NCBI GenBank assembly: GCA_964057225.1
Contig: OZ059894.1
Coordinates: 11,594,001 to 11,658,000 of the forward strand
Source of the DNA: Auanema rhodensis
Taxonomy: Eukaryota > Animalia > Nematoda
Reading direction: 5' to 3'
DNA length: 64,000 nt
The position numbers and the translations under genes were made by a program. This document shows, one piece after another, positions 1-64,000 of the stretch. The notes under the pieces are model-generated. The model was not told the origin of the DNA. It did not search any database and saw only the letters and a list, made by a program, of their open reading frames with translations. The first letter of the stretch is position 1; every line of letters begins with the position of its first letter.

Positions 1-2236
1 GATCAGATGACTTCAAAAGTTGGTAGGCATGAGTGACTTCACAGACGTCTGACAGGTGTTGGAGTCGAGAGAGACCAAGTCCGCCGTAGTTAGTTGGCAG
101 GTAGATTGGTTCAGCACTGGCGTTTGGAGGATAGTGCATCCATCTACGGGCACAGCGTTTGAGTTCTTTGTCAAAGGCGACTAGTTTACTCTTTGGGACG
201 TGGCCATTCGTCATATGAAAATTAAGGCAGGGCATCAGGAAGGTGCGTACTGCGTCAGCTTTCTGCCATTCAGCCAGTAAGGATTTGTCAATTTTTTCCA
301 AGTGTTGACTCATGATATTCACTGTTGGAACCGCAGACTTATGTAAATGCATTCCAGTAGGGATTCCCAGGTGGGAGTAGCTGTCAAATTTGCTGAGAGC
401 GGGTAGAAAGCAGCTCTGAAGCATGTATGAGGCTGTTGATATTTTCCCTTTGTCGATCGTCAAAGTGGCGCATTTCGCTGGTTTGAAGGTCAAGCCTGTG
501 AAATTAGCCGCATTTGATGCTGCGTCCAACATTTTCTGTAGATCTTCTGATGATGAGGAGACCAGGGCAAGTTCATCGGCGTACGCTAGCACAGCGATGT
601 TGTGATTGTGTAGCTTATAGCCTGTAGAGGTTTCCAAGATGGTTTTAATTAGAGGTTCAATGGCAAGGTTGAACAGGATCGGAGATAGTGGGGATCCTTG
701 TAACACACCTGCGTGAACTGGAATGGTCGAAGTGAGTCCGGAGCCTGTCTGGATTCTTGTAGAGGCATCTGTGTATAGAGCTCGTACTCGGGATATTGAG
801 GCTTCAGCCATTCCTGACCATCTTAGAACGTCTAGCAGAGTTTCGTGTGGCAGCGATCCAAAAGCGTTTGCGAGATCAAGCCAAGCAATTGCAATTTTCT
901 CACGTTTACGTTTAGCGTCTGCAATGGTACTTTGCAACAAAAAGTTGTGTTCCATGCATCCAGCTTTGGCCACAAAGCCCTTTTGGGAGGGAGAAAGTCT
1001 TTTTTCTGCTCTTGCCCATGTTAGCAGTCGATGCGTAAGACAAGCTGAGTACGTCTTACCAATTGTGCACGAAAGTGCTATTGGTCGCCAGTTGTTAATG
1101 TCAGCTTTATCACCTTTCTTATGGATGAGGACGGTGGTCGACTCTTTCCAGGAAAAAGGGATGTGTCCTAGCTTGTGTACGGTGTTAAATATCGCTGCTA
1201 ATATGTGACCTCCTTGGTCAAATTTCTTCCAGTGCGAGTATCGAAGTCCATCAGCTCCTGGAGCCGTATCGCTGCAACGTCGTATGCGTTCCCAGACTTC
1301 CAAAGGGGTGAAAACACCTTCTAATGGGTCGGTACTAGTTGGCAAATCCGGTCTGGTGACTGTGATGGGGAGGGCTGGGCCTTGACTGCTGTGAACAGAA
1401 AGGAAGTGTTTTTCAACATCTGCAGATGGTATGGTGCAGGTTTCACTTTGTTCTCCGAGCAGTTGTCGAAAGGCTTTCTTCTTGTTGGCCCTCCAAAGCT
1501 TCTGGATCTTCATCGCCTGGGTTTTTTGGTCTTCCTCAGGTTGTGTGTGTGGTCGGCGCCTTTGTCGGAAGTTGGGAACTTTGATCATAATGTCAAGAGA
1601 CTTTCTGATTGTGTCTACCAACTCTTCCAGGACCTGCTCGAGCTCACTTTTGCACACTACCTTTTTAATTCTATCCACCCAAATATTTTCAGAGTTTCTA
1701 TTCGGATCAGGGTCGGCAAAAGATGGTTCTGTACTCGGAACCCTGATCTCGTTGAATATTTCACTCTCTCGCGGAAGGGGGGAAACTTCGGCCTCTGGGG
1801 ACAAGTCCAGAATTGGGGCCTCAAATAAGCGTACCGTTGATGGAGATCCTTGTTCCTGTCCACTGGATGATGTTTCCTCCATTGTACGCTCCTCCACGGG
1901 CGGGGTGGTCGTCCTTGTGCCTGGTGGGCGGGTGTTCCTGATCCTCCGCAATATAGGGCGGGAACTGGGCTCTCTCGGAGATAGAGGTGAGATCACCACA
2001 GTTTCCTCTATGATGCGGAGGCATCCTTCAGCTTTTTTCTGATGGCTTTTAACGGCCTTCAGATTGCTGGTGAGGCCACAGGCACGGCACTCAAATTCTA
2101 CTCCGACCTCATGTTCTCTCCGAAGATGGCGGACGAGACCATTGTGGTCTGAGTAGGATCGCGGAATAGGAGCGCAGATTGAACAAGAAAAAGGGCTCTG
2201 AAGAGGCACCTTTAGCTTGTAAAGCCCTTGCTCCAT
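1..2236 (-). CDS. Partial Zn-finger/RT ORF of copy 1; RT motif reads YADE instead of YADD
   Basis: ATG at 2236 equivalent to 30868; 572-583 reverse-complements to TAC GCC GAT GAA. Confidence 0.85.
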   Translation of the reverse strand, partial: MEQGLYKLKVPLQSPFSCSICAPIPRSYSDHNGLVRHLRREHEVGVEFECRACGLTSNLKAVKSHQKKAEGCLRIIEETVVISPLSPREPSSRPILRRIRNTRPPGTRTTTPPVEERTMEETSSSGQEQGSPSTVRLFEAPILDLSPEAEVSPLPRESEIFNEIRVPSTEPSFADPDPNRNSENIWVDRIKKVVCKSELEQVLEELVDTIRKSLDIMIKVPNFRQRRRPHTQPEEDQKTQAMKIQKLWRANKKKAFRQLLGEQSETCTIPSADVEKHFLSVHSSQGPALPITVTRPDLPTSTDPLEGVFTPLEVWERIRRCSDTAPGADGLRYSHWKKFDQGGHILAAIFNTVHKLGHIPFSWKESTTVLIHKKGDKADINNWRPIALSCTIGKTYSACLTHRLLTWARAEKRLSPSQKGFVAKAGCMEHNFLLQSTIADAKRKREKIAIAWLDLANAFGSLPHETLLDVLRWSGMAEASISRVRALYTDASTRIQTGSGLTSTIPVHAGVLQGSPLSPILFNLAIEPLIKTILETSTGYKLHNHNIAVLAYADELALVSSSSEDLQKMLDAASNAANFTGLTFKPAKCATLTIDKGKISTASYMLQSCFLPALSKFDSYSHLGIPTGMHLHKSAVPTVNIMSQHLEKIDKSLLAEWQKADAVRTFLMPCLNFHMTNGHVPKSKLVAFDKELKRCARRWMHYPPNASAEPIYLPTNYGGLGLSRLQHLSDVCEVTHAYQLLKSSD

Positions 2237-2288
2237 CTCTAGCAGATCTAAAGACTTACGTAGTACAGTTGCAATATCGATTTAGCCA
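1..2288 (-). mobile_element. Utopia-like U2-targeting non-LTR retrotransposon, copy 1 (3' part outside window)
   Basis: Nearly identical to the corresponding part of 27211-30920; same 5' junction to U2 nt 96 at 2289. Confidence 0.92.
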
Positions 2289-2384
2289 TTAACCTTATTG
2301 TGAACCAATGGAACACATATCGAAGGTTAATTCGATAAGAACGATTACTACACTTTGATCTTAGCCAAAAGGCCGAGAAGCGAT
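2289..2384 (-). pseudogene. U2: U2 snRNA 5' fragment (nt 1-96) fused to Utopia-like copy 1
   Basis: ATCGCTTCTCGGCCTTTTGGCTAAGATCAAAGTGTAGTA...AAGGTTAA followed by element sequence. Confidence 0.92.
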
Positions 2385-2421
2385 ACAGCATAGCCATGAG
2401 TATCAAAGACATCAAGCAAAT

Positions 2422-2449
2422 GTATCGTACTTGTTACGAGTGCACTCTC
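2422..2449 (-). promoter_or_regulatory. Putative U2 proximal sequence element region (about -38 to -65), repeated in each unit
   Basis: Positional inference only; GTGCACTCG at -53..-61. Confidence 0.3.
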
Positions 2450-2816
2450 TCATTTGAATATAAAAGTGTGGTTTGACAATCTTGACTGTACAGGTCATAA
2501 ATGGCTCATATAAACTGTGGATTTACTCAACTTTTGGACTTATTTTTTTCTTATTCGAAGCGCTGCACTTTTTTCTATTCTTTTTATTCAAATACTTGTA
2601 TATAGTTTTATATGTACGGTTGCAAAGTTTCCGAATATTTTATATATTTTTATACAATAATTAGGAGAAGGTTAATACAATGAAATCTCCCAACTTTACA
2701 GTGTTTGTATTGCTTACAGTATCTAGAACAACCACTCTTGTAATATTAGAGCACATATCAATCAACAACTTTTTCTAGTTATCAAAGCTTTTTTATTTCT
2801 TCAAGATATTTCAAAT

Positions 2817-2827
2817 AAAATATAAAA
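2817..2827 (-). terminator. Pol III oligo-T terminator after 5S (present after every copy)
   Basis: TTTTATATTTT directly at the 5S 3' end. Confidence 0.75.
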
Positions 2828-2945
2828 GCTTACGACACCCGGGATTCCCAAGCCGTCTCCGATCCAAGTACTAACCGGGCCCAACGTTGCTTGACTTGCC
2901 AGATCGGACGGGATGGCGTACTTTCAACGTGGTATGGTCGTAAGC
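2827..2945 (-). rRNA. 5S rRNA
   Basis: GCTTACGACCATACCACGTTGAAAG...AGTACTTGGATCGGAGACGGCTTGGGAATCCCGGGTGTCGTAAGCT, 119 nt, followed by a T-run. Confidence 0.97.
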
Positions 2946-2967
2946 AATGTTATATTCTTCATTATCA

Positions 2968-2975
2968 GTTATATC
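2968..2975 (-). promoter_or_regulatory. TATA-like element at about -24..-30 of 5S (all copies)
   Basis: GATATAAC conserved upstream of both 5S copies; position fits upstream TATA-like elements of nematode 5S genes. Confidence 0.45.
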
Positions 2976-3186
2976 ACTCTAAATCTTGTTGTTAATAGTT
3001 AGGACCACAAAGAAAACAACAGGAACAGTAACAAATGAAATGCCCAAACTTTACAGTGTTCGAGTTATTTACAGTATCTAAGACTACCTCTGTCGTGTTA
3101 TTAGAGCAAACATTCGATTAACAACAACTTTTTTTTAGTTATCAAAGCTTTTTTATTTCTTCAAAAAATTTCAAATAAAATATAAA

Positions 3187-3305
3187 AGCTTACGACACCC
3201 GGGATTCCCAAGCCGTCTCCGATCCAAGTACTAACCGGGCCCAACGTTGCTTGACTTGCCAGATCGGACGGGATGGCGTACTTTCAACGTGGTATGGTCG
3301 TAAGC
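3187..3305 (-). rRNA. 5S rRNA
   Basis: Identical to 2827-2945, 360 bp downstream on +. Confidence 0.97.
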
Positions 3306-3449
3306 AATGTCATATTCTTCATTATCAGTTATATCACTCTAAATCTTGTTGTTAATAGATACGACCACAAAGAAAACAACAGGAACAGTAACAATAACAA
3401 AAAAAATTTTTTTTTCACCTATGTGTCTAAAGGTTAGCCATGTATCCGT

Positions 3450-3477
3450 TTATATATATATATATATATATATATAT
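3450..3477. repeat. (TA)n microsatellite, variable length in every unit
   Basis: Seen directly; longest copy at ~20673-20749. Confidence 0.95.
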
Positions 3478-4293
3478 CAACAGTAAAAAGTCCAATCAAG
3501 AGAGAAATTTTTTCAACACATAGTTGTTTTTTTTTTAAATATCATTGTTTTTCCTCATAACTCGGTTTAAACTCGTTCTAACCCGTTGAAATACGTCTAG
3601 AAAGTCTTTATAACATGCATATGTATGATAGAACTTCATATTTATTGTAATAGAAAATTTTATTTTCAGACGTCTTGGTTAACAATGATATGTTTTACCC
3701 CCTTATAATTTTTATCATAATGTTCCTTATACGGAACGCTCAATGAAACTTGCTTCCAGAAAAATTTCTTTCTATTTTTTCTTCATATGTACGTAGATAC
3801 TATAGAGAACTATGATAGAAAACTTTAACATTCACGAAATCATCATTTCTCATTACGCTACGGAGGTTTAAAAAGCTGTGTTTTACCTTATAATAGACCG
3901 GAAAACCCTTGTGTTAAAACTGGACCGTTTTTACACATATAAAAATGTCCCGTATTCGGGACCCTAATGTAACTTTTGATTCCCTATATTTTTTTTCATG
4001 AAATTTACAATCTACTGTAGAAAGAAGAATTATTTTTATAAAAACTGTAAATTTTTGAAAAATGAAAACAAAACGAAAACAAAAACAACTTTTTTTTGAA
4101 CATTTTCTCACACAAGGGTCCCCCCTTACCTACTTTTTTTCTCATTACTCGTTTCAACCTCATCCGATCACTCTGCAAACATGTTTAATCGTTCTAACTT
4201 GTTGAAATACGTCTTAAAAGTCTAAACAACATGCATATGCATAATAGAAACCACCCGAATAGGCCCCCACGCACTAAACGAGATATATACATT

Positions 4294-4420
4294 ACCAGTA
4301 TAGTAATAGAACACATATTGAAGATTAATTCGATAAGAACAATTTATTGACGTAGAGAATGTTTGTTCCGAAAAACTACAATATTAAACTATAAAAGTAA
4401 CAAAAGCGTAGAGGCAGCAA
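4294..4420 (-). pseudogene. Decayed junction: short-element 3' end / U2 nt 39-79 / short-element 5' start; present in every unit
   Basis: 4304-4344 matches U2 nt 39-79 at 36/41; flanks match the ends of 58058-58844. Confidence 0.8.
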
Positions 4421-4658
4421 AGACATGAATAAACATAAATGTAAATACAGAATTACCAGGTAGTACATAAGTATGACAAAAAATTATAAGAAAGCCATGA
4501 AAATAGAAGGTTTGTGAACAAATGAGAGGTACATCTTTGATCGTATAGTCATTTCTAAACCGTTCGTATGCTGCAGCATCGTCATAAGCGTCACTCAAGT
4601 TGAATTTCCATGTGTACTACACGATTTTCATTCTTATTGTTACATTCTTTCCCTGAGG

Positions 4659-4845
4659 GAATGGGCCGTTCCCGCCAGCAGTGCAAGAGCGGGTCGACCC
4701 GTGAGGTGGAGCTAGCAAGCCAGCATCTACCTCAAGTCTCAAAAATCGGTTAACCTTATTGTGAACCAATGGAACACATATCGAAGGTTAATTCGATAAG
4801 AACGATTACTACACTTTGATCTTAGCCAAAAGGCCGAGAAGCGAT
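4659..4845 (-). ncRNA. U2: U2 snRNA (3' end approximate)
   Basis: Conserved 5' end, GTAGTA branch-site pairing motif, stem IIa/IIc (TTAACCTT/AAGGTTAA), Sm site GATTTTTG, loop IV TTGCAC. Confidence 0.96.
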
Positions 4846-5287
4846 ACAGCATAGCCATGAGTATCAAAGACATCAAGCAAATGTATCGTACTTGTTACGA
4901 GTGCACTCTCTCATTTGAATATAAAAGTGTGGTTTGACAATCTTGACTGTACAGGTCATAAATGGCTCATATAAACTGTGGATTTACTCAACTTTTGGAC
5001 TTATTTTTTTCTTATTCGAAGCGCTGCACTTTTTTCTATTCTTTTTATTCAAATACTTGTATATAGTTTTATATGTACGGTTGCAAAGTTTCCGAATATT
5101 TTATATATTTTTATACAATAATTAGGAGAAGGTTAATACAATGAAATCTCCCAACTTTACAGTGTTTGTATTGCTTACAGTATCTAGAACAACCACTCTT
5201 GTAATATTAGAGCACATATCAATCAACAACTTTTTCTAGTTATCAAAGCTTTTTTATTTCTTCAAGATATTTCAAATAAAACATAAA

Positions 5288-5406
5288 AGCTTACGACACC
5301 CGGGATTCCCAAGCCGTCTCCGATCCAAGTACTAACCGGGCCCAACGTTGCTTGACTTGCCAGATCGGACGGGATGGCGTACTTTCAACGTGGTATGGTC
5401 GTAAGC
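5288..5406 (-). rRNA. 5S rRNA
   Basis: Array copy. Confidence 0.96.
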
Positions 5407-5647
5407 AATGTTATATTCTTCATTATCAGTTATATCACTCTAAATCTTGTTGTTAATAGTTAGGACCACAAAGAAAACAACAGGAACAGTAACAAATGAA
5501 ATGCCCAAACTTTACAGTGTTCGAGTTATTTACAGTATCTAAGACTACCTCTGTCGTGTTATTAGAGCAAACATTCGATTAACAACAACTTTTTTTTAGT
5601 TATCAAAGCTTTTTTATTTCTTCAAAAAATTTCAAATAAAATATAAA

Positions 5648-5766
5648 AGCTTACGACACCCGGGATTCCCAAGCCGTCTCCGATCCAAGTACTAACCGGG
5701 CCCAACGTTGCTTGACTTGCCAGATCGGACGGGATGGCGTACTTTCAACGTGGTATGGTCGTAAGC
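5648..5766 (-). rRNA. 5S rRNA
   Basis: Array copy. Confidence 0.96.
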
Positions 5767-5908
5767 AATGTCATATTCTTCATTATCAGTTATATCACTC
5801 TAAATCTTGTTGTTAATAGATACGACCACAAAGAAAACAACAGGAACAGTAACAATAACAAAAAAAATTTTTTTTTCACCTATGTGTCTAAAGGTTAGCC
5901 ATGTATCC

Positions 5909-5956
<48 letters not shown>

Positions 5957-7135
5957 ACAGTAAAAAGTCCAATCAAGAGAGAAATTTTTTCAACACATAG
6001 TTGTTTTTTTTTTAAATATCATTGTTTTTCCTCATAACTCGGTTTAAACTCGTTCTAACCCGTTGAAATACGTCTAGAAAGTCTTTATAACATGCATATG
6101 TATGATAGAACTTCATATTTATTGTAATAGAAAATTTTATTTTCAGACGTCTTGGTTAACAATGATATGTTTTACCCCCTTATAATTTTTATCATAATGT
6201 TCCTTATACGGAACGCTCAATGAAACTTGCTTCCAGAAAAATTTCTTTCTATTTTTTCTTCATATGTACGTAGATACTATAGAGAACTATGATAGAAAAC
6301 TTTAACATTCACGAAATCATCATTTCTCATTACGCTACGGAGGTTTAAAAAGCTGTGTTTTACCTTATAATAGACCGGAAAACCCTTGTGTTAAAACTGG
6401 ACCGTTTTTACACATATAAAAATGTCCCGTATTCGGGACCCTAATGTAACTTTTGATTCCCTATATTTTTTTTCATGAAATTTACAATCTACTGTAGAAA
6501 GAAGAATTATTTTTATAAAAACTGTAAATTTTTGAAAAATGAAAACAAAACGAAAACAAAAACAACTTTTTTTTGAACATTTTCTCACACAAGGGTCCCC
6601 CCTTACCTACTTTTTTTCTCATTACTCGTTTCAACCTCATCCGATCACTCTGCAAACATGTTTAATCGTTCTAACTTGTTGAAATACGTCTTAAAAGTCT
6701 AAACAACATGCATATGCATAATAGAAACCACCCGAATAGGCCCCCACGCACTAAACGAGATATATACATTACCAGTATAGTAATAGAACACATATTGAAG
6801 ATTAATTCGATAAGAACAATTTATTGACGTAGAGAATGTTTGTTCCGAAAAACTACAATATTAAACTATAAAAGTAACAAAAGCGTAGAGGCAGCAAAGA
6901 CATGAATAAACATAAATGTAAATACAGAATTACCAGGTAGTACATAAGTATGACAAAAAATTATAAGAAAGCCATGAAAATAGAAGGTTTGTGAACAAAT
7001 GAGAGGTACATCTTTGATCGTATAGTCATTTCTAAACCGTTCGTATGCTGCAGCATCGTCATAAGCGTCACTCAAGTTGAATTTCCATGTGTACTACACG
7101 ATTTTCATTCTTATTGTTACATTCTTTCCCTGAGG

Positions 7136-7322
7136 GAATGGGCCGTTCCCGCCAGCAGTGCAAGAGCGGGTCGACCCGTGAGGTGGAGCTAGCAAGCCAG
7201 CATCTACCTCAAGTCTCAAAAATCGGTTAACCTTATTGTGAACCAATGGAACACATATCGAAGGTTAATTCGATAAGAACGATTACTACACTTTGATCTT
7301 AGCCAAAAGGCCGAGAAGCGAT
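7136..7322 (-). ncRNA. U2: U2 snRNA
   Basis: Array copy. Confidence 0.95.
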
Positions 7323-7764
7323 ACAGCATAGCCATGAGTATCAAAGACATCAAGCAAATGTATCGTACTTGTTACGAGTGCACTCTCTCATTTGAATATA
7401 AAAGTGTGGTTTGACAATCTTGACTGTACAGGTCATAAATGGCTCATATAAACTGTGGATTTACTCAACTTTTGGACTTATTTTTTTCTTATTCGAAGCG
7501 CTGCACTTTTTTCTATTCTTTTTATTCAAATACTTGTATATAGTTTTATATGTACGGTTGCAAAGTTTCCGAATATTTTATATATTTTTATACAATAATT
7601 AGGAGAAGGTTAATACAATGAAATCTCCCAACTTTACAGTGTTTGTATTGCTTACAGTATCTAGAACAACCACTCTTGTAATATTAGAGCACATATCAAT
7701 CAACAACTTTTTCTAGTTATCAAAGCTTTTTTATTTCTTCAAGATATTTCAAATAAAATATAAA

Positions 7765-7883
7765 AGCTTACGACACCCGGGATTCCCAAGCCGTCTCCGA
7801 TCCAAGTACTAACCGGGCCCAACGTTGCTTGACTTGCCAGATCGGACGGGATGGCGTACTTTCAACGTGGTATGGTCGTAAGC
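7765..7883 (-). rRNA. 5S rRNA
   Basis: Array copy. Confidence 0.96.
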
Positions 7884-8124
7884 AATGTTATATTCTTCAT
7901 TATCAGTTATATCACTCTAAATCTTGTTGTTAATAGTTAGGACCACAAAGAAAACAACAGGAACAGTAACAAATGAAATGCCCAAACTTTACAGTGTTCG
8001 AGTTATTTACAGTATCTAAGACTACCTCTGTCGTGTTATTAGAGCAAACATTCGATTAACAACAACTTTTTTTTAGTTATCAAAGCTTTTTTATTTCTTC
8101 AAAAAATTTCAAATAAAATATAAA

Positions 8125-8243
8125 AGCTTACGACACCCGGGATTCCCAAGCCGTCTCCGATCCAAGTACTAACCGGGCCCAACGTTGCTTGACTTGCCAG
8201 ATCGGACGGGATGGCGTACTTTCAACGTGGTATGGTCGTAAGC
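8125..8243 (-). rRNA. 5S rRNA
   Basis: Array copy. Confidence 0.96.
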
Positions 8244-8385
8244 AATGTCATATTCTTCATTATCAGTTATATCACTCTAAATCTTGTTGTTAATAGATAC
8301 GACCACAAAGAAAACAACAGGAACAGTAACAATAACAAAAAAAATTTTTTTTTCACCTATGTGTCTAAAGGTTAGCCATGTATCC

Positions 8386-8433
<48 letters not shown>

Positions 8434-9612
8434 ACAGTAAAAAGTCCAATCAAGAGAGAAATTTTTTCAACACATAGTTGTTTTTTTTTTAAATATCATT
8501 GTTTTTCCTCATAACTCGGTTTAAACTCGTTCTAACCCGTTGAAATACGTCTAGAAAGTCTTTATAACATGCATATGTATGATAGAACTTCATATTTATT
8601 GTAATAGAAAATTTTATTTTCAGACGTCTTGGTTAACAATGATATGTTTTACCCCCTTATAATTTTTATCATAATGTTCCTTATACGGAACGCTCAATGA
8701 AACTTGCTTCCAGAAAAATTTCTTTCTATTTTTTCTTCATATGTACGTAGATACTATAGAGAACTATGATAGAAAACTTTAACATTCACGAAATCATCAT
8801 TTCTCATTACGCTACGGAGGTTTAAAAAGCTGTGTTTTACCTTATAATAGACCGGAAAACCCTTGTGTTAAAACTGGACCGTTTTTACACATATAAAAAT
8901 GTCCCGTATTCGGGACCCTAATGTAACTTTTGATTCCCTATATTTTTTTTCATGAAATTTACAATCTACTGTAGAAAGAAGAATTATTTTTATAAAAACT
9001 GTAAATTTTTGAAAAATGAAAACAAAACGAAAACAAAAACAACTTTTTTTTGAACATTTTCTCACACAAGGGTCCCCCCTTACCTACTTTTTTTCTCATT
9101 ACTCGTTTCAACCTCATCCGATCACTCTGCAAACATGTTTAATCGTTCTAACTTGTTGAAATACGTCTTAAAAGTCTAAACAACATGCATATGCATAATA
9201 GAAACCACCCGAATAGGCCCCCACGCACTAAACGAGATATATACATTACCAGTATAGTAATAGAACACATATTGAAGATTAATTCGATAAGAACAATTTA
9301 TTGACGTAGAGAATGTTTGTTCCGAAAAACTACAATATTAAACTATAAAAGTAACAAAAGCGTAGAGGCAGCAAAGACATGAATAAACATAAATGTAAAT
9401 ACAGAATTACCAGGTAGTACATAAGTATGACAAAAAATTATAAGAAAGCCATGAAAATAGAAGGTTTGTGAACAAATGAGAGGTACATCTTTGATCGTAT
9501 AGTCATTTCTAAACCGTTCGTATGCTGCAGCATCGTCATAAGCGTCACTCAAGTTGAATTTCCATGTGTACTACACGATTTTCATTCTTATTGTTACATT
9601 CTTTCCCTGAGG

Positions 9613-9799
9613 GAATGGGCCGTTCCCGCCAGCAGTGCAAGAGCGGGTCGACCCGTGAGGTGGAGCTAGCAAGCCAGCATCTACCTCAAGTCTCAAAAAT
9701 CGGTTAACCTTATTGTGAACCAATGGAACACATATCGAAGGTTAATTCGATAAGAACGATTACTACACTTTGATCTTAGCCAAAAGGCCGAGAAGCGAT
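9613..9799 (-). ncRNA. U2: U2 snRNA
   Basis: Array copy. Confidence 0.95.
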
Positions 9800-10241
9800 A
9801 CAGCATAGCCATGAGTATCAAAGACATCAAGCAAATGTATCGTACTTGTTACGAGTGCACTCTCTCATTTGAATATAAAAGTGTGGTTTGACAATCTTGA
9901 CTGTACAGGTCATAAATGGCTCATATAAACTGTGGATTTACTCAACTTTTGGACTTATTTTTTTCTTATTCGAAGCGCTGCACTTTTTTCTATTCTTTTT
10001 ATTCAAATACTTGTATATAGTTTTATATGTACGGTTGCAAAGTTTCCGAATATTTTATATATTTTTATACAATAATTAGGAGAAGGTTAATACAATGAAA
10101 TCTCCCAACTTTACAGTGTTTGTATTGCTTACAGTATCTAGAACAACCACTCTTGTAATATTAGAGCACATATCAATCAACAACTTTTTCTAGTTATCAA
10201 AGCTTTTTTATTTCTTCAAGATATTTCAAATAAAATATAAA

Positions 10242-10360
10242 AGCTTACGACACCCGGGATTCCCAAGCCGTCTCCGATCCAAGTACTAACCGGGCCCAAC
10301 GTTGCTTGACTTGCCAGATCGGACGGGATGGCGTACTTTCAACGTGGTATGGTCGTAAGC
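10242..10360 (-). rRNA. 5S rRNA
   Basis: Array copy. Confidence 0.96.
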
Positions 10361-10601
10361 AATGTTATATTCTTCATTATCAGTTATATCACTCTAAATC
10401 TTGTTGTTAATAGTTAGGACCACAAAGAAAACAACAGGAACAGTAACAAATGAAATGCCCAAACTTTACAGTGTTCGAGTTATTTACAGTATCTAAGACT
10501 ACCTCTGTCGTGTTATTAGAGCAAACATTCGATTAACAACAACTTTTTTTTAGTTATCAAAGCTTTTTTATTTCTTCAAAAAATTTCAAATAAAATATAA
10601 A

Positions 10602-10720
10602 AGCTTACGACACCCGGGATTCCCAAGCCGTCTCCGATCCAAGTACTAACCGGGCCCAACGTTGCTTGACTTGCCAGATCGGACGGGATGGCGTACTTTC
10701 AACGTGGTATGGTCGTAAGC
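10602..10720 (-). rRNA. 5S rRNA (LTR element inserted 60 bp upstream)
   Basis: Array copy. Confidence 0.96.
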
Positions 10721-10780
10721 AATGTCATATTCTTCATTATCAGTTATATCACTCTAAATCTTGTTGTTAATAGATACGAC

Positions 10781-10866
10781 TGTCGCGATAAGCGAGTAGG
10801 TTTTGTTTTTGTTATCTCTATCTCTCTCTCTATATATATATACCTCTCTCTATCTCTATCTCTCTA

Positions 10867-10911
<45 letters not shown>

Positions 10912-11174
10912 ATCTATCTCTATCTCTCTTTATCTCCTTCCTTTGTAATTAGATCAAAACACATATGCATAACATATGTGTTAACATGTGGCATAAGTAA
11001 CAGTTTATTTCAGACGACCGCCCAACAACGGAGGACAGTCTTACATTTTTTAACGTTCGCAGTCAGTGATTCTATTCCGTGCTTGTCTTGTTAATTCATC
11101 AATAAACCCTTTTCTACATATTCGCTTTGTGTTTTATTTCCAACCATACTATACACTTGCGGTATAACGCCACA
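10781..11174 (+). repeat. 5' LTR (394 bp, contains (CT)n)
   Basis: TGTCGCGA...CGCCACA, direct repeat of 20183-20582. Confidence 0.96.
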
Positions 11175-11177
11175 AAT

Positions 11178-11189
11178 TGGTGCATCGGC
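11178..11189 (+). promoter_or_regulatory. Primer binding site, probably tRNA-Gly
   Basis: TGGTGCATCGGC 3 nt after the LTR; complementary to a tRNA-Gly-type 3' end (...CGAUGCACCA). Confidence 0.75.
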
Positions 11190-11451
11190 TAGTTTAGATC
11201 TTAGCCGCTTTAAGTCCCGCGTGGCAGGTGAGATACAGCTCAAACCAAGCGTGTTTGAGCAAAAAACATACTTAATAGAAATCGTGGCAACCATTAGTCC
11301 ACGTCAAGTCACACCAAAAAGACTTGAACCATAAGCAAACTCTGCAGACAGAAACAGAGATTCACTATCACATATACTGTGATCACCAAACAAACAAAAA
11401 AAAAGAGAAAGTAAAAGGAATATAAGCATTATTCCTACATCTACGACAAAA

Positions 11452-14400
11452 ATGTCACTCCTTTTTGTCAATCATATCAAACAGTCTAACCAGTTTCTCG
11501 GAGAATTACTTACACGATACGAGATGGAAGTGAAGGACCTTCCTGGTATTCTGGTAGATTGCGACTTCCACACTGAGGAAGAAGAGGAAACCCTCTCTTG
11601 CCTTATCATTCGCTGGACAAAAGTCCAACACCAATTCAAAGAATCGTTGAAAAATCATCAAGATAACGAGAAAAAATTCCAAAAATTTTACGAAGCATCA
11701 GACAAAACGCTTCGTAAAGCATTAGACGAACAGTACATCGCCTTCACATCCGATGAAGACTTTGAACCCAACATTAAAAAGGTTCAAAACGCCATTATTG
11801 AGCTTGACGAACACATCATGAAAGCCGAACGCATACTTAGAAAGCTGAGAAAAACGCTTCATAAGAATGAATCTGAGCACAACAGCAATCGCTCAACAGA
11901 AAACAATGAAACAGAAAACAAATCGAATGATCAATTTCTGGAAATTATCAAGTCATTCCTACACATCCAACAAACTAGTATCCAAAAACCAGCGATGTCG
12001 CTACCTACATTTGATGGCAAACCAGAGAACTTCAAATCATTCTGGGGCCGTTTTGATAGACTTGTTCATGATAATGAACAGTTTACAACCTTAGAAAAGG
12101 TAAACCTACTCTGTGAAAGCCTCAAAGGCGATTCACAAATAGCAATCAGAGGAATAGAACCCTCTGCTCAAAATTATGAGCTTATGCGTGAAGCATTAGT
12201 TTCTGAATTTGGAGACTATTCGTCGGATATCAACTCTCTTTTGACACAACTACGTAATTTGAAATTTGCAAGCAATAATGCAAAAGCATGCAAAGAAACA
12301 TTTGGAGAAACCAAGGCACTTATCAGGCAAATTGAAGCAGCCGGAGCTACAGTATCCCGCGAAATGTGTACCGCGATGATTCTCAACAAATTCCCATACC
12401 ACATCGTGGAAGACATTCTAATTCATCCAAACAACTACCATTCTACTAAAGAAATGCTGACAGCTGTAGACCACAAAATCTATTCCTTTTTTCTAAAAGA
12501 ACAAACAAGAAATAGTCATGAACAAAAGTTTCGAAATCACAAAGACAATGTCACATCTGTTTCACATAAAGAAAACTCCGTAGAACAACGGAAAACCCAA
12601 ACTTGGCCATGTGTCTTTTGCGACTCATCCGAGCATCGTTTTTATCAATGCACCACATTTGAAACACCAGAGAAAAGAAGGTACCGCATTCGCGGAAAGG
12701 CCATCTGTTGGATTTGCTTTTCCGATAAACACAAAAGTTCGGAATGCAGAAAACAAAAATGTCGCAATTGCCAAGGAGATCATAATTCCGCCTTGTGCTC
12801 ACAAGGAAGAAAAAGTGTACAAAATATCCAAAAAGATAAAGAAACTCCCACAATTAAAAAAGATCAGGCTTTACTGATCACCACAGAAGAATTATTGAAT
12901 AAAAAAACAACAGAATATAAACAAGAATCTGACACTAATAATCGAATCCCTACTGAGGCACTTAATGCACCAGTATCACTTAATCACATTGCTGACACAC
13001 ATAATATTGAAGAAAGTCAAGTAATATTACGAACAGCAATGGCGAACATATACAACCACAATAGTAAAAAATATGAGCAAGTACGCATGCTCATAGATGA
13101 AGGATCCATGAGATCTTTTATATCCAAGGACCTATCTACAAGATTAGGACTGCCCATTCTTGGTTCTCAGAAGAGAACCTTTTACGGCATTGGAGCATTA
13201 TCAGAAACACATGAAGTTGAAGATGTTAAGGTAATTATTGGAACCTCAACTGGATCCCTTATCGTAACAAAACTGTTCACAAAACCCATGTTAACCACAC
13301 CTATACGGTGTCCTAAACTATCTAATGAAGACTTAAAATTCATACAAAGAAGAAAAATTAAATTAGCCAATCCAAAAACAAACGGAGAATCATTTACTCC
13401 GGATATACTGATAGGTATGGATAGATACAAACTATTCATGCACTTAAACGAAGAAACCGAACTCCCCTCACGTATGAGATTGAAAAACTCGGTATTCGGC
13501 CACATGATACATGGGGAAGCTCCTCTTCCCGATGATAATACACAACAAGAAGTAATATTATGCTCTACATTAGAAGAGATAACAAAAGAAACCTCTCATA
13601 AAGAACTCCTCACTAATCTGTTTGAACTGGATTCTATCGGCATCAATACAGAAAATGCCAACGCAGACCGCACTATTGATTACTATGAAGAATACTCAAA
13701 AGATATAAAAATTGAGAACAACCGTATTATTGCACCGTTCCCGTTAAAAAATAACTTCAAAAATCTCAAAAACAACAAAATGCCCGCGTACCATAGATTC
13801 GTATCCCTATGGCGAAAGTTACTGCACAATCCAGAAATGCTCTCACACTATACTACAACCATTGAAAGTTACCTCAAAGATAACATTGTCGAACAAATTC
13901 CCAACAATCACCAGGAGCCTTTAGAGTTTTATATGCCCCACCATGGGGTTTGGAAGCCCAGCAAGGCTAACCCTCTCAGAATCGTTTTTGACGCCTCCGC
14001 TAAACAGAAGGATAGCCCATCGTTGAATGAGATAATACACACAGGACGATCATTTATCACATATATACACGACATCATGATCTCCTGCAGAACAAGACCA
14101 ATAATAATAACATGCGATATTAAAGCCGCATTTCTACAAGTACAATTGACAGAAAATCACAAGAATTTATGCAAATTCTTTTGGATAAAAAACAAAGAAT
14201 ACCCAATATCACACAATAATATCATAACCCTTCGATTCAACAGATTACCATTCGGTATCACTGCATCCCCCAGCGTATTGAACATGGGCATAAAATGGTT
14301 CTTAGAATCAAAAGTAGACAACCCATTAGCTATGGAAATCCTGCACAACTTATACGTCGACAATATCATTCTTACAGCAAATACAACCGAAGAAGCTATA

Positions 14401-17400
14401 AAGAAATGTAAAGAAACCCAAACACTATTCTCAGAAATAAACATGCATGTTCGCGAATTCTTGTCAAACGATGAACAAGTAATACAGAACCTTCCTGAAG
14501 AAGACAGATATCCGAACATGACAACCAAAATACTTGGCATATCTTTTAATAAAGAACACGACTCCTTCATTATCCCAATAAAAATAACAACGACTCACAC
14601 AAGTTACACCAAGAGAATTCTACTCAGTCAGTTACATTCAATATTTGATCCCATTGGATTATCAGCACCAATACTGTTACCCCTCAAACTTATCTTGCGA
14701 GAAATCATTAGCACAAAATTATCATGGGACCAACCCATTGACTCACACAGTATCAAGCAATGGGAACAACATATTACTCAGATTAACAATAAGCAATTAA
14801 CCATGAACAGATATTTTAAGTTTTCTGAACATGAAACACAGTTATGGGTCTTCGCTGACGCAAGCAACCAAGCAATGGCCGCTTGTTCATATTTCCAAAC
14901 AAATGGGAATATTAGTTCTCTGCTAAACGGGAAATCACGCATAGCACCCAAAAATAAAACTACAATTCCACGATTAGAGTTACTAGCCATTCGTTTAGCT
15001 GTACGAATGGCATTATCTATCGTCACCATATGTCCGAAAATAGCGAAAGTTAACATTGTGAGCGATAGCAACATCGCACTATCATGGATTGTCTCACAAA
15101 AATCTCTCCCACTGTTCATTAATAATCAAACAAATACTATAAAGAAACAGCTCAAGCAAATCGAACAAATATGTTGCAATATAGAACTATATCACGTACA
15201 AACCTCGTTCAACACAGCAGACATCGGATCTCGAGGTGCAGACATGGAAAAACTACAAGTTTCCGACTGGATTGAAGGCCCACATTGGTTAACTAAACTT
15301 TCCGTGCATAACCCTCTGACATCACTCGGCTCACCTAACAACTCGAGCAGGAATAACGCAGAATTAAAATCGGAGCATCACAATGTTGTCCACATAATCA
15401 TAGACAATCCTCCAACCCATGATATTTGGAACATTCGTGAAAACTATGATGACGTGATCAAAACAATGACAACCGTAGGGAAATTATTCAAGAAATGGTT
15501 TTTCACAGTCCATCCTAACGACGCCAACAAGTTGCAAAAAATAAAACATCTCACATCAACAGACACGCACACTGTTGAAGACATCAACATTATTGAAAAA
15601 ATTTTGATCAGTAACAGTCAATCTAATATGAGCCTTGATGACTTACAGCAAAGACATATAAATCTAAAATTCTTCAAAGATACATGGGATATTTATCGCG
15701 TAAGAAGCCGTTTACAAAATACTCTTCTTCCCGAAGAGACGAAAAACCCTATATTCCTTCTTAAAACAAACCCCATAGTTAAAAAACTGATCAACAAAAT
15801 ACACAAAGACAATAATCATCAAGGCAAACATTTCACGCTTATTCAACTCAGACAAAAGTTCTATATACCAAAAATAACCGGAGTCATTAAGCAAACATTG
15901 AAAAACTGTGTGACATGTAAAAGATTTCAATCACACCCTTATGAATTACCAGATATGCCATCGCTACCAAAAGATAGAACGATTCTTACAAGAGCATTCT
16001 TTTCAACAGGGTGTGATCTTATGGGCCCCTTCACCCTTCGAAATGGGTCTAAAGTCCATATCTGTCTGTTTACATGCATGACAACTAGAGCAATTCACTT
16101 AGAGGTAGTCACCAATCAATCCACAGTTGCTTTTATGAATGCATTCACTAGATTTATATCACGCAGAGGTACTCCAGAAATTATGCGTAGTGACTGCGCA
16201 GGAAACTTTATATTGAGCTCAAAAATATTAGAAACCCTTGAAAAAACATCGGATTACAACGAAAGAAGCTTACTAAACACACTAGCACAACAAAAAATTA
16301 AATGGATATACAACACTCCATTATCACCCTGGAAAGGTGGATGTTGGGAACGTTTAGTAGGTGTAACCAAAGCTTCACTCAAAAAATGTTTCATTCCTAG
16401 TCGAATGTCCCTGGATGACTTACACACAGCCATTGTAAAAATAGAAGCTATAATTAATACACGCCCACTCACCCATCCACACCCAGATAATTTAGATACT
16501 CTACCCATAAGGCCAATTGACTTTTTAACATCAGCCATAAAGTTTTCATTACCTGAAAACAACGCGGATACTCATATATTTGATATCCATAGCGATATTC
16601 AAACGATTCAATCAACAGAGCAAGCGCTAGAAGCGCTTCAATTATCAGAAGACTCAGCATCTAAATTTTGGAAACGATTTCAAGAAGAATATCTAACATG
16701 CTTAAAAGATATATTTAAGCATAAACACCATAGAAAGAATCACACAAACATCTTCCCCCAACCAGATGAAATAGTATTGATACAAAACGACATGTTGCCA
16801 CGAGGAACATGGAAACTAGGTCGCATCATTGAAACAATCACTAGTTCAGATGGCAACATACGTTCAGCAAAAGTTGCAACAAGCAACGGAAACATAATTA
16901 TTCGATCCATCAATCAGCTCTATCCACTAGAGATAAGATGCAACACTAACAGCAACAAAATCATAGAAGACAACTCACACATAGTTCAAGAAAATAATAG
17001 CTCAACAGATAGAACCCCACATACTGATATTGTATTAGACAATATACTTTTCGATCATCCTATAGAACATACAGATCAAACAATACATGAGAATAAAGAC
17101 ATAAATGATGTTAGCCATAATTACGATATTGCATATGAATCAGATAACTCTCAACATGATAATACATACACTCCAGAAACAGAGAATAATGAGGATGCAA
17201 CAAATGATCGACCTCAAAATAAGACAAAACAATCATCAGTAAAAACAGCAAAACATACAGAACAAGATGATGTCACTGAGAAGGAAATTATAAAAGCCTT
17301 CCCACTAAAAATGTCCTATGCTACACACCAAAGAAAAAATAAAATAAACCCAAAAGTAGCAGCTGACATAATGAAAGCGCTTTCCTTACCGATTATAATA

Positions 17401-19383
17401 ACTTCGACATATGCCGAAGAAATCAATAGTTGCAAGGACTCTAACATGTTCACCACAAAACTTATAGCGAATCCTCATTGCTCCCCAGAAATGGCAACAT
17501 GGACAGTGATAATAACCATTATGGCCGTTACCCTCATAGTCTCTTGTCTATGCCGCATGGGTTACAGCCAATATAGATATAAGACATGGTCCAGAAACAC
17601 TCAAATTATGCTCAACACCATGAAATCAAAACACAAAACAATCTCCGTACAAGAAGATCATGAAACTGATCAAAAAATAACAGAAAATCACAATGATACG
17701 TTGCAATTAAAACAAACGAACACACAAGACGTTAATATTGTGGATCATGAAACCTCTCAAAAGCATATTTACCCTATTTTAAACCATACAAGAAGGCCAC
17801 CAAAATTCTCTCTTTTTACTAGAGGGTCGCAATCATCTTTACCATCGTTACTGGCAATCATCTTGGCTTTCTGTATTGGAAGCTGCAGCTCTTGCTCCGA
17901 TGTCCATGTTCAACATTTCGTTAACATAAGATGCGATGAAAACCTAGTCTGTTATCACGAATACAGTCAAGATATAATATTCTCTCCCGGAACAAAACAG
18001 TTATGTATCAACATAATACACTCTAATCATGAAATCGGTCAATTCAAAATAACGAAATTATATACTGAACATGTCTGCCGAAAGAATATTAGATACTTCA
18101 CTAGACAGACAACAGTTAACATACTGAGTATATTACGATGCCGTCACCGAGGCTCCTGTAACGGAACATGTGAAACTAACTCGCTTTATAATAAAATCAA
18201 AGAACTACAACCATACACCTTTCCTTCACAATCCGGTTGTTTTACATCGTCGGCGAGATTTTACACATGTCCTATGATTTGGACAGATCCATGTCTTTTC
18301 TACAAAATAGAGCATATACCCATCACAGAAGAAGTATACGAAGTCTATACTTGTGATAGTTGGTTCACCCAAACTGTATTCAATATAGAAACAACACTAC
18401 TCCAGCAGAAAAACAATTACAATATCACTCTACAACCTTACACAAAAAATCGTGAACAACTTTTCAATATAACAACGTTATCACAATCACAACCTCCTCC
18501 AGAAATGTACACAAAATTATTTTTTTCCTCGAAAGAAAACACGTACATTACGGATATACATACAAAGGGAATAGTTCAATGTGCAACAGAGGAAGCCGCA
18601 TTAAAACATTTCAACAATTGTACAGTATCCTCATTTTGCCCATGCACATTTAACAGATTTGATGAAATAAAATGTAGGTGTGATACCCCTACTTTTGAAA
18701 AAATGTCCAATACATCAGACATGAGATCTCCTAACCGAAACTTCAAAACTAAAGATAACACGTTATCATTCTCTACAAATTTAGACGAAAGTTTTGTTAC
18801 GGTCGATTCATCTCTATTCTTAAACTCAGTCATTTTTTCCAACAATCTGCCTTGTGCACCTGCCCTCACAAAACTATCAGGTTGCTACTCCTGCGGGCAG
18901 GGTGCGTTCGCAGAGTTCCAATGCCTTACGGCAGAAGAAACATGGATTTCTATCGAATGTCAAAGAGAAGTATTTATGATAAAATGTTCTCCAAAAGTAG
19001 CAATCACGGAAGTAACAATCAAAAGAGAAAATTCTCAAATTGATGAATTCTGCTATACCACATGCGACAATAAAAAAATTGAGATCATTATTAAGGGAAC
19101 ATTACACCACATAGCAAGCATAGATGAAATAAACGAAAGTGACTCAAAAGAGGGTACAGAATCCAAATCCATTGACTTTGCTCCAATCTTCAAACTAATC
19201 CTATCAAAGTTGGGAATCATACTGATAGGCATTGTCATTACCGCTACTATAGGATATGTAGCATGCACGCCAATGATATACTTTGTATTGTTAAATACAG
19301 TATTAGCCATACAATGGATGGCCAAAAGGATGATTGCAATATACAGAAATTTCACAGCCTCACTTCGAGATCAGAGATTTTAA
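11452..19383 (+). CDS. Gag-Pol-Env polyprotein, 2643 aa
   Basis: LPTFDG Gag motif, three Cys/His knuckles, protease LIDEGS, RT DIKAAF and YVDN, RNase H FADAS, integrase HHCC with DLMGP/SDCAGNF/WERLVG, then hydrophobic segments and a Cys-rich Gc-like ectodomain (GCYSCGQGA) with C-terminal TM. Confidence 0.95.
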   Translation: MSLLFVNHIKQSNQFLGELLTRYEMEVKDLPGILVDCDFHTEEEEETLSCLIIRWTKVQHQFKESLKNHQDNEKKFQKFYEASDKTLRKALDEQYIAFTSDEDFEPNIKKVQNAIIELDEHIMKAERILRKLRKTLHKNESEHNSNRSTENNETENKSNDQFLEIIKSFLHIQQTSIQKPAMSLPTFDGKPENFKSFWGRFDRLVHDNEQFTTLEKVNLLCESLKGDSQIAIRGIEPSAQNYELMREALVSEFGDYSSDINSLLTQLRNLKFASNNAKACKETFGETKALIRQIEAAGATVSREMCTAMILNKFPYHIVEDILIHPNNYHSTKEMLTAVDHKIYSFFLKEQTRNSHEQKFRNHKDNVTSVSHKENSVEQRKTQTWPCVFCDSSEHRFYQCTTFETPEKRRYRIRGKAICWICFSDKHKSSECRKQKCRNCQGDHNSALCSQGRKSVQNIQKDKETPTIKKDQALLITTEELLNKKTTEYKQESDTNNRIPTEALNAPVSLNHIADTHNIEESQVILRTAMANIYNHNSKKYEQVRMLIDEGSMRSFISKDLSTRLGLPILGSQKRTFYGIGALSETHEVEDVKVIIGTSTGSLIVTKLFTKPMLTTPIRCPKLSNEDLKFIQRRKIKLANPKTNGESFTPDILIGMDRYKLFMHLNEETELPSRMRLKNSVFGHMIHGEAPLPDDNTQQEVILCSTLEEITKETSHKELLTNLFELDSIGINTENANADRTIDYYEEYSKDIKIENNRIIAPFPLKNNFKNLKNNKMPAYHRFVSLWRKLLHNPEMLSHYTTTIESYLKDNIVEQIPNNHQEPLEFYMPHHGVWKPSKANPLRIVFDASAKQKDSPSLNEIIHTGRSFITYIHDIMISCRTRPIIITCDIKAAFLQVQLTENHKNLCKFFWIKNKEYPISHNNIITLRFNRLPFGITASPSVLNMGIKWFLESKVDNPLAMEILHNLYVDNIILTANTTEEAIKKCKETQTLFSEINMHVREFLSNDEQVIQNLPEEDRYPNMTTKILGISFNKEHDSFIIPIKITTTHTSYTKRILLSQLHSIFDPIGLSAPILLPLKLILREIISTKLSWDQPIDSHSIKQWEQHITQINNKQLTMNRYFKFSEHETQLWVFADASNQAMAACSYFQTNGNISSLLNGKSRIAPKNKTTIPRLELLAIRLAVRMALSIVTICPKIAKVNIVSDSNIALSWIVSQKSLPLFINNQTNTIKKQLKQIEQICCNIELYHVQTSFNTADIGSRGADMEKLQVSDWIEGPHWLTKLSVHNPLTSLGSPNNSSRNNAELKSEHHNVVHIIIDNPPTHDIWNIRENYDDVIKTMTTVGKLFKKWFFTVHPNDANKLQKIKHLTSTDTHTVEDINIIEKILISNSQSNMSLDDLQQRHINLKFFKDTWDIYRVRSRLQNTLLPEETKNPIFLLKTNPIVKKLINKIHKDNNHQGKHFTLIQLRQKFYIPKITGVIKQTLKNCVTCKRFQSHPYELPDMPSLPKDRTILTRAFFSTGCDLMGPFTLRNGSKVHICLFTCMTTRAIHLEVVTNQSTVAFMNAFTRFISRRGTPEIMRSDCAGNFILSSKILETLEKTSDYNERSLLNTLAQQKIKWIYNTPLSPWKGGCWERLVGVTKASLKKCFIPSRMSLDDLHTAIVKIEAIINTRPLTHPHPDNLDTLPIRPIDFLTSAIKFSLPENNADTHIFDIHSDIQTIQSTEQALEALQLSEDSASKFWKRFQEEYLTCLKDIFKHKHHRKNHTNIFPQPDEIVLIQNDMLPRGTWKLGRIIETITSSDGNIRSAKVATSNGNIIIRSINQLYPLEIRCNTNSNKIIEDNSHIVQENNSSTDRTPHTDIVLDNILFDHPIEHTDQTIHENKDINDVSHNYDIAYESDNSQHDNTYTPETENNEDATNDRPQNKTKQSSVKTAKHTEQDDVTEKEIIKAFPLKMSYATHQRKNKINPKVAADIMKALSLPIIITSTYAEEINSCKDSNMFTTKLIANPHCSPEMATWTVIITIMAVTLIVSCLCRMGYSQYRYKTWSRNTQIMLNTMKSKHKTISVQEDHETDQKITENHNDTLQLKQTNTQDVNIVDHETSQKHIYPILNHTRRPPKFSLFTRGSQSSLPSLLAIILAFCIGSCSSCSDVHVQHFVNIRCDENLVCYHEYSQDIIFSPGTKQLCINIIHSNHEIGQFKITKLYTEHVCRKNIRYFTRQTTVNILSILRCRHRGSCNGTCETNSLYNKIKELQPYTFPSQSGCFTSSARFYTCPMIWTDPCLFYKIEHIPITEEVYEVYTCDSWFTQTVFNIETTLLQQKNNYNITLQPYTKNREQLFNITTLSQSQPPPEMYTKLFFSSKENTYITDIHTKGIVQCATEEAALKHFNNCTVSSFCPCTFNRFDEIKCRCDTPTFEKMSNTSDMRSPNRNFKTKDNTLSFSTNLDESFVTVDSSLFLNSVIFSNNLPCAPALTKLSGCYSCGQGAFAEFQCLTAEETWISIECQREVFMIKCSPKVAITEVTIKRENSQIDEFCYTTCDNKKIEIIIKGTLHHIASIDEINESDSKEGTESKSIDFAPIFKLILSKLGIILIGIVITATIGYVACTPMIYFVLLNTVLAIQWMAKRMIAIYRNFTASLRDQRF

Positions 19384-19698
19384 TAAAGAAGATATAAAAG
19401 GTAGAATAAACAAAAGCAAAGTATAAACTAAAATTCACATAAATAAAATAAACCAAGGAGAGAAGAGAAGGGATTAATTTCTGAAATAATAAAGTAACAC
19501 GAATCTGCTAGTTTTACTTAAGATATCTAATCTGTAGTATTGAATTACATAATAACTCGTTAACAGACGTTTAATGGATAATATCAAAAACAGAAGGATA
19601 TCATATTAATCTCTGAATGACGTAATAGACACATATCATAGACCAGACGTCAACCAGTATATAAGGTGGCAAAACAAGTTTGCCTCAACTCAGTAGTA

Positions 19699-20160
19699 AT
19701 GGAGGATATAACGTCTAACTTAGTTGAGAACACTTCCTTCGAGGAAGATCTCAAAAAGTATTCGCATCTACCCAATACTACTGCAAGCCTGAGACAGCTA
19801 ATGGTCCTTGAAAAAAGGTTCTATGACAACCTGGCCAGCGCTGTGAACCACCTATCCGAGAGGCTGGACAACATTAACCACTCTCTGAATTTGAAACTGG
19901 ACAACCTAGCCGTCCAAACCGCGCCTAAGGCCTCCTGCATCTTTTGCAGCAAACCGACCGCTGATGGTCACCGAACCGCAGCTTGCCCAATATATCCCTC
20001 GTCTCCAGAGCGGACTCTACGTCTACATGAATTGGGACTATGTATCAGATGCTTGAACCCGAAACATCCGGACACATGCGAGGTATCTTGTTATAGATGC
20101 AAAGCAGAGACCCACCATGGAGTTGTGTGTGGGGAGACCAAACGTAAAAGACCCATGTAG
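19699..20160 (+). CDS. Accessory 3' ORF or exon: predicted coiled-coil plus three Gag-like Cys/His knuckles
   Basis: CIFC..HRTAAC, CIRC..HPDTC, CYRC..HHGVVC; first ATG 19699, frame open from 19666. Confidence 0.75.
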   Translation: MEDITSNLVENTSFEEDLKKYSHLPNTTASLRQLMVLEKRFYDNLASAVNHLSERLDNINHSLNLKLDNLAVQTAPKASCIFCSKPTADGHRTAACPIYPSSPERTLRLHELGLCIRCLNPKHPDTCEVSCYRCKAETHHGVVCGETKRKRPM

Positions 20161-20182
20161 GTCTTTACACTCTTGCCGGGAG

Positions 20183-20268
20183 TGTCGCGATAAGCGAGTA
20201 GGTTTTGTTTTTGTTATCTCTATCTCTCTCTCTATATATATATACCTCTCTCTATCTCTATCTCTCTA

Positions 20269-20319
<51 letters not shown>

Positions 20320-20582
20320 ATCTATCTCTATCTCTCTTTATCTCCTTCCTTTGTAATTAGATCAAAACACATATGCATAACATATGTGTTAACATGTGGC
20401 ATAAGTAACAGTTTATTTCAGACGACCGCCCAACAACGGAGGACAGTCTTACATTTTTTAACGTTCGCAGTCAGTGATTCTATTCCGTGCTTGTCTTGTT
20501 AATTCATCAATAAACCCTTTTCTACATATTCGCTTTGTGTTTTATTTCCAACCATACTATACACTTGCGGTATAACGCCACA
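20183..20582 (+). repeat. 3' LTR (400 bp)
   Basis: Matches the 5' LTR apart from 6 extra nt in (CT)n. Confidence 0.96.
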
Positions 20583-20669
20583 ACGACCACAAAGAAAACA
20601 ACAGGAACAGTAACAATAACAAAAAAAATTTTTTTTTCACCTATGTGTCTAAAGGTTAGCCATGTATCC

Positions 20670-20751
<82 letters not shown>

Positions 20752-21930
20752 ACAGTAAAAAGTCCAATCAAGAGAGAAATTTTTTCAACACATAGTTGTT
20801 TTTTTTTTAAATATCATTGTTTTTCCTCATAACTCGGTTTAAACTCGTTCTAACCCGTTGAAATACGTCTAGAAAGTCTTTATAACATGCATATGTATGA
20901 TAGAACTTCATATTTATTGTAATAGAAAATTTTATTTTCAGACGTCTTGGTTAACAATGATATGTTTTACCCCCTTATAATTTTTATCATAATGTTCCTT
21001 ATACGGAACGCTCAATGAAACTTGCTTCCAGAAAAATTTCTTTCTATTTTTTCTTCATATGTACGTAGATACTATAGAGAACTATGATAGAAAACTTTAA
21101 CATTCACGAAATCATCATTTCTCATTACGCTACGGAGGTTTAAAAAGCTGTGTTTTACCTTATAATAGACCGGAAAACCCTTGTGTTAAAACTGGACCGT
21201 TTTTACACATATAAAAATGTCCCGTATTCGGGACCCTAATGTAACTTTTGATTCCCTATATTTTTTTTCATGAAATTTACAATCTACTGTAGAAAGAAGA
21301 ATTATTTTTATAAAAACTGTAAATTTTTGAAAAATGAAAACAAAACGAAAACAAAAACAACTTTTTTTTGAACATTTTCTCACACAAGGGTCCCCCCTTA
21401 CCTACTTTTTTTCTCATTACTCGTTTCAACCTCATCCGATCACTCTGCAAACATGTTTAATCGTTCTAACTTGTTGAAATACGTCTTAAAAGTCTAAACA
21501 ACATGCATATGCATAATAGAAACCACCCGAATAGGCCCCCACGCACTAAACGAGATATATACATTACCAGTATAGTAATAGAACACATATTGAAGATTAA
21601 TTCGATAAGAACAATTTATTGACGTAGAGAATGTTTGTTCCGAAAAACTACAATATTAAACTATAAAAGTAACAAAAGCGTAGAGGCAGCAAAGACATGA
21701 ATAAACATAAATGTAAATACAGAATTACCAGGTAGTACATAAGTATGACAAAAAATTATAAGAAAGCCATGAAAATAGAAGGTTTGTGAACAAATGAGAG
21801 GTACATCTTTGATCGTATAGTCATTTCTAAACCGTTCGTATGCTGCAGCATCGTCATAAGCGTCACTCAAGTTGAATTTCCATGTGTACTACACGATTTT
21901 CATTCTTATTGTTACATTCTTTCCCTGAGG

Positions 21931-22117
21931 GAATGGGCCGTTCCCGCCAGCAGTGCAAGAGCGGGTCGACCCGTGAGGTGGAGCTAGCAAGCCAGCATCT
22001 ACCTCAAGTCTCAAAAATCGGTTAACCTTATTGTGAACCAATGGAACACATATCGAAGGTTAATTCGATAAGAACGATTACTACACTTTGATCTTAGCCA
22101 AAAGGCCGAGAAGCGAT
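21931..22117 (-). ncRNA. U2: U2 snRNA
   Basis: Array copy. Confidence 0.95.
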
Positions 22118-22559
22118 ACAGCATAGCCATGAGTATCAAAGACATCAAGCAAATGTATCGTACTTGTTACGAGTGCACTCTCTCATTTGAATATAAAAGT
22201 GTGGTTTGACAATCTTGACTGTACAGGTCATAAATGGCTCATATAAACTGTGGATTTACTCAACTTTTGGACTTATTTTTTTCTTATTCGAAGCGCTGCA
22301 CTTTTTTCTATTCTTTTTATTCAAATACTTGTATATAGTTTTATATGTACGGTTGCAAAGTTTCCGAATATTTTATATATTTTTATACAATAATTAGGAG
22401 AAGGTTAATACAATGAAATCTCCCAACTTTACAGTGTTTGTATTGCTTACAGTATCTAGAACAACCACTCTTGTAATATTAGAGCACATATCAATCAACA
22501 ACTTTTTCTAGTTATCAAAGCTTTTTTATTTCTTCAAGATATTTCAAATAAAATATAAA

Positions 22560-22678
22560 AGCTTACGACACCCGGGATTCCCAAGCCGTCTCCGATCCAA
22601 GTACTAACCGGGCCCAACGTTGCTTGACTTGCCAGATCGGACGGGATGGCGTACTTTCAACGTGGTATGGTCGTAAGC
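22560..22678 (-). rRNA. 5S rRNA
   Basis: Array copy. Confidence 0.96.
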
Positions 22679-22919
22679 AATGTTATATTCTTCATTATCA
22701 GTTATATCACTCTAAATCTTGTTGTTAATAGTTAGGACCACAAAGAAAACAACAGGAACAGTAACAAATGAAATGCCCAAACTTTACAGTGTTCGAGTTA
22801 TTTACAGTATCTAAGACTACCTCTGTCGTGTTATTAGAGCAAACATTCGATTAACAACAACTTTTTTTTAGTTATCAAAGCTTTTTTATTTCTTCAAAAA
22901 ATTTCAAATAAAATATAAA

Positions 22920-23007
22920 AGCTTACGACACCCGGGATTCCCAAGCCGTCTCCGATCCAAGTACTAACCGGGCCCAACGTTGCTTGACTTGCCAGATCGG
23001 ACGGGAT
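22920..23007 (-). pseudogene. 5S rRNA 3' part (nt 32-119), interrupted by MULE
   Basis: 5S sequence stops at the TIR; remainder at 25650-25689. Confidence 0.93.
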
Positions 23008-25649
23008 GGGTGGCGGACGTTTCGTCGTCTCTAGTTTGTGAACTAGTTCAGGCTGATCATTAGAGGGCAAACTTTATGATAATGTGCTGACAACTGTCAG
23101 TGTTCATGTAACTCGGGGTGCTATTAAAGCTATAAATCTATAGAAGTCAGATATAAGTGGCTACATACCTTGAAGTGCCATCAAAATATAAATTGAAAAA
23201 AGCAGAAATTAAAATAAACATACAGTTCTATCAACCAGGCTATCATCAAACAGTTTCAAGTCAACAGTTACGTGAGTTCATAGTAATAGTTGTTAGTTTA
23301 TCTTTTCTTTCGATAAGTTTGCTTATTCACACTTTCTCATCTTTTCTCGTTCATCATGATTTTTCCTTCTACTTTCTGTCCATTTTCTCTGATGATTAAC
23401 GCTCAGGGTAAATTTGTTCTTGTTTCTCAGCCTTTTGATAATGTTCCTTCGGAGAACATAACTATCTTTTTTAATAATTCTTCGGTAAATACTCAGAATC
23501 TTGAAGTTTATTCAAATGATGTAACTTCACTCTCATTTTTGAATTTCACTCTTCCATCTTTTAATATCCCTCCATTGAGGCAGCAAAATGTTAATTTTGC
23601 TTCTGCTCTTTCTCTAGTTAATTCATCTGCGGCATCTTCTTCAGTTGAATCTGTTGCTACAGTTACTGTTCCTACTGTCAACAGCGTTCCACTGTTCTCT
23701 TCTTCTACTTCACATCTTTCTATTCAGCCTTCTTCTTCTTCTTCTGCCGTTCATTCTTCACCGTCATCTTCTCTTTCTTCTTCTCCTCCTTCTGTTTCCT
23801 CTCCTTCTTTACCTGTTCTCTCTCCTTCTTCTTCTGTTCCCTCTCCTTCTTCTTCTGTTCCCTCTCCTTCTTCTTCTGTTCCCTCTCCTTCTTCTTCATT
23901 TTCTTTGCAATCTGCAAATCCTAACTCATACGCCGCTCTCATTGCGCCTTCTAAGCAGGGTGTACACCCCTGTTTAGAATATAAATTTGAAAACTTGCTG
24001 TATCGCTACCAATTCAGTAGTAAAAGTTCTCAAAAAGCTTATTCTATTTATCGTTGCACAGGTTGTAAACATTTGGGTAAATACACTTCTATCAAAGTAG
24101 AAAATAATGTATTTCTCGAAAATCCTGTTGCTCAAAACCATCATTGTGATCCATTTTTGTTTTCTATTAACAAATGCAAAAATATCACATACTCTCTAAC
24201 TCAGAATATTAAAAGTTCAGACTCATGTTTTGAGATGAAAGCATATTCCTTATTTGTCAATGAAATAAAAAAAATATTTCATGAATCTGAGTTAGAAGAG
24301 CATGAAAAGCAAGAAGTTTCCTCTGCTTGGTTTCATGGTGGCTATGACAGTAGACGTAGAGCTATTACAAGGGCTTTAAGTTCTCGTAAAGACTTAAGAA
24401 CATCCATGACCAATGTTCCTCTGTCTCTGTCTAAAACTATCAATGGTCGTACGTTCTTGCATTTTCATGACAGCGAGTTTCATTTGTATTTCGATACATT
24501 TTGTTTGGAACTAGCTGTTCAGAATGGTTTAACTCATTTGCTTGGGGACGGTTGTTTCAAATACCAGCCTTTGGATATGGAACAAACATATACCATCATG
24601 GGCGGTTGCAGAAATGGAACAACTGTACCTCTTTTCTATTCCATTTTAAAAAATAAGAGTAGGTTCACTTATAGAAGGCTTCTTCAACATATTGCACTAG
24701 CTCTCTCCAACGTTGGTTGCATAGTTGAAAACCTTATTTTTATCTGTGATTTTGAGATCGCTGTAATAAGGGAAGCTGAAACTATTTTTAATTCTGTTCA
24801 AGGATGTGCATTTCATTATGCTCAGAGCTTGAACAGACGGTTTCTTCAACTGGGTTTGACACAAGCAGAGAAGCAATCCATTGAAATCAAACAATGGCAT
24901 GGTCGGCTGCTGGGCTTGCTCTTCCTTCAAACTGATCTTATCTCACGGTCCGGGTTACTCAATTCTCCTGTTTCTTCTGATCATCCATCATATTCTTCTT
25001 GTCTTCAAATGATCAGTTATGTGAATGAAACATGGATTGAAGGACCTTTGCGACATTATTGGAGCAAATGGGACATAAAACAGTTTCGTACATCTAATAA
25101 TGTTGAATCTTTTCACCGTAAAATGAAGACTATTTTATCTTGCTCTCATCCTCCTCTTTCTGAATTAATTACTTTTTTTCATGGTGAAAATTTGATGGCT
25201 AATCATGTCCTGATCGCTTTGTCATCGAATGTTGAGCCTGCCAGGAAAAAAAGAAAAAACGTAATTGAGAGGCAACAACGGATTGAGGTTTAGTTTGAAA
25301 ACTTTAGGAGCATCTCCAATAACCGACTGCCTAATCAGCAAGAAATAATAGCATATGTCGAGGAGATGGCGAAGTTTAACACCAGAAAATCTTATTTTTG
25401 AATCATTTAACTTGAAAAACTAAACTCTAATAAATTTTTTGAATCATATCTTTTTTTTCTAACACAAAAACCTCCTTGCCGTTTAGATTGAAAACCTCGA
25501 TTTTTTATGAACTGTTTAAGTTTTTGGGTAATTTTTAGAAGTCTAAACGACCAAAAACTGAGAGTACAACACGTGTGGTATAATTTACGACCGTTAGGCT
25601 TGCTGGGGAGAGGTTGTAAAAATAGGAGACGACGAAACGTCTCAGACCC
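23008..25649 (+). mobile_element. Mutator-like (MULE) DNA transposon
   Basis: 9-bp TSD GGACGGGAT (22999-23007, 25650-25658); 24-bp imperfect TIRs GGGTnnnnGACGTTTCGTCGTCTC (20/24); transposase ORF. Confidence 0.93.
23356..25293 (+). CDS. MULE DDE transposase (start uncertain, stop possibly premature)
   Basis: GDGCFK, ICDFE, GCAFH (CxxH) and TSNNVESFH motifs; Cys/His region YRCTGC..HHC; Ser/Pro-rich N-terminal repeats. Confidence 0.88.
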   Translation: MIFPSTFCPFSLMINAQGKFVLVSQPFDNVPSENITIFFNNSSVNTQNLEVYSNDVTSLSFLNFTLPSFNIPPLRQQNVNFASALSLVNSSAASSSVESVATVTVPTVNSVPLFSSSTSHLSIQPSSSSSAVHSSPSSSLSSSPPSVSSPSLPVLSPSSSVPSPSSSVPSPSSSVPSPSSSFSLQSANPNSYAALIAPSKQGVHPCLEYKFENLLYRYQFSSKSSQKAYSIYRCTGCKHLGKYTSIKVENNVFLENPVAQNHHCDPFLFSINKCKNITYSLTQNIKSSDSCFEMKAYSLFVNEIKKIFHESELEEHEKQEVSSAWFHGGYDSRRRAITRALSSRKDLRTSMTNVPLSLSKTINGRTFLHFHDSEFHLYFDTFCLELAVQNGLTHLLGDGCFKYQPLDMEQTYTIMGGCRNGTTVPLFYSILKNKSRFTYRRLLQHIALALSNVGCIVENLIFICDFEIAVIREAETIFNSVQGCAFHYAQSLNRRFLQLGLTQAEKQSIEIKQWHGRLLGLLFLQTDLISRSGLLNSPVSSDHPSYSSCLQMISYVNETWIEGPLRHYWSKWDIKQFRTSNNVESFHRKMKTILSCSHPPLSELITFFHGENLMANHVLIALSSNVEPARKKRKNVIERQQRIEV

Positions 25650-25689
25650 GGACGGGATGGCGTACTTTCAACGTGGTATGGTCGTAAGC
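25650..25689 (-). pseudogene. 5S rRNA 5' part (nt 1-40), interrupted by MULE
   Basis: 5S sequence resumes at the TSD. Confidence 0.93.
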
Positions 25690-25831
25690 AATGTCATATT
25701 CTTCATTATCAGTTATATCACTCTAAATCTTGTTGTTAATAGATACGACCACAAAGAAAACAACAGGAACAGTAACAATAACAAAAAAAATTTTTTTTTC
25801 ACCTATGTGTCTAAAGGTTAGCCATGTATCC

Positions 25832-25881
<50 letters not shown>

Positions 25882-27060
25882 ACAGTAAAAAGTCCAATCA
25901 AGAGAGAAATTTTTTCAACACATAGTTGTTTTTTTTTTAAATATCATTGTTTTTCCTCATAACTCGGTTTAAACTCGTTCTAACCCGTTGAAATACGTCT
26001 AGAAAGTCTTTATAACATGCATATGTATGATAGAACTTCATATTTATTGTAATAGAAAATTTTATTTTCAGACGTCTTGGTTAACAATGATATGTTTTAC
26101 CCCCTTATAATTTTTATCATAATGTTCCTTATACGGAACGCTCAATGAAACTTGCTTCCAGAAAAATTTCTTTCTATTTTTTCTTCATATGTACGTAGAT
26201 ACTATAGAGAACTATGATAGAAAACTTTAACATTCACGAAATCATCATTTCTCATTACGCTACGGAGGTTTAAAAAGCTGTGTTTTACCTTATAATAGAC
26301 CGGAAAACCCTTGTGTTAAAACTGGACCGTTTTTACACATATAAAAATGTCCCGTATTCGGGACCCTAATGTAACTTTTGATTCCCTATATTTTTTTTCA
26401 TGAAATTTACAATCTACTGTAGAAAGAAGAATTATTTTTATAAAAACTGTAAATTTTTGAAAAATGAAAACAAAACGAAAACAAAAACAACTTTTTTTTG
26501 AACATTTTCTCACACAAGGGTCCCCCCTTACCTACTTTTTTTCTCATTACTCGTTTCAACCTCATCCGATCACTCTGCAAACATGTTTAATCGTTCTAAC
26601 TTGTTGAAATACGTCTTAAAAGTCTAAACAACATGCATATGCATAATAGAAACCACCCGAATAGGCCCCCACGCACTAAACGAGATATATACATTACCAG
26701 TATAGTAATAGAACACATATTGAAGATTAATTCGATAAGAACAATTTATTGACGTAGAGAATGTTTGTTCCGAAAAACTACAATATTAAACTATAAAAGT
26801 AACAAAAGCGTAGAGGCAGCAAAGACATGAATAAACATAAATGTAAATACAGAATTACCAGGTAGTACATAAGTATGACAAAAAATTATAAGAAAGCCAT
26901 GAAAATAGAAGGTTTGTGAACAAATGAGAGGTACATCTTTGATCGTATAGTCATTTCTAAACCGTTCGTATGCTGCAGCATCGTCATAAGCGTCACTCAA
27001 GTTGAATTTCCATGTGTACTACACGATTTTCATTCTTATTGTTACATTCTTTCCCTGAGG

Positions 27061-27210
27061 GAATGGGCCGTTCCCGCCAGCAGTGCAAGAGCGGGTCGAC
27101 CCGTGAGGTGGAGCTAGCAAGCCAGCATCTACCTCAAGTCTCAAAAATCGGTTAACCTTATTGTGAACCAATGGAACACATATCGAAGGTTAATTCGATA
27201 AGAACGATTA
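27061..27210 (-). pseudogene. U2: U2 3' part (nt 38-end) downstream of Utopia-like copy 2
   Basis: Junction ...AATAAACCAT|TAATCGTTCTT on minus. Confidence 0.92.
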
Positions 27211-30200
27211 ATGGTTTATTGAATAACTAATGTTATGATACAATAAATAACCAATAAAAAAGAGCCCAGAATCGGGGAGACGGTATTACCAGTACAACTT
27301 AAAACAGCAAGTAATTAAAAAGTACATAATAAGACACATTGCCAACAGAGGCTAAAACGACTCAAGAGTCGGGGGAGTGGGTTAAAAAAAAATGAACAAA
27401 AAAAATGAATATTAAAGCAGAACAATGAGAAATCAAGTGCCGCTATGATCAAACAATTTGAGTGCCTACGGCAATGATGTTAAAAATAAACAACAAAATA
27501 CATGTACCAATGAAGGTCAGAAAGAAAGAAACAAAAGACAAAATAAGTAATACAAAAAGTAAATACATTACAATCAAATCACAAACAAGTCAATTGATAA
27601 TTTCTTCTTCATATTGCCTTACACCAGAAACATGTTCCACGTAGATATTCCTGGCCCACTTGATGGTATCGGCGACGACGAGCTTCTCCATTAGCCGGTT
27701 GTAGTGGCTGCTGATCTTGAGTGATCGGAGGGCTTGTCCGTTGAGCGGGTCCATAGTTCCAAGCATTCCTACGACATACGCTTCTACACTAGTCTTATAA
27801 CCAAGACATTGGTATTGGCTGGCTATGTCAGCATATTTCCTCTCCTTTATCATACGCGCGGCTATCATGGCTTGACGGCGGTTTTCATAGCTCACTGTAA
27901 CATCAACGATACTACAGTGTTTTGCGTCATGATCGACCACTACTATGTCAGGTCGGAGTGTACTATTAATGCCAGGAAGAGGCTGGTTAGTGTAAACTTC
28001 TCCGTTTTTAGGCTCTGGCAGGGCTTTGATAAGACGGTCCACGATGTTGTTGTGGCGGAGTTGGATTGCTCTCGTGTGAGAGTGGCAGTGTCCAAGAACA
28101 TGTGCAGCAGTTTCGTTGGAGTAACTACACCTGCGGCACTGTTTGTTTCCTTCTCCGTGTCTTCTACAGCCATTGAGCTGGAGAGTATTGAGTCGAGCCT
28201 TGTGGATGAATCGCCAATCAGCAAACCGTATGAAATCTCCCTTCGCCATAAAGTGATTGGACGCTTTGTTGAGCATTGTGACATCAAAGACTTTCCCTTG
28301 ATCCGGTTTTTGAAGAAGGATCCGAAGGTCTTTCAGCCATAATGCACGTCGCAGGCTTCTGTGGCATAGTGAAGGTGTTAACAGTTGGTTGTTTAGATTG
28401 AGTTCTAAACCACTTTCGAGGCATGTCCAGTTAGCGTTGATGAGTTTCTTGAGTTGACGCATCGCTACTCTTACTCTAGTCCAGATGGAGGAAACATCAG
28501 ATGTTTCGGTGTCGAAAATGCCATCAACGGAACCGTTGTAATATGCAGCTGTCTCATCGTTACTGGCTTGACGTTTAATCCTTTTTGATGCTACTTTTTT
28601 TGAGTCTTGATGCGCAATATCAGCTACTACAAGATCAGATGACTTCAAAAGTTGGTAGGCATGAGTGACTTCACAGACGTCTGACAGGTGTTGGAGTCGA
28701 GAGAGACCAAGTCCGCCGTAGTTAGTTGGCAGGTAGATTGGTTCAGCACTGGCGTTTGGAGGATAGTGCATCCATCTACAGGCACAGCGTTTGAGTTCTT
28801 TGTCAAAGGCGACTAGTTTACTCTTTGGGACGTGGCCATTCGTCATATGAAAATTAAGGCAGGGCATCAGGAAGGTGCGTACTGCGTCAGCTTTCTGCCA
28901 TTCAGCAAGTAAGGATTTGTCAATTTTTTCCAAGTGTTGACTCATAATATTCACTGTTGGAACCGCAGACTTATGTAAATGCATTCCAGTAGGGATTCCC
29001 AGGTGGGAGTAGCTGTCAAATTTGCTAAGAGCGGGTAGAGAGGAGCTCTGTAGCATGTATGAGGCTGTTGATATTTTCCCTTTGTCGATCGTCAAGGTGG
29101 CGCATTTCGCTGGTTTGAAGGTCAAGCCTGTGAAATTAGCCGCATTTGATGCTGCGTCCAACATTTTCTGTAGATCTTCTGATGATGAGGAGACCAGGGC
29201 AAGGTCATCGGCGTACGCTAGCACAGCGATGTTGTGGTTGTGTAGCTTATAGCCTGTAGAGGTTTCCAAGATGGTTTTAATTAGAGGTTCAATGGCAAGG
29301 TTGAACAGGATCGGAGATAGTGGGGATCCTTGTAACACACCTGCGTGAACTGGAATGGTCGAAGTGAGTCCGGAGCCTGTCTGGATTCTTGTAGAGGCAT
29401 CTGTGTATAGAGCTCGTACTCGGGATATTGAGGCTTCAGCCATTCCTGACCATCTTAGAACGTCTAGCAGAGTTTCGTGTGGCAGCGATCCAAAAGCGTT
29501 TGCGAGATCAAGCCAAGCAATTGCAATTTTCTCACGTTTACGTTTAGCGTCCGCAATGGTACTTTGCAACATAAAGTTGTGTTCCATGCATCCAGCTTTG
29601 GCCACAAAGCCCTTTTGGGAGGGAGAAAGTCTTTTTTCTGCTCTTGCCCATGTTAGCAGTCGATGCGTAAGACAAGCTGAGTACGTCTTACCAATTGTGC
29701 ACGAAAGTGCTATTGGTCGCCAGTTGTTAATGTCAGCTTTATCACCTTTCTTATGGATGAGGACGGTGGTCGACTCTTTCCAGGAAAAAGGGATGTGTCC
29801 TAGCTTGTGTACGGTGTTAAATATCGCTGCTAATATGTGACCTCCTTGGTCAAATTTCTTCCAGTGCGAGTATCGAAGTCCATCAGCTCCTGGAGCCGTA
29901 TCGCTGCAACGTCGTATGCGTTCCCAGACTTCCAAAGGGGTGAAAACACCTTCTAGTGGGTCGGTACTAGCTGGCAAATCCGGTCTGGTGACTGTGATGG
30001 GGAGGGCTGGGCCTTGACTGCTGTGAACAGAAAGGAAGTGTTTTTCAACCTCTGCAGATGGTATGGTGCAGGTTTCACTTTGTTCTCCGAGCAGTTGTCG
30101 AAAGGCTTTCTTCTTGTTGGCCCTCCAAAGCTTCTGGAGCTTCATCGCCTGGGTTTTTTGGTCTTCCTCAGGTTGTGTGTGTGGTCGGCGCCTTTGTCGG

Positions 30201-30920
30201 AAGTTGGGAACTTTGATCATAATGTCAAGAGACTTTCTGATTGTGTCTACCAACTCTTCCAGGACCTGCTCGAGCTCACTTTTGCACACTACCTTTTTAA
30301 TTCTATCCACCCAAATATTTTCAGAGTTTCTATTCGGATCAGGGTCGGCAAAAGATGGTTCTGTACTCGGAACCCTGATCTCGTTGAATATTTCACTCTC
30401 TCGCGGAAGGGGGGAAACTTCGGCCTCTGGGGACAAGTCCAGAATTGGGGCCTCAAACAAGCGTACCGTTGATGGAGATCCTTGTTCCTGTCCACTGGAT
30501 GATGTTTCCTCCATTGTACGCTCCTCCACGGGCGGGGTGGTCGTCCTTGTGCCTGGTGGGCGGGTGTTCCTGATCCTCCGCAATATAGGGCGGGAACTGG
30601 GCTCTCTCGGAGATAGAGGTGAGATCACCACAGTTTCCTCTATGATGCGGAGACATCCTTCAGCTTTTTTCTGATGGCTTTTAACGGCCTTCAGATTGCT
30701 GGTGAGGCCACAGGCACGGCACTCAAATTCTACTCTGACCTCATGTTCTCTCCGAAGATGGCGGACGAGACCATTGTGGTCTGAGTAGGATCGCGGAATA
30801 GGAGCGCAGATTGAACACGAAAAAGGGCTCTGAAGAGGCACCTTTAGCTTGTAAAGCCCTTGCTCCATCTCTAGCAGATCTAAAGACTTACGTAGTACAG
30901 TTGCAATATCGATTTAGCCA
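27211..30920 (-). mobile_element. Utopia-like U2-targeting RLE non-LTR retrotransposon, copy 2 (3710 bp, full length)
   Basis: Inserted in U2 at nt ~38; 52-nt leader, single ORF, ~380-nt 3' UTR ending AATAAACCAT, no poly(A). Confidence 0.94.
27590..30868 (-). CDS. Zn-finger / RT / CCHC / restriction-like endonuclease protein, 1092 aa
   Basis: CSIC..H..H and CRAC..H..C fingers, WRPIAL, WLDLANAFGS, GVLQGSPLSP, YADD, CRRC..HVLGHC, RHN, RPDIVV..IVDVTV..KERKY. Confidence 0.96.
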   Translation of the reverse strand: MEQGLYKLKVPLQSPFSCSICAPIPRSYSDHNGLVRHLRREHEVRVEFECRACGLTSNLKAVKSHQKKAEGCLRIIEETVVISPLSPREPSSRPILRRIRNTRPPGTRTTTPPVEERTMEETSSSGQEQGSPSTVRLFEAPILDLSPEAEVSPLPRESEIFNEIRVPSTEPSFADPDPNRNSENIWVDRIKKVVCKSELEQVLEELVDTIRKSLDIMIKVPNFRQRRRPHTQPEEDQKTQAMKLQKLWRANKKKAFRQLLGEQSETCTIPSAEVEKHFLSVHSSQGPALPITVTRPDLPASTDPLEGVFTPLEVWERIRRCSDTAPGADGLRYSHWKKFDQGGHILAAIFNTVHKLGHIPFSWKESTTVLIHKKGDKADINNWRPIALSCTIGKTYSACLTHRLLTWARAEKRLSPSQKGFVAKAGCMEHNFMLQSTIADAKRKREKIAIAWLDLANAFGSLPHETLLDVLRWSGMAEASISRVRALYTDASTRIQTGSGLTSTIPVHAGVLQGSPLSPILFNLAIEPLIKTILETSTGYKLHNHNIAVLAYADDLALVSSSSEDLQKMLDAASNAANFTGLTFKPAKCATLTIDKGKISTASYMLQSSSLPALSKFDSYSHLGIPTGMHLHKSAVPTVNIMSQHLEKIDKSLLAEWQKADAVRTFLMPCLNFHMTNGHVPKSKLVAFDKELKRCACRWMHYPPNASAEPIYLPTNYGGLGLSRLQHLSDVCEVTHAYQLLKSSDLVVADIAHQDSKKVASKRIKRQASNDETAAYYNGSVDGIFDTETSDVSSIWTRVRVAMRQLKKLINANWTCLESGLELNLNNQLLTPSLCHRSLRRALWLKDLRILLQKPDQGKVFDVTMLNKASNHFMAKGDFIRFADWRFIHKARLNTLQLNGCRRHGEGNKQCRRCSYSNETAAHVLGHCHSHTRAIQLRHNNIVDRLIKALPEPKNGEVYTNQPLPGINSTLRPDIVVVDHDAKHCSIVDVTVSYENRRQAMIAARMIKERKYADIASQYQCLGYKTSVEAYVVGMLGTMDPLNGQALRSLKISSHYNRLMEKLVVADTIKWARNIYVEHVSGVRQYEEEIIN

Positions 30921-31016
30921 TTAACCTTATTGTGAACCAATGGAACACATATCGAAGGTTAATTCGATAAGAACGATTACTACACTTTGATCTTAGCCAA
31001 AAGGCCGAGAAGCGAT
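30921..31016 (-). pseudogene. U2: U2 5' fragment (nt 1-96) fused to copy 2
   Basis: Same junction as 2289 and 39647. Confidence 0.92.
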
Positions 31017-31458
31017 ACAGCATAGCCATGAGTATCAAAGACATCAAGCAAATGTATCGTACTTGTTACGAGTGCACTCTCTCATTTGAATATAAAAGTG
31101 TGGTTTGACAATCTTGACTGTACAGGTCATAAATGGCTCATATAAACTGTGGATTTACTCAACTTTTGGACTTATTTTTTTCTTATTCGAAGCGCTGCAC
31201 TTTTTTCTATTCTTTTTATTCAAATACTTGTATATAGTTTTATATGTACGGTTGCAAAGTTTCCGAATATTTTATATATTTTTATACAATAATTAGGAGA
31301 AGGTTAATACAATGAAATCTCCCAACTTTACAGTGTTTGTATTGCTTACAGTATCTAGAACAACCACTCTTGTAATATTAGAGCACATATCAATCAACAA
31401 CTTTTTCTAGTTATCAAAGCTTTTTTATTTCTTCAAGATATTTCAAATAAAATATAAA

Positions 31459-31577
31459 AGCTTACGACACCCGGGATTCCCAAGCCGTCTCCGATCCAAG
31501 TACTAACCGGGCCCAACGTTGCTTGACTTGCCAGATCGGACGGGATGGCGTACTTTCAACGTGGTATGGTCGTAAGC
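31459..31577 (-). rRNA. 5S rRNA
   Basis: Array copy. Confidence 0.96.
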
Positions 31578-31818
31578 AATGTTATATTCTTCATTATCAG
31601 TTATATCACTCTAAATCTTGTTGTTAATAGTTAGGACCACAAAGAAAACAACAGGAACAGTAACAAATGAAATGCCCAAACTTTACAGTGTTCGAGTTAT
31701 TTACAGTATCTAAGACTACCTCTGTCGTGTTATTAGAGCAAACATTCGATTAACAACAACTTTTTTTTAGTTATCAAAGCTTTTTTATTTCTTCAAAAAA
31801 TTTCAAATAAAATATAAA

Positions 31819-31937
31819 AGCTTACGACACCCGGGATTCCCAAGCCGTCTCCGATCCAAGTACTAACCGGGCCCAACGTTGCTTGACTTGCCAGATCGGA
31901 CGGGATGGCGTACTTTCAACGTGGTATGGTCGTAAGC
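31819..31937 (-). rRNA. 5S rRNA
   Basis: Array copy. Confidence 0.96.
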
Positions 31938-32079
31938 AATGTCATATTCTTCATTATCAGTTATATCACTCTAAATCTTGTTGTTAATAGATACGACCAC
32001 AAAGAAAACAACAGGAACAGTAACAATAACAAAAAAAATTTTTTTTTCACCTATGTGTCTAAAGGTTAGCCATGTATCC

Positions 32080-32129
<50 letters not shown>

Positions 32130-33308
32130 ACAGTAAAAAGTCCAATCAAGAGAGAAATTTTTTCAACACATAGTTGTTTTTTTTTTAAATATCATTGTTT
32201 TTCCTCATAACTCGGTTTAAACTCGTTCTAACCCGTTGAAATACGTCTAGAAAGTCTTTATAACATGCATATGTATGATAGAACTTCATATTTATTGTAA
32301 TAGAAAATTTTATTTTCAGACGTCTTGGTTAACAATGATATGTTTTACCCCCTTATAATTTTTATCATAATGTTCCTTATACGGAACGCTCAATGAAACT
32401 TGCTTCCAGAAAAATTTCTTTCTATTTTTTCTTCATATGTACGTAGATACTATAGAGAACTATGATAGAAAACTTTAACATTCACGAAATCATCATTTCT
32501 CATTACGCTACGGAGGTTTAAAAAGCTGTGTTTTACCTTATAATAGACCGGAAAACCCTTGTGTTAAAACTGGACCGTTTTTACACATATAAAAATGTCC
32601 CGTATTCGGGACCCTAATGTAACTTTTGATTCCCTATATTTTTTTTCATGAAATTTACAATCTACTGTAGAAAGAAGAATTATTTTTATAAAAACTGTAA
32701 ATTTTTGAAAAATGAAAACAAAACGAAAACAAAAACAACTTTTTTTTGAACATTTTCTCACACAAGGGTCCCCCCTTACCTACTTTTTTTCTCATTACTC
32801 GTTTCAACCTCATCCGATCACTCTGCAAACATGTTTAATCGTTCTAACTTGTTGAAATACGTCTTAAAAGTCTAAACAACATGCATATGCATAATAGAAA
32901 CCACCCGAATAGGCCCCCACGCACTAAACGAGATATATACATTACCAGTATAGTAATAGAACACATATTGAAGATTAATTCGATAAGAACAATTTATTGA
33001 CGTAGAGAATGTTTGTTCCGAAAAACTACAATATTAAACTATAAAAGTAACAAAAGCGTAGAGGCAGCAAAGACATGAATAAACATAAATGTAAATACAG
33101 AATTACCAGGTAGTACATAAGTATGACAAAAAATTATAAGAAAGCCATGAAAATAGAAGGTTTGTGAACAAATGAGAGGTACATCTTTGATCGTATAGTC
33201 ATTTCTAAACCGTTCGTATGCTGCAGCATCGTCATAAGCGTCACTCAAGTTGAATTTCCATGTGTACTACACGATTTTCATTCTTATTGTTACATTCTTT
33301 CCCTGAGG

Positions 33309-33495
33309 GAATGGGCCGTTCCCGCCAGCAGTGCAAGAGCGGGTCGACCCGTGAGGTGGAGCTAGCAAGCCAGCATCTACCTCAAGTCTCAAAAATCGGT
33401 TAACCTTATTGTGAACCAATGGAACACATATCGAAGGTTAATTCGATAAGAACGATTACTACACTTTGATCTTAGCCAAAAGGCCGAGAAGCGAT
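33309..33495 (-). ncRNA. U2: U2 snRNA
   Basis: Array copy. Confidence 0.95.
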
Positions 33496-33937
33496 ACAGC
33501 ATAGCCATGAGTATCAAAGACATCAAGCAAATGTATCGTACTTGTTACGAGTGCACTCTCTCATTTGAATATAAAAGTGTGGTTTGACAATCTTGACTGT
33601 ACAGGTCATAAATGGCTCATATAAACTGTGGATTTACTCAACTTTTGGACTTATTTTTTTCTTATTCGAAGCGCTGCACTTTTTTCTATTCTTTTTATTC
33701 AAATACTTGTATATAGTTTTATATGTACGGTTGCAAAGTTTCCGAATATTTTATATATTTTTATACAATAATTAGGAGAAGGTTAATACAATGAAATCTC
33801 CCAACTTTACAGTGTTTGTATTGCTTACAGTATCTAGAACAACCACTCTTGTAATATTAGAGCACATATCAATCAACAACTTTTTCTAGTTATCAAAGCT
33901 TTTTTATTTCTTCAAGATATTTCAAATAAAATATAAA

Positions 33938-34056
33938 AGCTTACGACACCCGGGATTCCCAAGCCGTCTCCGATCCAAGTACTAACCGGGCCCAACGTTG
34001 CTTGACTTGCCAGATCGGACGGGATGACGTACTTTCAACGTGGTATGGTCGTAAGC
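33938..34056 (-). rRNA. 5S rRNA (C30U variant at 34027)
   Basis: gggatgacgt instead of gggatggcgt. Confidence 0.93.
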
Positions 34057-34297
34057 AATGTTATATTCTTCATTATCAGTTATATCACTCTAAATCTTGT
34101 TGTTAATAGTTAGGACCACAAAGAAAACAACAGGAACAGTAACAAATGAAATGCCCAAACTTTACAGTGTTCGAGTTATTTACAGTATCTAAGACTACCT
34201 CTGTCGTGTTATTAGAGCAAACATTCGATTAACAACAACTTTTTTTTAGTTATCAAAGCTTTTTTATTTCTTCAAAAAATTTCAAATAAAATATAAA

Positions 34298-34416
34298 AGC
34301 TTACGACACCCGGGATTCCCAAGCCGTCTCCGATCCAAGTACTAACCGGGCCCAACGTTGCTTGACTTGCCAGATCGGACGGGATGGCGTACTTTCAACG
34401 TGGTATGGTCGTAAGC
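34298..34416 (-). rRNA. 5S rRNA
   Basis: Array copy. Confidence 0.96.
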
Positions 34417-34558
34417 AATGTCATATTCTTCATTATCAGTTATATCACTCTAAATCTTGTTGTTAATAGATACGACCACAAAGAAAACAACAGGAACAGT
34501 AACAATAACAAAAAAAATTTTTTTTTCACCTATGTGTCTAAAGGTTAGCCATGTATCC

Positions 34559-34608
<50 letters not shown>

Positions 34609-35787
34609 ACAGTAAAAAGTCCAATCAAGAGAGAAATTTTTTCAACACATAGTTGTTTTTTTTTTAAATATCATTGTTTTTCCTCATAACTCGGTTTAAA
34701 CTCGTTCTAACCCGTTGAAATACGTCTAGAAAGTCTTTATAACATGCATATGTATGATAGAACTTCATATTTATTGTAATAGAAAATTTTATTTTCAGAC
34801 GTCTTGGTTAACAATGATATGTTTTACCCCCTTATAATTTTTATCATAATGTTCCTTATACGGAACGCTCAATGAAACTTGCTTCCAGAAAAATTTCTTT
34901 CTATTTTTTCTTCATATGTACGTAGATACTATAGAGAACTATGATAGAAAACTTTAACATTCACGAAATCATCATTTCTCATTACGCTACGGAGGTTTAA
35001 AAAGCTGTGTTTTACCTTATAATAGACCGGAAAACCCTTGTGTTAAAACTGGACCGTTTTTACACATATAAAAATGTCCCGTATTCGGGACCCTAATGTA
35101 ACTTTTGATTCCCTATATTTTTTTTCATGAAATTTACAATCTACTGTAGAAAGAAGAATTATTTTTATAAAAACTGTAAATTTTTGAAAAATGAAAACAA
35201 AACGAAAACAAAAACAACTTTTTTTTGAACATTTTCTCACACAAGGGTCCCCCCTTACCTACTTTTTTTCTCATTACTCGTTTCAACCTCATCCGATCAC
35301 TCTGCAAACATGTTTAATCGTTCTAACTTGTTGAAATACGTCTTAAAAGTCTAAACAACATGCATATGCATAATAGAAACCACCCGAATAGGCCCCCACG
35401 CACTAAACGAGATATATACATTACCAGTATAGTAATAGAACACATATTGAAGATTAATTCGATAAGAACAATTTATTGACGTAGAGAATGTTTGTTCCGA
35501 AAAACTACAATATTAAACTATAAAAGTAACAAAAGCGTAGAGGCAGCAAAGACATGAATAAACATAAATGTAAATACAGAATTACCAGGTAGTACATAAG
35601 TATGACAAAAAATTATAAGAAAGCCATGAAAATAGAAGGTTTGTGAACAAATGAGAGGTACATCTTTGATCGTATAGTCATTTCTAAACCGTTCGTATGC
35701 TGCAGCATCGTCATAAGCGTCACTCAAGTTGAATTTCCATGTGTACTACACGATTTTCATTCTTATTGTTACATTCTTTCCCTGAGG

Positions 35788-35937
35788 GAATGGGCCGTTC
35801 CCGCCAGCAGTGCAAGAGCGGGTCGACCCGTGAGGTGGAGCTAGCAAGCCAGCATCTACCTCAAGTCTCAAAAATCGGTTAACCTTATTGTGAACCAATG
35901 GAACACATATCGAAGGTTAATTCGATAAGAACGATTA
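35788..35937 (-). pseudogene. U2: U2 3' part (nt 38-end) downstream of copy 3
   Basis: Same 3' junction as 27210. Confidence 0.92.
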
Positions 35938-38900
35938 ATGGTTTATTGAATAACTAATGTTATGATACAATAAATAACCAATAAAAAAGAGCCCAGAATC
36001 GGGGAGACGGTATTACCAGTACAACTTAAAACAGCAAGTAATTAAAAAGTACATAATAAGACACATTGCCAACAGAGGCTAAAACGACTCAAGAGTCGGG
36101 GGAGTGGGTTAAAAAAAATGAACAAAAAAATGAATATTAAAGCAGAACAATGAGAAATCAAGTGCCGCTATGATCAAACAATTTGAGTGCCTACGGCAAT
36201 GATGTTAAAAATAAACAACAAAATACATGTACCAATGAAGGTCAGAAAGAAAGAAACAAAAGACAAAAATAAGTAATACAAAAAGTAAATACATTACAAT
36301 CAAATCACAAACAAGTCAATTGATAATTTCTTCTTCATATTGCCTTACACCAGAAACATGTTCCACGTAGATATTCCTGGCCCACTTGATGGTATCGGCG
36401 ACGACGAGCTTCTCCATTAGCCGGTTGTAGTGGCTGCTGATCTTGAGTGATCGGAGGGCTTGTCCGTTGAGCGGGTCCATAGTTCCAAGCATTCCTACGA
36501 CATATGCTTCTACACTAGTCTTATAACCAAGACATTGGTATTGGCTGGCTATGTCAGCATATTTCCTCTCCTTTATCATACGCGCGGCTATCATGGCTTG
36601 ACGGCGGTTTTCATAGCTCACTGTAACATCAACGATACTACAGTGTTTTGCGTCATGATCGACCACTACTATGTCAGGTCGGAGTGTACTATTAATGTCA
36701 GGAAGAGGCTGGTTAGTGTAAACTTCTCCGTTTTTAGGCTCTGGCAGGGCTTTGATAAGACGGTCCACGATGTTGTTGTGGCGGAGTTGGATTGCTCTCG
36801 TGTGAGAGTGGCAGTGTCCAAGAACATGTGCAGCAGTTTCGTTGGAGTAACTACACCTGCGGCACTGTTTGTTTCCTTCTCCGTGTCTTCTACAGCCATT
36901 GAGCTGGAGAGTATTGAGTCGAGCCTTGTGGATGAATCGCCAATCAGCAAACCGTATGAAATCTCCCTTCGCCATAAAGTGATTGGACGCTTTGTTGAGC
37001 ATTGTGACATCAAAGACTTTCCCTTGATCCGGTTTTTGAAGAAGGATCCGAAGGTCTTTCAGCCATAATGCACGTCGCAGGCTTCTGTGGCATAGTGAAG
37101 GTGTTAACAGTTGGTTGTTTAGATTGAGTTCTAAACCACTTTCGAGGCATGTCCAGTTAGCGTTGATGAGTTTCTTGAGTTGACGCATCGCTACTCTTAC
37201 TCTAGTCCAGATGGAGGAAACATCAGATGTTTCGGTGTCGAAAATGCCATCAACGGAACCGTTGTAATATGCAGCTGTCTCATCGTTACTGGCTTGACGT
37301 TTAATCCTTTTTGATGCTACTTTTTTTGAGTCTTGATGCGCAATATCAGCTACTACAAGATCAGATGACTTCAAAAGTTGGTAGGCATGAGTGACTTCAC
37401 AGACGTCTGACAGGTGTTGGAGTCGAGAGAGACCAAGTCCGCCGTAGTTAGTTGGCAGGTAGATTGGTTCAGCACTGGCGTTTGGAGGATAGTGCATCCA
37501 TCTACGGGCACAGCGTTTGAGTTCTTTGTCAAAGGCGACTAGTTTACTCTTTGGGACGTGGCCATTCGTCATATGAAAATTAAGGCAGGGCATCAGGAAG
37601 GTGCGTACTGCGTCAGCTTTCTGCCATTCAGCAAGTAAGGATTTGTCAATTTTTTCCAAGTGTTGACTCATAATATTCACTGTTGGAACCGCAGACTTAT
37701 GTAAATGCATTCCAGTAGGGATTCCCAGGTGGGAGTAGCTGTCGAATTTGCTGAGAGCGGGTAGAGAGGAGCTCTGTAGCATGTATGAGGCTGTTGATAT
37801 TTTCCCTTTGTCGATCGTCAAGGTGGCGCATTTCGCTGGTTTGAAGGTCAAGCCTGTGAAATTAGCCGCATTTGATGCTGCGTCCAACATTTTCTGTAGA
37901 TCTTCTGATGATGAGGAGACCAGGGCAAGGTCATCGGCGTACGCTAGCACAGCGATGTTGTGGTTGTGTAGCTTATAGCCAGTAGAGGATTCCAAGATGG
38001 TTTTAATTAGAGGTTCAATGGCAAGGTTGAACAGGATCGGAGATAGTGGGGATCCTTGTAACACACCTGCATGAACTGGAATGGTCGATGTGAGTCCGGA
38101 GCCTGTCTGGATTCTTGTAGAGGCATCTGTGTATAGAGCTCGTACTCGGGATATTGAGGCTTCAGCCACTCCTGACCATCTTAGAACGTCTAGCAGAGTT
38201 TCGTGTGGCAGCGATCCAAAAGCGTTTGCGAGATCAAGCCAAGCAATTGCAATTTTCTCACGTTTACGTTTAGCGTCCGCAATGGTACTTTGCAACATAA
38301 AGTTGTGTTCCATGCATCCAGCTTTGGCCACAAAGCCCTTTTGGGAGGGAGAAAGTCTTTTTTCTGCTCTTGCCCATGTTAGCAGTCGATGCGTAAGACA
38401 AGCTGAGTACGTCTTACCAATTGTGCACGAAAGTGCTATTGGTCGCCAGTTGTTAATGTCAGCTTTATCACCTTTCTTATGGATGAGGACGGTGGTCGAC
38501 TCTTTCCAGGAAAAAGGGATGTGTCCTAGCTTGTGTACGGTGTTAAATATCGCTGCTAATATGTGACCTCCTTGGTCAAATTTCTTCCAGTGCGAGTATC
38601 GAAGTCCATCAGCTCCTGGAGCCGTATCGCTGCAACGTCGTATGCGTTCCCAGACTTCCAAAGGGGTGAAAACACCTTCTAATGGGTCGGTACTAGCTGG
38701 CAAATCCGGTCTGGTGACTGTGATGGGGAGGGCTGGGCCTTGACTGCTGTGAACAGAAAGGAAATGTTTTTCAACCTCTGCAGATGGTATGGTGCAGGTT
38801 TCACTTTGTTCTCCGAGCAGTTGTCGAAAGGCTTTCTTCTTGTTGGCCCTCCAGAGCTTCTGGAGCTTCATCGCCTGGGTTTTTTGGTCTTCCTCAGGTT

Positions 38901-39646
38901 GTGTGTGTGGTCGGCGCCTTTGTCGGAAGTTGGGAACTTTGATCATAATGTCAAGAGACTTTCTGATTGCGTCTACCAACTCTTCCAGGACCTGCTCGAG
39001 CTCACTTTTGCACACAACCTTTTTAATTCTATCCACCCAAGTATTTTCAGAGTTTCTATTCGGATCAGGGTCGGCAAAAAATGGTTCTGTACTCGAAACC
39101 CTGATCTCGTTGAATATTTCACTCTCTCGCGGAAGGGGGGAAACTTCGGCCTCTGGGGACAAGTCCAGAATTGGGGCCTCAAACAAGCGTACCGTTGATG
39201 GAGATCCTTGTTCCTGTCCACTGGATGATGTTTCCTCCATTGTACGCTCCTCCACGGGCGGGGTGGTCGTCCTTGTGCCTGGTGGGCGGGTGTTCCTGAT
39301 CCTCCGCAATATAGGGCGGGAACTGGGCTCTCTCGGAGATAGAGGTGAGATCACCACAGTTTCCTCTATGATGCGGAGGCATCCTTCAGCTTTTTTCTGA
39401 TGGCTTTTAACGGCCTTCAGATTGCTGGTGAGGCCACAGGCACGGCACTCAAATTCTACTCCGACCTCATGTTCTCTCCGAAGATGGCGGACGAGACCAT
39501 TGTGGTCTGAGTAGGATCGCGGAATAGGAGCGCAGATTGAACAAGAAAAAGGGCTCTGAAGAGGCACCTTTAGCTTGTAAAGCCCTTGCTCCATCTCTAG
39601 CAGATCTAAAGACTTACGTAGTACAGTTGCAATATCGATTTAGCCA
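35938..39646 (-). mobile_element. Utopia-like retrotransposon, copy 3 (3709 bp, full length)
   Basis: Same junctions and ORF as copy 2 with scattered substitutions. Confidence 0.94.
36316..39594 (-). CDS. Zn-finger / RT / RLE protein, 1092 aa
   Basis: Same motifs as 27590-30868; YADD intact. Confidence 0.96.
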   Translation of the reverse strand: MEQGLYKLKVPLQSPFSCSICAPIPRSYSDHNGLVRHLRREHEVGVEFECRACGLTSNLKAVKSHQKKAEGCLRIIEETVVISPLSPREPSSRPILRRIRNTRPPGTRTTTPPVEERTMEETSSSGQEQGSPSTVRLFEAPILDLSPEAEVSPLPRESEIFNEIRVSSTEPFFADPDPNRNSENTWVDRIKKVVCKSELEQVLEELVDAIRKSLDIMIKVPNFRQRRRPHTQPEEDQKTQAMKLQKLWRANKKKAFRQLLGEQSETCTIPSAEVEKHFLSVHSSQGPALPITVTRPDLPASTDPLEGVFTPLEVWERIRRCSDTAPGADGLRYSHWKKFDQGGHILAAIFNTVHKLGHIPFSWKESTTVLIHKKGDKADINNWRPIALSCTIGKTYSACLTHRLLTWARAEKRLSPSQKGFVAKAGCMEHNFMLQSTIADAKRKREKIAIAWLDLANAFGSLPHETLLDVLRWSGVAEASISRVRALYTDASTRIQTGSGLTSTIPVHAGVLQGSPLSPILFNLAIEPLIKTILESSTGYKLHNHNIAVLAYADDLALVSSSSEDLQKMLDAASNAANFTGLTFKPAKCATLTIDKGKISTASYMLQSSSLPALSKFDSYSHLGIPTGMHLHKSAVPTVNIMSQHLEKIDKSLLAEWQKADAVRTFLMPCLNFHMTNGHVPKSKLVAFDKELKRCARRWMHYPPNASAEPIYLPTNYGGLGLSRLQHLSDVCEVTHAYQLLKSSDLVVADIAHQDSKKVASKRIKRQASNDETAAYYNGSVDGIFDTETSDVSSIWTRVRVAMRQLKKLINANWTCLESGLELNLNNQLLTPSLCHRSLRRALWLKDLRILLQKPDQGKVFDVTMLNKASNHFMAKGDFIRFADWRFIHKARLNTLQLNGCRRHGEGNKQCRRCSYSNETAAHVLGHCHSHTRAIQLRHNNIVDRLIKALPEPKNGEVYTNQPLPDINSTLRPDIVVVDHDAKHCSIVDVTVSYENRRQAMIAARMIKERKYADIASQYQCLGYKTSVEAYVVGMLGTMDPLNGQALRSLKISSHYNRLMEKLVVADTIKWARNIYVEHVSGVRQYEEEIIN

Positions 39647-39704
39647 TTAACCTTATTGTGAACCAATGGAACACATATCGAAGGTTAATTCGATAAGAAC
39701 GATT

Positions 39705-42700
39705 TATTGAAGTAGGAAATGTTTTGCCCCGTAGGACTACAAGTAAATATTATCTAGCACAAGGCTATTAGAGAATGATAAGATACTACCTGCACTAAGT
39801 GCGTCGCATCGTAAAGGGAAAAAAAATTAAACAATGGGAGTTTAACAGCATGAAATTGAGAGAAAAGACATATCCGAGTGTGAATAAAATTACGGGTGAA
39901 CGGAACATGGAGTACGAGAGACATACAAAACGAGACTAAGTGAAAAGAAAAAGTCTTGTATCACGTTCATGAAGGTTCGACGGATCCGGTAAGAAGCTGC
40001 GGGTTCAGAAGGTCAGCTTTTATCTCGTAGTCGTGGCGCATCAGGAATTTGTGAAGCTTTCCGGCTTTGCAGACGGCTGTATTGGTCCTCGTAGGATGGT
40101 GGAAGATGTTGTCGCTTAGTGATGTTACACATAAAGATATGCAAAAATAGAACAATTCAAAGAAAAAGAGCACAATTAAAACGAGATTTGGAGAGAAGAG
40201 AAGTCTTATATCACTTTCGATGGTTCGGAAGCTCCAGTCTGCTGCTGCGGTTTAGGGGGTGCAACTGGCATGTCGGAGGCGTAGCACATCATAGGTCAAG
40301 CTTGCTGGACTCCCGGCTCGGCTGGTGGCTGTGAGTTTTCCTTGTGCTTGTTCTCGGTGGTGGTCCCTGGGCTGTCTCTTCACCAAAAATTACTATACTA
40401 ATTGCACATTTCATTTAAACGACCCATTTCAGAAGCTTTAAGAGGAAAAGCTACAATTAGCATAGGACCGCCTCAAGGCCTGGTGGATCATTCAATTTAG
40501 TTTCAATCGCCAAGTATAGCGGCCTGGGCCCTTGGGTCAATTCACTGAACCAGTGTAGTATCGATTGTTCAATGGAACACATATCGAAGGTTAATTCGAT
40601 AAGAACGATTTATTGAAGTAGGAAATGTTTTGCCCCGTAGGACTACAAGTAAATATTATCTAGCACAAGGCTATTAGAGAATGATAAGATACTACCTGCA
40701 CTAAGTGCGTCGCATCGTAAAGGGAAAAAAAATTAAACAATGGGAGTTTAACAGCATGAAATTGAGAGAAAAGACATATCCGAGTGTGAATAAAATTACG
40801 GGTGAACGGAACATGGAGTACGAGAGACATACAAAACGAGACTAAGTGAAAAGAAAAAGTCTTGTATCACGTTCATGAAGGTTCGACGGATCCGGTAAGA
40901 AGCTGCGGGTTCAGAAGGTCAGCTTTCATCTCGTAGTCGTGGCGCATCAGGAATTTGTGAAGCTTTCCGGCTTTGCAGACGGCTGTATTGGTCCTCGTAG
41001 GATGGTGGAAGATGTTGTCGCTTAGTGATGTTACACATAAAGATATGCAAAAATAGAACAATTCAAAGAAAAAGAGCACAATTAAAACGAGATTTGGAGA
41101 GAAGAGAAGTCTTATATCACTTTCGATGGTTCGGAAGCTCCAGTCTGCTGCTGCGGTTTAGGGGGTGCAACTGGCATGTCGGAGGCGTAGCACATCATAG
41201 GTCAAGCTTGCTGGACTCCCGGCTCGGCTGGTGGCTGTGAGTTTTCCTTGTGCTTGTTCTCGGTGGTGGTCCCTGGGCTGTCTCTTCACCAAAAATTACT
41301 ATACTAATTGCACATTTCATTTAAACGACCCATTTCAGAAGCTTTAAGAGGAAAAGCTACAATTAGCATAGGACCGCCTCAAGGCCTGGTGGATCATTCA
41401 ATTTAGTTTCAATCGCCAAGTATAGCGGCCTGGGCCCTTGGGTCAATTCACTGAACCAGTGTAGTATCGATTGTTCAATGGAACACATATCGAAGGTTAA
41501 TTCGATAAGAACGATTTATTGAAGTAGGAAATGTTTTGCCCCGTAGGACTACAAGTAAATATTATCTAGCACAAGGCTATTAGAGAATGATAAGATACTA
41601 CCTGCACTAAGTGCGTCGCATCGTAAAGGGAAAAAAAATTAAACAATGGGAGTTTAACAGCATGAAATTGAGAGAAAAGACATATCCGAGTGTGAATAAA
41701 ATTACGGGTGAACGGAACATGGAGTACGAGAGACATACAAAACGAGACTAAGTGAAAAGAAAAAGTCTTGTATCACGTTCATGAAGGTTCGACGGATCCG
41801 GTAAGAAGCTGCGGGTTCAGAAGGTCAGCTTTTATCTCGTAGTCGTGGCGCATCAGGAATTTGTGAAGCTTTCCGGCTTTGCAGACGGCTGTATTGGTCC
41901 TCGTAGGATGGTGGAAGATGTTGTCGCTTAGTGATGTTACACATAAAGATATGCAAAAATAGAACAATTCAAAGAAAAAGAGCACAATTAAAACGAGATT
42001 TGGAGAGAAGAGAAGTCTTATATCACTTTCGATGGTTCGGAAGCTCCAGTCTGCTGCTGCGGTTTAGGGGGTGCAACTGGCATGTCGGAGGCGTAGCACA
42101 TCATAGGTCAAGCTTGCTGGACTCCCGGCTCGGCTGGTGGCTGTGAGTTTTCCTTGTGCTTGTTCTCGGTGGTGGTCCCTGGGCTGTCTCTTCACCAAAA
42201 ATTACTATACTAATTGCACATTTCATTTAAACGACCCATTTCAGAAGCTTTAAGAGGAAAAGCTACAATTAGCATAGGACCGCCTCAAGGCCTGGTGGAT
42301 CATTCAATTTAGTTTCAATCGCCAAGTATAGCGGCCTGGGCCCTTGGGTCAATTCACTGAACCAGTGTAGTATCGATTGTTCAATGGAACACATATCGAA
42401 GGTTAATTCGATAAGAACGATTTATTGAAGTAGGAAATGTTTTGCCCCGTAGGACTACAAGTAAATATTATCTAGCACAAGGCTATTAGAGAATGATAAG
42501 ATACTACCTGCACTAAGTGCGTCGCATCGTAAAGGGAAAAAAAATTAAACAATGGGAGTTTAACAGCATGAAATTGAGAGAAAAGACATATCCGAGTGTG
42601 AATAAAATTACGGGTGAACGGAACATGGAGTACGAGAGACATACAAAACGAGACTAAGTGAAAAGAAAAAGTCTTGTATCACGTTCATGAAGGTTCGACG

Positions 42701-43287
42701 GATCCGGTAAGAAGCTGCGGGTTCAGAAGGTCAGCTTTCATCTCGTAGTCGTGGCGCATCAGGAATTTGTGAAGCTTTCCGGCTTTGCAGACGGCTGTAT
42801 TGGTCCTCGTAGGATGGTGGAAGATGTTGTCGCTTAGTGATGTTACACATAAAGATATGCAAAAATAGAACAATTCAAAGAAAAAGAGCACAATTAAAAC
42901 GAGATTTGGAGAGAAGAGAAGTCTTATATCACTTTCGATGGTTCGGAAGCTCCAGTCTGCTGCTGCGGTTTAGGGGGTGCAACTGGCATGTCGGAGGCGT
43001 AGCACATCATAGGTCAAGCTTGCTGGACTCCCGGCTCGGCTGGTGGCTGTGAGTTTTCCTTGTGCTTGTTCTCGGTGGTGGTCCCTGGGCTGTCTCTTCA
43101 CCAAAAATTACTATACTAATTGCACATTTCATTTAAACGACCCATTTCAGAAGCTTTAAGAGGAAAAGCTACAATTAGCATAGGACCGCCTCAAGGCCTG
43201 GTGGATCATTCAATTTAGTTTCAATCGCCAAGTATAGCGGCCTGGGCCCTTGGGTCAATTCACTGAACCAGTGTAGTATCGATTGTT
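39705..43287 (-). mobile_element. Four tandem 865-bp U2-inserted short elements (39705-40569, 40611-41475, 41517-42381, 42423-43287) separated by U2 nt 39-79; putative non-autonomous retroelement, type A
   Basis: 906-bp period; each 3' end abuts U2 nt 39, forming AATAAA; each 5' end follows U2 nt 79; no RT ORF. Confidence 0.85.
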
Positions 43288-43366
43288 CAATGGAACACAT
43301 ATCGAAGGTTAATTCGATAAGAACGATTACTACACTTTGATCTTAGCCAAAAGGCCGAGAAGCGAT
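43288..43366 (-). pseudogene. U2: U2 5' fragment (nt 1-79) fused to the type A element
   Basis: U2 sequence ends ...TTCCATTG then AACAATCG. Confidence 0.92.
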
Positions 43367-43808
43367 ACAGCATAGCCATGAGTATCAAAGACATCAAGCA
43401 AATGTATCGTACTTGTTACGAGTGCACTCTCTCATTTGAATATAAAAGTGTGGTTTGACAATCTTGACTGTACAGGTCATAAATGGCTCATATAAACTGT
43501 GGATTTACTCAACTTTTGGACTTATTTTTTTCTTATTCGAAGCGCTGCACTTTTTTCTATTCTTTTTATTCAAATACTTGTATATAGTTTTATATGTACG
43601 GTTGCAAAGTTTCCGAATATTTTATATATTTTTATACAATAATTAGGAGAAGGTTAATACAATGAAATCTCCCAACTTTACAGTGTTTGTATTGCTTACA
43701 GTATCTAGAACAACCACTCTTGTAATATTAGAGCACATATCAATCAACAACTTTTTCTAGTTATCAAAGCTTTTTTATTTCTTCAAGATATTTCAAATAA
43801 AATATAAA

Positions 43809-43927
43809 AGCTTACGACACCCGGGATTCCCAAGCCGTCTCCGATCCAAGTACTAACCGGGCCCAACGTTGCTTGACTTGCCAGATCGGACGGGATGGCG
43901 TACTTTCAACGTGGTATGGTCGTAAGC
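43809..43927 (-). rRNA. 5S rRNA
   Basis: Array copy. Confidence 0.96.
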
Positions 43928-44168
43928 AATGTTATATTCTTCATTATCAGTTATATCACTCTAAATCTTGTTGTTAATAGTTAGGACCACAAAGAAAACA
44001 ACAGGAACAGTAACAAATGAAATGCCCAAACTTTACAGTGTTCGAGTTATTTACAGTATCTAAGACTACCTCTGTCGTGTTATTAGAGCAAACATTCGAT
44101 TAACAACAACTTTTTTTTAGTTATCAAAGCTTTTTTATTTCTTCAAAAAATTTCAAATAAAATATAAA

Positions 44169-44198
44169 AGCTTACGACACCCGGGATTCCCAAGCCGT
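44169..44198 (-). pseudogene. 5S remnant (last 30 nt); ~101-bp deletion with 6-nt filler
   Basis: caagccgt|tatcag|ttcattatcag; spacing 95 bp shorter than in other units. Confidence 0.9.
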
Positions 44199-44334
44199 TA
44201 TCAGTTCATTATCAGTTATATCACTCTAAATCTTGTTGTTAATAGATACGACCACAAAGAAAACAACAGGAACAGTAACAATAACAAAAAAAATTTTTTT
44301 TTCACCTATGTGTCTAAAGGTTAGCCATGTATCC

Positions 44335-44380
<46 letters not shown>

Positions 44381-45559
44381 ACAGTAAAAAGTCCAATCAA
44401 GAGAGAAATTTTTTCAACACATAGTTGTTTTTTTTTTAAATATCATTGTTTTTCCTCATAACTCGGTTTAAACTCGTTCTAACCCGTTGAAATACGTCTA
44501 GAAAGTCTTTATAACATGCATATGTATGATAGAACTTCATATTTATTGTAATAGAAAATTTTATTTTCAGACGTCTTGGTTAACAATGATATGTTTTACC
44601 CCCTTATAATTTTTATCATAATGTTCCTTATACGGAACGCTCAATGAAACTTGCTTCCAGAAAAATTTCTTTCTATTTTTTCTTCATATGTACGTAGATA
44701 CTATAGAGAACTATGATAGAAAACTTTAACATTCACGAAATCATCATTTCTCATTACGCTACGGAGGTTTAAAAAGCTGTGTTTTACCTTATAATAGACC
44801 GGAAAACCCTTGTGTTAAAACTGGACCGTTTTTACACATATAAAAATGTCCCGTATTCGGGACCCTAATGTAACTTTTGATTCCCTATATTTTTTTTCAT
44901 GAAATTTACAATCTACTGTAGAAAGAAGAATTATTTTTATAAAAACTGTAAATTTTTGAAAAATGAAAACAAAACGAAAACAAAAACAACTTTTTTTTGA
45001 ACATTTTCTCACACAAGGGTCCCCCCTTACCTACTTTTTTTCTCATTACTCGTTTCAACCTCATCCGATCACTCTGCAAACATGTTTAATCGTTCTAACT
45101 TGTTGAAATACGTCTTAAAAGTCTAAACAACATGCATATGCATAATAGAAACCACCCGAATAGGCCCCCACGCACTAAACGAGATATATACATTACCAGT
45201 ATAGTAATAGAACACATATTGAAGATTAATTCGATAAGAACAATTTATTGACGTAGAGAATGTTTGTTCCGAAAAACTACAATATTAAACTATAAAAGTA
45301 ACAAAAGCGTAGAGGCAGCAAAGACATGAATAAACATAAATGTAAATACAGAATTACCAGGTAGTACATAAGTATGACAAAAAATTATAAGAAAGCCATG
45401 AAAATAGAAGGTTTGTGAACAAATGAGAGGTACATCTTTGATCGTATAGTCATTTCTAAACCGTTCGTATGCTGCAGCATCGTCATAAGCGTCACTCAAG
45501 TTGAATTTCCATGTGTACTACACGATTTTCATTCTTATTGTTACATTCTTTCCCTGAGG

Positions 45560-45746
45560 GAATGGGCCGTTCCCGCCAGCAGTGCAAGAGCGGGTCGACC
45601 CGTGAGGTGGAGCTAGCAAGCCAGCATCTACCTCAAGTCTCAAAAATCGGTTAACCTTATTGTGAACCAATGGAACACATATCGAAGGTTAATTCGATAA
45701 GAACGATTACTACACTTTGATCTTAGCCAAAAGGCCGAGAAGCGAT
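45560..45746 (-). ncRNA. U2: U2 snRNA
   Basis: Array copy. Confidence 0.95.
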
Positions 45747-46188
45747 ACAGCATAGCCATGAGTATCAAAGACATCAAGCAAATGTATCGTACTTGTTACG
45801 AGTGCACTCTCTCATTTGAATATAAAAGTGTGGTTTGACAATCTTGACTGTACAGGTCATAAATGGCTCATATAAACTGTGGATTTACTCAACTTTTGGA
45901 CTTATTTTTTTCTTATTCGAAGCGCTGCACTTTTTTCTATTCTTTTTATTCAAATACTTGTATATAGTTTTATATGTACGGTTGCAAAGTTTCCGAATAT
46001 TTTATATATTTTTATACAATAATTAGGAGAAGGTTAATACAATGAAATCTCCCAACTTTACAGTGTTTGTATTGCTTACAGTATCTAGAACAACCACTCT
46101 TGTAATATTAGAGCACATATCAATCAACAACTTTTTCTAGTTATCAAAGCTTTTTTATTTCTTCAAGATATTTCAAATAAAATATAAA

Positions 46189-46307
46189 AGCTTACGACAC
46201 CCGGGATTCCCAAGCCGTCTCCGATCCAAGTACTAACCGGGCCCAACGTTGCTTGACTTGCCAGATCGGACGGGATGGCGTACTTTCAACGTGGTATGGT
46301 CGTAAGC
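46189..46307 (-). rRNA. 5S rRNA
   Basis: Array copy. Confidence 0.96.
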
Positions 46308-46548
46308 AATGTTATATTCTTCATTATCAGTTATATCACTCTAAATCTTGTTGTTAATAGTTAGGACCACAAAGAAAACAACAGGAACAGTAACAAATGA
46401 AATGCCCAAACTTTACAGTGTTCGAGTTATTTACAGTATCTAAGACTACCTCTGTCGTGTTATTAGAGCAAACATTCGATTAACAACAACTTTTTTTTAG
46501 TTATCAAAGCTTTTTTATTTCTTCAAAAAATTTCAAATAAAATATAAA

Positions 46549-46667
46549 AGCTTACGACACCCGGGATTCCCAAGCCGTCTCCGATCCAAGTACTAACCGG
46601 GCCCAACGTTGCTTGACTTGCCAGATCGGACGGGATGGCGTACTTTCAACGTGGTATGGTCGTAAGC
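46549..46667 (-). rRNA. 5S rRNA
   Basis: Array copy. Confidence 0.96.
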
Positions 46668-46809
46668 AATGTCATATTCTTCATTATCAGTTATATCACT
46701 CTAAATCTTGTTGTTAATAGATACGACCACAAAGAAAACAACAGGAACAGTAACAATAACAAAAAAAATTTTTTTTTCACCTATGTGTCTAAAGGTTAGC
46801 CATGTATCC

Positions 46810-46861
<52 letters not shown>

Positions 46862-48040
46862 ACAGTAAAAAGTCCAATCAAGAGAGAAATTTTTTCAACA
46901 CATAGTTGTTTTTTTTTTAAATATCATTGTTTTTCCTCATAACTCGGTTTAAACTCGTTCTAACCCGTTGAAATACGTCTAGAAAGTCTTTATAACATGC
47001 ATATGTATGATAGAACTTCATATTTATTGTAATAGAAAATTTTATTTTCAGACGTCTTGGTTAACAATGATATGTTTTACCCCCTTATAATTTTTATCAT
47101 AATGTTCCTTATACGGAACGCTCAATGAAACTTGCTTCCAGAAAAATTTCTTTCTATTTTTTCTTCATATGTACGTAGATACTATAGAGAACTATGATAG
47201 AAAACTTTAACATTCACGAAATCATCATTTCTCATTACGCTACGGAGGTTTAAAAAGCTGTGTTTTACCTTATAATAGACCGGAAAACCCTTGTGTTAAA
47301 ACTGGACCGTTTTTACACATATAAAAATGTCCCGTATTCGGGACCCTAATGTAACTTTTGATTCCCTATATTTTTTTTCATGAAATTTACAATCTACTGT
47401 AGAAAGAAGAATTATTTTTATAAAAACTGTAAATTTTTGAAAAATGAAAACAAAACGAAAACAAAAACAACTTTTTTTTGAACATTTTCTCACACAAGGG
47501 TCCCCCCTTACCTACTTTTTTTCTCATTACTCGTTTCAACCTCATCCGATCACTCTGCAAACATGTTTAATCGTTCTAACTTGTTGAAATACGTCTTAAA
47601 AGTCTAAACAACATGCATATGCATAATAGAAACCACCCGAATAGGCCCCCACGCACTAAACGAGATATATACATTACCAGTATAGTAATAGAACACATAT
47701 TGAAGATTAATTCGATAAGAACAATTTATTGACGTAGAGAATGTTTGTTCCGAAAAACTACAATATTAAACTATAAAAGTAACAAAAGCGTAGAGGCAGC
47801 AAAGACATGAATAAACATAAATGTAAATACAGAATTACCAGGTAGTACATAAGTATGACAAAAAATTATAAGAAAGCCATGAAAATAGAAGGTTTGTGAA
47901 CAAATGAGAGGTACATCTTTGATCGTATAGTCATTTCTAAACCGTTCGTATGCTGCAGCATCGTCATAAGCGTCACTCAAGTTGAATTTCCATGTGTACT
48001 ACACGATTTTCATTCTTATTGTTACATTCTTTCCCTGAGG

Positions 48041-48227
48041 GAATGGGCCGTTCCCGCCAGCAGTGCAAGAGCGGGTCGACCCGTGAGGTGGAGCTAGCAA
48101 GCCAGCATCTACCTCAAGTCTCAAAAATCGGTTAACCTTATTGTGAACCAATGGAACACATATCGAAGGTTAATTCGATAAGAACGATTACTACACTTTG
48201 ATCTTAGCCAAAAGGCCGAGAAGCGAT
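48041..48227 (-). ncRNA. U2: U2 snRNA
   Basis: Array copy. Confidence 0.95.
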
Positions 48228-48669
48228 ACAGCATAGCCATGAGTATCAAAGACATCAAGCAAATGTATCGTACTTGTTACGAGTGCACTCTCTCATTTGA
48301 ATATAAAAGTGTGGTTTGACAATCTTGACTGTACAGGTCATAAATGGCTCATATAAACTGTGGATTTACTCAACTTTTGGACTTATTTTTTTCTTATTCG
48401 AAGCGCTGCACTTTTTTCTATTCTTTTTATTCAAATACTTGTATATAGTTTTATATGTACGGTTGCAAAGTTTCCGAATATTTTATATATTTTTATACAA
48501 TAATTAGGAGAAGGTTAATACAATGAAATCTCCCAACTTTACAGTGTTTGTATTGCTTACAGTATCTAGAACAACCACTCTTGTAATATTAGAGCACATA
48601 TCAATCAACAACTTTTTCTAGTTATCAAAGCTTTTTTATTTCTTCAAGATATTTCAAATAAAATATAAA

Positions 48670-48788
48670 AGCTTACGACACCCGGGATTCCCAAGCCGTC
48701 TCCGATCCAAGTACTAACCGGGCCCAACGTTGCTTGACTTGCCAGATCGGACGGGATGGCGTACTTTCAACGTGGTATGGTCGTAAGC
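48670..48788 (-). rRNA. 5S rRNA
   Basis: Array copy. Confidence 0.96.
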
Positions 48789-49029
48789 AATGTTATATTC
48801 TTCATTATCAGTTATATCACTCTAAATCTTGTTGTTAATAGTTAGGACCACAAAGAAAACAACAGGAACAGTAACAAATGAAATGCCCAAACTTTACAGT
48901 GTTCGAGTTATTTACAGTATCTAAGACTACCTCTGTCGTGTTATTAGAGCAAACATTCGATTAACAACAACTTTTTTTTAGTTATCAAAGCTTTTTTATT
49001 TCTTCAAAAAATTTCAAATAAAATATAAA

Positions 49030-49148
49030 AGCTTACGACACCCGGGATTCCCAAGCCGTCTCCGATCCAAGTACTAACCGGGCCCAACGTTGCTTGACTT
49101 GCCAGATCGGACGGGATGGCGTACTTTCAACGTGGTATGGTCGTAAGC
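49030..49148 (-). rRNA. 5S rRNA
   Basis: Array copy. Confidence 0.96.
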
Positions 49149-49290
49149 AATGTCATATTCTTCATTATCAGTTATATCACTCTAAATCTTGTTGTTAATA
49201 GATACGACCACAAAGAAAACAACAGGAACAGTAACAATAACAAAAAAAATTTTTTTTTCACCTATGTGTCTAAAGGTTAGCCATGTATCC

Positions 49291-49326
<36 letters not shown>

Positions 49327-50505
49327 ACAGTAAAAAGTCCAATCAAGAGAGAAATTTTTTCAACACATAGTTGTTTTTTTTTTAAATATCATTGTTTTTC
49401 CTCATAACTCGGTTTAAACTCGTTCTAACCCGTTGAAATACGTCTAGAAAGTCTTTATAACATGCATATGTATGATAGAACTTCATATTTATTGTAATAG
49501 AAAATTTTATTTTCAGACGTCTTGGTTAACAATGATATGTTTTACCCCCTTATAATTTTTATCATAATGTTCCTTATACGGAACGCTCAATGAAACTTGC
49601 TTCCAGAAAAATTTCTTTCTATTTTTTCTTCATATGTACGTAGATACTATAGAGAACTATGATAGAAAACTTTAACATTCACGAAATCATCATTTCTCAT
49701 TACGCTACGGAGGTTTAAAAAGCTGTGTTTTACCTTATAATAGACCGGAAAACCCTTGTGTTAAAACTGGACCGTTTTTACACATATAAAAATGTCCCGT
49801 ATTCGGGACCCTAATGTAACTTTTGATTCCCTATATTTTTTTTCATGAAATTTACAATCTACTGTAGAAAGAAGAATTATTTTTATAAAAACTGTAAATT
49901 TTTGAAAAATGAAAACAAAACGAAAACAAAAACAACTTTTTTTTGAACATTTTCTCACACAAGGGTCCCCCCTTACCTACTTTTTTTCTCATTACTCGTT
50001 TCAACCTCATCCGATCACTCTGCAAACATGTTTAATCGTTCTAACTTGTTGAAATACGTCTTAAAAGTCTAAACAACATGCATATGCATAATAGAAACCA
50101 CCCGAATAGGCCCCCACGCACTAAACGAGATATATACATTACCAGTATAGTAATAGAACACATATTGAAGATTAATTCGATAAGAACAATTTATTGACGT
50201 AGAGAATGTTTGTTCCGAAAAACTACAATATTAAACTATAAAAGTAACAAAAGCGTAGAGGCAGCAAAGACATGAATAAACATAAATGTAAATACAGAAT
50301 TACCAGGTAGTACATAAGTATGACAAAAAATTATAAGAAAGCCATGAAAATAGAAGGTTTGTGAACAAATGAGAGGTACATCTTTGATCGTATAGTCATT
50401 TCTAAACCGTTCGTATGCTGCAGCATCGTCATAAGCGTCACTCAAGTTGAATTTCCATGTGTACTACACGATTTTCATTCTTATTGTTACATTCTTTCCC
50501 TGAGG

Positions 50506-50692
50506 GAATGGGCCGTTCCCGCCAGCAGTGCAAGAGCGGGTCGACCCGTGAGGTGGAGCTAGCAAGCCAGCATCTACCTCAAGTCTCAAAAATCGGTTAA
50601 CCTTATTGTGAACCAATGGAACACATATCGAAGGTTAATTCGATAAGAACGATTACTACACTTTGATCTTAGCCAAAAGGCCGAGAAGCGAT
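50506..50692 (-). ncRNA. U2: U2 snRNA
   Basis: Array copy. Confidence 0.95.
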
Positions 50693-51134
50693 ACAGCATA
50701 GCCATGAGTATCAAAGACATCAAGCAAATGTATCGTACTTGTTACGAGTGCACTCTCTCATTTGAATATAAAAGTGTGGTTTGACAATCTTGACTGTACA
50801 GGTCATAAATGGCTCATATAAACTGTGGATTTACTCAACTTTTGGACTTATTTTTTTCTTATTCGAAGCGCTGCACTTTTTTCTATTCTTTTTATTCAAA
50901 TACTTGTATATAGTTTTATATGTACGGTTGCAAAGTTTCCGAATATTTTATATATTTTTATACAATAATTAGGAGAAGGTTAATACAATGAAATCTCCCA
51001 ACTTTACAGTGTTTGTATTGCTTACAGTATCTAGAACAACCACTCTTGTAATATTAGAGCACATATCAATCAACAACTTTTTCTAGTTATCAAAGCTTTT
51101 TTATTTCTTCAAGATATTTCAAATAAAATATAAA

Positions 51135-51253
51135 AGCTTACGACACCCGGGATTCCCAAGCCGTCTCCGATCCAAGTACTAACCGGGCCCAACGTTGCTT
51201 GACTTGCCAGATCGGACGGGATGGCGTACTTTCAACGTGGTATGGTCGTAAGC
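51135..51253 (-). rRNA. 5S rRNA
   Basis: Array copy. Confidence 0.96.
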
Positions 51254-51494
51254 AATGTTATATTCTTCATTATCAGTTATATCACTCTAAATCTTGTTGT
51301 TAATAGTTAGGACCACAAAGAAAACAACAGGAACAGTAACAAATGAAATGCCCAAACTTTACAGTGTTCGAGTTATTTACAGTATCTAAGACTACCTCTG
51401 TCGTGTTATTAGAGCAAACATTCGATTAACAACAACTTTTTTTTAGTTATCAAAGCTTTTTTATTTCTTCAAAAAATTTCAAATAAAATATAAA

Positions 51495-51613
51495 AGCTTA
51501 CGACACCCGGGATTCCCAAGCCGTCTCCGATCCAAGTACTAACCGGGCCCAACGTTGCTTGACTTGCCAGATCGGACGGGATGGCGTACTTTCAACGTGG
51601 TATGGTCGTAAGC
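51495..51613 (-). rRNA. 5S rRNA
   Basis: Array copy. Confidence 0.96.
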
Positions 51614-51755
51614 AATGTCATATTCTTCATTATCAGTTATATCACTCTAAATCTTGTTGTTAATAGATACGACCACAAAGAAAACAACAGGAACAGTAAC
51701 AATAACAAAAAAAATTTTTTTTTCACCTATGTGTCTAAAGGTTAGCCATGTATCC

Positions 51756-51793
<38 letters not shown>

Positions 51794-52972
51794 ACAGTAA
51801 AAAGTCCAATCAAGAGAGAAATTTTTTCAACACATAGTTGTTTTTTTTTTAAATATCATTGTTTTTCCTCATAACTCGGTTTAAACTCGTTCTAACCCGT
51901 TGAAATACGTCTAGAAAGTCTTTATAACATGCATATGTATGATAGAACTTCATATTTATTGTAATAGAAAATTTTATTTTCAGACGTCTTGGTTAACAAT
52001 GATATGTTTTACCCCCTTATAATTTTTATCATAATGTTCCTTATACGGAACGCTCAATGAAACTTGCTTCCAGAAAAATTTCTTTCTATTTTTTCTTCAT
52101 ATGTACGTAGATACTATAGAGAACTATGATAGAAAACTTTAACATTCACGAAATCATCATTTCTCATTACGCTACGGAGGTTTAAAAAGCTGTGTTTTAC
52201 CTTATAATAGACCGGAAAACCCTTGTGTTAAAACTGGACCGTTTTTACACATATAAAAATGTCCCGTATTCGGGACCCTAATGTAACTTTTGATTCCCTA
52301 TATTTTTTTTCATGAAATTTACAATCTACTGTAGAAAGAAGAATTATTTTTATAAAAACTGTAAATTTTTGAAAAATGAAAACAAAACGAAAACAAAAAC
52401 AACTTTTTTTTGAACATTTTCTCACACAAGGGTCCCCCCTTACCTACTTTTTTTCTCATTACTCGTTTCAACCTCATCCGATCACTCTGCAAACATGTTT
52501 AATCGTTCTAACTTGTTGAAATACGTCTTAAAAGTCTAAACAACATGCATATGCATAATAGAAACCACCCGAATAGGCCCCCACGCACTAAACGAGATAT
52601 ATACATTACCAGTATAGTAATAGAACACATATTGAAGATTAATTCGATAAGAACAATTTATTGACGTAGAGAATGTTTGTTCCGAAAAACTACAATATTA
52701 AACTATAAAAGTAACAAAAGCGTAGAGGCAGCAAAGACATGAATAAACATAAATGTAAATACAGAATTACCAGGTAGTACATAAGTATGACAAAAAATTA
52801 TAAGAAAGCCATGAAAATAGAAGGTTTGTGAACAAATGAGAGGTACATCTTTGATCGTATAGTCATTTCTAAACCGTTCGTATGCTGCAGCATCGTCATA
52901 AGCGTCACTCAAGTTGAATTTCCATGTGTACTACACGATTTTCATTCTTATTGTTACATTCTTTCCCTGAGG

Positions 52973-53159
52973 GAATGGGCCGTTCCCGCCAGCAGTGCAA
53001 GAGCGGGTCGACCCGTGAGGTGGAGCTAGCAAGCCAGCATCTACCTCAAGTCTCAAAAATCGGTTAACCTTATTGTGAACCAATGGAACACATATCGAAG
53101 GTTAATTCGATAAGAACGATTACTACACTTTGATCTTAGCCAAAAGGCCGAGAAGCGAT
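52973..53159 (-). ncRNA. U2: U2 snRNA
   Basis: Array copy. Confidence 0.95.
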
Positions 53160-53601
53160 ACAGCATAGCCATGAGTATCAAAGACATCAAGCAAATGTAT
53201 CGTACTTGTTACGAGTGCACTCTCTCATTTGAATATAAAAGTGTGGTTTGACAATCTTGACTGTACAGGTCATAAATGGCTCATATAAACTGTGGATTTA
53301 CTCAACTTTTGGACTTATTTTTTTCTTATTCGAAGCGCTGCACTTTTTTCTATTCTTTTTATTCAAATACTTGTATATAGTTTTATATGTACGGTTGCAA
53401 AGTTTCCGAATATTTTATATATTTTTATACAATAATTAGGAGAAGGTTAATACAATGAAATCTCCCAACTTTACAGTGTTTGTATTGCTTACAGTATCTA
53501 GAACAACCACTCTTGTAATATTAGAGCACATATCAATCAACAACTTTTTCTAGTTATCAAAGCTTTTTTATTTCTTCAAGATATTTCAAATAAAATATAA
53601 A

Positions 53602-53720
53602 AGCTTACGACACCCGGGATTCCCAAGCCGTCTCCGATCCAAGTACTAACCGGGCCCAACGTTGCTTGACTTGCCAGATCGGACGGGATGGCGTACTTTC
53701 AACGTGGTATGGTCGTAAGC
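53602..53720 (-). rRNA. 5S rRNA
   Basis: Array copy. Confidence 0.96.
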
Positions 53721-53961
53721 AATGTTATATTCTTCATTATCAGTTATATCACTCTAAATCTTGTTGTTAATAGTTAGGACCACAAAGAAAACAACAGGAA
53801 CAGTAACAAATGAAATGCCCAAACTTTACAGTGTTCGAGTTATTTACAGTATCTAAGACTACCTCTGTCGTGTTATTAGAGCAAACATTCGATTAACAAC
53901 AACTTTTTTTTAGTTATCAAAGCTTTTTTATTTCTTCAAAAAATTTCAAATAAAATATAAA

Positions 53962-54080
53962 AGCTTACGACACCCGGGATTCCCAAGCCGTCTCCGATCC
54001 AAGTACTAACCGGGCCCAACGTTGCTTGACTTGCCAGATCGGACGGGATGGCGTACTTTCAACGTGGTATGGTCGTAAGC
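53962..54080 (-). rRNA. 5S rRNA
   Basis: Array copy. Confidence 0.96.
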
Positions 54081-54222
54081 AATGTCATATTCTTCATTAT
54101 CAGTTATATCACTCTAAATCTTGTTGTTAATAGATACGACCACAAAGAAAACAACAGGAACAGTAACAATAACAAAAAAAATTTTTTTTTCACCTATGTG
54201 TCTAAAGGTTAGCCATGTATCC

Positions 54223-54270
<48 letters not shown>

Positions 54271-55449
54271 ACAGTAAAAAGTCCAATCAAGAGAGAAATT
54301 TTTTCAACACATAGTTGTTTTTTTTTTAAATATCATTGTTTTTCCTCATAACTCGGTTTAAACTCGTTCTAACCCGTTGAAATACGTCTAGAAAGTCTTT
54401 ATAACATGCATATGTATGATAGAACTTCATATTTATTGTAATAGAAAATTTTATTTTCAGACGTCTTGGTTAACAATGATATGTTTTACCCCCTTATAAT
54501 TTTTATCATAATGTTCCTTATACGGAACGCTCAATGAAACTTGCTTCCAGAAAAATTTCTTTCTATTTTTTCTTCATATGTACGTAGATACTATAGAGAA
54601 CTATGATAGAAAACTTTAACATTCACGAAATCATCATTTCTCATTACGCTACGGAGGTTTAAAAAGCTGTGTTTTACCTTATAATAGACCGGAAAACCCT
54701 TGTGTTAAAACTGGACCGTTTTTACACATATAAAAATGTCCCGTATTCGGGACCCTAATGTAACTTTTGATTCCCTATATTTTTTTTCATGAAATTTACA
54801 ATCTACTGTAGAAAGAAGAATTATTTTTATAAAAACTGTAAATTTTTGAAAAATGAAAACAAAACGAAAACAAAAACAACTTTTTTTTGAACATTTTCTC
54901 ACACAAGGGTCCCCCCTTACCTACTTTTTTTCTCATTACTCGTTTCAACCTCATCCGATCACTCTGCAAACATGTTTAATCGTTCTAACTTGTTGAAATA
55001 CGTCTTAAAAGTCTAAACAACATGCATATGCATAATAGAAACCACCCGAATAGGCCCCCACGCACTAAACGAGATATATACATTACCAGTATAGTAATAG
55101 AACACATATTGAAGATTAATTCGATAAGAACAATTTATTGACGTAGAGAATGTTTGTTCCGAAAAACTACAATATTAAACTATAAAAGTAACAAAAGCGT
55201 AGAGGCAGCAAAGACATGAATAAACATAAATGTAAATACAGAATTACCAGGTAGTACATAAGTATGACAAAAAATTATAAGAAAGCCATGAAAATAGAAG
55301 GTTTGTGAACAAATGAGAGGTACATCTTTGATCGTATAGTCATTTCTAAACCGTTCGTATGCTGCAGCATCGTCATAAGCGTCACTCAAGTTGAATTTCC
55401 ATGTGTACTACACGATTTTCATTCTTATTGTTACATTCTTTCCCTGAGG

Positions 55450-55636
55450 GAATGGGCCGTTCCCGCCAGCAGTGCAAGAGCGGGTCGACCCGTGAGGTGG
55501 AGCTAGCAAGCCAGCATCTACCTCAAGTCTCAAAAATCGGTTAACCTTATTGTGAACCAATGGAACACATATCGAAGGTTAATTCGATAAGAACGATTAC
55601 TACACTTTGATCTTAGCCAAAAGGCCGAGAAGCGAT
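55450..55636 (-). ncRNA. U2: U2 snRNA
   Basis: Array copy. Confidence 0.95.
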
Positions 55637-56078
55637 ACAGCATAGCCATGAGTATCAAAGACATCAAGCAAATGTATCGTACTTGTTACGAGTGCACTCT
55701 CTCATTTGAATATAAAAGTGTGGTTTGACAATCTTGACTGTACAGGTCATAAATGGCTCATATAAACTGTGGATTTACTCAACTTTTGGACTTATTTTTT
55801 TCTTATTCGAAGCGCTGCACTTTTTTCTATTCTTTTTATTCAAATACTTGTATATAGTTTTATATGTACGGTTGCAAAGTTTCCGAATATTTTATATATT
55901 TTTATACAATAATTAGGAGAAGGTTAATACAATGAAATCTCCCAACTTTACAGTGTTTGTATTGCTTACAGTATCTAGAACAACCACTCTTGTAATATTA
56001 GAGCACATATCAATCAACAACTTTTTCTAGTTATCAAAGCTTTTTTATTTCTTCAAGATATTTCAAATAAAATATAAA

Positions 56079-56197
56079 AGCTTACGACACCCGGGATTCC
56101 CAAGCCGTCTCCGATCCAAGTACTAACCGGGCCCAACGTTGCTTGACTTGCCAGATCGGACGGGATGGCGTACTTTCAACGTGGTATGGTCGTAAGC
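56079..56197 (-). rRNA. 5S rRNA
   Basis: Array copy. Confidence 0.96.
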
Positions 56198-56438
56198 AAT
56201 GTTATATTCTTCATTATCAGTTATATCACTCTAAATCTTGTTGTTAATAGTTAGGACCACAAAGAAAACAACAGGAACAGTAACAAATGAAATGCCCAAA
56301 CTTTACAGTGTTCGAGTTATTTACAGTATCTAAGACTACCTCTGTCGTGTTATTAGAGCAAACATTCGATTAACAACAACTTTTTTTTAGTTATCAAAGC
56401 TTTTTTATTTCTTCAAAAAATTTCAAATAAAATATAAA

Positions 56439-56557
56439 AGCTTACGACACCCGGGATTCCCAAGCCGTCTCCGATCCAAGTACTAACCGGGCCCAACGTT
56501 GCTTGACTTGCCAGATCGGACGGGATGGCGTACTTTCAACGTGGTATGGTCGTAAGC
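56439..56557 (-). rRNA. 5S rRNA
   Basis: Array copy. Confidence 0.96.
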
Positions 56558-57908
56558 AATGTCATATTCTTCATTATCAGTTATATCACTCTAAATCTTG
56601 TTGTTAATAGATACGACCACAAAGAAAACAACAGGAACAGTAACAATAACAAAAAAAATTTTTTTTTCACCTATGTGTCTAAAGGTTAGCCATGTATCCG
56701 TTTATATATATATATATATATATATATCAACAGTAAAAAGTCCAATCAAGAGAGAAATTTTTTCAACACATAGTTGTTTTTTTTTTAAATATCATTGTTT
56801 TTCCTCATAACTCGGTTTAAACTCGTTCTAACCCGTTGAAATACGTCTAGAAAGTCTTTATAACATGCATATGTATGATAGAACTTCATATTTATTGTAA
56901 TAGAAAATTTTATTTTCAGACGTCTTGGTTAACAATGATATGTTTTACCCCCTTATAATTTTTATCATAATGTTCCTTATACGGAACGCTCAATGAAACT
57001 TGCTTCCAGAAAAATTTCTTTCTATTTTTTCTTCATATGTACGTAGATACTATAGAGAACTATGATAGAAAACTTTAACATTCACGAAATCATCATTTCT
57101 CATTACGCTACGGAGGTTTAAAAAGCTGTGTTTTACCTTATAATAGACCGGAAAACCCTTGTGTTAAAACTGGACCGTTTTTACACATATAAAAATGTCC
57201 CGTATTCGGGACCCTAATGTAACTTTTGATTCCCTATATTTTTTTTCATGAAATTTACAATCTACTGTAGAAAGAAGAATTATTTTTATAAAAACTGTAA
57301 ATTTTTGAAAAATGAAAACAAAACGAAAACAAAAACAACTTTTTTTTGAACATTTTCTCACACAAGGGTCCCCCCTTACCTACTTTTTTTCTCATTACTC
57401 GTTTCAACCTCATCCGATCACTCTGCAAACATGTTTAATCGTTCTAACTTGTTGAAATACGTCTTAAAAGTCTAAACAACATGCATATGCATAATAGAAA
57501 CCACCCGAATAGGCCCCCACGCACTAAACGAGATATATACATTACCAGTATAGTAATAGAACACATATTGAAGATTAATTCGATAAGAACAATTTATTGA
57601 CGTAGAGAATGTTTGTTCCGAAAAACTACAATATTAAACTATAAAAGTAACAAAAGCGTAGAGGCAGCAAAGACATGAATAAACATAAATGTAAATACAG
57701 AATTACCAGGTAGTACATAAGTATGACAAAAAATTATAAGAAAGCCATGAAAATAGAAGGTTTGTGAACAAATGAGAGGTACATCTTTGATCGTATAGTC
57801 ATTTCTAAACCGTTCGTATGCTGCAGCATCGTCATAAGCGTCACTCAAGTTGAATTTCCATGTGTACTACACGATTTTCATTCTTATTGTTACATTCTTT
57901 CCCTGAGG

Positions 57909-58057
57909 GAATGGGCCGTTCCCGCCAGCAGTGCAAGAGCGGGTCGACCCGTGAGGTGGAGCTAGCAAGCCAGCATCTACCTCAAGTCTCAAAAATCGGT
58001 TAACCTTATTGTGAACCAATGGAACACATATCGAAGGTTAATTCGATAAGAACGATT
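57909..58057 (-). pseudogene. U2: U2 3' part (nt 39-end) downstream of the type B element
   Basis: Junction ...CTTCAATA|AATCGTTCTT on minus. Confidence 0.92.
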
Positions 58058-58844
58058 TATTGAAGTAGATAATGTTTGTCCCGGAGGACTACAATATTAA
58101 AATAATTACTGAAGCCCGAAGGCAGCGAGAAATAGTAAGGATACTACCTGCACTGAGTGCGTCGTATCATAAAAAAAGAGATAGCTAATGGGCAAGTTGA
58201 AGAGCTTGAAATTAACAATGACGTCACTAGAAGTAAAGTTTTCTATCTGCAGCTGCGGGTAAAGAGGGTCAGCGTAAGCAGAATTCAATTCTACCAACAA
58301 TTAGTGGGAACATTGAGAGAACAGATGAAGGAGGAAATTGTAACTTCAAGTAAAATAGATTATATCTTCAGCTGCGGGTAAAGAGAGTCAGCTTTGTACA
58401 GATTACTAGTTTACATAAGAAGTGGTAACATTTCAAAAAAGGAGCACAACATAAAAAACGAGACTACGGACTATGAGGTAAATGTTATCATTGTCTGGAT
58501 CGATGATTCGGCATTTGATTGCAGCTGCGGATTGAGTGGATCAGCTTGCATGGCGTCCGCATTCGACATCAGGGAAAATGATGAGTTTCTTGAGGTCCGG
58601 CTCGGCGGGCTGTTATGTCCTATTCCCTGTTGATGGTGTTGTTGTCCTTGAGCTTGTTCTTCTTCCCAGAAAAAAAAAACTGTGAAGCTGAAGAGTCCTA
58701 TTAAACGTCTTTAAACGCAAGATTAATAAGAAGCTACTACAGCTAACACAGGACCGCCTCAAGGCCTGGTAGATCAACCAGTGTTGCTTCAATCACCAAG
58801 TATTGCGGCCTGGGCCCTTGGATCAATTCACAACACCAGTATAG
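58058..58844 (-). mobile_element. 787-bp U2-inserted short element; putative non-autonomous retroelement, type B
   Basis: Same junctions as type A (U2 nt 39-79 on both sides); shares 5' and 3' blocks with type A, middle diverged. Confidence 0.85.
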
Positions 58845-58923
58845 CAATGGAACACATATCGAAGGTTAATTCGATAAGAACGATTACTACACTTTGATCT
58901 TAGCCAAAAGGCCGAGAAGCGAT
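58845..58923 (-). pseudogene. U2: U2 5' fragment (nt 1-79) fused to the type B element
   Basis: ...TTCCATTG then CTATACTGG. Confidence 0.92.
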
Positions 58924-59365
58924 ACAGCATAGCCATGAGTATCAAAGACATCAAGCAAATGTATCGTACTTGTTACGAGTGCACTCTCTCATTTGAATAT
59001 AAAAGTGTGGTTTGACAATCTTGACTGTACAGGTCATAAATGGCTCATATAAACTGTGGATTTACTCAACTTTTGGACTTATTTTTTTCTTATTCGAAGC
59101 GCTGCACTTTTTTCTATTCTTTTTATTCAAATACTTGTATATAGTTTTATATGTACGGTTGCAAAGTTTCCGAATATTTTATATATTTTTATACAATAAT
59201 TAGGAGAAGGTTAATACAATGAAATCTCCCAACTTTACAGTGTTTGTATTGCTTACAGTATCTAGAACAACCACTCTTGTAATATTAGAGCACATATCAA
59301 TCAACAACTTTTTCTAGTTATCAAAGCTTTTTTATTTCTTCAAGATATTTCAAATAAAATATAAA

Positions 59366-59484
59366 AGCTTACGACACCCGGGATTCCCAAGCCGTCTCCG
59401 ATCCAAGTACTAACCGGGCCCAACGTTGCTTGACTTGCCAGATCGGACGGGATGGCGTACTTTCAACGTGGTATGGTCGTAAGC
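59366..59484 (-). rRNA. 5S rRNA
   Basis: Array copy. Confidence 0.96.
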
Positions 59485-59725
59485 AATGTTATATTCTTCA
59501 TTATCAGTTATATCACTCTAAATCTTGTTGTTAATAGTTAGGACCACAAAGAAAACAACAGGAACAGTAACAAATGAAATGCCCAAACTTTACAGTGTTC
59601 GAGTTATTTACAGTATCTAAGACTACCTCTGTCGTGTTATTAGAGCAAACATTCGATTAACAACAACTTTTTTTTAGTTATCAAAGCTTTTTTATTTCTT
59701 CAAAAAATTTCAAATAAAATATAAA

Positions 59726-59844
59726 AGCTTACGACACCCGGGATTCCCAAGCCGTCTCCGATCCAAGTACTAACCGGGCCCAACGTTGCTTGACTTGCCA
59801 GATCGGACGGGATGGCGTACTTTCAACGTGGTATGGTCGTAAGC
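59726..59844 (-). rRNA. 5S rRNA
   Basis: Array copy. Confidence 0.96.
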
Positions 59845-59986
59845 AATGTCATATTCTTCATTATCAGTTATATCACTCTAAATCTTGTTGTTAATAGATA
59901 CGACCACAAAGAAAACAACAGGAACAGTAACAATAACAAAAAAAATTTTTTTTTCACCTATGTGTCTAAAGGTTAGCCATGTATCC

Positions 59987-60032
<46 letters not shown>

Positions 60033-61211
60033 ACAGTAAAAAGTCCAATCAAGAGAGAAATTTTTTCAACACATAGTTGTTTTTTTTTTAAATATCATTG
60101 TTTTTCCTCATAACTCGGTTTAAACTCGTTCTAACCCGTTGAAATACGTCTAGAAAGTCTTTATAACATGCATATGTATGATAGAACTTCATATTTATTG
60201 TAATAGAAAATTTTATTTTCAGACGTCTTGGTTAACAATGATATGTTTTACCCCCTTATAATTTTTATCATAATGTTCCTTATACGGAACGCTCAATGAA
60301 ACTTGCTTCCAGAAAAATTTCTTTCTATTTTTTCTTCATATGTACGTAGATACTATAGAGAACTATGATAGAAAACTTTAACATTCACGAAATCATCATT
60401 TCTCATTACGCTACGGAGGTTTAAAAAGCTGTGTTTTACCTTATAATAGACCGGAAAACCCTTGTGTTAAAACTGGACCGTTTTTACACATATAAAAATG
60501 TCCCGTATTCGGGACCCTAATGTAACTTTTGATTCCCTATATTTTTTTTCATGAAATTTACAATCTACTGTAGAAAGAAGAATTATTTTTATAAAAACTG
60601 TAAATTTTTGAAAAATGAAAACAAAACGAAAACAAAAACAACTTTTTTTTGAACATTTTCTCACACAAGGGTCCCCCCTTACCTACTTTTTTTCTCATTA
60701 CTCGTTTCAACCTCATCCGATCACTCTGCAAACATGTTTAATCGTTCTAACTTGTTGAAATACGTCTTAAAAGTCTAAACAACATGCATATGCATAATAG
60801 AAACCACCCGAATAGGCCCCCACGCACTAAACGAGATATATACATTACCAGTATAGTAATAGAACACATATTGAAGATTAATTCGATAAGAACAATTTAT
60901 TGACGTAGAGAATGTTTGTTCCGAAAAACTACAATATTAAACTATAAAAGTAACAAAAGCGTAGAGGCAGCAAAGACATGAATAAACATAAATGTAAATA
61001 CAGAATTACCAGGTAGTACATAAGTATGACAAAAAATTATAAGAAAGCCATGAAAATAGAAGGTTTGTGAACAAATGAGAGGTACATCTTTGATCGTATA
61101 GTCATTTCTAAACCGTTCGTATGCTGCAGCATCGTCATAAGCGTCACTCAAGTTGAATTTCCATGTGTACTACACGATTTTCATTCTTATTGTTACATTC
61201 TTTCCCTGAGG

Positions 61212-61398
61212 GAATGGGCCGTTCCCGCCAGCAGTGCAAGAGCGGGTCGACCCGTGAGGTGGAGCTAGCAAGCCAGCATCTACCTCAAGTCTCAAAAATC
61301 GGTTAACCTTATTGTGAACCAATGGAACACATATCGAAGGTTAATTCGATAAGAACGATTACTACACTTTGATCTTAGCCAAAAGGCCGAGAAGCGAT
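61212..61398 (-). ncRNA. U2: U2 snRNA
   Basis: Array copy. Confidence 0.95.
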
Positions 61399-61840
61399 AC
61401 AGCATAGCCATGAGTATCAAAGACATCAAGCAAATGTATCGTACTTGTTACGAGTGCACTCTCTCATTTGAATATAAAAGTGTGGTTTGACAATCTTGAC
61501 TGTACAGGTCATAAATGGCTCATATAAACTGTGGATTTACTCAACTTTTGGACTTATTTTTTTCTTATTCGAAGCGCTGCACTTTTTTCTATTCTTTTTA
61601 TTCAAATACTTGTATATAGTTTTATATGTACGGTTGCAAAGTTTCCGAATATTTTATATATTTTTATACAATAATTAGGAGAAGGTTAATACAATGAAAT
61701 CTCCCAACTTTACAGTGTTTGTATTGCTTACAGTATCTAGAACAACCACTCTTGTAATATTAGAGCACATATCAATCAACAACTTTTTCTAGTTATCAAA
61801 GCTTTTTTATTTCTTCAAGATATTTCAAATAAAATATAAA

Positions 61841-61959
61841 AGCTTACGACACCCGGGATTCCCAAGCCGTCTCCGATCCAAGTACTAACCGGGCCCAACG
61901 TTGCTTGACTTGCCAGATCGGACGGGATGGCGTACTTTCAACGTGGTATGGTCGTAAGC
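61841..61959 (-). rRNA. 5S rRNA
   Basis: Array copy. Confidence 0.96.
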
Positions 61960-62200
61960 AATGTTATATTCTTCATTATCAGTTATATCACTCTAAATCT
62001 TGTTGTTAATAGTTAGGACCACAAAGAAAACAACAGGAACAGTAACAAATGAAATGCCCAAACTTTACAGTGTTCGAGTTATTTACAGTATCTAAGACTA
62101 CCTCTGTCGTGTTATTAGAGCAAACATTCGATTAACAACAACTTTTTTTTAGTTATCAAAGCTTTTTTATTTCTTCAAAAAATTTCAAATAAAATATAAA

Positions 62201-62319
62201 AGCTTACGACACCCGGGATTCCCAAGCCGTCTCCGATCCAAGTACTAACCGGGCCCAACGTTGCTTGACTTGCCAGATCGGACGGGATGGCGTACTTTCA
62301 ACGTGGTATGGTCGTAAGC
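62201..62319 (-). rRNA. 5S rRNA
   Basis: Array copy. Confidence 0.96.
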
Positions 62320-62461
62320 AATGTCATATTCTTCATTATCAGTTATATCACTCTAAATCTTGTTGTTAATAGATACGACCACAAAGAAAACAACAGGAAC
62401 AGTAACAATAACAAAAAAAATTTTTTTTTCACCTATGTGTCTAAAGGTTAGCCATGTATCC

Positions 62462-62507
<46 letters not shown>

Positions 62508-63686
62508 ACAGTAAAAAGTCCAATCAAGAGAGAAATTTTTTCAACACATAGTTGTTTTTTTTTTAAATATCATTGTTTTTCCTCATAACTCGGTTTAAAC
62601 TCGTTCTAACCCGTTGAAATACGTCTAGAAAGTCTTTATAACATGCATATGTATGATAGAACTTCATATTTATTGTAATAGAAAATTTTATTTTCAGACG
62701 TCTTGGTTAACAATGATATGTTTTACCCCCTTATAATTTTTATCATAATGTTCCTTATACGGAACGCTCAATGAAACTTGCTTCCAGAAAAATTTCTTTC
62801 TATTTTTTCTTCATATGTACGTAGATACTATAGAGAACTATGATAGAAAACTTTAACATTCACGAAATCATCATTTCTCATTACGCTACGGAGGTTTAAA
62901 AAGCTGTGTTTTACCTTATAATAGACCGGAAAACCCTTGTGTTAAAACTGGACCGTTTTTACACATATAAAAATGTCCCGTATTCGGGACCCTAATGTAA
63001 CTTTTGATTCCCTATATTTTTTTTCATGAAATTTACAATCTACTGTAGAAAGAAGAATTATTTTTATAAAAACTGTAAATTTTTGAAAAATGAAAACAAA
63101 ACGAAAACAAAAACAACTTTTTTTTGAACATTTTCTCACACAAGGGTCCCCCCTTACCTACTTTTTTTCTCATTACTCGTTTCAACCTCATCCGATCACT
63201 CTGCAAACATGTTTAATCGTTCTAACTTGTTGAAATACGTCTTAAAAGTCTAAACAACATGCATATGCATAATAGAAACCACCCGAATAGGCCCCCACGC
63301 ACTAAACGAGATATATACATTACCAGTATAGTAATAGAACACATATTGAAGATTAATTCGATAAGAACAATTTATTGACGTAGAGAATGTTTGTTCCGAA
63401 AAACTACAATATTAAACTATAAAAGTAACAAAAGCGTAGAGGCAGCAAAGACATGAATAAACATAAATGTAAATACAGAATTACCAGGTAGTACATAAGT
63501 ATGACAAAAAATTATAAGAAAGCCATGAAAATAGAAGGTTTGTGAACAAATGAGAGGTACATCTTTGATCGTATAGTCATTTCTAAACCGTTCGTATGCT
63601 GCAGCATCGTCATAAGCGTCACTCAAGTTGAATTTCCATGTGTACTACACGATTTTCATTCTTATTGTTACATTCTTTCCCTGAGG

Positions 63687-63873
63687 GAATGGGCCGTTCC
63701 CGCCAGCAGTGCAAGAGCGGGTCGACCCGTGAGGTGGAGCTAGCAAGCCAGCATCTACCTCAAGTCTCAAAAATCGGTTAACCTTATTGTGAACCAATGG
63801 AACACATATCGAAGGTTAATTCGATAAGAACGATTACTACACTTTGATCTTAGCCAAAAGGCCGAGAAGCGAT
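63687..63873 (-). ncRNA. U2: U2 snRNA
   Basis: Array copy. Confidence 0.95.
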
Positions 63874-64000
63874 ACAGCATAGCCATGAGTATCAAAGACA
63901 TCAAGCAAATGTATCGTACTTGTTACGAGTGCACTCTCTCATTTGAATATAAAAGTGTGGTTTGACAATCTTGACTGTACAGGTCATAAATGGCTCATAT

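Follow-up and report, generated by a model that had tools for sequence, protein, structure and literature searches.

Several of the U2 snRNA genes in a 64,000-nucleotide stretch of contig OZ059894.1 of the nematode Auanema rhodensis (here referred to as the window) are interrupted by insertions, and two types of short insertions, denoted A and B, begin with a related sequence of about 185 nt. The question that this locus raises is whether this 5' sequence functions as an RNA and, if it does, what it does for the elements that carry it. A preliminary description of the same DNA had proposed a covarying RNA domain, with a possible pseudoknot or kissing loop, at the 5' end of an element of the R2 type.

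Short and autonomous elements in a U2/5S array

The anatomy of the insertions was read by comparing the canonical array unit with the window. Based upon an Rfam scan, the window is a tandem array with a unit of about 2.47 kb, in which a single U2 snRNA gene is accompanied by two 5S rRNA genes, all of these genes being on the minus strand. The U2 promoter is an snRNA-type Pol II promoter, whose transcripts are capped and whose transcription is coupled to Integrator. Elements A and B and a longer autonomous element have a common 3' junction at U2 nt 38/39, and U2 lacking its first 38 nt at the 3' junction corresponds to the published insertion site of Utopia and Keno (PMC4640811). The U2 sequence repeated at the insertions (41 bp and 58-59 bp) is fixed for each family, extending to nt 79 for A and B and to nt 96 for the autonomous element, and an intact U2 target is regenerated upstream at each insertion.

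Element A is present as four tandem copies on the minus strand (39705-43287), each of 865 bp with a period of 906 bp, and the last of them (39705-40569, minus strand) is the copy nearest to the autonomous element. The units are separated by 41-bp spacers of U2 nt 39-79, which form the leader before A (40570-40610, and also 41476-41516 and 42382-42422, minus strand) and are 100% identical to the U2 of the array unit, and a full U2 5' half on the same strand starts upstream of the tandem at position 43288. The four copies are 99.9-100% identical, with 100% identity of the first 240 nt in all four. Element B (58058-58844, minus strand; 787 bp) has U2 nt 1-79 on one side and U2 nt 39-190 on the other, and its U2 leader is at 58845-58885 (minus strand). 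Both A and B occupy the Utopia/Keno site of U2 and immediately follow nt 79, and both are non-coding, the longest ORF being at most 79 aa. Aligned with each other, they are identical at 83% of the first 108 nt and at 73% of the final approximately 155 nt. In windows of 40 columns the identity amounts to 80-85% in the 5' core, 42-50% in the following approximately 80 nt, 30-60% in the interior, and 78-82% in two islands near the 3' end.

The autonomous element (35938-39646, minus strand) is Utopia-like and contains an ORF of 1092 aa (36316-39594) with an RT domain, whose best structural relatives are R2 proteins (E about 1e-69). This protein is of the R2 type, with restriction-like endonuclease (RLE) motifs and, at the C terminus, a CCHC knuckle; its relatives, which are without APE domains, come from arthropods and nematodes. 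The module was earlier assigned to an RT-bearing R2-type element as its 5' domain, and this assignment does not hold, as a fragment of U2 nt 39-96 (39647-39704, minus strand) intervenes between A and the autonomous element, whose other flank is U2 nt 38-190, and the latter, whose 5' UTR is 52 nt long, contains nothing similar to the module. Additionally, neither end of A or B is significantly similar to the resident autonomous element, the alignments of the 3' ends giving z-scores of 1.0 and 0.3. By eye, the last approximately 35 nt of A/B and of the autonomous element look alike (ATTGTA.TC / AACATTA / TTCAATA).

A and B are thus comparable to the SIDEs, which are short, internally deleted and non-autonomous forms derived from site-specific non-LTR elements, in sharing the site and the 3' junction of an autonomous element, in lacking an RT ORF, and, in the case of A, in occurring four times; they represent a family of non-autonomous elements restricted to the U2 site. 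An older insertion has also left its trace, since every array unit contains a fossil junction consisting of an element 3' end, a diverged copy of U2 39-79 and then CTATACTGGT, and the sequence of this junction ends after about 12 nt of the element 5' terminus. As the fossil junction in all array units carries the terminus CUAYACUGGU that is also found in A and B, this terminus is ancient. Element A is contained almost complete in public sequencing runs, and three of these runs, which look like RNA, contain about 0.8 of its words. In two other runs the share of these words is only 13-17%.

By the routes tried, no homologs of the module were found outside of this A/B set. A scan of metagenome contigs with 19-mers yielded 36 matches, all of them seed-only and from bacterial contigs of 52-81% GC, and a 26-nt pattern of the core with one open position detected nothing in the genome-contig and viral-contig collections. 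No database record was found for the RT proteins of the window, and the contigs of the closest RT relatives provided no useful 5' flank for comparison. The scorpion Utopia loci in U2 have a conserved 5' UTR of their own, which is unrelated in sequence to the module.

Layout of the 5' module and its distal hairpin

In the copy of A nearest to the autonomous element, the module of about 185 nt occupies positions 40383-40569 of the minus strand, and it is identical in the three other copies (41289-41475, 42195-42381, and 43101-43287). In B, it occupies positions 58667-58844 of the minus strand, and its first 108 nt are those showing the above-mentioned 83% identity to A. Because the four copies of A are nearly identical, the number of independent sequences for the module is two. 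The sequences and motifs quoted in the preliminary description are all present on the minus strand within these two intervals.

The module begins with the conserved terminus CUAYACUGGU (A, 40549-40558; B, 58835-58844; minus strand), which A alone precedes with 11 extra nt (40559-40569, minus strand) and which is, on direct reading, complementary to U2 nt ~30-38. It overlaps an irregular hairpin (A, 40493-40552; B, 58779-58838; minus strand) that is well predicted in B only and consists of a variable outer helix, the invariant helix CCAAG/CUUGG and a GC-rich apical loop of 16 nt; its internal loop, UGAAUUGAY / YGAUUGAAR, is conserved and a symmetric 9x9, and both loops are fixed whereas the helices may vary. 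This hairpin is followed on the same strand by a fixed linker of 27 nt, ...UGAUCYACCAGGCCUUGAGGCGGUC (A, 40466-40492; B, 58752-58778), in which a run of 21 nt is invariant between A and B, and by a long distal hairpin (A, 40393-40465; B, 58680-58751), identified by its fold z-scores and its compensatory changes. Lastly, a U-tract after the terminal hairpin forms the 3' edge of the module in both elements (minus strand, by direct reading). In A, it is UAAUUUUUGG (40383-40392), which fits the Sm-site consensus and whose five U residues lie within AAUUUUUGG, and in B it is a run of 10 U residues (58670-58679) followed by CUG; the presence of a U-tract behind the later helix in both types had been correctly noted before.

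The later helix proved to be real. It comprises 10 pairs shared by A and B, three of which are changed on both sides, one on one side and none broken, and the double changes are from A-U to G-C in two cases and from U-A to C-G in one. The 72-nt distal hairpin folds with a z-score of -3.65 in A, where two of 500 shuffled sequences were as good, and of -4.39 in B, where none of 500 was, and pairing in this region is retained at a sequence identity between A and B of only 42-50%. As the hairpin contains G.U pairs, the structure can be assigned to the sense strand of the element. The distal hairpin has clearly been kept by selection.

Fold and identity of the conserved core

The distal hairpin accounts for what could be upheld of the earlier claim that the entire domain of about 185 nt covaries; the core did not bear it out, as its folding energy is at the level of chance and its outer helix is off register. 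For the core of about 95 nt alone no folding signal was observed (z = +0.1 in A and -0.8 in B), and the fold of the whole domain gives z-scores of -0.64 in A and -2.31 in B. As had been stated, CCAAG/CUUGG, the inner helix, does not vary between A and B. Although the outer helix GUUCAGU/AUUGAAU of A was described as being replaced by another one in B, the two helices are formed by overlapping nucleotides in different registers (i+j=100 in A and i+j=95 in B), and one does not replace the other column by column. In the register of A, B keeps four of seven pairs, and in the register of B, A keeps seven of ten, with two changed on both sides. The base-pair probability of the outer and inner helices is approximately 0.95 in B, whereas in A it is 0.001 and 0.075, respectively. 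RNAalifold favors another fold that is built solely of invariant pairs, and enumeration of helices gave many conserved, mutually exclusive ones that are compatible with both A and B. With two independent sequences, it is not possible to establish covariation for the core.

The proposed pseudoknot or kissing loop is not supported statistically. Complementarity between the apical loop and the linker is present (E = -15.5 kcal/mol), but 7-17% of shuffled sequences of matched composition equal it. No pairing of the core with the element 3' end or with U2 (nt 39 onward) was above chance. Only the first 30 nt of A with the 3' end of A itself gave a z-score of -2.8, a feature that is not shared by B.

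The differences between A and B within the core are clustered in two patches, runs of 17 and 21 nt being invariant, and the two patches oppose each other in the helix of B. In the irregular-hairpin model, the strands of the internal loop are opposed as G.A, A.A, A.G, U.U, U.U, G.A, and A.G, and where A has C.C beside the inner helix, B has U.U, both flanking pyrimidines being changed together. A symmetric 9x9 internal loop of this kind is beyond what energy models can score, and it may, on this model, explain the fixed sequence of the core.

These observations bear upon the proposal that the module has no function at the RNA level, its 5' block having been recently exchanged or being constrained as DNA, with the helices other than the distal one arising by chance. 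The z-scores of the core and the complementarity of the presumed pseudoknot, both at chance level, as well as the many alternative helices that fit and the availability of only two sequences, are what would be expected under this proposal. However, the differences between A and B are clustered rather than uniform, the distal hairpin shows three double changes at 42-50% identity, and the same terminus persists in the old fossil junction, and we regard an inert module as unlikely.

A coding role for the core was also considered, because the same frame is open in A (41 aa) and B (34 aa) and the two ORFs share ...QGPRP...PGLEAVLC and a common stop position. However, the differing codons comprise four synonymous and 11 non-synonymous changes, the neutral expectation being 0.24 synonymous; the "synonymous" changes at the end of the ORF are those at the compensated positions of the hairpin; an AUG is missing in B; and no similar protein was detected among 5.8 billion sequences. 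The neutral substitution pattern, the missing AUG and the lack of a protein homolog rule out a coding role, and the short peptide is hardly credible.

With respect to known RNAs, the module could not be assigned to any family, in agreement with its earlier designation as unclassified. Whether the gathering threshold or a limit of E<=10 was applied, Rfam gave no match for the 192-nt and 183-nt inputs or for wider regions, other than one chance-level resemblance to the mir-471 hairpin (14.8 bits, compared to a gathering score of 80), and covariance models for hammerhead, twister, twister-sister, pistol, hatchet, and the other Rfam ribozymes gave no match at E<=10. The HDV-like fold is a nested double pseudoknot in the order P1-P2-P3-L3-P3'-P1'-P1.1-P4-J4/2-P2'. 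A descriptor search for it that covered 330 nt together with the leader of U2 nt 39-79 identified no candidate at homologous positions of A and B, with the number of candidates lying within the range of shuffled sequences. The results of the Rfam and descriptor searches are in line with the earlier impression, gained by eye, that the HDV, hammerhead, twister, and pistol consensus do not fit.

The individual features of an HDV-like ribozyme also fail. No consistent set of P1, P3, L3, P1.1, and P2 could be placed at homologous positions of A and B. If the distal hairpin is taken as P4, the strand following it, where the catalytic C of J4/2 would be required, is UAAUUUUU in A and the 10 U residues in B, both free of C, and C is absent before YUGG, the only conserved candidate for a P2 strand. 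Several models built by hand or from descriptors, including one in which P1 is formed by U2 nt 61-66 with AUUGAA of the element, and P3 by CGC/GYG, were rejected because A and B do not agree in P2 and P4, a catalytic C is missing, and the AU-rich P1 competes with stem-loop IIa of U2.

Another proposal is that the module is a captured cellular RNA of about 180 nt or a unit resembling an snRNP that recruits Sm, LSm or La. In the former case, a cellular RNA with a hairpin and oligo-U would have been acquired by a template jump, and in the latter a hairpin with an Sm-like U-tract would provide stability or nuclear trafficking. A terminal hairpin and a U-tract do close the module in both families, AAUUUUUGG of A fits the Sm consensus, and template jumps of the R2 RT to U12 snRNA and to tRNA are known from the 5' ends of elements (PMC3414825). 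However, there is no Rfam match to a small RNA, and a source gene is not seen within the window. When the Sm site was examined as RAU(4-6)GR between stem-loops, A was found to have AAUUUUUGG after the hairpin, whereas the 10 U residues of B are followed by C, which is a non-canonical Sm site, and the A/B comparison detected no conserved hairpin downstream of the U-tract. An origin from U2 itself (nt 39-190) was rejected, since local alignments gave z-scores of -0.96 to +1.5 relative to dinucleotide shuffles and the similarity is thus not significant. We consider a small-RNA origin or mimicry of this kind improbable. A likeness of the module to stem-loop III and nt 77-83 of U2 can be seen by eye, and its scores equal the shuffle mean. 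Likenesses to nematode SL1, to loop L4 of twister, and to the GAUC motif of 7SK were discarded, as A and B do not have them in common and Rfam gave no support for them.

Possible role of the module and known systems

Most likely, this sequence is an RNA module that acts in cis at the 5' end of the short U2-inserted elements and is under selection. A function at the RNA level is argued for by the contrast between a core that is 80-85% identical, a hairpin whose pairing is kept at 42-50% identity, and an interior at 30-60%. The earlier suggestion that retroelements inserted in U2 carry a functional RNA at their 5' end is therefore retained in view of the conservation and of one compensated helix, but it does not extend to the RT element, which lacks the module.

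As to what the module does, our analysis points, tentatively and with somewhat less than an even chance, to a role in defining or protecting the RNA's 5' end that does not depend upon the RT. In such a scheme, A and B would be transcribed from the U2 promoter as co-transcripts with a U2 leader. The module would cleave, or otherwise set, a unit-length RNA from these U2 or tandem co-transcripts, or it would shield the 5' end; the U2 leader would stay on the element RNA, and the cDNA could anneal to the U2 target through this leader, which would make the junction at U2 nt 79 uniform. A role at the 5' end is supported by the position of the module, which in both families immediately follows U2 nt 79, and by the tandem [U2 39-79][A] arrangement, and further by the higher identity of the 5' core and the 3' islands relative to the interior, the significance and compensation of the distal hairpin, its G.U pairs on the sense strand, the clustering of the core differences, and the RNA-like runs that contain A. 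The retention of the U2 leader by the RNA fits with the fixed family-specific U2 repeats, the regenerated upstream target and the stacking in tandem, and a task independent of the RT is favored by the absence of the module from the RT-encoding element. The same reading is weakened by the small number of sequences (two), by a core without a fold or covariation signal, by the lack of a cleavage site that could be named, and by the failure of the HDV features and of matches to ribozyme families. Moreover, processing is not strictly needed for the promoter-proximal copy, as the 5' end of a transcript initiated at the U2 start site is defined and capped from the outset.

A more specific proposal, that the core is a new self-cleaving or 5'-end-defining RNA unrelated to the HDV-like, hammerhead, and twister folds, has in our judgment only a small probability; such an RNA would free unit-length, U2-leadered templates, out of tandem arrays and of co-transcripts made from the snRNA promoter, for what would be non-coding parasites of a U2-specific retrotransposon.

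Alternatively, the module might be a recognition site for the Utopia-like RT/RLE protein, promoting top-strand cleavage or steps of second-strand synthesis. The loops and the linker are conserved in sequence and not by covariation, a purine-rich symmetric internal loop is typical of protein sites, the upstream junction differs between A and B (U2 nt 79) and the autonomous element (nt 96), and the structured 5' element of R2Bm is described, in earlier work cited there, as promoting top-strand cleavage (PMC12222951). However, R2Tg cleaves without a 5' UTR (PMC12222951) and the 5' UTRs of the related scorpion Utopia elements are unrelated in sequence. The role is also weakened by the only RT element present, which has no similar 5' sequence, and we hold recognition by the RT protein to be rather unlikely.

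The preferred reading of a 5' module of non-autonomous elements has its closest parallel in R2. There, a 5' HDV-like ribozyme frees the element from the rRNA co-transcript, and where its cleavage site is located upstream within the target, the cDNA can anneal through the target sequence that is kept; R2 lineages that retain upstream target sequence in this manner show uniform 5' junctions and may propagate target duplications (PMC3774820). Templates of R2 are also stabilized by 5' structures (PMC12222951). Non-autonomous SIDEs retain just the R2 5' module and the 3' end, and in R2/R1 hybrid SIDEs the R2 ribozyme alone is present at the 5' end, so that the module is independent of whichever RT does the work (PMC3414825).

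Site-specific non-LTR elements that depend upon host co-transcription need the 5' end of their RNA to be defined and protected. If the module processes, stabilizes or recruits, it would indicate that the handling of retroelement 5' ends has been adapted to an snRNA transcription unit, and if functional it could represent a new functional RNA motif of relevance for the engineering of R2-type insertion templates. Should it be inert, a non-autonomous family specific for the U2 site is documented all the same.

Like the R2 SIDEs, A and B are short and non-coding, share their specific insertion site, in a tandem array of RNA genes, with an autonomous RLE/RT element, are associated with co-transcription with the host gene, and possess a conserved 5' RNA module of about 180 nt and a conserved 3' end, and the hybrid SIDEs provide a precedent in that the 5' module need not derive from the element supplying the RT. 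A and B differ from them in that the host gene is U2 snRNA rather than rDNA, the module is not HDV-like, and neither end is significantly similar to the resident autonomous element. With the HDV-like ribozymes of R2, RTE, and L1Tc (PMC3774820), the module has in common its position at the 5' junction, the uniform junctions that keep target-derived sequence, and a conserved core that is rich in GC and has a peripheral hairpin that varies; in contrast to these, it lacks a consistent set of pseudoknot helices, the catalytic C and an Rfam match of the HDV type. It resembles the 5' protein-binding RNA element of R2Bm in being a structured RNA near the 5' end with conserved unpaired segments, but that element is part of an RT-encoding element, whereas here the RT element is without the module and a pseudoknot is not supported. 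Lastly, Utopia (RLE) and Keno (APE) show the same 3' junction in U2 lacking its first 38 nt as well as tandem U2 insertions (PMC4640811), and the partner ORF in our array, being of the R2 type with a CCHC knuckle and RLE motifs, is similar to that of Utopia. The words "non-autonomous" and "ribozyme" do not occur in the paper describing these elements (PMC4640811). The target duplications reported for Utopia and Keno are 0-20 bp in length (PMC4640811), whereas those observed here comprise 41 and 58-59 bp of U2.

Fossil junctions and the age of the short elements

Every unit of the U2/5S array (a repeat of about 2.47 kb) was found to carry the remains of a tandem-insertion junction on the minus strand (window 4300-4400, with further examples at 6822-6868 and 9299-9345), which lies about 265 nt 3' (downstream) of each U2 gene. 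This fossil junction consists of a 3' end resembling that of B, one of the two short non-coding retroelements (A and B) present in the U2 genes, after which come a diverged copy of U2 nt 39-79 and then the initial ~12 nt of the conserved 5' module that opens both elements. As the junction is present in every array unit, the short-element family is older than the homogenisation of the U2/5S array.

Termini and interiors of the short elements

The branch-point recognition sequence of U2 (nt ~30-38), located immediately upstream of the insertion site, has its complement in the 5' terminus of the short elements (minus strand; 40549-40561 in A and 58838-58844 in B). In A all nine of nine positions are complementary (UACUACACU), and in B seven, including one G.U pair (CUAUACU). 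UACUAC occurs in the autonomous element as well, near its position 25. The 3' end, also on the minus strand, forms a hairpin with a UNCG tetraloop and compensatory stems in A (GUCC-UACG-GGGC, ~39727-39740), B (GUCC-UCCG-GGAC, ~58080-58093) and the fossil (GUUU-UUCG-GAAC, ~4366-4379). This hairpin probably serves reverse transcription as its 3' recognition element. In the interiors of both A (39870-40330) and B (58215-58400), a module (...CCTGATG...CCGCAGC...GTGATAYAAGACTT...) occurs in duplicated form, the B interior including a 53-nt repeat of 81% identity, and the two elements share conserved islands such as GCCGAGCCGG.

Other insertions and the autonomous element

One array unit is interrupted by a plus-strand Bel/Pao-type LTR retrotransposon (10781-20582; ORF 11452-19383), which encodes a polyprotein of 2643 aa with a phlebovirus-G2-like envelope domain at its C-terminus. 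A second plus-strand insertion (23010-25648), with a 21-bp tandem repeat near 23802-23885, encodes a 645-aa protein (ORF 23356-25293) with a weak match to MULE transposase (26.2 bits, slightly below the Pfam cut-off of 27.6). In the array unit that lies upstream of the A tandem, ~100 bp (canonical unit positions 1023-1123) are missing at window 44198-44205, and there is a single 5S gene.

The autonomous element, a Utopia-like R2-type element, is present in three copies (window 1-2288, 27211-30920 and 35938-39646), each preceded by U2 through nt 96, right before the Sm site. Because these copies are 98.8-99.4% identical and the 1092-aa ORF is intact in two of them, their sequences suggest recent activity.

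Follow-up and report, generated by a model that had tools for sequence, protein, structure and literature searches.

Utopia elements are U2-specific RLE non-LTR retrotransposons whose downstream U2 sequence begins at nt 39 (Kojima and Jurka 2015, PMC4640811). Nematodes are among their hosts, tandem insertions occur in Nasonia, and the target-site duplication (TSD) is absent in arthropods and 20 bp long in reptiles; non-autonomous derivatives are not described in that study (PMC4640811). Short non-coding partners of a site-specific non-LTR element are known for R2, namely the R2 SIDEs and the R2/R1 hybrid SIDEs of Drosophila (Eickbush and Eickbush 2012, PMC3414825). In R2 lineages with a ribozyme that cuts upstream, in the 28S sequence, 5′ junctions are uniform, and this uniformity has been linked to RNAs that keep a piece of target sequence (Eickbush, Burke and Eickbush 2013, PMC3774820). 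In the NARTc/L1Tc pair of Trypanosoma cruzi, NARTc is reportedly a dispersed, truncated L1Tc with the Pr77 promoter/ribozyme (PMC3383444).

Here we analyse a 64,000-nt stretch of Auanema rhodensis DNA (hereafter the window; contig OZ059894.1, positions 11,594,001 to 11,658,000), in which a U2 snRNA gene is interrupted by an RT-encoding element and by short elements designated type A, together with the siblings of type A in the genome (types B, C and D; collectively A–D). Most likely, type A parasitises the resident Utopia-type element and has not been described before: we found no account of such elements in the literature that could be searched.

Results

Four type A copies in tandem at one site of an interrupted U2 gene

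U2 sequence was located on the minus strand by Rfam, the canonical copy in the window spanning positions 4656–4845. In the U2 sense, and thus on the minus strand, four copies of type A, 865 bp each, fill positions 39705–43287 with a tandem period of 906 bp (the 865-bp element plus a 41-nt U2 segment). The head of the interrupted gene, U2 nt 1–79 (43288–43366; 100% identical to canonical nt 1–79 and presumably the leader with which the element RNA starts), is followed by copy 4 (42423–43287), copy 3 (41517–42381), copy 2 (40611–41475) and copy 1 (39705–40569, the reference copy in our searches), with U2 nt 39–79 between copies 4 and 3 (42382–42422), 3 and 2 (41476–41516) and 2 and 1 (40570–40610). 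Beyond copy 1 lie U2 nt 39–96 (39647–39704), which is what remains of the downstream RT element's head after the addition of type A within it, then the RT element itself, and finally U2 nt 39–190 (35785–35936), which completes the interrupted gene on the 3′ side. A type B sibling of 787 bp occupies the same U2 site at 58058–58844 of the minus strand, flanked by U2 nt 1–79 (58845–58923) and nt 39–190 (57906–58057).

Each type A copy ends in CTTCAATA, directly abutting AATCG (U2 nt 39–43), and an AATAAA motif therefore spans the element/U2 junction. The initial annotation had placed the copies at U2 nt 38/39, in one orientation and at the site used by the RT element, which is correct to the base; it had also described AATAAA as completed by target bases and each copy as following U2 sequence that runs to nt 79, and both are true of all four. 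Its description of four inserted copies needs revision, however. While four copies are indeed present, the single variable site among them (offset 316) reads T, C, T and C in copies 1 to 4, and this alternation is better explained by duplication of a two-copy block than by four separate insertions: the tandem looks like a duplicated dimer.

As annotated, type A has no RT or endonuclease ORF, TIR or LTR: the longest ORFs (68 and 71 aa) match nothing in Pfam, we detected no inverted repeats or LTRs in type A, and the sole direct repeat flanking it is the 41-nt U2 segment. Dada transposons, which target small-RNA genes, carry 6–7 bp TSDs on both sides (PMC8869645); a Dada-type DNA transposon was rejected as a candidate on account of the 41 nt of flanking U2 repeat and of a 3′ boundary that coincides with the RT element's target-primed reverse transcription (TPRT) junction.

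The resident RT-encoding element

The Utopia-type autonomous element resident in the same gene (3710 bp, 35937–39646, minus strand) is the presumed supplier of RT and endonuclease. Its ORF (36316–39594) encodes a 1092-aa protein with Pfam RVT_1 at residues 371–593; by eye, we also recognise N-terminal C2H2-like zinc fingers and a C-terminal CRRC..H....C (CCHC) motif followed by RPD...D.T....K..KY, a PD..D/ExK-like endonuclease motif. Homologs of the protein are RLE-type elements annotated as R2, and, as judged by the U2 nt 39 3′ flank and the predicted domain order, the element appears to fit the Utopia plan. Its closest relative (55% identity) is encoded on a soil metagenome contig, where the UTRs are GC-rich, with no U2 flank and no likeness to the A–D modules described below. 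The 1092-aa family is the only RT-encoding one found in the U2–5S array; the 42 scored ORF copies are 98–100% identical and nearly all intact and open, and 68 of the family's 3′ junctions read AACCATT/U2 nt 39.

While full-length RT copies have their 5′ junction at nt 96 without exception (47/47), about 20 copies are 5′-truncated and their 5′ junctions vary, falling at nt 38, nt 87, nt 160, 40 and 148 nt past the U2 3′ end, or in target deletions. The family shows, in its 5′ truncations and variable 5′ junctions, the hallmarks of TPRT, and the combination of uniform full-length with variable truncated junctions is consistent with a template RNA that bears a U2 leader. RT copies located upstream of A or D stacks retain the nt-96 leader, an outcome not expected from a fixed staggered cut. 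The duplicated U2 segment is 58 nt long in the RT element as compared to 41 nt in A–D.

A–D are confined to the U2–5S array

The 181-Mb genome, that of a rhabditid nematode as judged by HSP70, contains 12 copies of type A and 35 of its siblings B, C and D. Type A also occurs in sequencing runs deposited under three organism labels. All 47 are inside the 1.2-Mb U2–5S array and on a single strand, with none elsewhere in the 181 Mb; inspection of the flanks genome-wide put every family copy at the U2 insertion site and none at random sites. Since all of them share one site and one orientation, the pattern is not due to chance. In 47/47 the 5′ junction is U2 nt 79/element, with a nt 1–79 head before each copy, and wherever the 3′ end is intact the 3′ junction is element/U2 nt 39. 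Our results support a real, non-coding family that occurs only where Utopia inserts in U2 genes.

Type A occupies nine separate loci, its copies being mostly single, spread across 1.07 Mb and adjoining spacers of differing microsatellite length. Twenty type B copies sit in consecutive array units with a two-unit periodicity; taken with the T/C tandem, this clearly means that part of the A–D copy number comes from array duplication. Furthermore, every array unit carries a fixed fossil composed of a B-like tail and U2 nt 39–78, and thus array dynamics can fix such inserts. A comparison of flank haplotypes, bearing on insertion versus unit duplication, found almost no difference among units in the 700 nt upstream of U2. 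The 47 A–D copies include no 5′-truncated copy and display no junction variation and no A-tail or other tail; DNA-level spread within the array may therefore account for the copies. Duplication at the DNA level would equally give uniform A–D junctions.

The array census relied on exact-pattern counts. U2 nt 32–38 are missing directly before 148 of the 547 U2(39–64) segments; the upstream neighbour is unclassified for 33 of the 547, and the three of these that we inspected are one diverged fossil and two inversion breakpoints. Of the 44 TTCAATA/nt 39 junctions, 42 belong to short elements and one to a truncated RT copy, while the last falls at an assembly gap. All 47 A–D 5′ modules (see below) sit in elements of 742–865 bp.

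Conserved end modules flank near-random interiors

A–D share a 5′ module of ~108 nt, 83–97% identical across types, and a 3′ module of ~110 nt, 77–94% identical across types. In type A copy 1 the former corresponds to A nt 12–119 (40451–40558, minus strand; 83–97% identity with B, C and D) and the latter to 39705–39816 (minus strand), where hairpins are followed by AAACATT..CTACTTCAATA and the final ~20 nt are similar to the RT element's 3′ end. Directly upstream of the 3′ module, the sense strand has a T8 run (39819–39826, minus strand), with T7 to T11 present in all four types. The interiors are near random (57–72% identity, as compared to 53–60% in shuffles). Conservation of the ends but not of the interior is expected if the ends serve propagation.

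At word size 7, blastn gave no significant match between A–D and the RT element, and a tblastn search using the RT protein was also negative; on these grounds, an origin of A–D by internal deletion of the RT element was rejected. As the initial annotation had stated, the resemblance is limited to the terminus and a short leader motif: A–D and the RT element have in common just the last ~20 nt and 8 nt of the leader. The similarity of the last 20 nt to the RT element end is significant, its score being reached by 0/20,000 shuffles for types A, B and D and by 12/20,000 for type C, and one 5′-truncated RT copy ends TTCAATA/nt 39, exactly like A–D. Neither the 5′ nor the 3′ module has a counterpart in the resident RT element, and the 3′ hairpins are absent from its 3′ UTR. 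An autonomous element with the A–D 3′ end did not come to light, the array's one RT family sharing just the terminal ~20 nt.

For the 5′ module, a helix proposed by eye (alignment columns 59–67/110–118) contains two compensatory changes along with two one-sided ones, and it forms a knot with a second helix that is invariant. This covariation is reached in 39/500 shuffles, and it is drawn from four sequences that are effectively two lineages; RNAalifold returned a nested fold of the 5′ module in which the compensatory pairs are absent. The element leader is complementary to U2 nt 31–37. Over the A and B regions, Rfam searches (E up to 10) matched U2 fragments alone, with no ribozyme or other RNA family, and a descriptor scan for HDV-like folds in the U2 leader plus the A, B, D and RT leaders yielded none conserved between types, with matches no commoner than in shuffles.

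Presence of types A and D in RNA-like runs

In three runs from one study (X10–X12) that are probably RNA, as guessed by the tool, contigs cover ~800 nt of type A, including U2(50–79)–A junction words, and end 95–130 nt before the element 3′ end. Type D reaches a contig depth of 62–98 in the same runs, the contigs giving no strand, transcript ends or level. The RT element is patchy only, and the depth of the highest-copy spacer is 0. The stretch used as query left out U2 nt 1–38 and the 5S genes.

Discussion

Like SIDEs, A–D reside in a tandem RNA-gene array at the insertion site and in the orientation of their partner, have no ORF, would be co-transcribed with the host gene and retain terminal functions only. 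However, SIDEs are internal deletions with recognisable R2 or R1 ends and the R2 ribozyme, whereas A–D share ~20 terminal nt with the resident element, and a ribozyme, if they have one, was picked up neither by Rfam (E up to 10, A and B regions) nor, as an HDV-like fold conserved between types, by the descriptor scan. The targets also differ: 28S rDNA for SIDEs, and for A–D a Pol II snRNA gene, of which they keep a 41-nt target-derived leader. Utopia elements are alike in insertion point and orientation but encode an RT/RLE protein, whereas A–D encode nothing, and the Utopia TSD (none or 20 bp) differs from the duplicated U2 seen here (41 nt for A–D, 58 nt for the RT element). The R2 lineages with an upstream-cutting ribozyme likewise combine uniform full-length with variable truncated junctions, target sequence at the RNA 5′ end priming the second strand, as it would here. 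They differ in that the target segment retained in the U2 system lies downstream of the nick (nt 39–79 or 39–96), and therefore target sequence is duplicated and the site regenerated.

The initial annotation had called the elements SINE-like. This is apt as far as the partner-shared 3′ tail is concerned (the terminal 20 nt), but Rfam matched U2 fragments only and no tRNA, 7SL or 5S Pol III head, and the copies are not dispersed (47/47 in U2). SINEU elements, reportedly described by Kojima in 2015, are dispersed crocodilian SINEs with U1- or U2-derived heads that are thought to be mobilised by Tx1-type LINEs; they resemble A–D in being non-autonomous and in having U2 snRNA sequence as their 5′ part, whereas A–D are confined to U2 genes and their head is the interrupted gene itself. 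NARTc, too, is a non-autonomous partner sharing a short functional end with an autonomous element (the 5′ end in NARTc), but its other traits (a truncated version of the partner, dispersal and Pr77) were not found in A–D. Compared with TPRT elements in general, the 47 A–D copies bear no signatures of individual insertion, while such signatures are plentiful in the RT element.

We consider A–D probably to be non-coding, non-autonomous, U2-site-specific non-LTR retroelements that would be mobilised in trans, and we infer that they are transcribed from the U2 promoter, that the Utopia protein recognises them and that their 5′ joining is primed by homology. In the proposed cycle, an inserted copy, having no promoter of its own, would be transcribed along with the first 79 nt of the interrupted U2 gene. 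In a further U2 gene, the Utopia-type RT/endonuclease would nick between nt 38 and 39 on the bottom strand, bind the 3′ end of the A–D RNA (the hairpins together with the ~20 terminal nt that both elements share, ending TTCAATA) and copy the RNA by TPRT. The cDNA would end in a copied U2 leader, which would then anneal to the target U2 and prime second-strand synthesis; this would explain the identical 5′ junction (nt 79) in every full-length copy. Insertion would leave a complete nt 1–79 head and an intact target site upstream, so that more elements could stack, and unequal crossing-over in the array would then multiply some of the copies. Stacks of mixed order have another possible source in crossing-over within the 41-nt U2 repeat. 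More tentatively, and with some doubt, we propose that A–D are an independently evolved class of promoter-less structured RNAs and not deletion derivatives: the U2 nt 1–79 leader would both borrow the Pol II snRNA promoter and homology-prime 5′ joining, rebuilding the site and allowing unlimited stacking; the Utopia protein would be recruited by their own 3′ hairpins plus a mimic of the 20-nt terminus; and the knotted 5′ domain may be a new processing or protein-recruiting RNA.

The copies could instead be passive passengers, that is, one or a few ancient insertions or the relic of an extinct autonomous element, spread and homogenised only by unequal crossing-over and gene conversion in the array, with no ongoing retrotransposition. 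The uniform junctions in 47/47 copies, the absence of truncated A–D copies, the alternating T/C alleles of the four-copy tandem, the run of 20 type B-bearing units with its two-unit periodicity and the fossil of B-like tail and U2 nt 39–78 in every unit all favour such a history. Neutral divergence, however, would not hold both ends at 77–97% identity around near-random interiors, and it is also at odds with passive spread that type A is mostly single and scattered over 1.07 Mb by spacers of varied microsatellite length, that the elements exceed the RT element in the RNA-like runs, and that the terminal 20 nt of A–D track the RT element end; we therefore regard this account as unlikely.

R2-type proteins are selective for their own 3′ UTR, and the absence of the A–D 3′ hairpins from the RT element 3′ UTR counts against mobilisation by the resident protein. 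Some other autonomous element, be it from a second Utopia lineage or of Keno/Tx1 type, could carry these end modules and a nt-79 leader and be absent from the assembly or unrecognised in it; such a partner would account for modules that have no counterpart in the resident element and for leaders that differ in length (nt 79 versus nt 96), and might sit among the 33/547 segments with an unclassified upstream neighbour. This we consider improbable, as all 44 TTCAATA/nt 39 junctions are accounted for, the 5′ modules sit in short elements of 742–865 bp in 47/47 cases, the 1092-aa family is the only RT-encoding one found in the array, and the three unclassified junctions inspected are a diverged fossil and two inversion breakpoints. 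Finally, conserved, structured terminal modules, strong representation in RNA-like runs (type D above all) and a leader complementary to U2 nt 31–37 would also suit structured ncRNA genes on the U2 promoter that have a function of their own (acting, for example, on the Utopia protein or on U2 biogenesis as a decoy or a regulator) and are copied by the array without selection for mobility. Their interiors vary freely, however, and the A–D 3′ boundary and terminal sequence agree exactly with those at the RT element's TPRT junction, a match that insertion by that machinery would give and that gene function would not need, making such an origin highly improbable.

Site-specific RLE retrotransposons, R2 and its relatives, are studied as programmable gene-insertion tools, and a key question in that field is which features are enough for an RNA to act as template. 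A–D offer a natural system in which four small RNAs are apparently copied into one exact site while having ~20 nt in common with the protein-coding element, and their conserved structured 5′ and 3′ modules are directly testable. The contrast of uniform (nt 79, nt 96) with variable truncated junctions provides a clean natural test of whether 5′ joining is guided by target sequence present on the RNA. Through this family, the ancient Utopia lineage would gain its first reported non-autonomous partner, and so would an snRNA-gene target; the 148 of 547 segments without U2 nt 32–38 directly before them give the extent to which a 1.2-Mb array of essential genes has been colonised.

Structure and distribution of the short U2 elements

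The host array on contig OZ059894.1 (C1; ~10.9 to 12.3 Mb, in a 181-Mb assembly) is built of tandem 2477-bp units in which one U2 snRNA gene (190 nt) is accompanied by a pair of 5S rRNA genes, the minus strand carrying all three. Six insertions stand out when the window is compared with the canonical unit. Read in the U2 sense, the stretch holding the type A tandem (39705-43287) consists of U2(1-79), i.e. nt 1 to 79 of the U2 gene, three repeats of A plus U2(39-79), a fourth A, U2(39-96), the resident 3710-bp Utopia-type RT element (35937-39646, minus strand) and U2(39-190). The coordinates in the initial annotation match to the base, and its description of type A as an 865-bp non-coding element without terminal repeats holds: every copy starts directly after U2 nt 79 and ends CTTCAATA directly before nt 39, so that AATAAA spans the junction, the longest ORF is 71 aa with no Pfam matches, inverted repeats are absent and, apart from the 41-nt U2 segment, so are direct repeats. 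A single position, reading T, C, T, C along the array, distinguishes the four copies, and the tandem is thus most simply explained by block duplication of a dimer rather than by four separate insertions.

Genome-wide there are 12 full type A copies, eight of them outside the window in dispersed units (10.91-11.98 Mb), all on the U2 strand, and the fetched loci have the identical two junctions in every case. Their flanks yielded three siblings, types B (787 bp; 58058-58844 in the window), C (742 bp) and D (783 bp). As exact patterns in the 181 Mb, the junction of U2 nt 79 with the start of A occurs 12 times and that with the start of B, C or D 35 times, and a 20-mer of the conserved 5′ module 47 times, all within the array and on one strand only. 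The proposed site specificity was thereby borne out, with all 47 5′ junctions of A-D at U2 nt 79, in the array and in a single orientation. The TTCAATA junction with U2 nt 39 was found 44 times, of which 42 belong to short elements, one belongs to a truncated RT copy and one lies beside an assembly gap, a count that leaves out three type C junctions because C ends GTCAATA. Twenty of the type B copies occupy a run of consecutive units and recur there with a two-unit period. Among the A-D copies there are no truncations, variable junctions or tails.

The 5′ module (~108 nt) and 3′ module (~110 nt) are 83-97% and 77-94% identical across the four types, while the interiors reach 57-72%, as compared to 53-60% for shuffled sequence. 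On folding, the 3′ module forms conserved hairpins in which all changes are single and structure-preserving. The 5′ module contains a 9-bp helix that forms a knot with a second, invariant one; of its pairs, two differ by compensatory changes and two by one-sided changes, and one is mismatched; covariation among four sequences is suggestive only.

The RT element and the proposed U2 leader

The 1092-aa ORF of the RT element encodes N-terminal C2H2-like fingers, an RT domain, a CCHC motif and a PD..D/ExK-like endonuclease, and its homologs are RLE-type elements from nematodes and arachnids. The 3′ flank begins at U2 nt 39, the defining Utopia site (PMC4640811). At least 42 ORF copies were scored, 98-100% identical, nearly all open and all in the array; the 3′ junction occurs 68 times and the 5′ junction (U2 nt 96) 47 times as exact patterns in the 181 Mb. 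About 20 copies are 5′-truncated (C1:10.96-12.10 Mb; L031 and L033-L042 among the fetched loci), and in the eleven that were read the 5′ junctions vary: U2 nt 38 (two copies), nt 87, nt 160, 40 nt and 148 nt past the U2 3′ end, distant spacer, or with U2 nt 1-38 lost. Variability of this kind characterises target-primed reverse transcription of the R2 type. Three of the truncated copies (L038-L040) are identical, which shows that units have been duplicated.

A-D share insertion point and orientation with the RT element, and over their final 20 nt A, B and D match its end (AACATTA..TA.TTCAATA) with a score that 20,000 shuffles never reached. In one older truncated RT copy the end is, as in A-D, TTCAATA directly before nt 39, without the AACCATT of full-length copies. 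Beyond these 20 nt and a brief leader motif, A-D show no resemblance to the RT element, as had been noted for type A from the sequence alone, and this rules out their origin by simple internal deletion of it. A opens with 11 nt (AACAATCGATA; 40559-40569) that resemble U2 nt 56-68 (TAACCTTCGATAT), as does the RT leader (TAAATCGATAT; 39612-39646), and each is followed by CTACAC or TACTAC, with complementarity to U2 nt 31-39 immediately 5′ of the insertion point; both leaders may contain older U2-derived pieces.

Full-length RT copies all join U2 at nt 96 and A-D all at nt 79, while the junctions of truncated RT copies can fall at any position. Were a fixed staggered cut responsible, the distance should be the same in every copy; nor would a fixed cut inside a stack be expected to leave RT copies that lie 5′ of A or D stacks with the nt-96 junction which they keep. 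Some R2 lineages retain target sequence from upstream on their RNA, and its annealing to the target makes second-strand priming uniform (PMC3774820). Given the same combination of uniform full-length and variable truncated junctions, we infer a chimeric template RNA that carries a U2 leader, which supports the co-transcription with U2 put forward in the initial annotation. The leader would anneal to the U2 sequence of the target and prime the second strand, yielding a uniform 5′ junction. Because of this anatomy every insertion leaves an intact head (nt 1-79 or 1-96) and a fresh target site, explaining the mixed stacks observed (RT-A-B, C-RT, RT-D-RT and A4-RT).

Representation in sequencing runs

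Type A is present in runs from four studies with three organism labels. Three small runs of one study are RNA by automatic guess, and their contigs give neither strand nor ends. These contigs cover ~800 nt of A at depth 8-12, from the first 31-mer spanning U2 nt 79 and A to 95-130 nt before the element's 3′ end; a type D contig of 624-702 nt has depth 62-98 (40459-40490), the RT element appears only in small pieces at depth ~3, and the spacer at 35000-35377 has zero coverage in all three. A DNA run shows the opposite order (spacer 1300-2000, RT ~320, A 70), so the three runs behave as RNA. The better representation of the short elements than of the RT element in these runs is supporting, not decisive. 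The depth of type D is seven to eight times that of type A, despite only three D copies in the assembly. At 35490-35925 contigs of the RNA-like runs reach 225-295 nt past the U2 3′ end, suggesting that transcription reads through beyond U2 genes.

Other inserts and rearrangements

Uninterrupted U2 nt 32-52 occurs 399 times and U2 nt 39-64 in all contexts 547 times (exact patterns, 181 Mb). In 33 of the latter segments the upstream neighbour is another one; the three inspected are one diverged fossil and two inversion breakpoints. A fossil is fixed in every unit, ~265 nt beyond the 3′ end of U2. In it, ~47 nt similar to the B/C tail (85-89%) precede a copy of U2 nt 39-78 (90%); it lies at 6782-6865 and at the same offset in other units (e.g. 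4305-4364, 9259-9318 and 63333-63392), and a more diverged version sits close to the array edge (L046). An array section is inverted at C1:11.22-11.30 Mb (L047, L048), its plus strand carrying 14 U2 sites and seven RT junctions; at two breakpoints an inverted RT fragment (RT 2003 to 998) is joined to U2 nt 34, and the section has no A-D copies.

Two insertions lie in the 5S part of units. The one at 10781-20582 (9.8 kb, terminal direct repeats of ~400 bp) encodes a 2643-aa ORF with Pao/BEL peptidase, RT, integrase and phlebovirus-G2-like envelope domains, which identify a BEL/Pao-type endogenous retrovirus-like element. The 2.6-kb insertion at 23010-25648 is probably a Mutator-like DNA transposon; its 645-aa ORF has a weak MULE transposase match (26.2 bits; Pfam cut-off 27.6). 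Elsewhere, C5:15,313,560-15,329,144 (L044, L045) holds five near-identical HSP70 gene copies in tandem, one oppositely oriented. A large HSP70 exon has its best similarity to Auanema (88%) and Caenorhabditis (81%), which places the host among the rhabditid nematodes.

Mobile parasites or passive spread

A-D were rejected as SINEs, lacking a Pol III head and not being dispersed, and also as Dada transposons. Of known systems the R2 SIDE family (PMC3414825) comes closest and works alike; SIDEs, however, are defined by derivation from an autonomous element through deletion, and A-D are not so derived. Non-autonomous derivatives are not mentioned in the Utopia paper (PMC4640811), and, in line with the candidate new family of the initial annotation, full-text literature searches on Utopia/RLE non-autonomous elements and snRNA gave none. 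Within that literature, A-D are apparently undescribed.

Could A-D have spread in the array purely passively? Their uniformity, free of truncated copies, variable junctions and tails, is compatible with this, as crossing-over in the 41-nt repeat could also yield uniform junctions and mixed stacks. Array dynamics certainly account for part of the copy number, as seen in the T/C/T/C tandem and the two-unit period of type B, and the fossil shows that such inserts can evidently become fixed without further mobility. Nevertheless, conserved ends flanking interiors near the shuffled level need selection on the ends, and we regard purely passive spread as rather improbable. A-D look like parasites of the RT element, and their active mobilisation in trans, as originally proposed, is the reading we consider fairly likely.

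Follow-up and report, generated by a model that had tools for sequence, protein, structure and literature searches.

Antisense U2 sequence at the leader start of Utopia-like retroelements in a nematode U2/5S gene array

Among promoter-dependent site-specific non-LTR elements, the definition of the RNA 5' end and the formation of a precise 5' junction are well worked out only for R2. In that element, the P1 helix of an HDV-like ribozyme pairs the 5' UTR with co-transcribed 28S sequence, which sets the cleavage site and gives uniform junctions (PMC3774820). Insertion into U2 genes has been described for Utopia and Keno, whose published site is U2 nt 38/39, the downstream U2 sequence continuing from nt 39 (PMC4640811). 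U1- or U2-derived heads are also carried by SINEU, elements that are dispersed in crocodilian genomes and prefer a Mariner-type target (PMC4494074).

Utopia-like elements in the Auanema array

The window analysed here, a 64,000-nucleotide stretch of Auanema rhodensis DNA, is a tandem array of U2 and 5S genes on the minus strand throughout, with a repeat of about 2.48 kb. Rfam places 12 intact U2 genes and about 30 5S genes in it, all on that strand, besides seven partial U2 matches, which exact matching against an intact 190-nt U2 (45746 to 45557) resolves into four interrupted U2 genes (Table 1). In the three complete insertions the downstream U2 restarts at nt 38 or 39; this matches the published Utopia/Keno site, and the inserts are thus regarded as Utopia-like elements with two short non-autonomous partners, Types A and B. 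Within the stacked locus, BLAST shows Type A copies 1-3 each followed by U2 39-79 and copy 4 followed by U2 39-96 and an autonomous copy, the four Type A copies being 0-1 base apart from each other. The U2 heads differ by family, ending at nt 79 in Types A and B and at nt 96 in the autonomous element, and are retained through stacking, which fits an RNA-carried segment better than a cut by a single enzyme. Between A and B, conservation is limited to the 3' end and the 110-120 nt that follow the U2 head.

In the autonomous protein Pfam recognises RVT_1 only, with no Exo_endo_phos domain; the apurinic-type endonuclease that would indicate Keno is absent from the Pfam result. N-terminal C2H2 fingers, a C-terminal CCHC motif and a PD..D/E-x-K-type motif, read as RPD...D-V-T...K, were recognised by eye rather than by profile. 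Judged by sequence, the window elements appear to be Utopia-like non-LTR retrotransposons with a restriction-like endonuclease. Homologues of the protein, at 38-56% identity, come from scorpion, beetle, spider, nematode and metagenome sources, among others. At scorpion, beetle, spider and two metagenome loci the element is flanked by U2 restarting at nt 39-40, and at two further homologue loci (L001 and L005) no U2 was found.

The array holds other insertions and repeated features. A BEL/Pao-type LTR retroelement with an unbroken 2643-aa ORF (11452-19383, plus strand) encodes Pao peptidase, reverse transcriptase, integrase and phlebovirus G2-like envelope domains. A 645-aa ORF (23356-25293, plus strand), with a weak MULE transposase match below the Pfam cut-off, sits in extra DNA adjoining a truncated 5S gene (22920-23032). 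About 30 nt 3' of every U2 gene lies AUCGUGUAGUACAC (4612-4625, minus strand, and 14 other units), which contains a sense copy of the U2 8-mer GUGUAGUA and could be either the relic of an old insertion or a piece of a 3' processing signal.

Table 1. Positions of the U2 insertions, leader motifs and candidate ribozyme parts in the window
Feature	Position	Strand	Details
Interrupted U2 gene	31016 to 27058	-	U2 1-96, 3710-bp element, U2 38-190
Autonomous element, 3710 bp	27211-30920	-	flanks: U2 1-96 (30921-31016), U2 38-190 (27058-27210)
Autonomous ORF	27590-30868	-	1092 aa
Second copy of the 3710-bp autonomous element	starts 2384	-	runs off the window
Stacked locus	43366 to 35785	-	U2 1-79, four tandem 865-bp Type A, autonomous copy, U2 38-190
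U2 nt 1-79, head of stacked locus	43288-43366	-	79 nt identical to intact U2
Type A copy 1, non-autonomous, 865 bp	42423-43287	-	first of four copies in the stack
Interrupted U2 gene	58923 to 57906	-	U2 1-79, 787-bp Type B, U2 39-190
Type B, non-autonomous, 787 bp	58058-58844	-	U2 head 58845-58923
U2 nt 31-48, 5' arm of predicted foldback	43319-43336	-	includes GUAGUA (43328-43333) and insertion point 38/39
Type A leader +1..+18	43270-43287	-	antisense to U2 31-48; contains 12-mer 43270-43281
Type B junction motif	58838-58848	-	U2 nt 76-79, then leader +1..+7 (CUAUACU)
Fossil B-like junction motif	4297-4307	-	3' of U2 gene; 15 copies in window
Autonomous motif of the first-pass annotation, CGAUAUUGCAACU	30899-30911	-	first bases within the 8-mer common to Type A
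Autonomous leader +23..+35	30886-30898	-	UACUAC (30892-30897), then GUAAGU
Conserved core of A/B 5' module, weak HDV-like candidate	43193-43250	-	descriptor search
Candidate HDV-like P1	43223-43229 (3' strand, leader +59..+65)	-	with U2 39-45 (43322-43328)
Candidate HDV-like P2	43245-43250 with 43193-43198	-	AGGGCC with GGCCUU
Candidate HDV-like P3/L3	43230-43243	-	immediately upstream of P1 3' strand

Antisense U2 sequence at the start of the leaders

The first-pass annotation had quoted four leader motifs as able to pair with the branch-point recognition sequence of U2, and all four are present on the minus strand where it placed them. The Type A 12-mer indeed forms 12 pairs with one bulge (RNAduplex, -13.0 kcal/mol), and the match exceeds what had been claimed, since leader +1..+18 aligns antisense with U2 31-48, where 16 of 19 columns agree and the rest are one mismatch and two single-base indels. 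An independent repeat search returned a perfect 9-nt inverted repeat (43270-43278 vs 43328-43336), and identical antisense blocks lie at 42364-42381, 41458-41475 and 40552-40569. For the first 40 nt of the leader against U2 31-43 the z-score is -5.3, with 0 of 2000 dinucleotide shuffles as good; when any 13-nt window of U2 1-79 is allowed, p rises from 0.003 with 40 nt of leader to 0.07 with 130 nt. Local alignment of 300 nt of leader with all of U2 gave nothing significant, the signal being confined to the vicinity of the junction. The complementarity of Type A, observed directly at this position, is real and non-random. The U2 of this array reads GUAGUAAUCG (45704-45708, minus strand, and all other U2 copies), against GUAGUAUCUG in scorpion, beetle and spider U2; the Type A block lacks one A and so fits the canonical spacing of the GUAGUAUCUG type.

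Of the four cases, only Type A reaches significance individually. Type B and the fossil do form the 11 pairs attributed to each of them (-10.6 kcal/mol in both), but four of these pairs come from U2 nt 76-79, and the leader bases alone give p 0.14 and p 0.10, respectively; both retain just a 7-nt core in addition to the four U2-derived bases. In the autonomous leader, the proposed partner CGAUAUUGCAACU turned out to be unsupported, with -7.2 kcal/mol and p 0.26 against shuffles when paired with U2 31-43. A better partner, the exact GUAGUA complement UACUAC, lies 10 nt downstream of it; UACUAC pairs with U2 34-39 in both the MFE structure and the ensemble, where two wobble pairs extend the pairing, and further copies of the +23..+35 leader segment that holds it are found at 39612-39624 and 2254-2266. 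Directly after the block, the autonomous leader carries the 5'-splice-site-like GUAAGU (30886-30891, minus strand). GGUAAGU also occurs 60-75 nt past the U2 junction in scorpion and beetle leaders (L002 positions 3242, 5711, 9962 and 14393; L006 position 8175), and the beetle occurrence can be aligned in sense with the U2 recognition sequence and may thus represent diverged target sequence, not a splice signal.

The leaders of Type A, Type B, the fossil and the autonomous element look homologous in sequence, as one inherited feature and not four. The claim that all leaders carry the motif counted a single feature repeatedly, the derived characters being common to them. The 8-mer AAUCGAUA lies within the first 13 nt of both the Type A and autonomous leaders and nowhere else on either strand of the 64-kb window, and both have UCGAUU in place of U2 UCGUU, which together indicate common descent. 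Over 110-120 nt the leaders of Types A and B show about 85% identity, with an 11-nt indel at the start, and the fossil, fixed in every array unit (15/15), is a decayed B-like junction. The antisense similarity continues beyond the motif: in gapped alignments at about 68% identity, Type A leader +1..+46 is colinear with U2 8-48 (p 0.006) and autonomous leader +2..+50 with U2 21-60 (p 0.012). Stem I and stem IIa of U2 are palindromic and parts of the autonomous alignment match in sense too; in that alignment the GUAGUA block alone can be called unambiguous.

Differences between the motifs had been described as wobble-compatible. Counted against the perfect complement of nt 31-39 across three lineages, all three substitutions in the shared core do keep the pair, but about 44% of random substitutions would do so by our estimate, and the observation is therefore weak evidence for selection. 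Sense-oriented U2-like pieces also occur 100-180 nt into Types B and A (58726-58742 and 43107-43117, minus strand), for example UGUAGUAGCUUCUUAU against U2 32-50, and fit repeated 5' extension by captured target.

A survey of Utopia-like leaders for the anti-GUAGUA motif, as the first-pass annotation had proposed, gave inconsistent results. When the first 40 nt of each leader were paired with the local U2 recognition sequence, p was 0.017 in scorpion family 1, 0.60 in scorpion family 2, 0.82 in the beetle and 0.49 in a metagenome element (L003), and the spider leader, with a 6-bp duplication, shows no such motif by eye. These tests speak against a general anti-GUAGUA motif in related elements and make the motif specific to this lineage of elements. 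The beetle leader nonetheless holds a colinear antisense-U2 stretch (p 0.001), whose best blocks face U2 44-52 and 17-28 and not GUAGUA, and antisense target sequence in leaders may accordingly recur beyond this lineage. A scan for metagenome relatives of the A/B leader with its conserved 19-mer returned 36 matches, all of them (36/36) chance matches in bacterial contigs: 35 are GC-rich, and the single AT-rich one lies in an apparent integrase gene.

Predicted folding, expression and possible roles

Each element lies behind a U2 head (nt 1-79 or 1-96) and would presumably be transcribed from the U2 promoter and start. As the head would be co-transcribed with the leader, the RNA could fold back on itself. 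In Type A, U2 31-48 would pair with leader +1..+18, enclosing stem-loop IIa and burying both the branch-point recognition sequence and the insertion point. Internal stack copies are preceded by U2 lacking nt 1-38, so the full stem is possible in the first copy only. The analysis establishes the complementarity, where it lies, that several families inherited it and how the RNA is predicted to fold; transcription from the U2 start, folding of this kind in vivo and whatever function it may serve are what we infer.

Ensembles were predicted for the U2 head with 60 or 120 nt of leader, with shuffled leaders as a control. GUAGUA is paired with probability 0.91 in Type A, 1.00 in Type B (including pairs with U2 nt 76-79) and 0.96 in the autonomous chimera, against 0.22-0.27 in the head alone. 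With shuffled leaders the mean is 0.43-0.57, or about half; the observed pairing is reached by a fraction of 0.03-0.05 of the shuffles for Type A and the autonomous element and 0.07-0.15 for Type B when its leader bases only are counted. The expectation that the chimeras would fold with GUAGUA paired is thus borne out in all three, but by a modest margin over shuffles, and the ability to pair is in itself a low bar. Further pairs in the A and B folds join U2 1-16 and 25-29 to the conserved core of the leader; their per-window p of 0.013-0.03 loses significance once corrected.

Three RNA-labelled runs contain Type A at a depth of 8-12, U2 at about 10 and the autonomous element as a 157-nt trace only. 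A third related family, absent from the window, reaches a depth of 62-98 in runs X1-X3; it has in common with Type A the 32 nt of leader core at +80..+111 (40459-40490, minus strand) and then diverges. These runs are Logan assembled contigs, which end at graph branch points (e.g., at U2 nt 50) and indicate presence only, and they were compared with the stretch without U2 nt 1-38, left out because of near-identity to human U2. The depth ratios depart from the copy numbers seen in the window, an argument for genuine expression of the short elements. At the other end of the elements, U2 A39 and A40 complete an AAUAAA that straddles the 3' junction in both A and B (58056-58064; e.g., 42421-42429, minus strand), and in the autonomous element and its relatives the hexamer lies just inside the 3' end. 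Such placement suggests polyadenylation inside the downstream U2, which would leave U2 bases at both ends of the RNA.

We tentatively favour the anti-GUAGUA foldback being a structural part of the element's 5' RNA module, a plausible reading that we would put somewhat short of an even chance. The leader would then start with a short inverted segment derived from U2, with the motif as its best-preserved block, and the stem would define, process or present the RNA 5' end during retrotransposition, as in R2. Several lines of evidence point this way. The insertion site, family-specific heads and stacking indicate that the U2 segment travels with the element; the Type A block is significant near the junction (z -5.3, p 0.003), and colinear antisense similarity extends beyond it (p 0.006 and p 0.012). 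AAUCGAUA and UCGAUU speak for common descent, three chimeras fold with GUAGUA paired, and the beetle leader offers its own antisense stretch (p 0.001) at other U2 positions. Types A and B are conserved at their 5' and 3' ends only, the pattern that functional end modules would leave, and RNA-labelled runs show Type A at U2-like depth. A precedent is R2, whose 5' UTR pairs with sequence of its host gene (PMC3774820). Against this, the U2 arm is fixed, so that no covariation is possible, Type A alone is significant, with p 0.07 over 130 nt, and the relatives are inconsistent. The autonomous alignment is partly palindromic, the full stem is confined to the first stack copy, and the RNA contigs do not include 5' ends.

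A serious rival, possible if on the unlikely side, is that the U2 target was inverted once, for example by snap-back or template switching at the 5' junction, and has since been inherited and left to decay, its pairing being functionless. Decay and indels are accounted for equally well by such a neutral relic: over the roughly 40 nt in which the antisense similarity runs colinear, identity is only about 68% and indels are numerous, 11 nt of the antisense segment are gone from Type B, and the motif is missing in most relatives. The leaders hold sense U2-like pieces too, as would be expected from repeated capture of target at the 5' end (model in PMC3774820). Less easily reconciled with neutrality are the anti-31..39 core, which is the longest intact block in both the A and autonomous leaders, the three substitutions across lineages, all of which keep the pair, and the fact that this block begins the sole 5' region conserved between A and B. 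A spliceosomal purpose, with the leader masking GUAGUA in the chimeric RNA and so blocking branch-site engagement and spliceosome entry, was the hypothesis of the first-pass annotation. The high pairing probabilities of the three ensembles relative to the head alone agree with it, but random leaders pair GUAGUA about half the time, and the Type A stem reaches across the insertion site to nt 48, beyond what GUAGUA alone would need. Furthermore, most relatives are without the motif though they carry or abut the same U2 bases, and the U2 heads, which end at nt 79 or 96, include neither the Sm site (about nt 99-105) nor the 3' stem-loops. An RNA without the Sm site and 3' domain should not assemble into a U2 snRNP anyway. 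Spliceosome avoidance is thus possible but poorly motivated; we do not think that the stem is a spliceosome-directed device and consider masking distinctly unlikely. Pairing in trans, in which the leader would anneal to the U2-sense target strand across the nick, or to U2 snRNA, and so position the RNA or cDNA end, appears highly doubtful: known elements with a restriction-like endonuclease locate their targets through protein domains, and Type B keeps only the upstream half of the block. What speaks for it is that the Type A block covers nt 31-48 and with them the 38/39 insertion point, not GUAGUA alone, and that the same protein family cuts exactly at 38/39 (PMC4640811).

The leaders were also searched for a ribozyme of the kind known from R2. 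With E-values up to 10, Rfam finds only U2 in the A and B leaders, and no ribozyme or other RNA family; a 5S-rRNA origin of the A/B core, considered by eye, was dropped without Rfam support. HDV-like ribozymes are nested double pseudoknots with a P1 of 6-7 bp, whose 3' strand comes right after P3/L3, plus P2 and P1.1. A hand-written HDV-like descriptor gave one candidate, the same in A and B, with predicted cleavage exactly at 38/39. A match with that exact start occurs in 1.2% of shuffles, but some match in 60%. The candidate P1 is weak, at -4.9 kcal/mol in A and -1.3 in B, compared with -13.7 for the competing anti-GUAGUA stem; A and B agree in the core but differ in the P4 region, and the only change in the P1 3' strand preserves pairing. 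The bases usual for an HDV active site, as taken from general knowledge and PMC3774820, are a G and U forming a reverse wobble in L3, the catalytic C of J4/2 and, in P1, a basal G.U pair; the candidate departs from this pattern, with CCGCUAUA in L3, CCACCA in J4/2 and an A-U pair at +1. A strict descriptor with P1 near nt 39 found nothing in the autonomous, scorpion, beetle and metagenome leaders, and a relaxed one matches everywhere and is uninformative. That A and B hold a divergent HDV-like ribozyme, with P1 formed by U2 39-45 and leader +59..+65 and cutting the co-transcript at 38/39, seems quite improbable on this modelling. If it were true, unit-length RNA would begin with U2 39-79, explaining the family-specific "duplications" and tandem units, and the anti-GUAGUA stem, which overlaps P1, would be a competing conformer that restrains cleavage while the U2 head is present.

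U2 offers a second, unrelated target at which elements carry 41-58 nt of target and start with antisense target sequence. Should the foldback belong to a functional 5' module, promoter-dependent site-specific elements would have arrived repeatedly at pairing of the leader with host RNA, and the stem would provide a simple mutable handle on 5'-end handling in Utopia-type elements. Should it be a relic, the leaders would record inverted capture of target at 5' junctions.

Comparison with Utopia, R2 and SINEU

The resemblance to Utopia (PMC4640811) extends from the U2 restart at nt 38/39, insertion in the orientation of the gene and tandem insertions to 5' boundaries that vary by family and a single ORF with N-terminal zinc fingers, RT, CCHC and a restriction-like endonuclease motif. 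That description gives duplications of 0 to 20 bp, against family-specific U2 duplications of 41 and 58 bp here, and neither the non-autonomous partners (865 and 787 bp) nor the antisense U2-like leader start figures in the paper. With R2 (PMC3774820) the elements have in common site-specific insertion, presumed co-transcription with a host RNA gene, a leader complementary to upstream host sequence and host sequence that would be carried on the element RNA and give uniform 5' junctions. The ribozyme, by contrast, is only a candidate here, uses another leader segment and has a weak P1; moreover, no P3/L3 lies ahead of the U2 31-48 stem, which is therefore not at the position of the P1 3' strand, unlike in R2. 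SINEU (PMC4494074) likewise comprises short non-autonomous retroelements with a U2-derived head, but Types A and B occupy the U2 site proper and lie downstream of a live U2 promoter.
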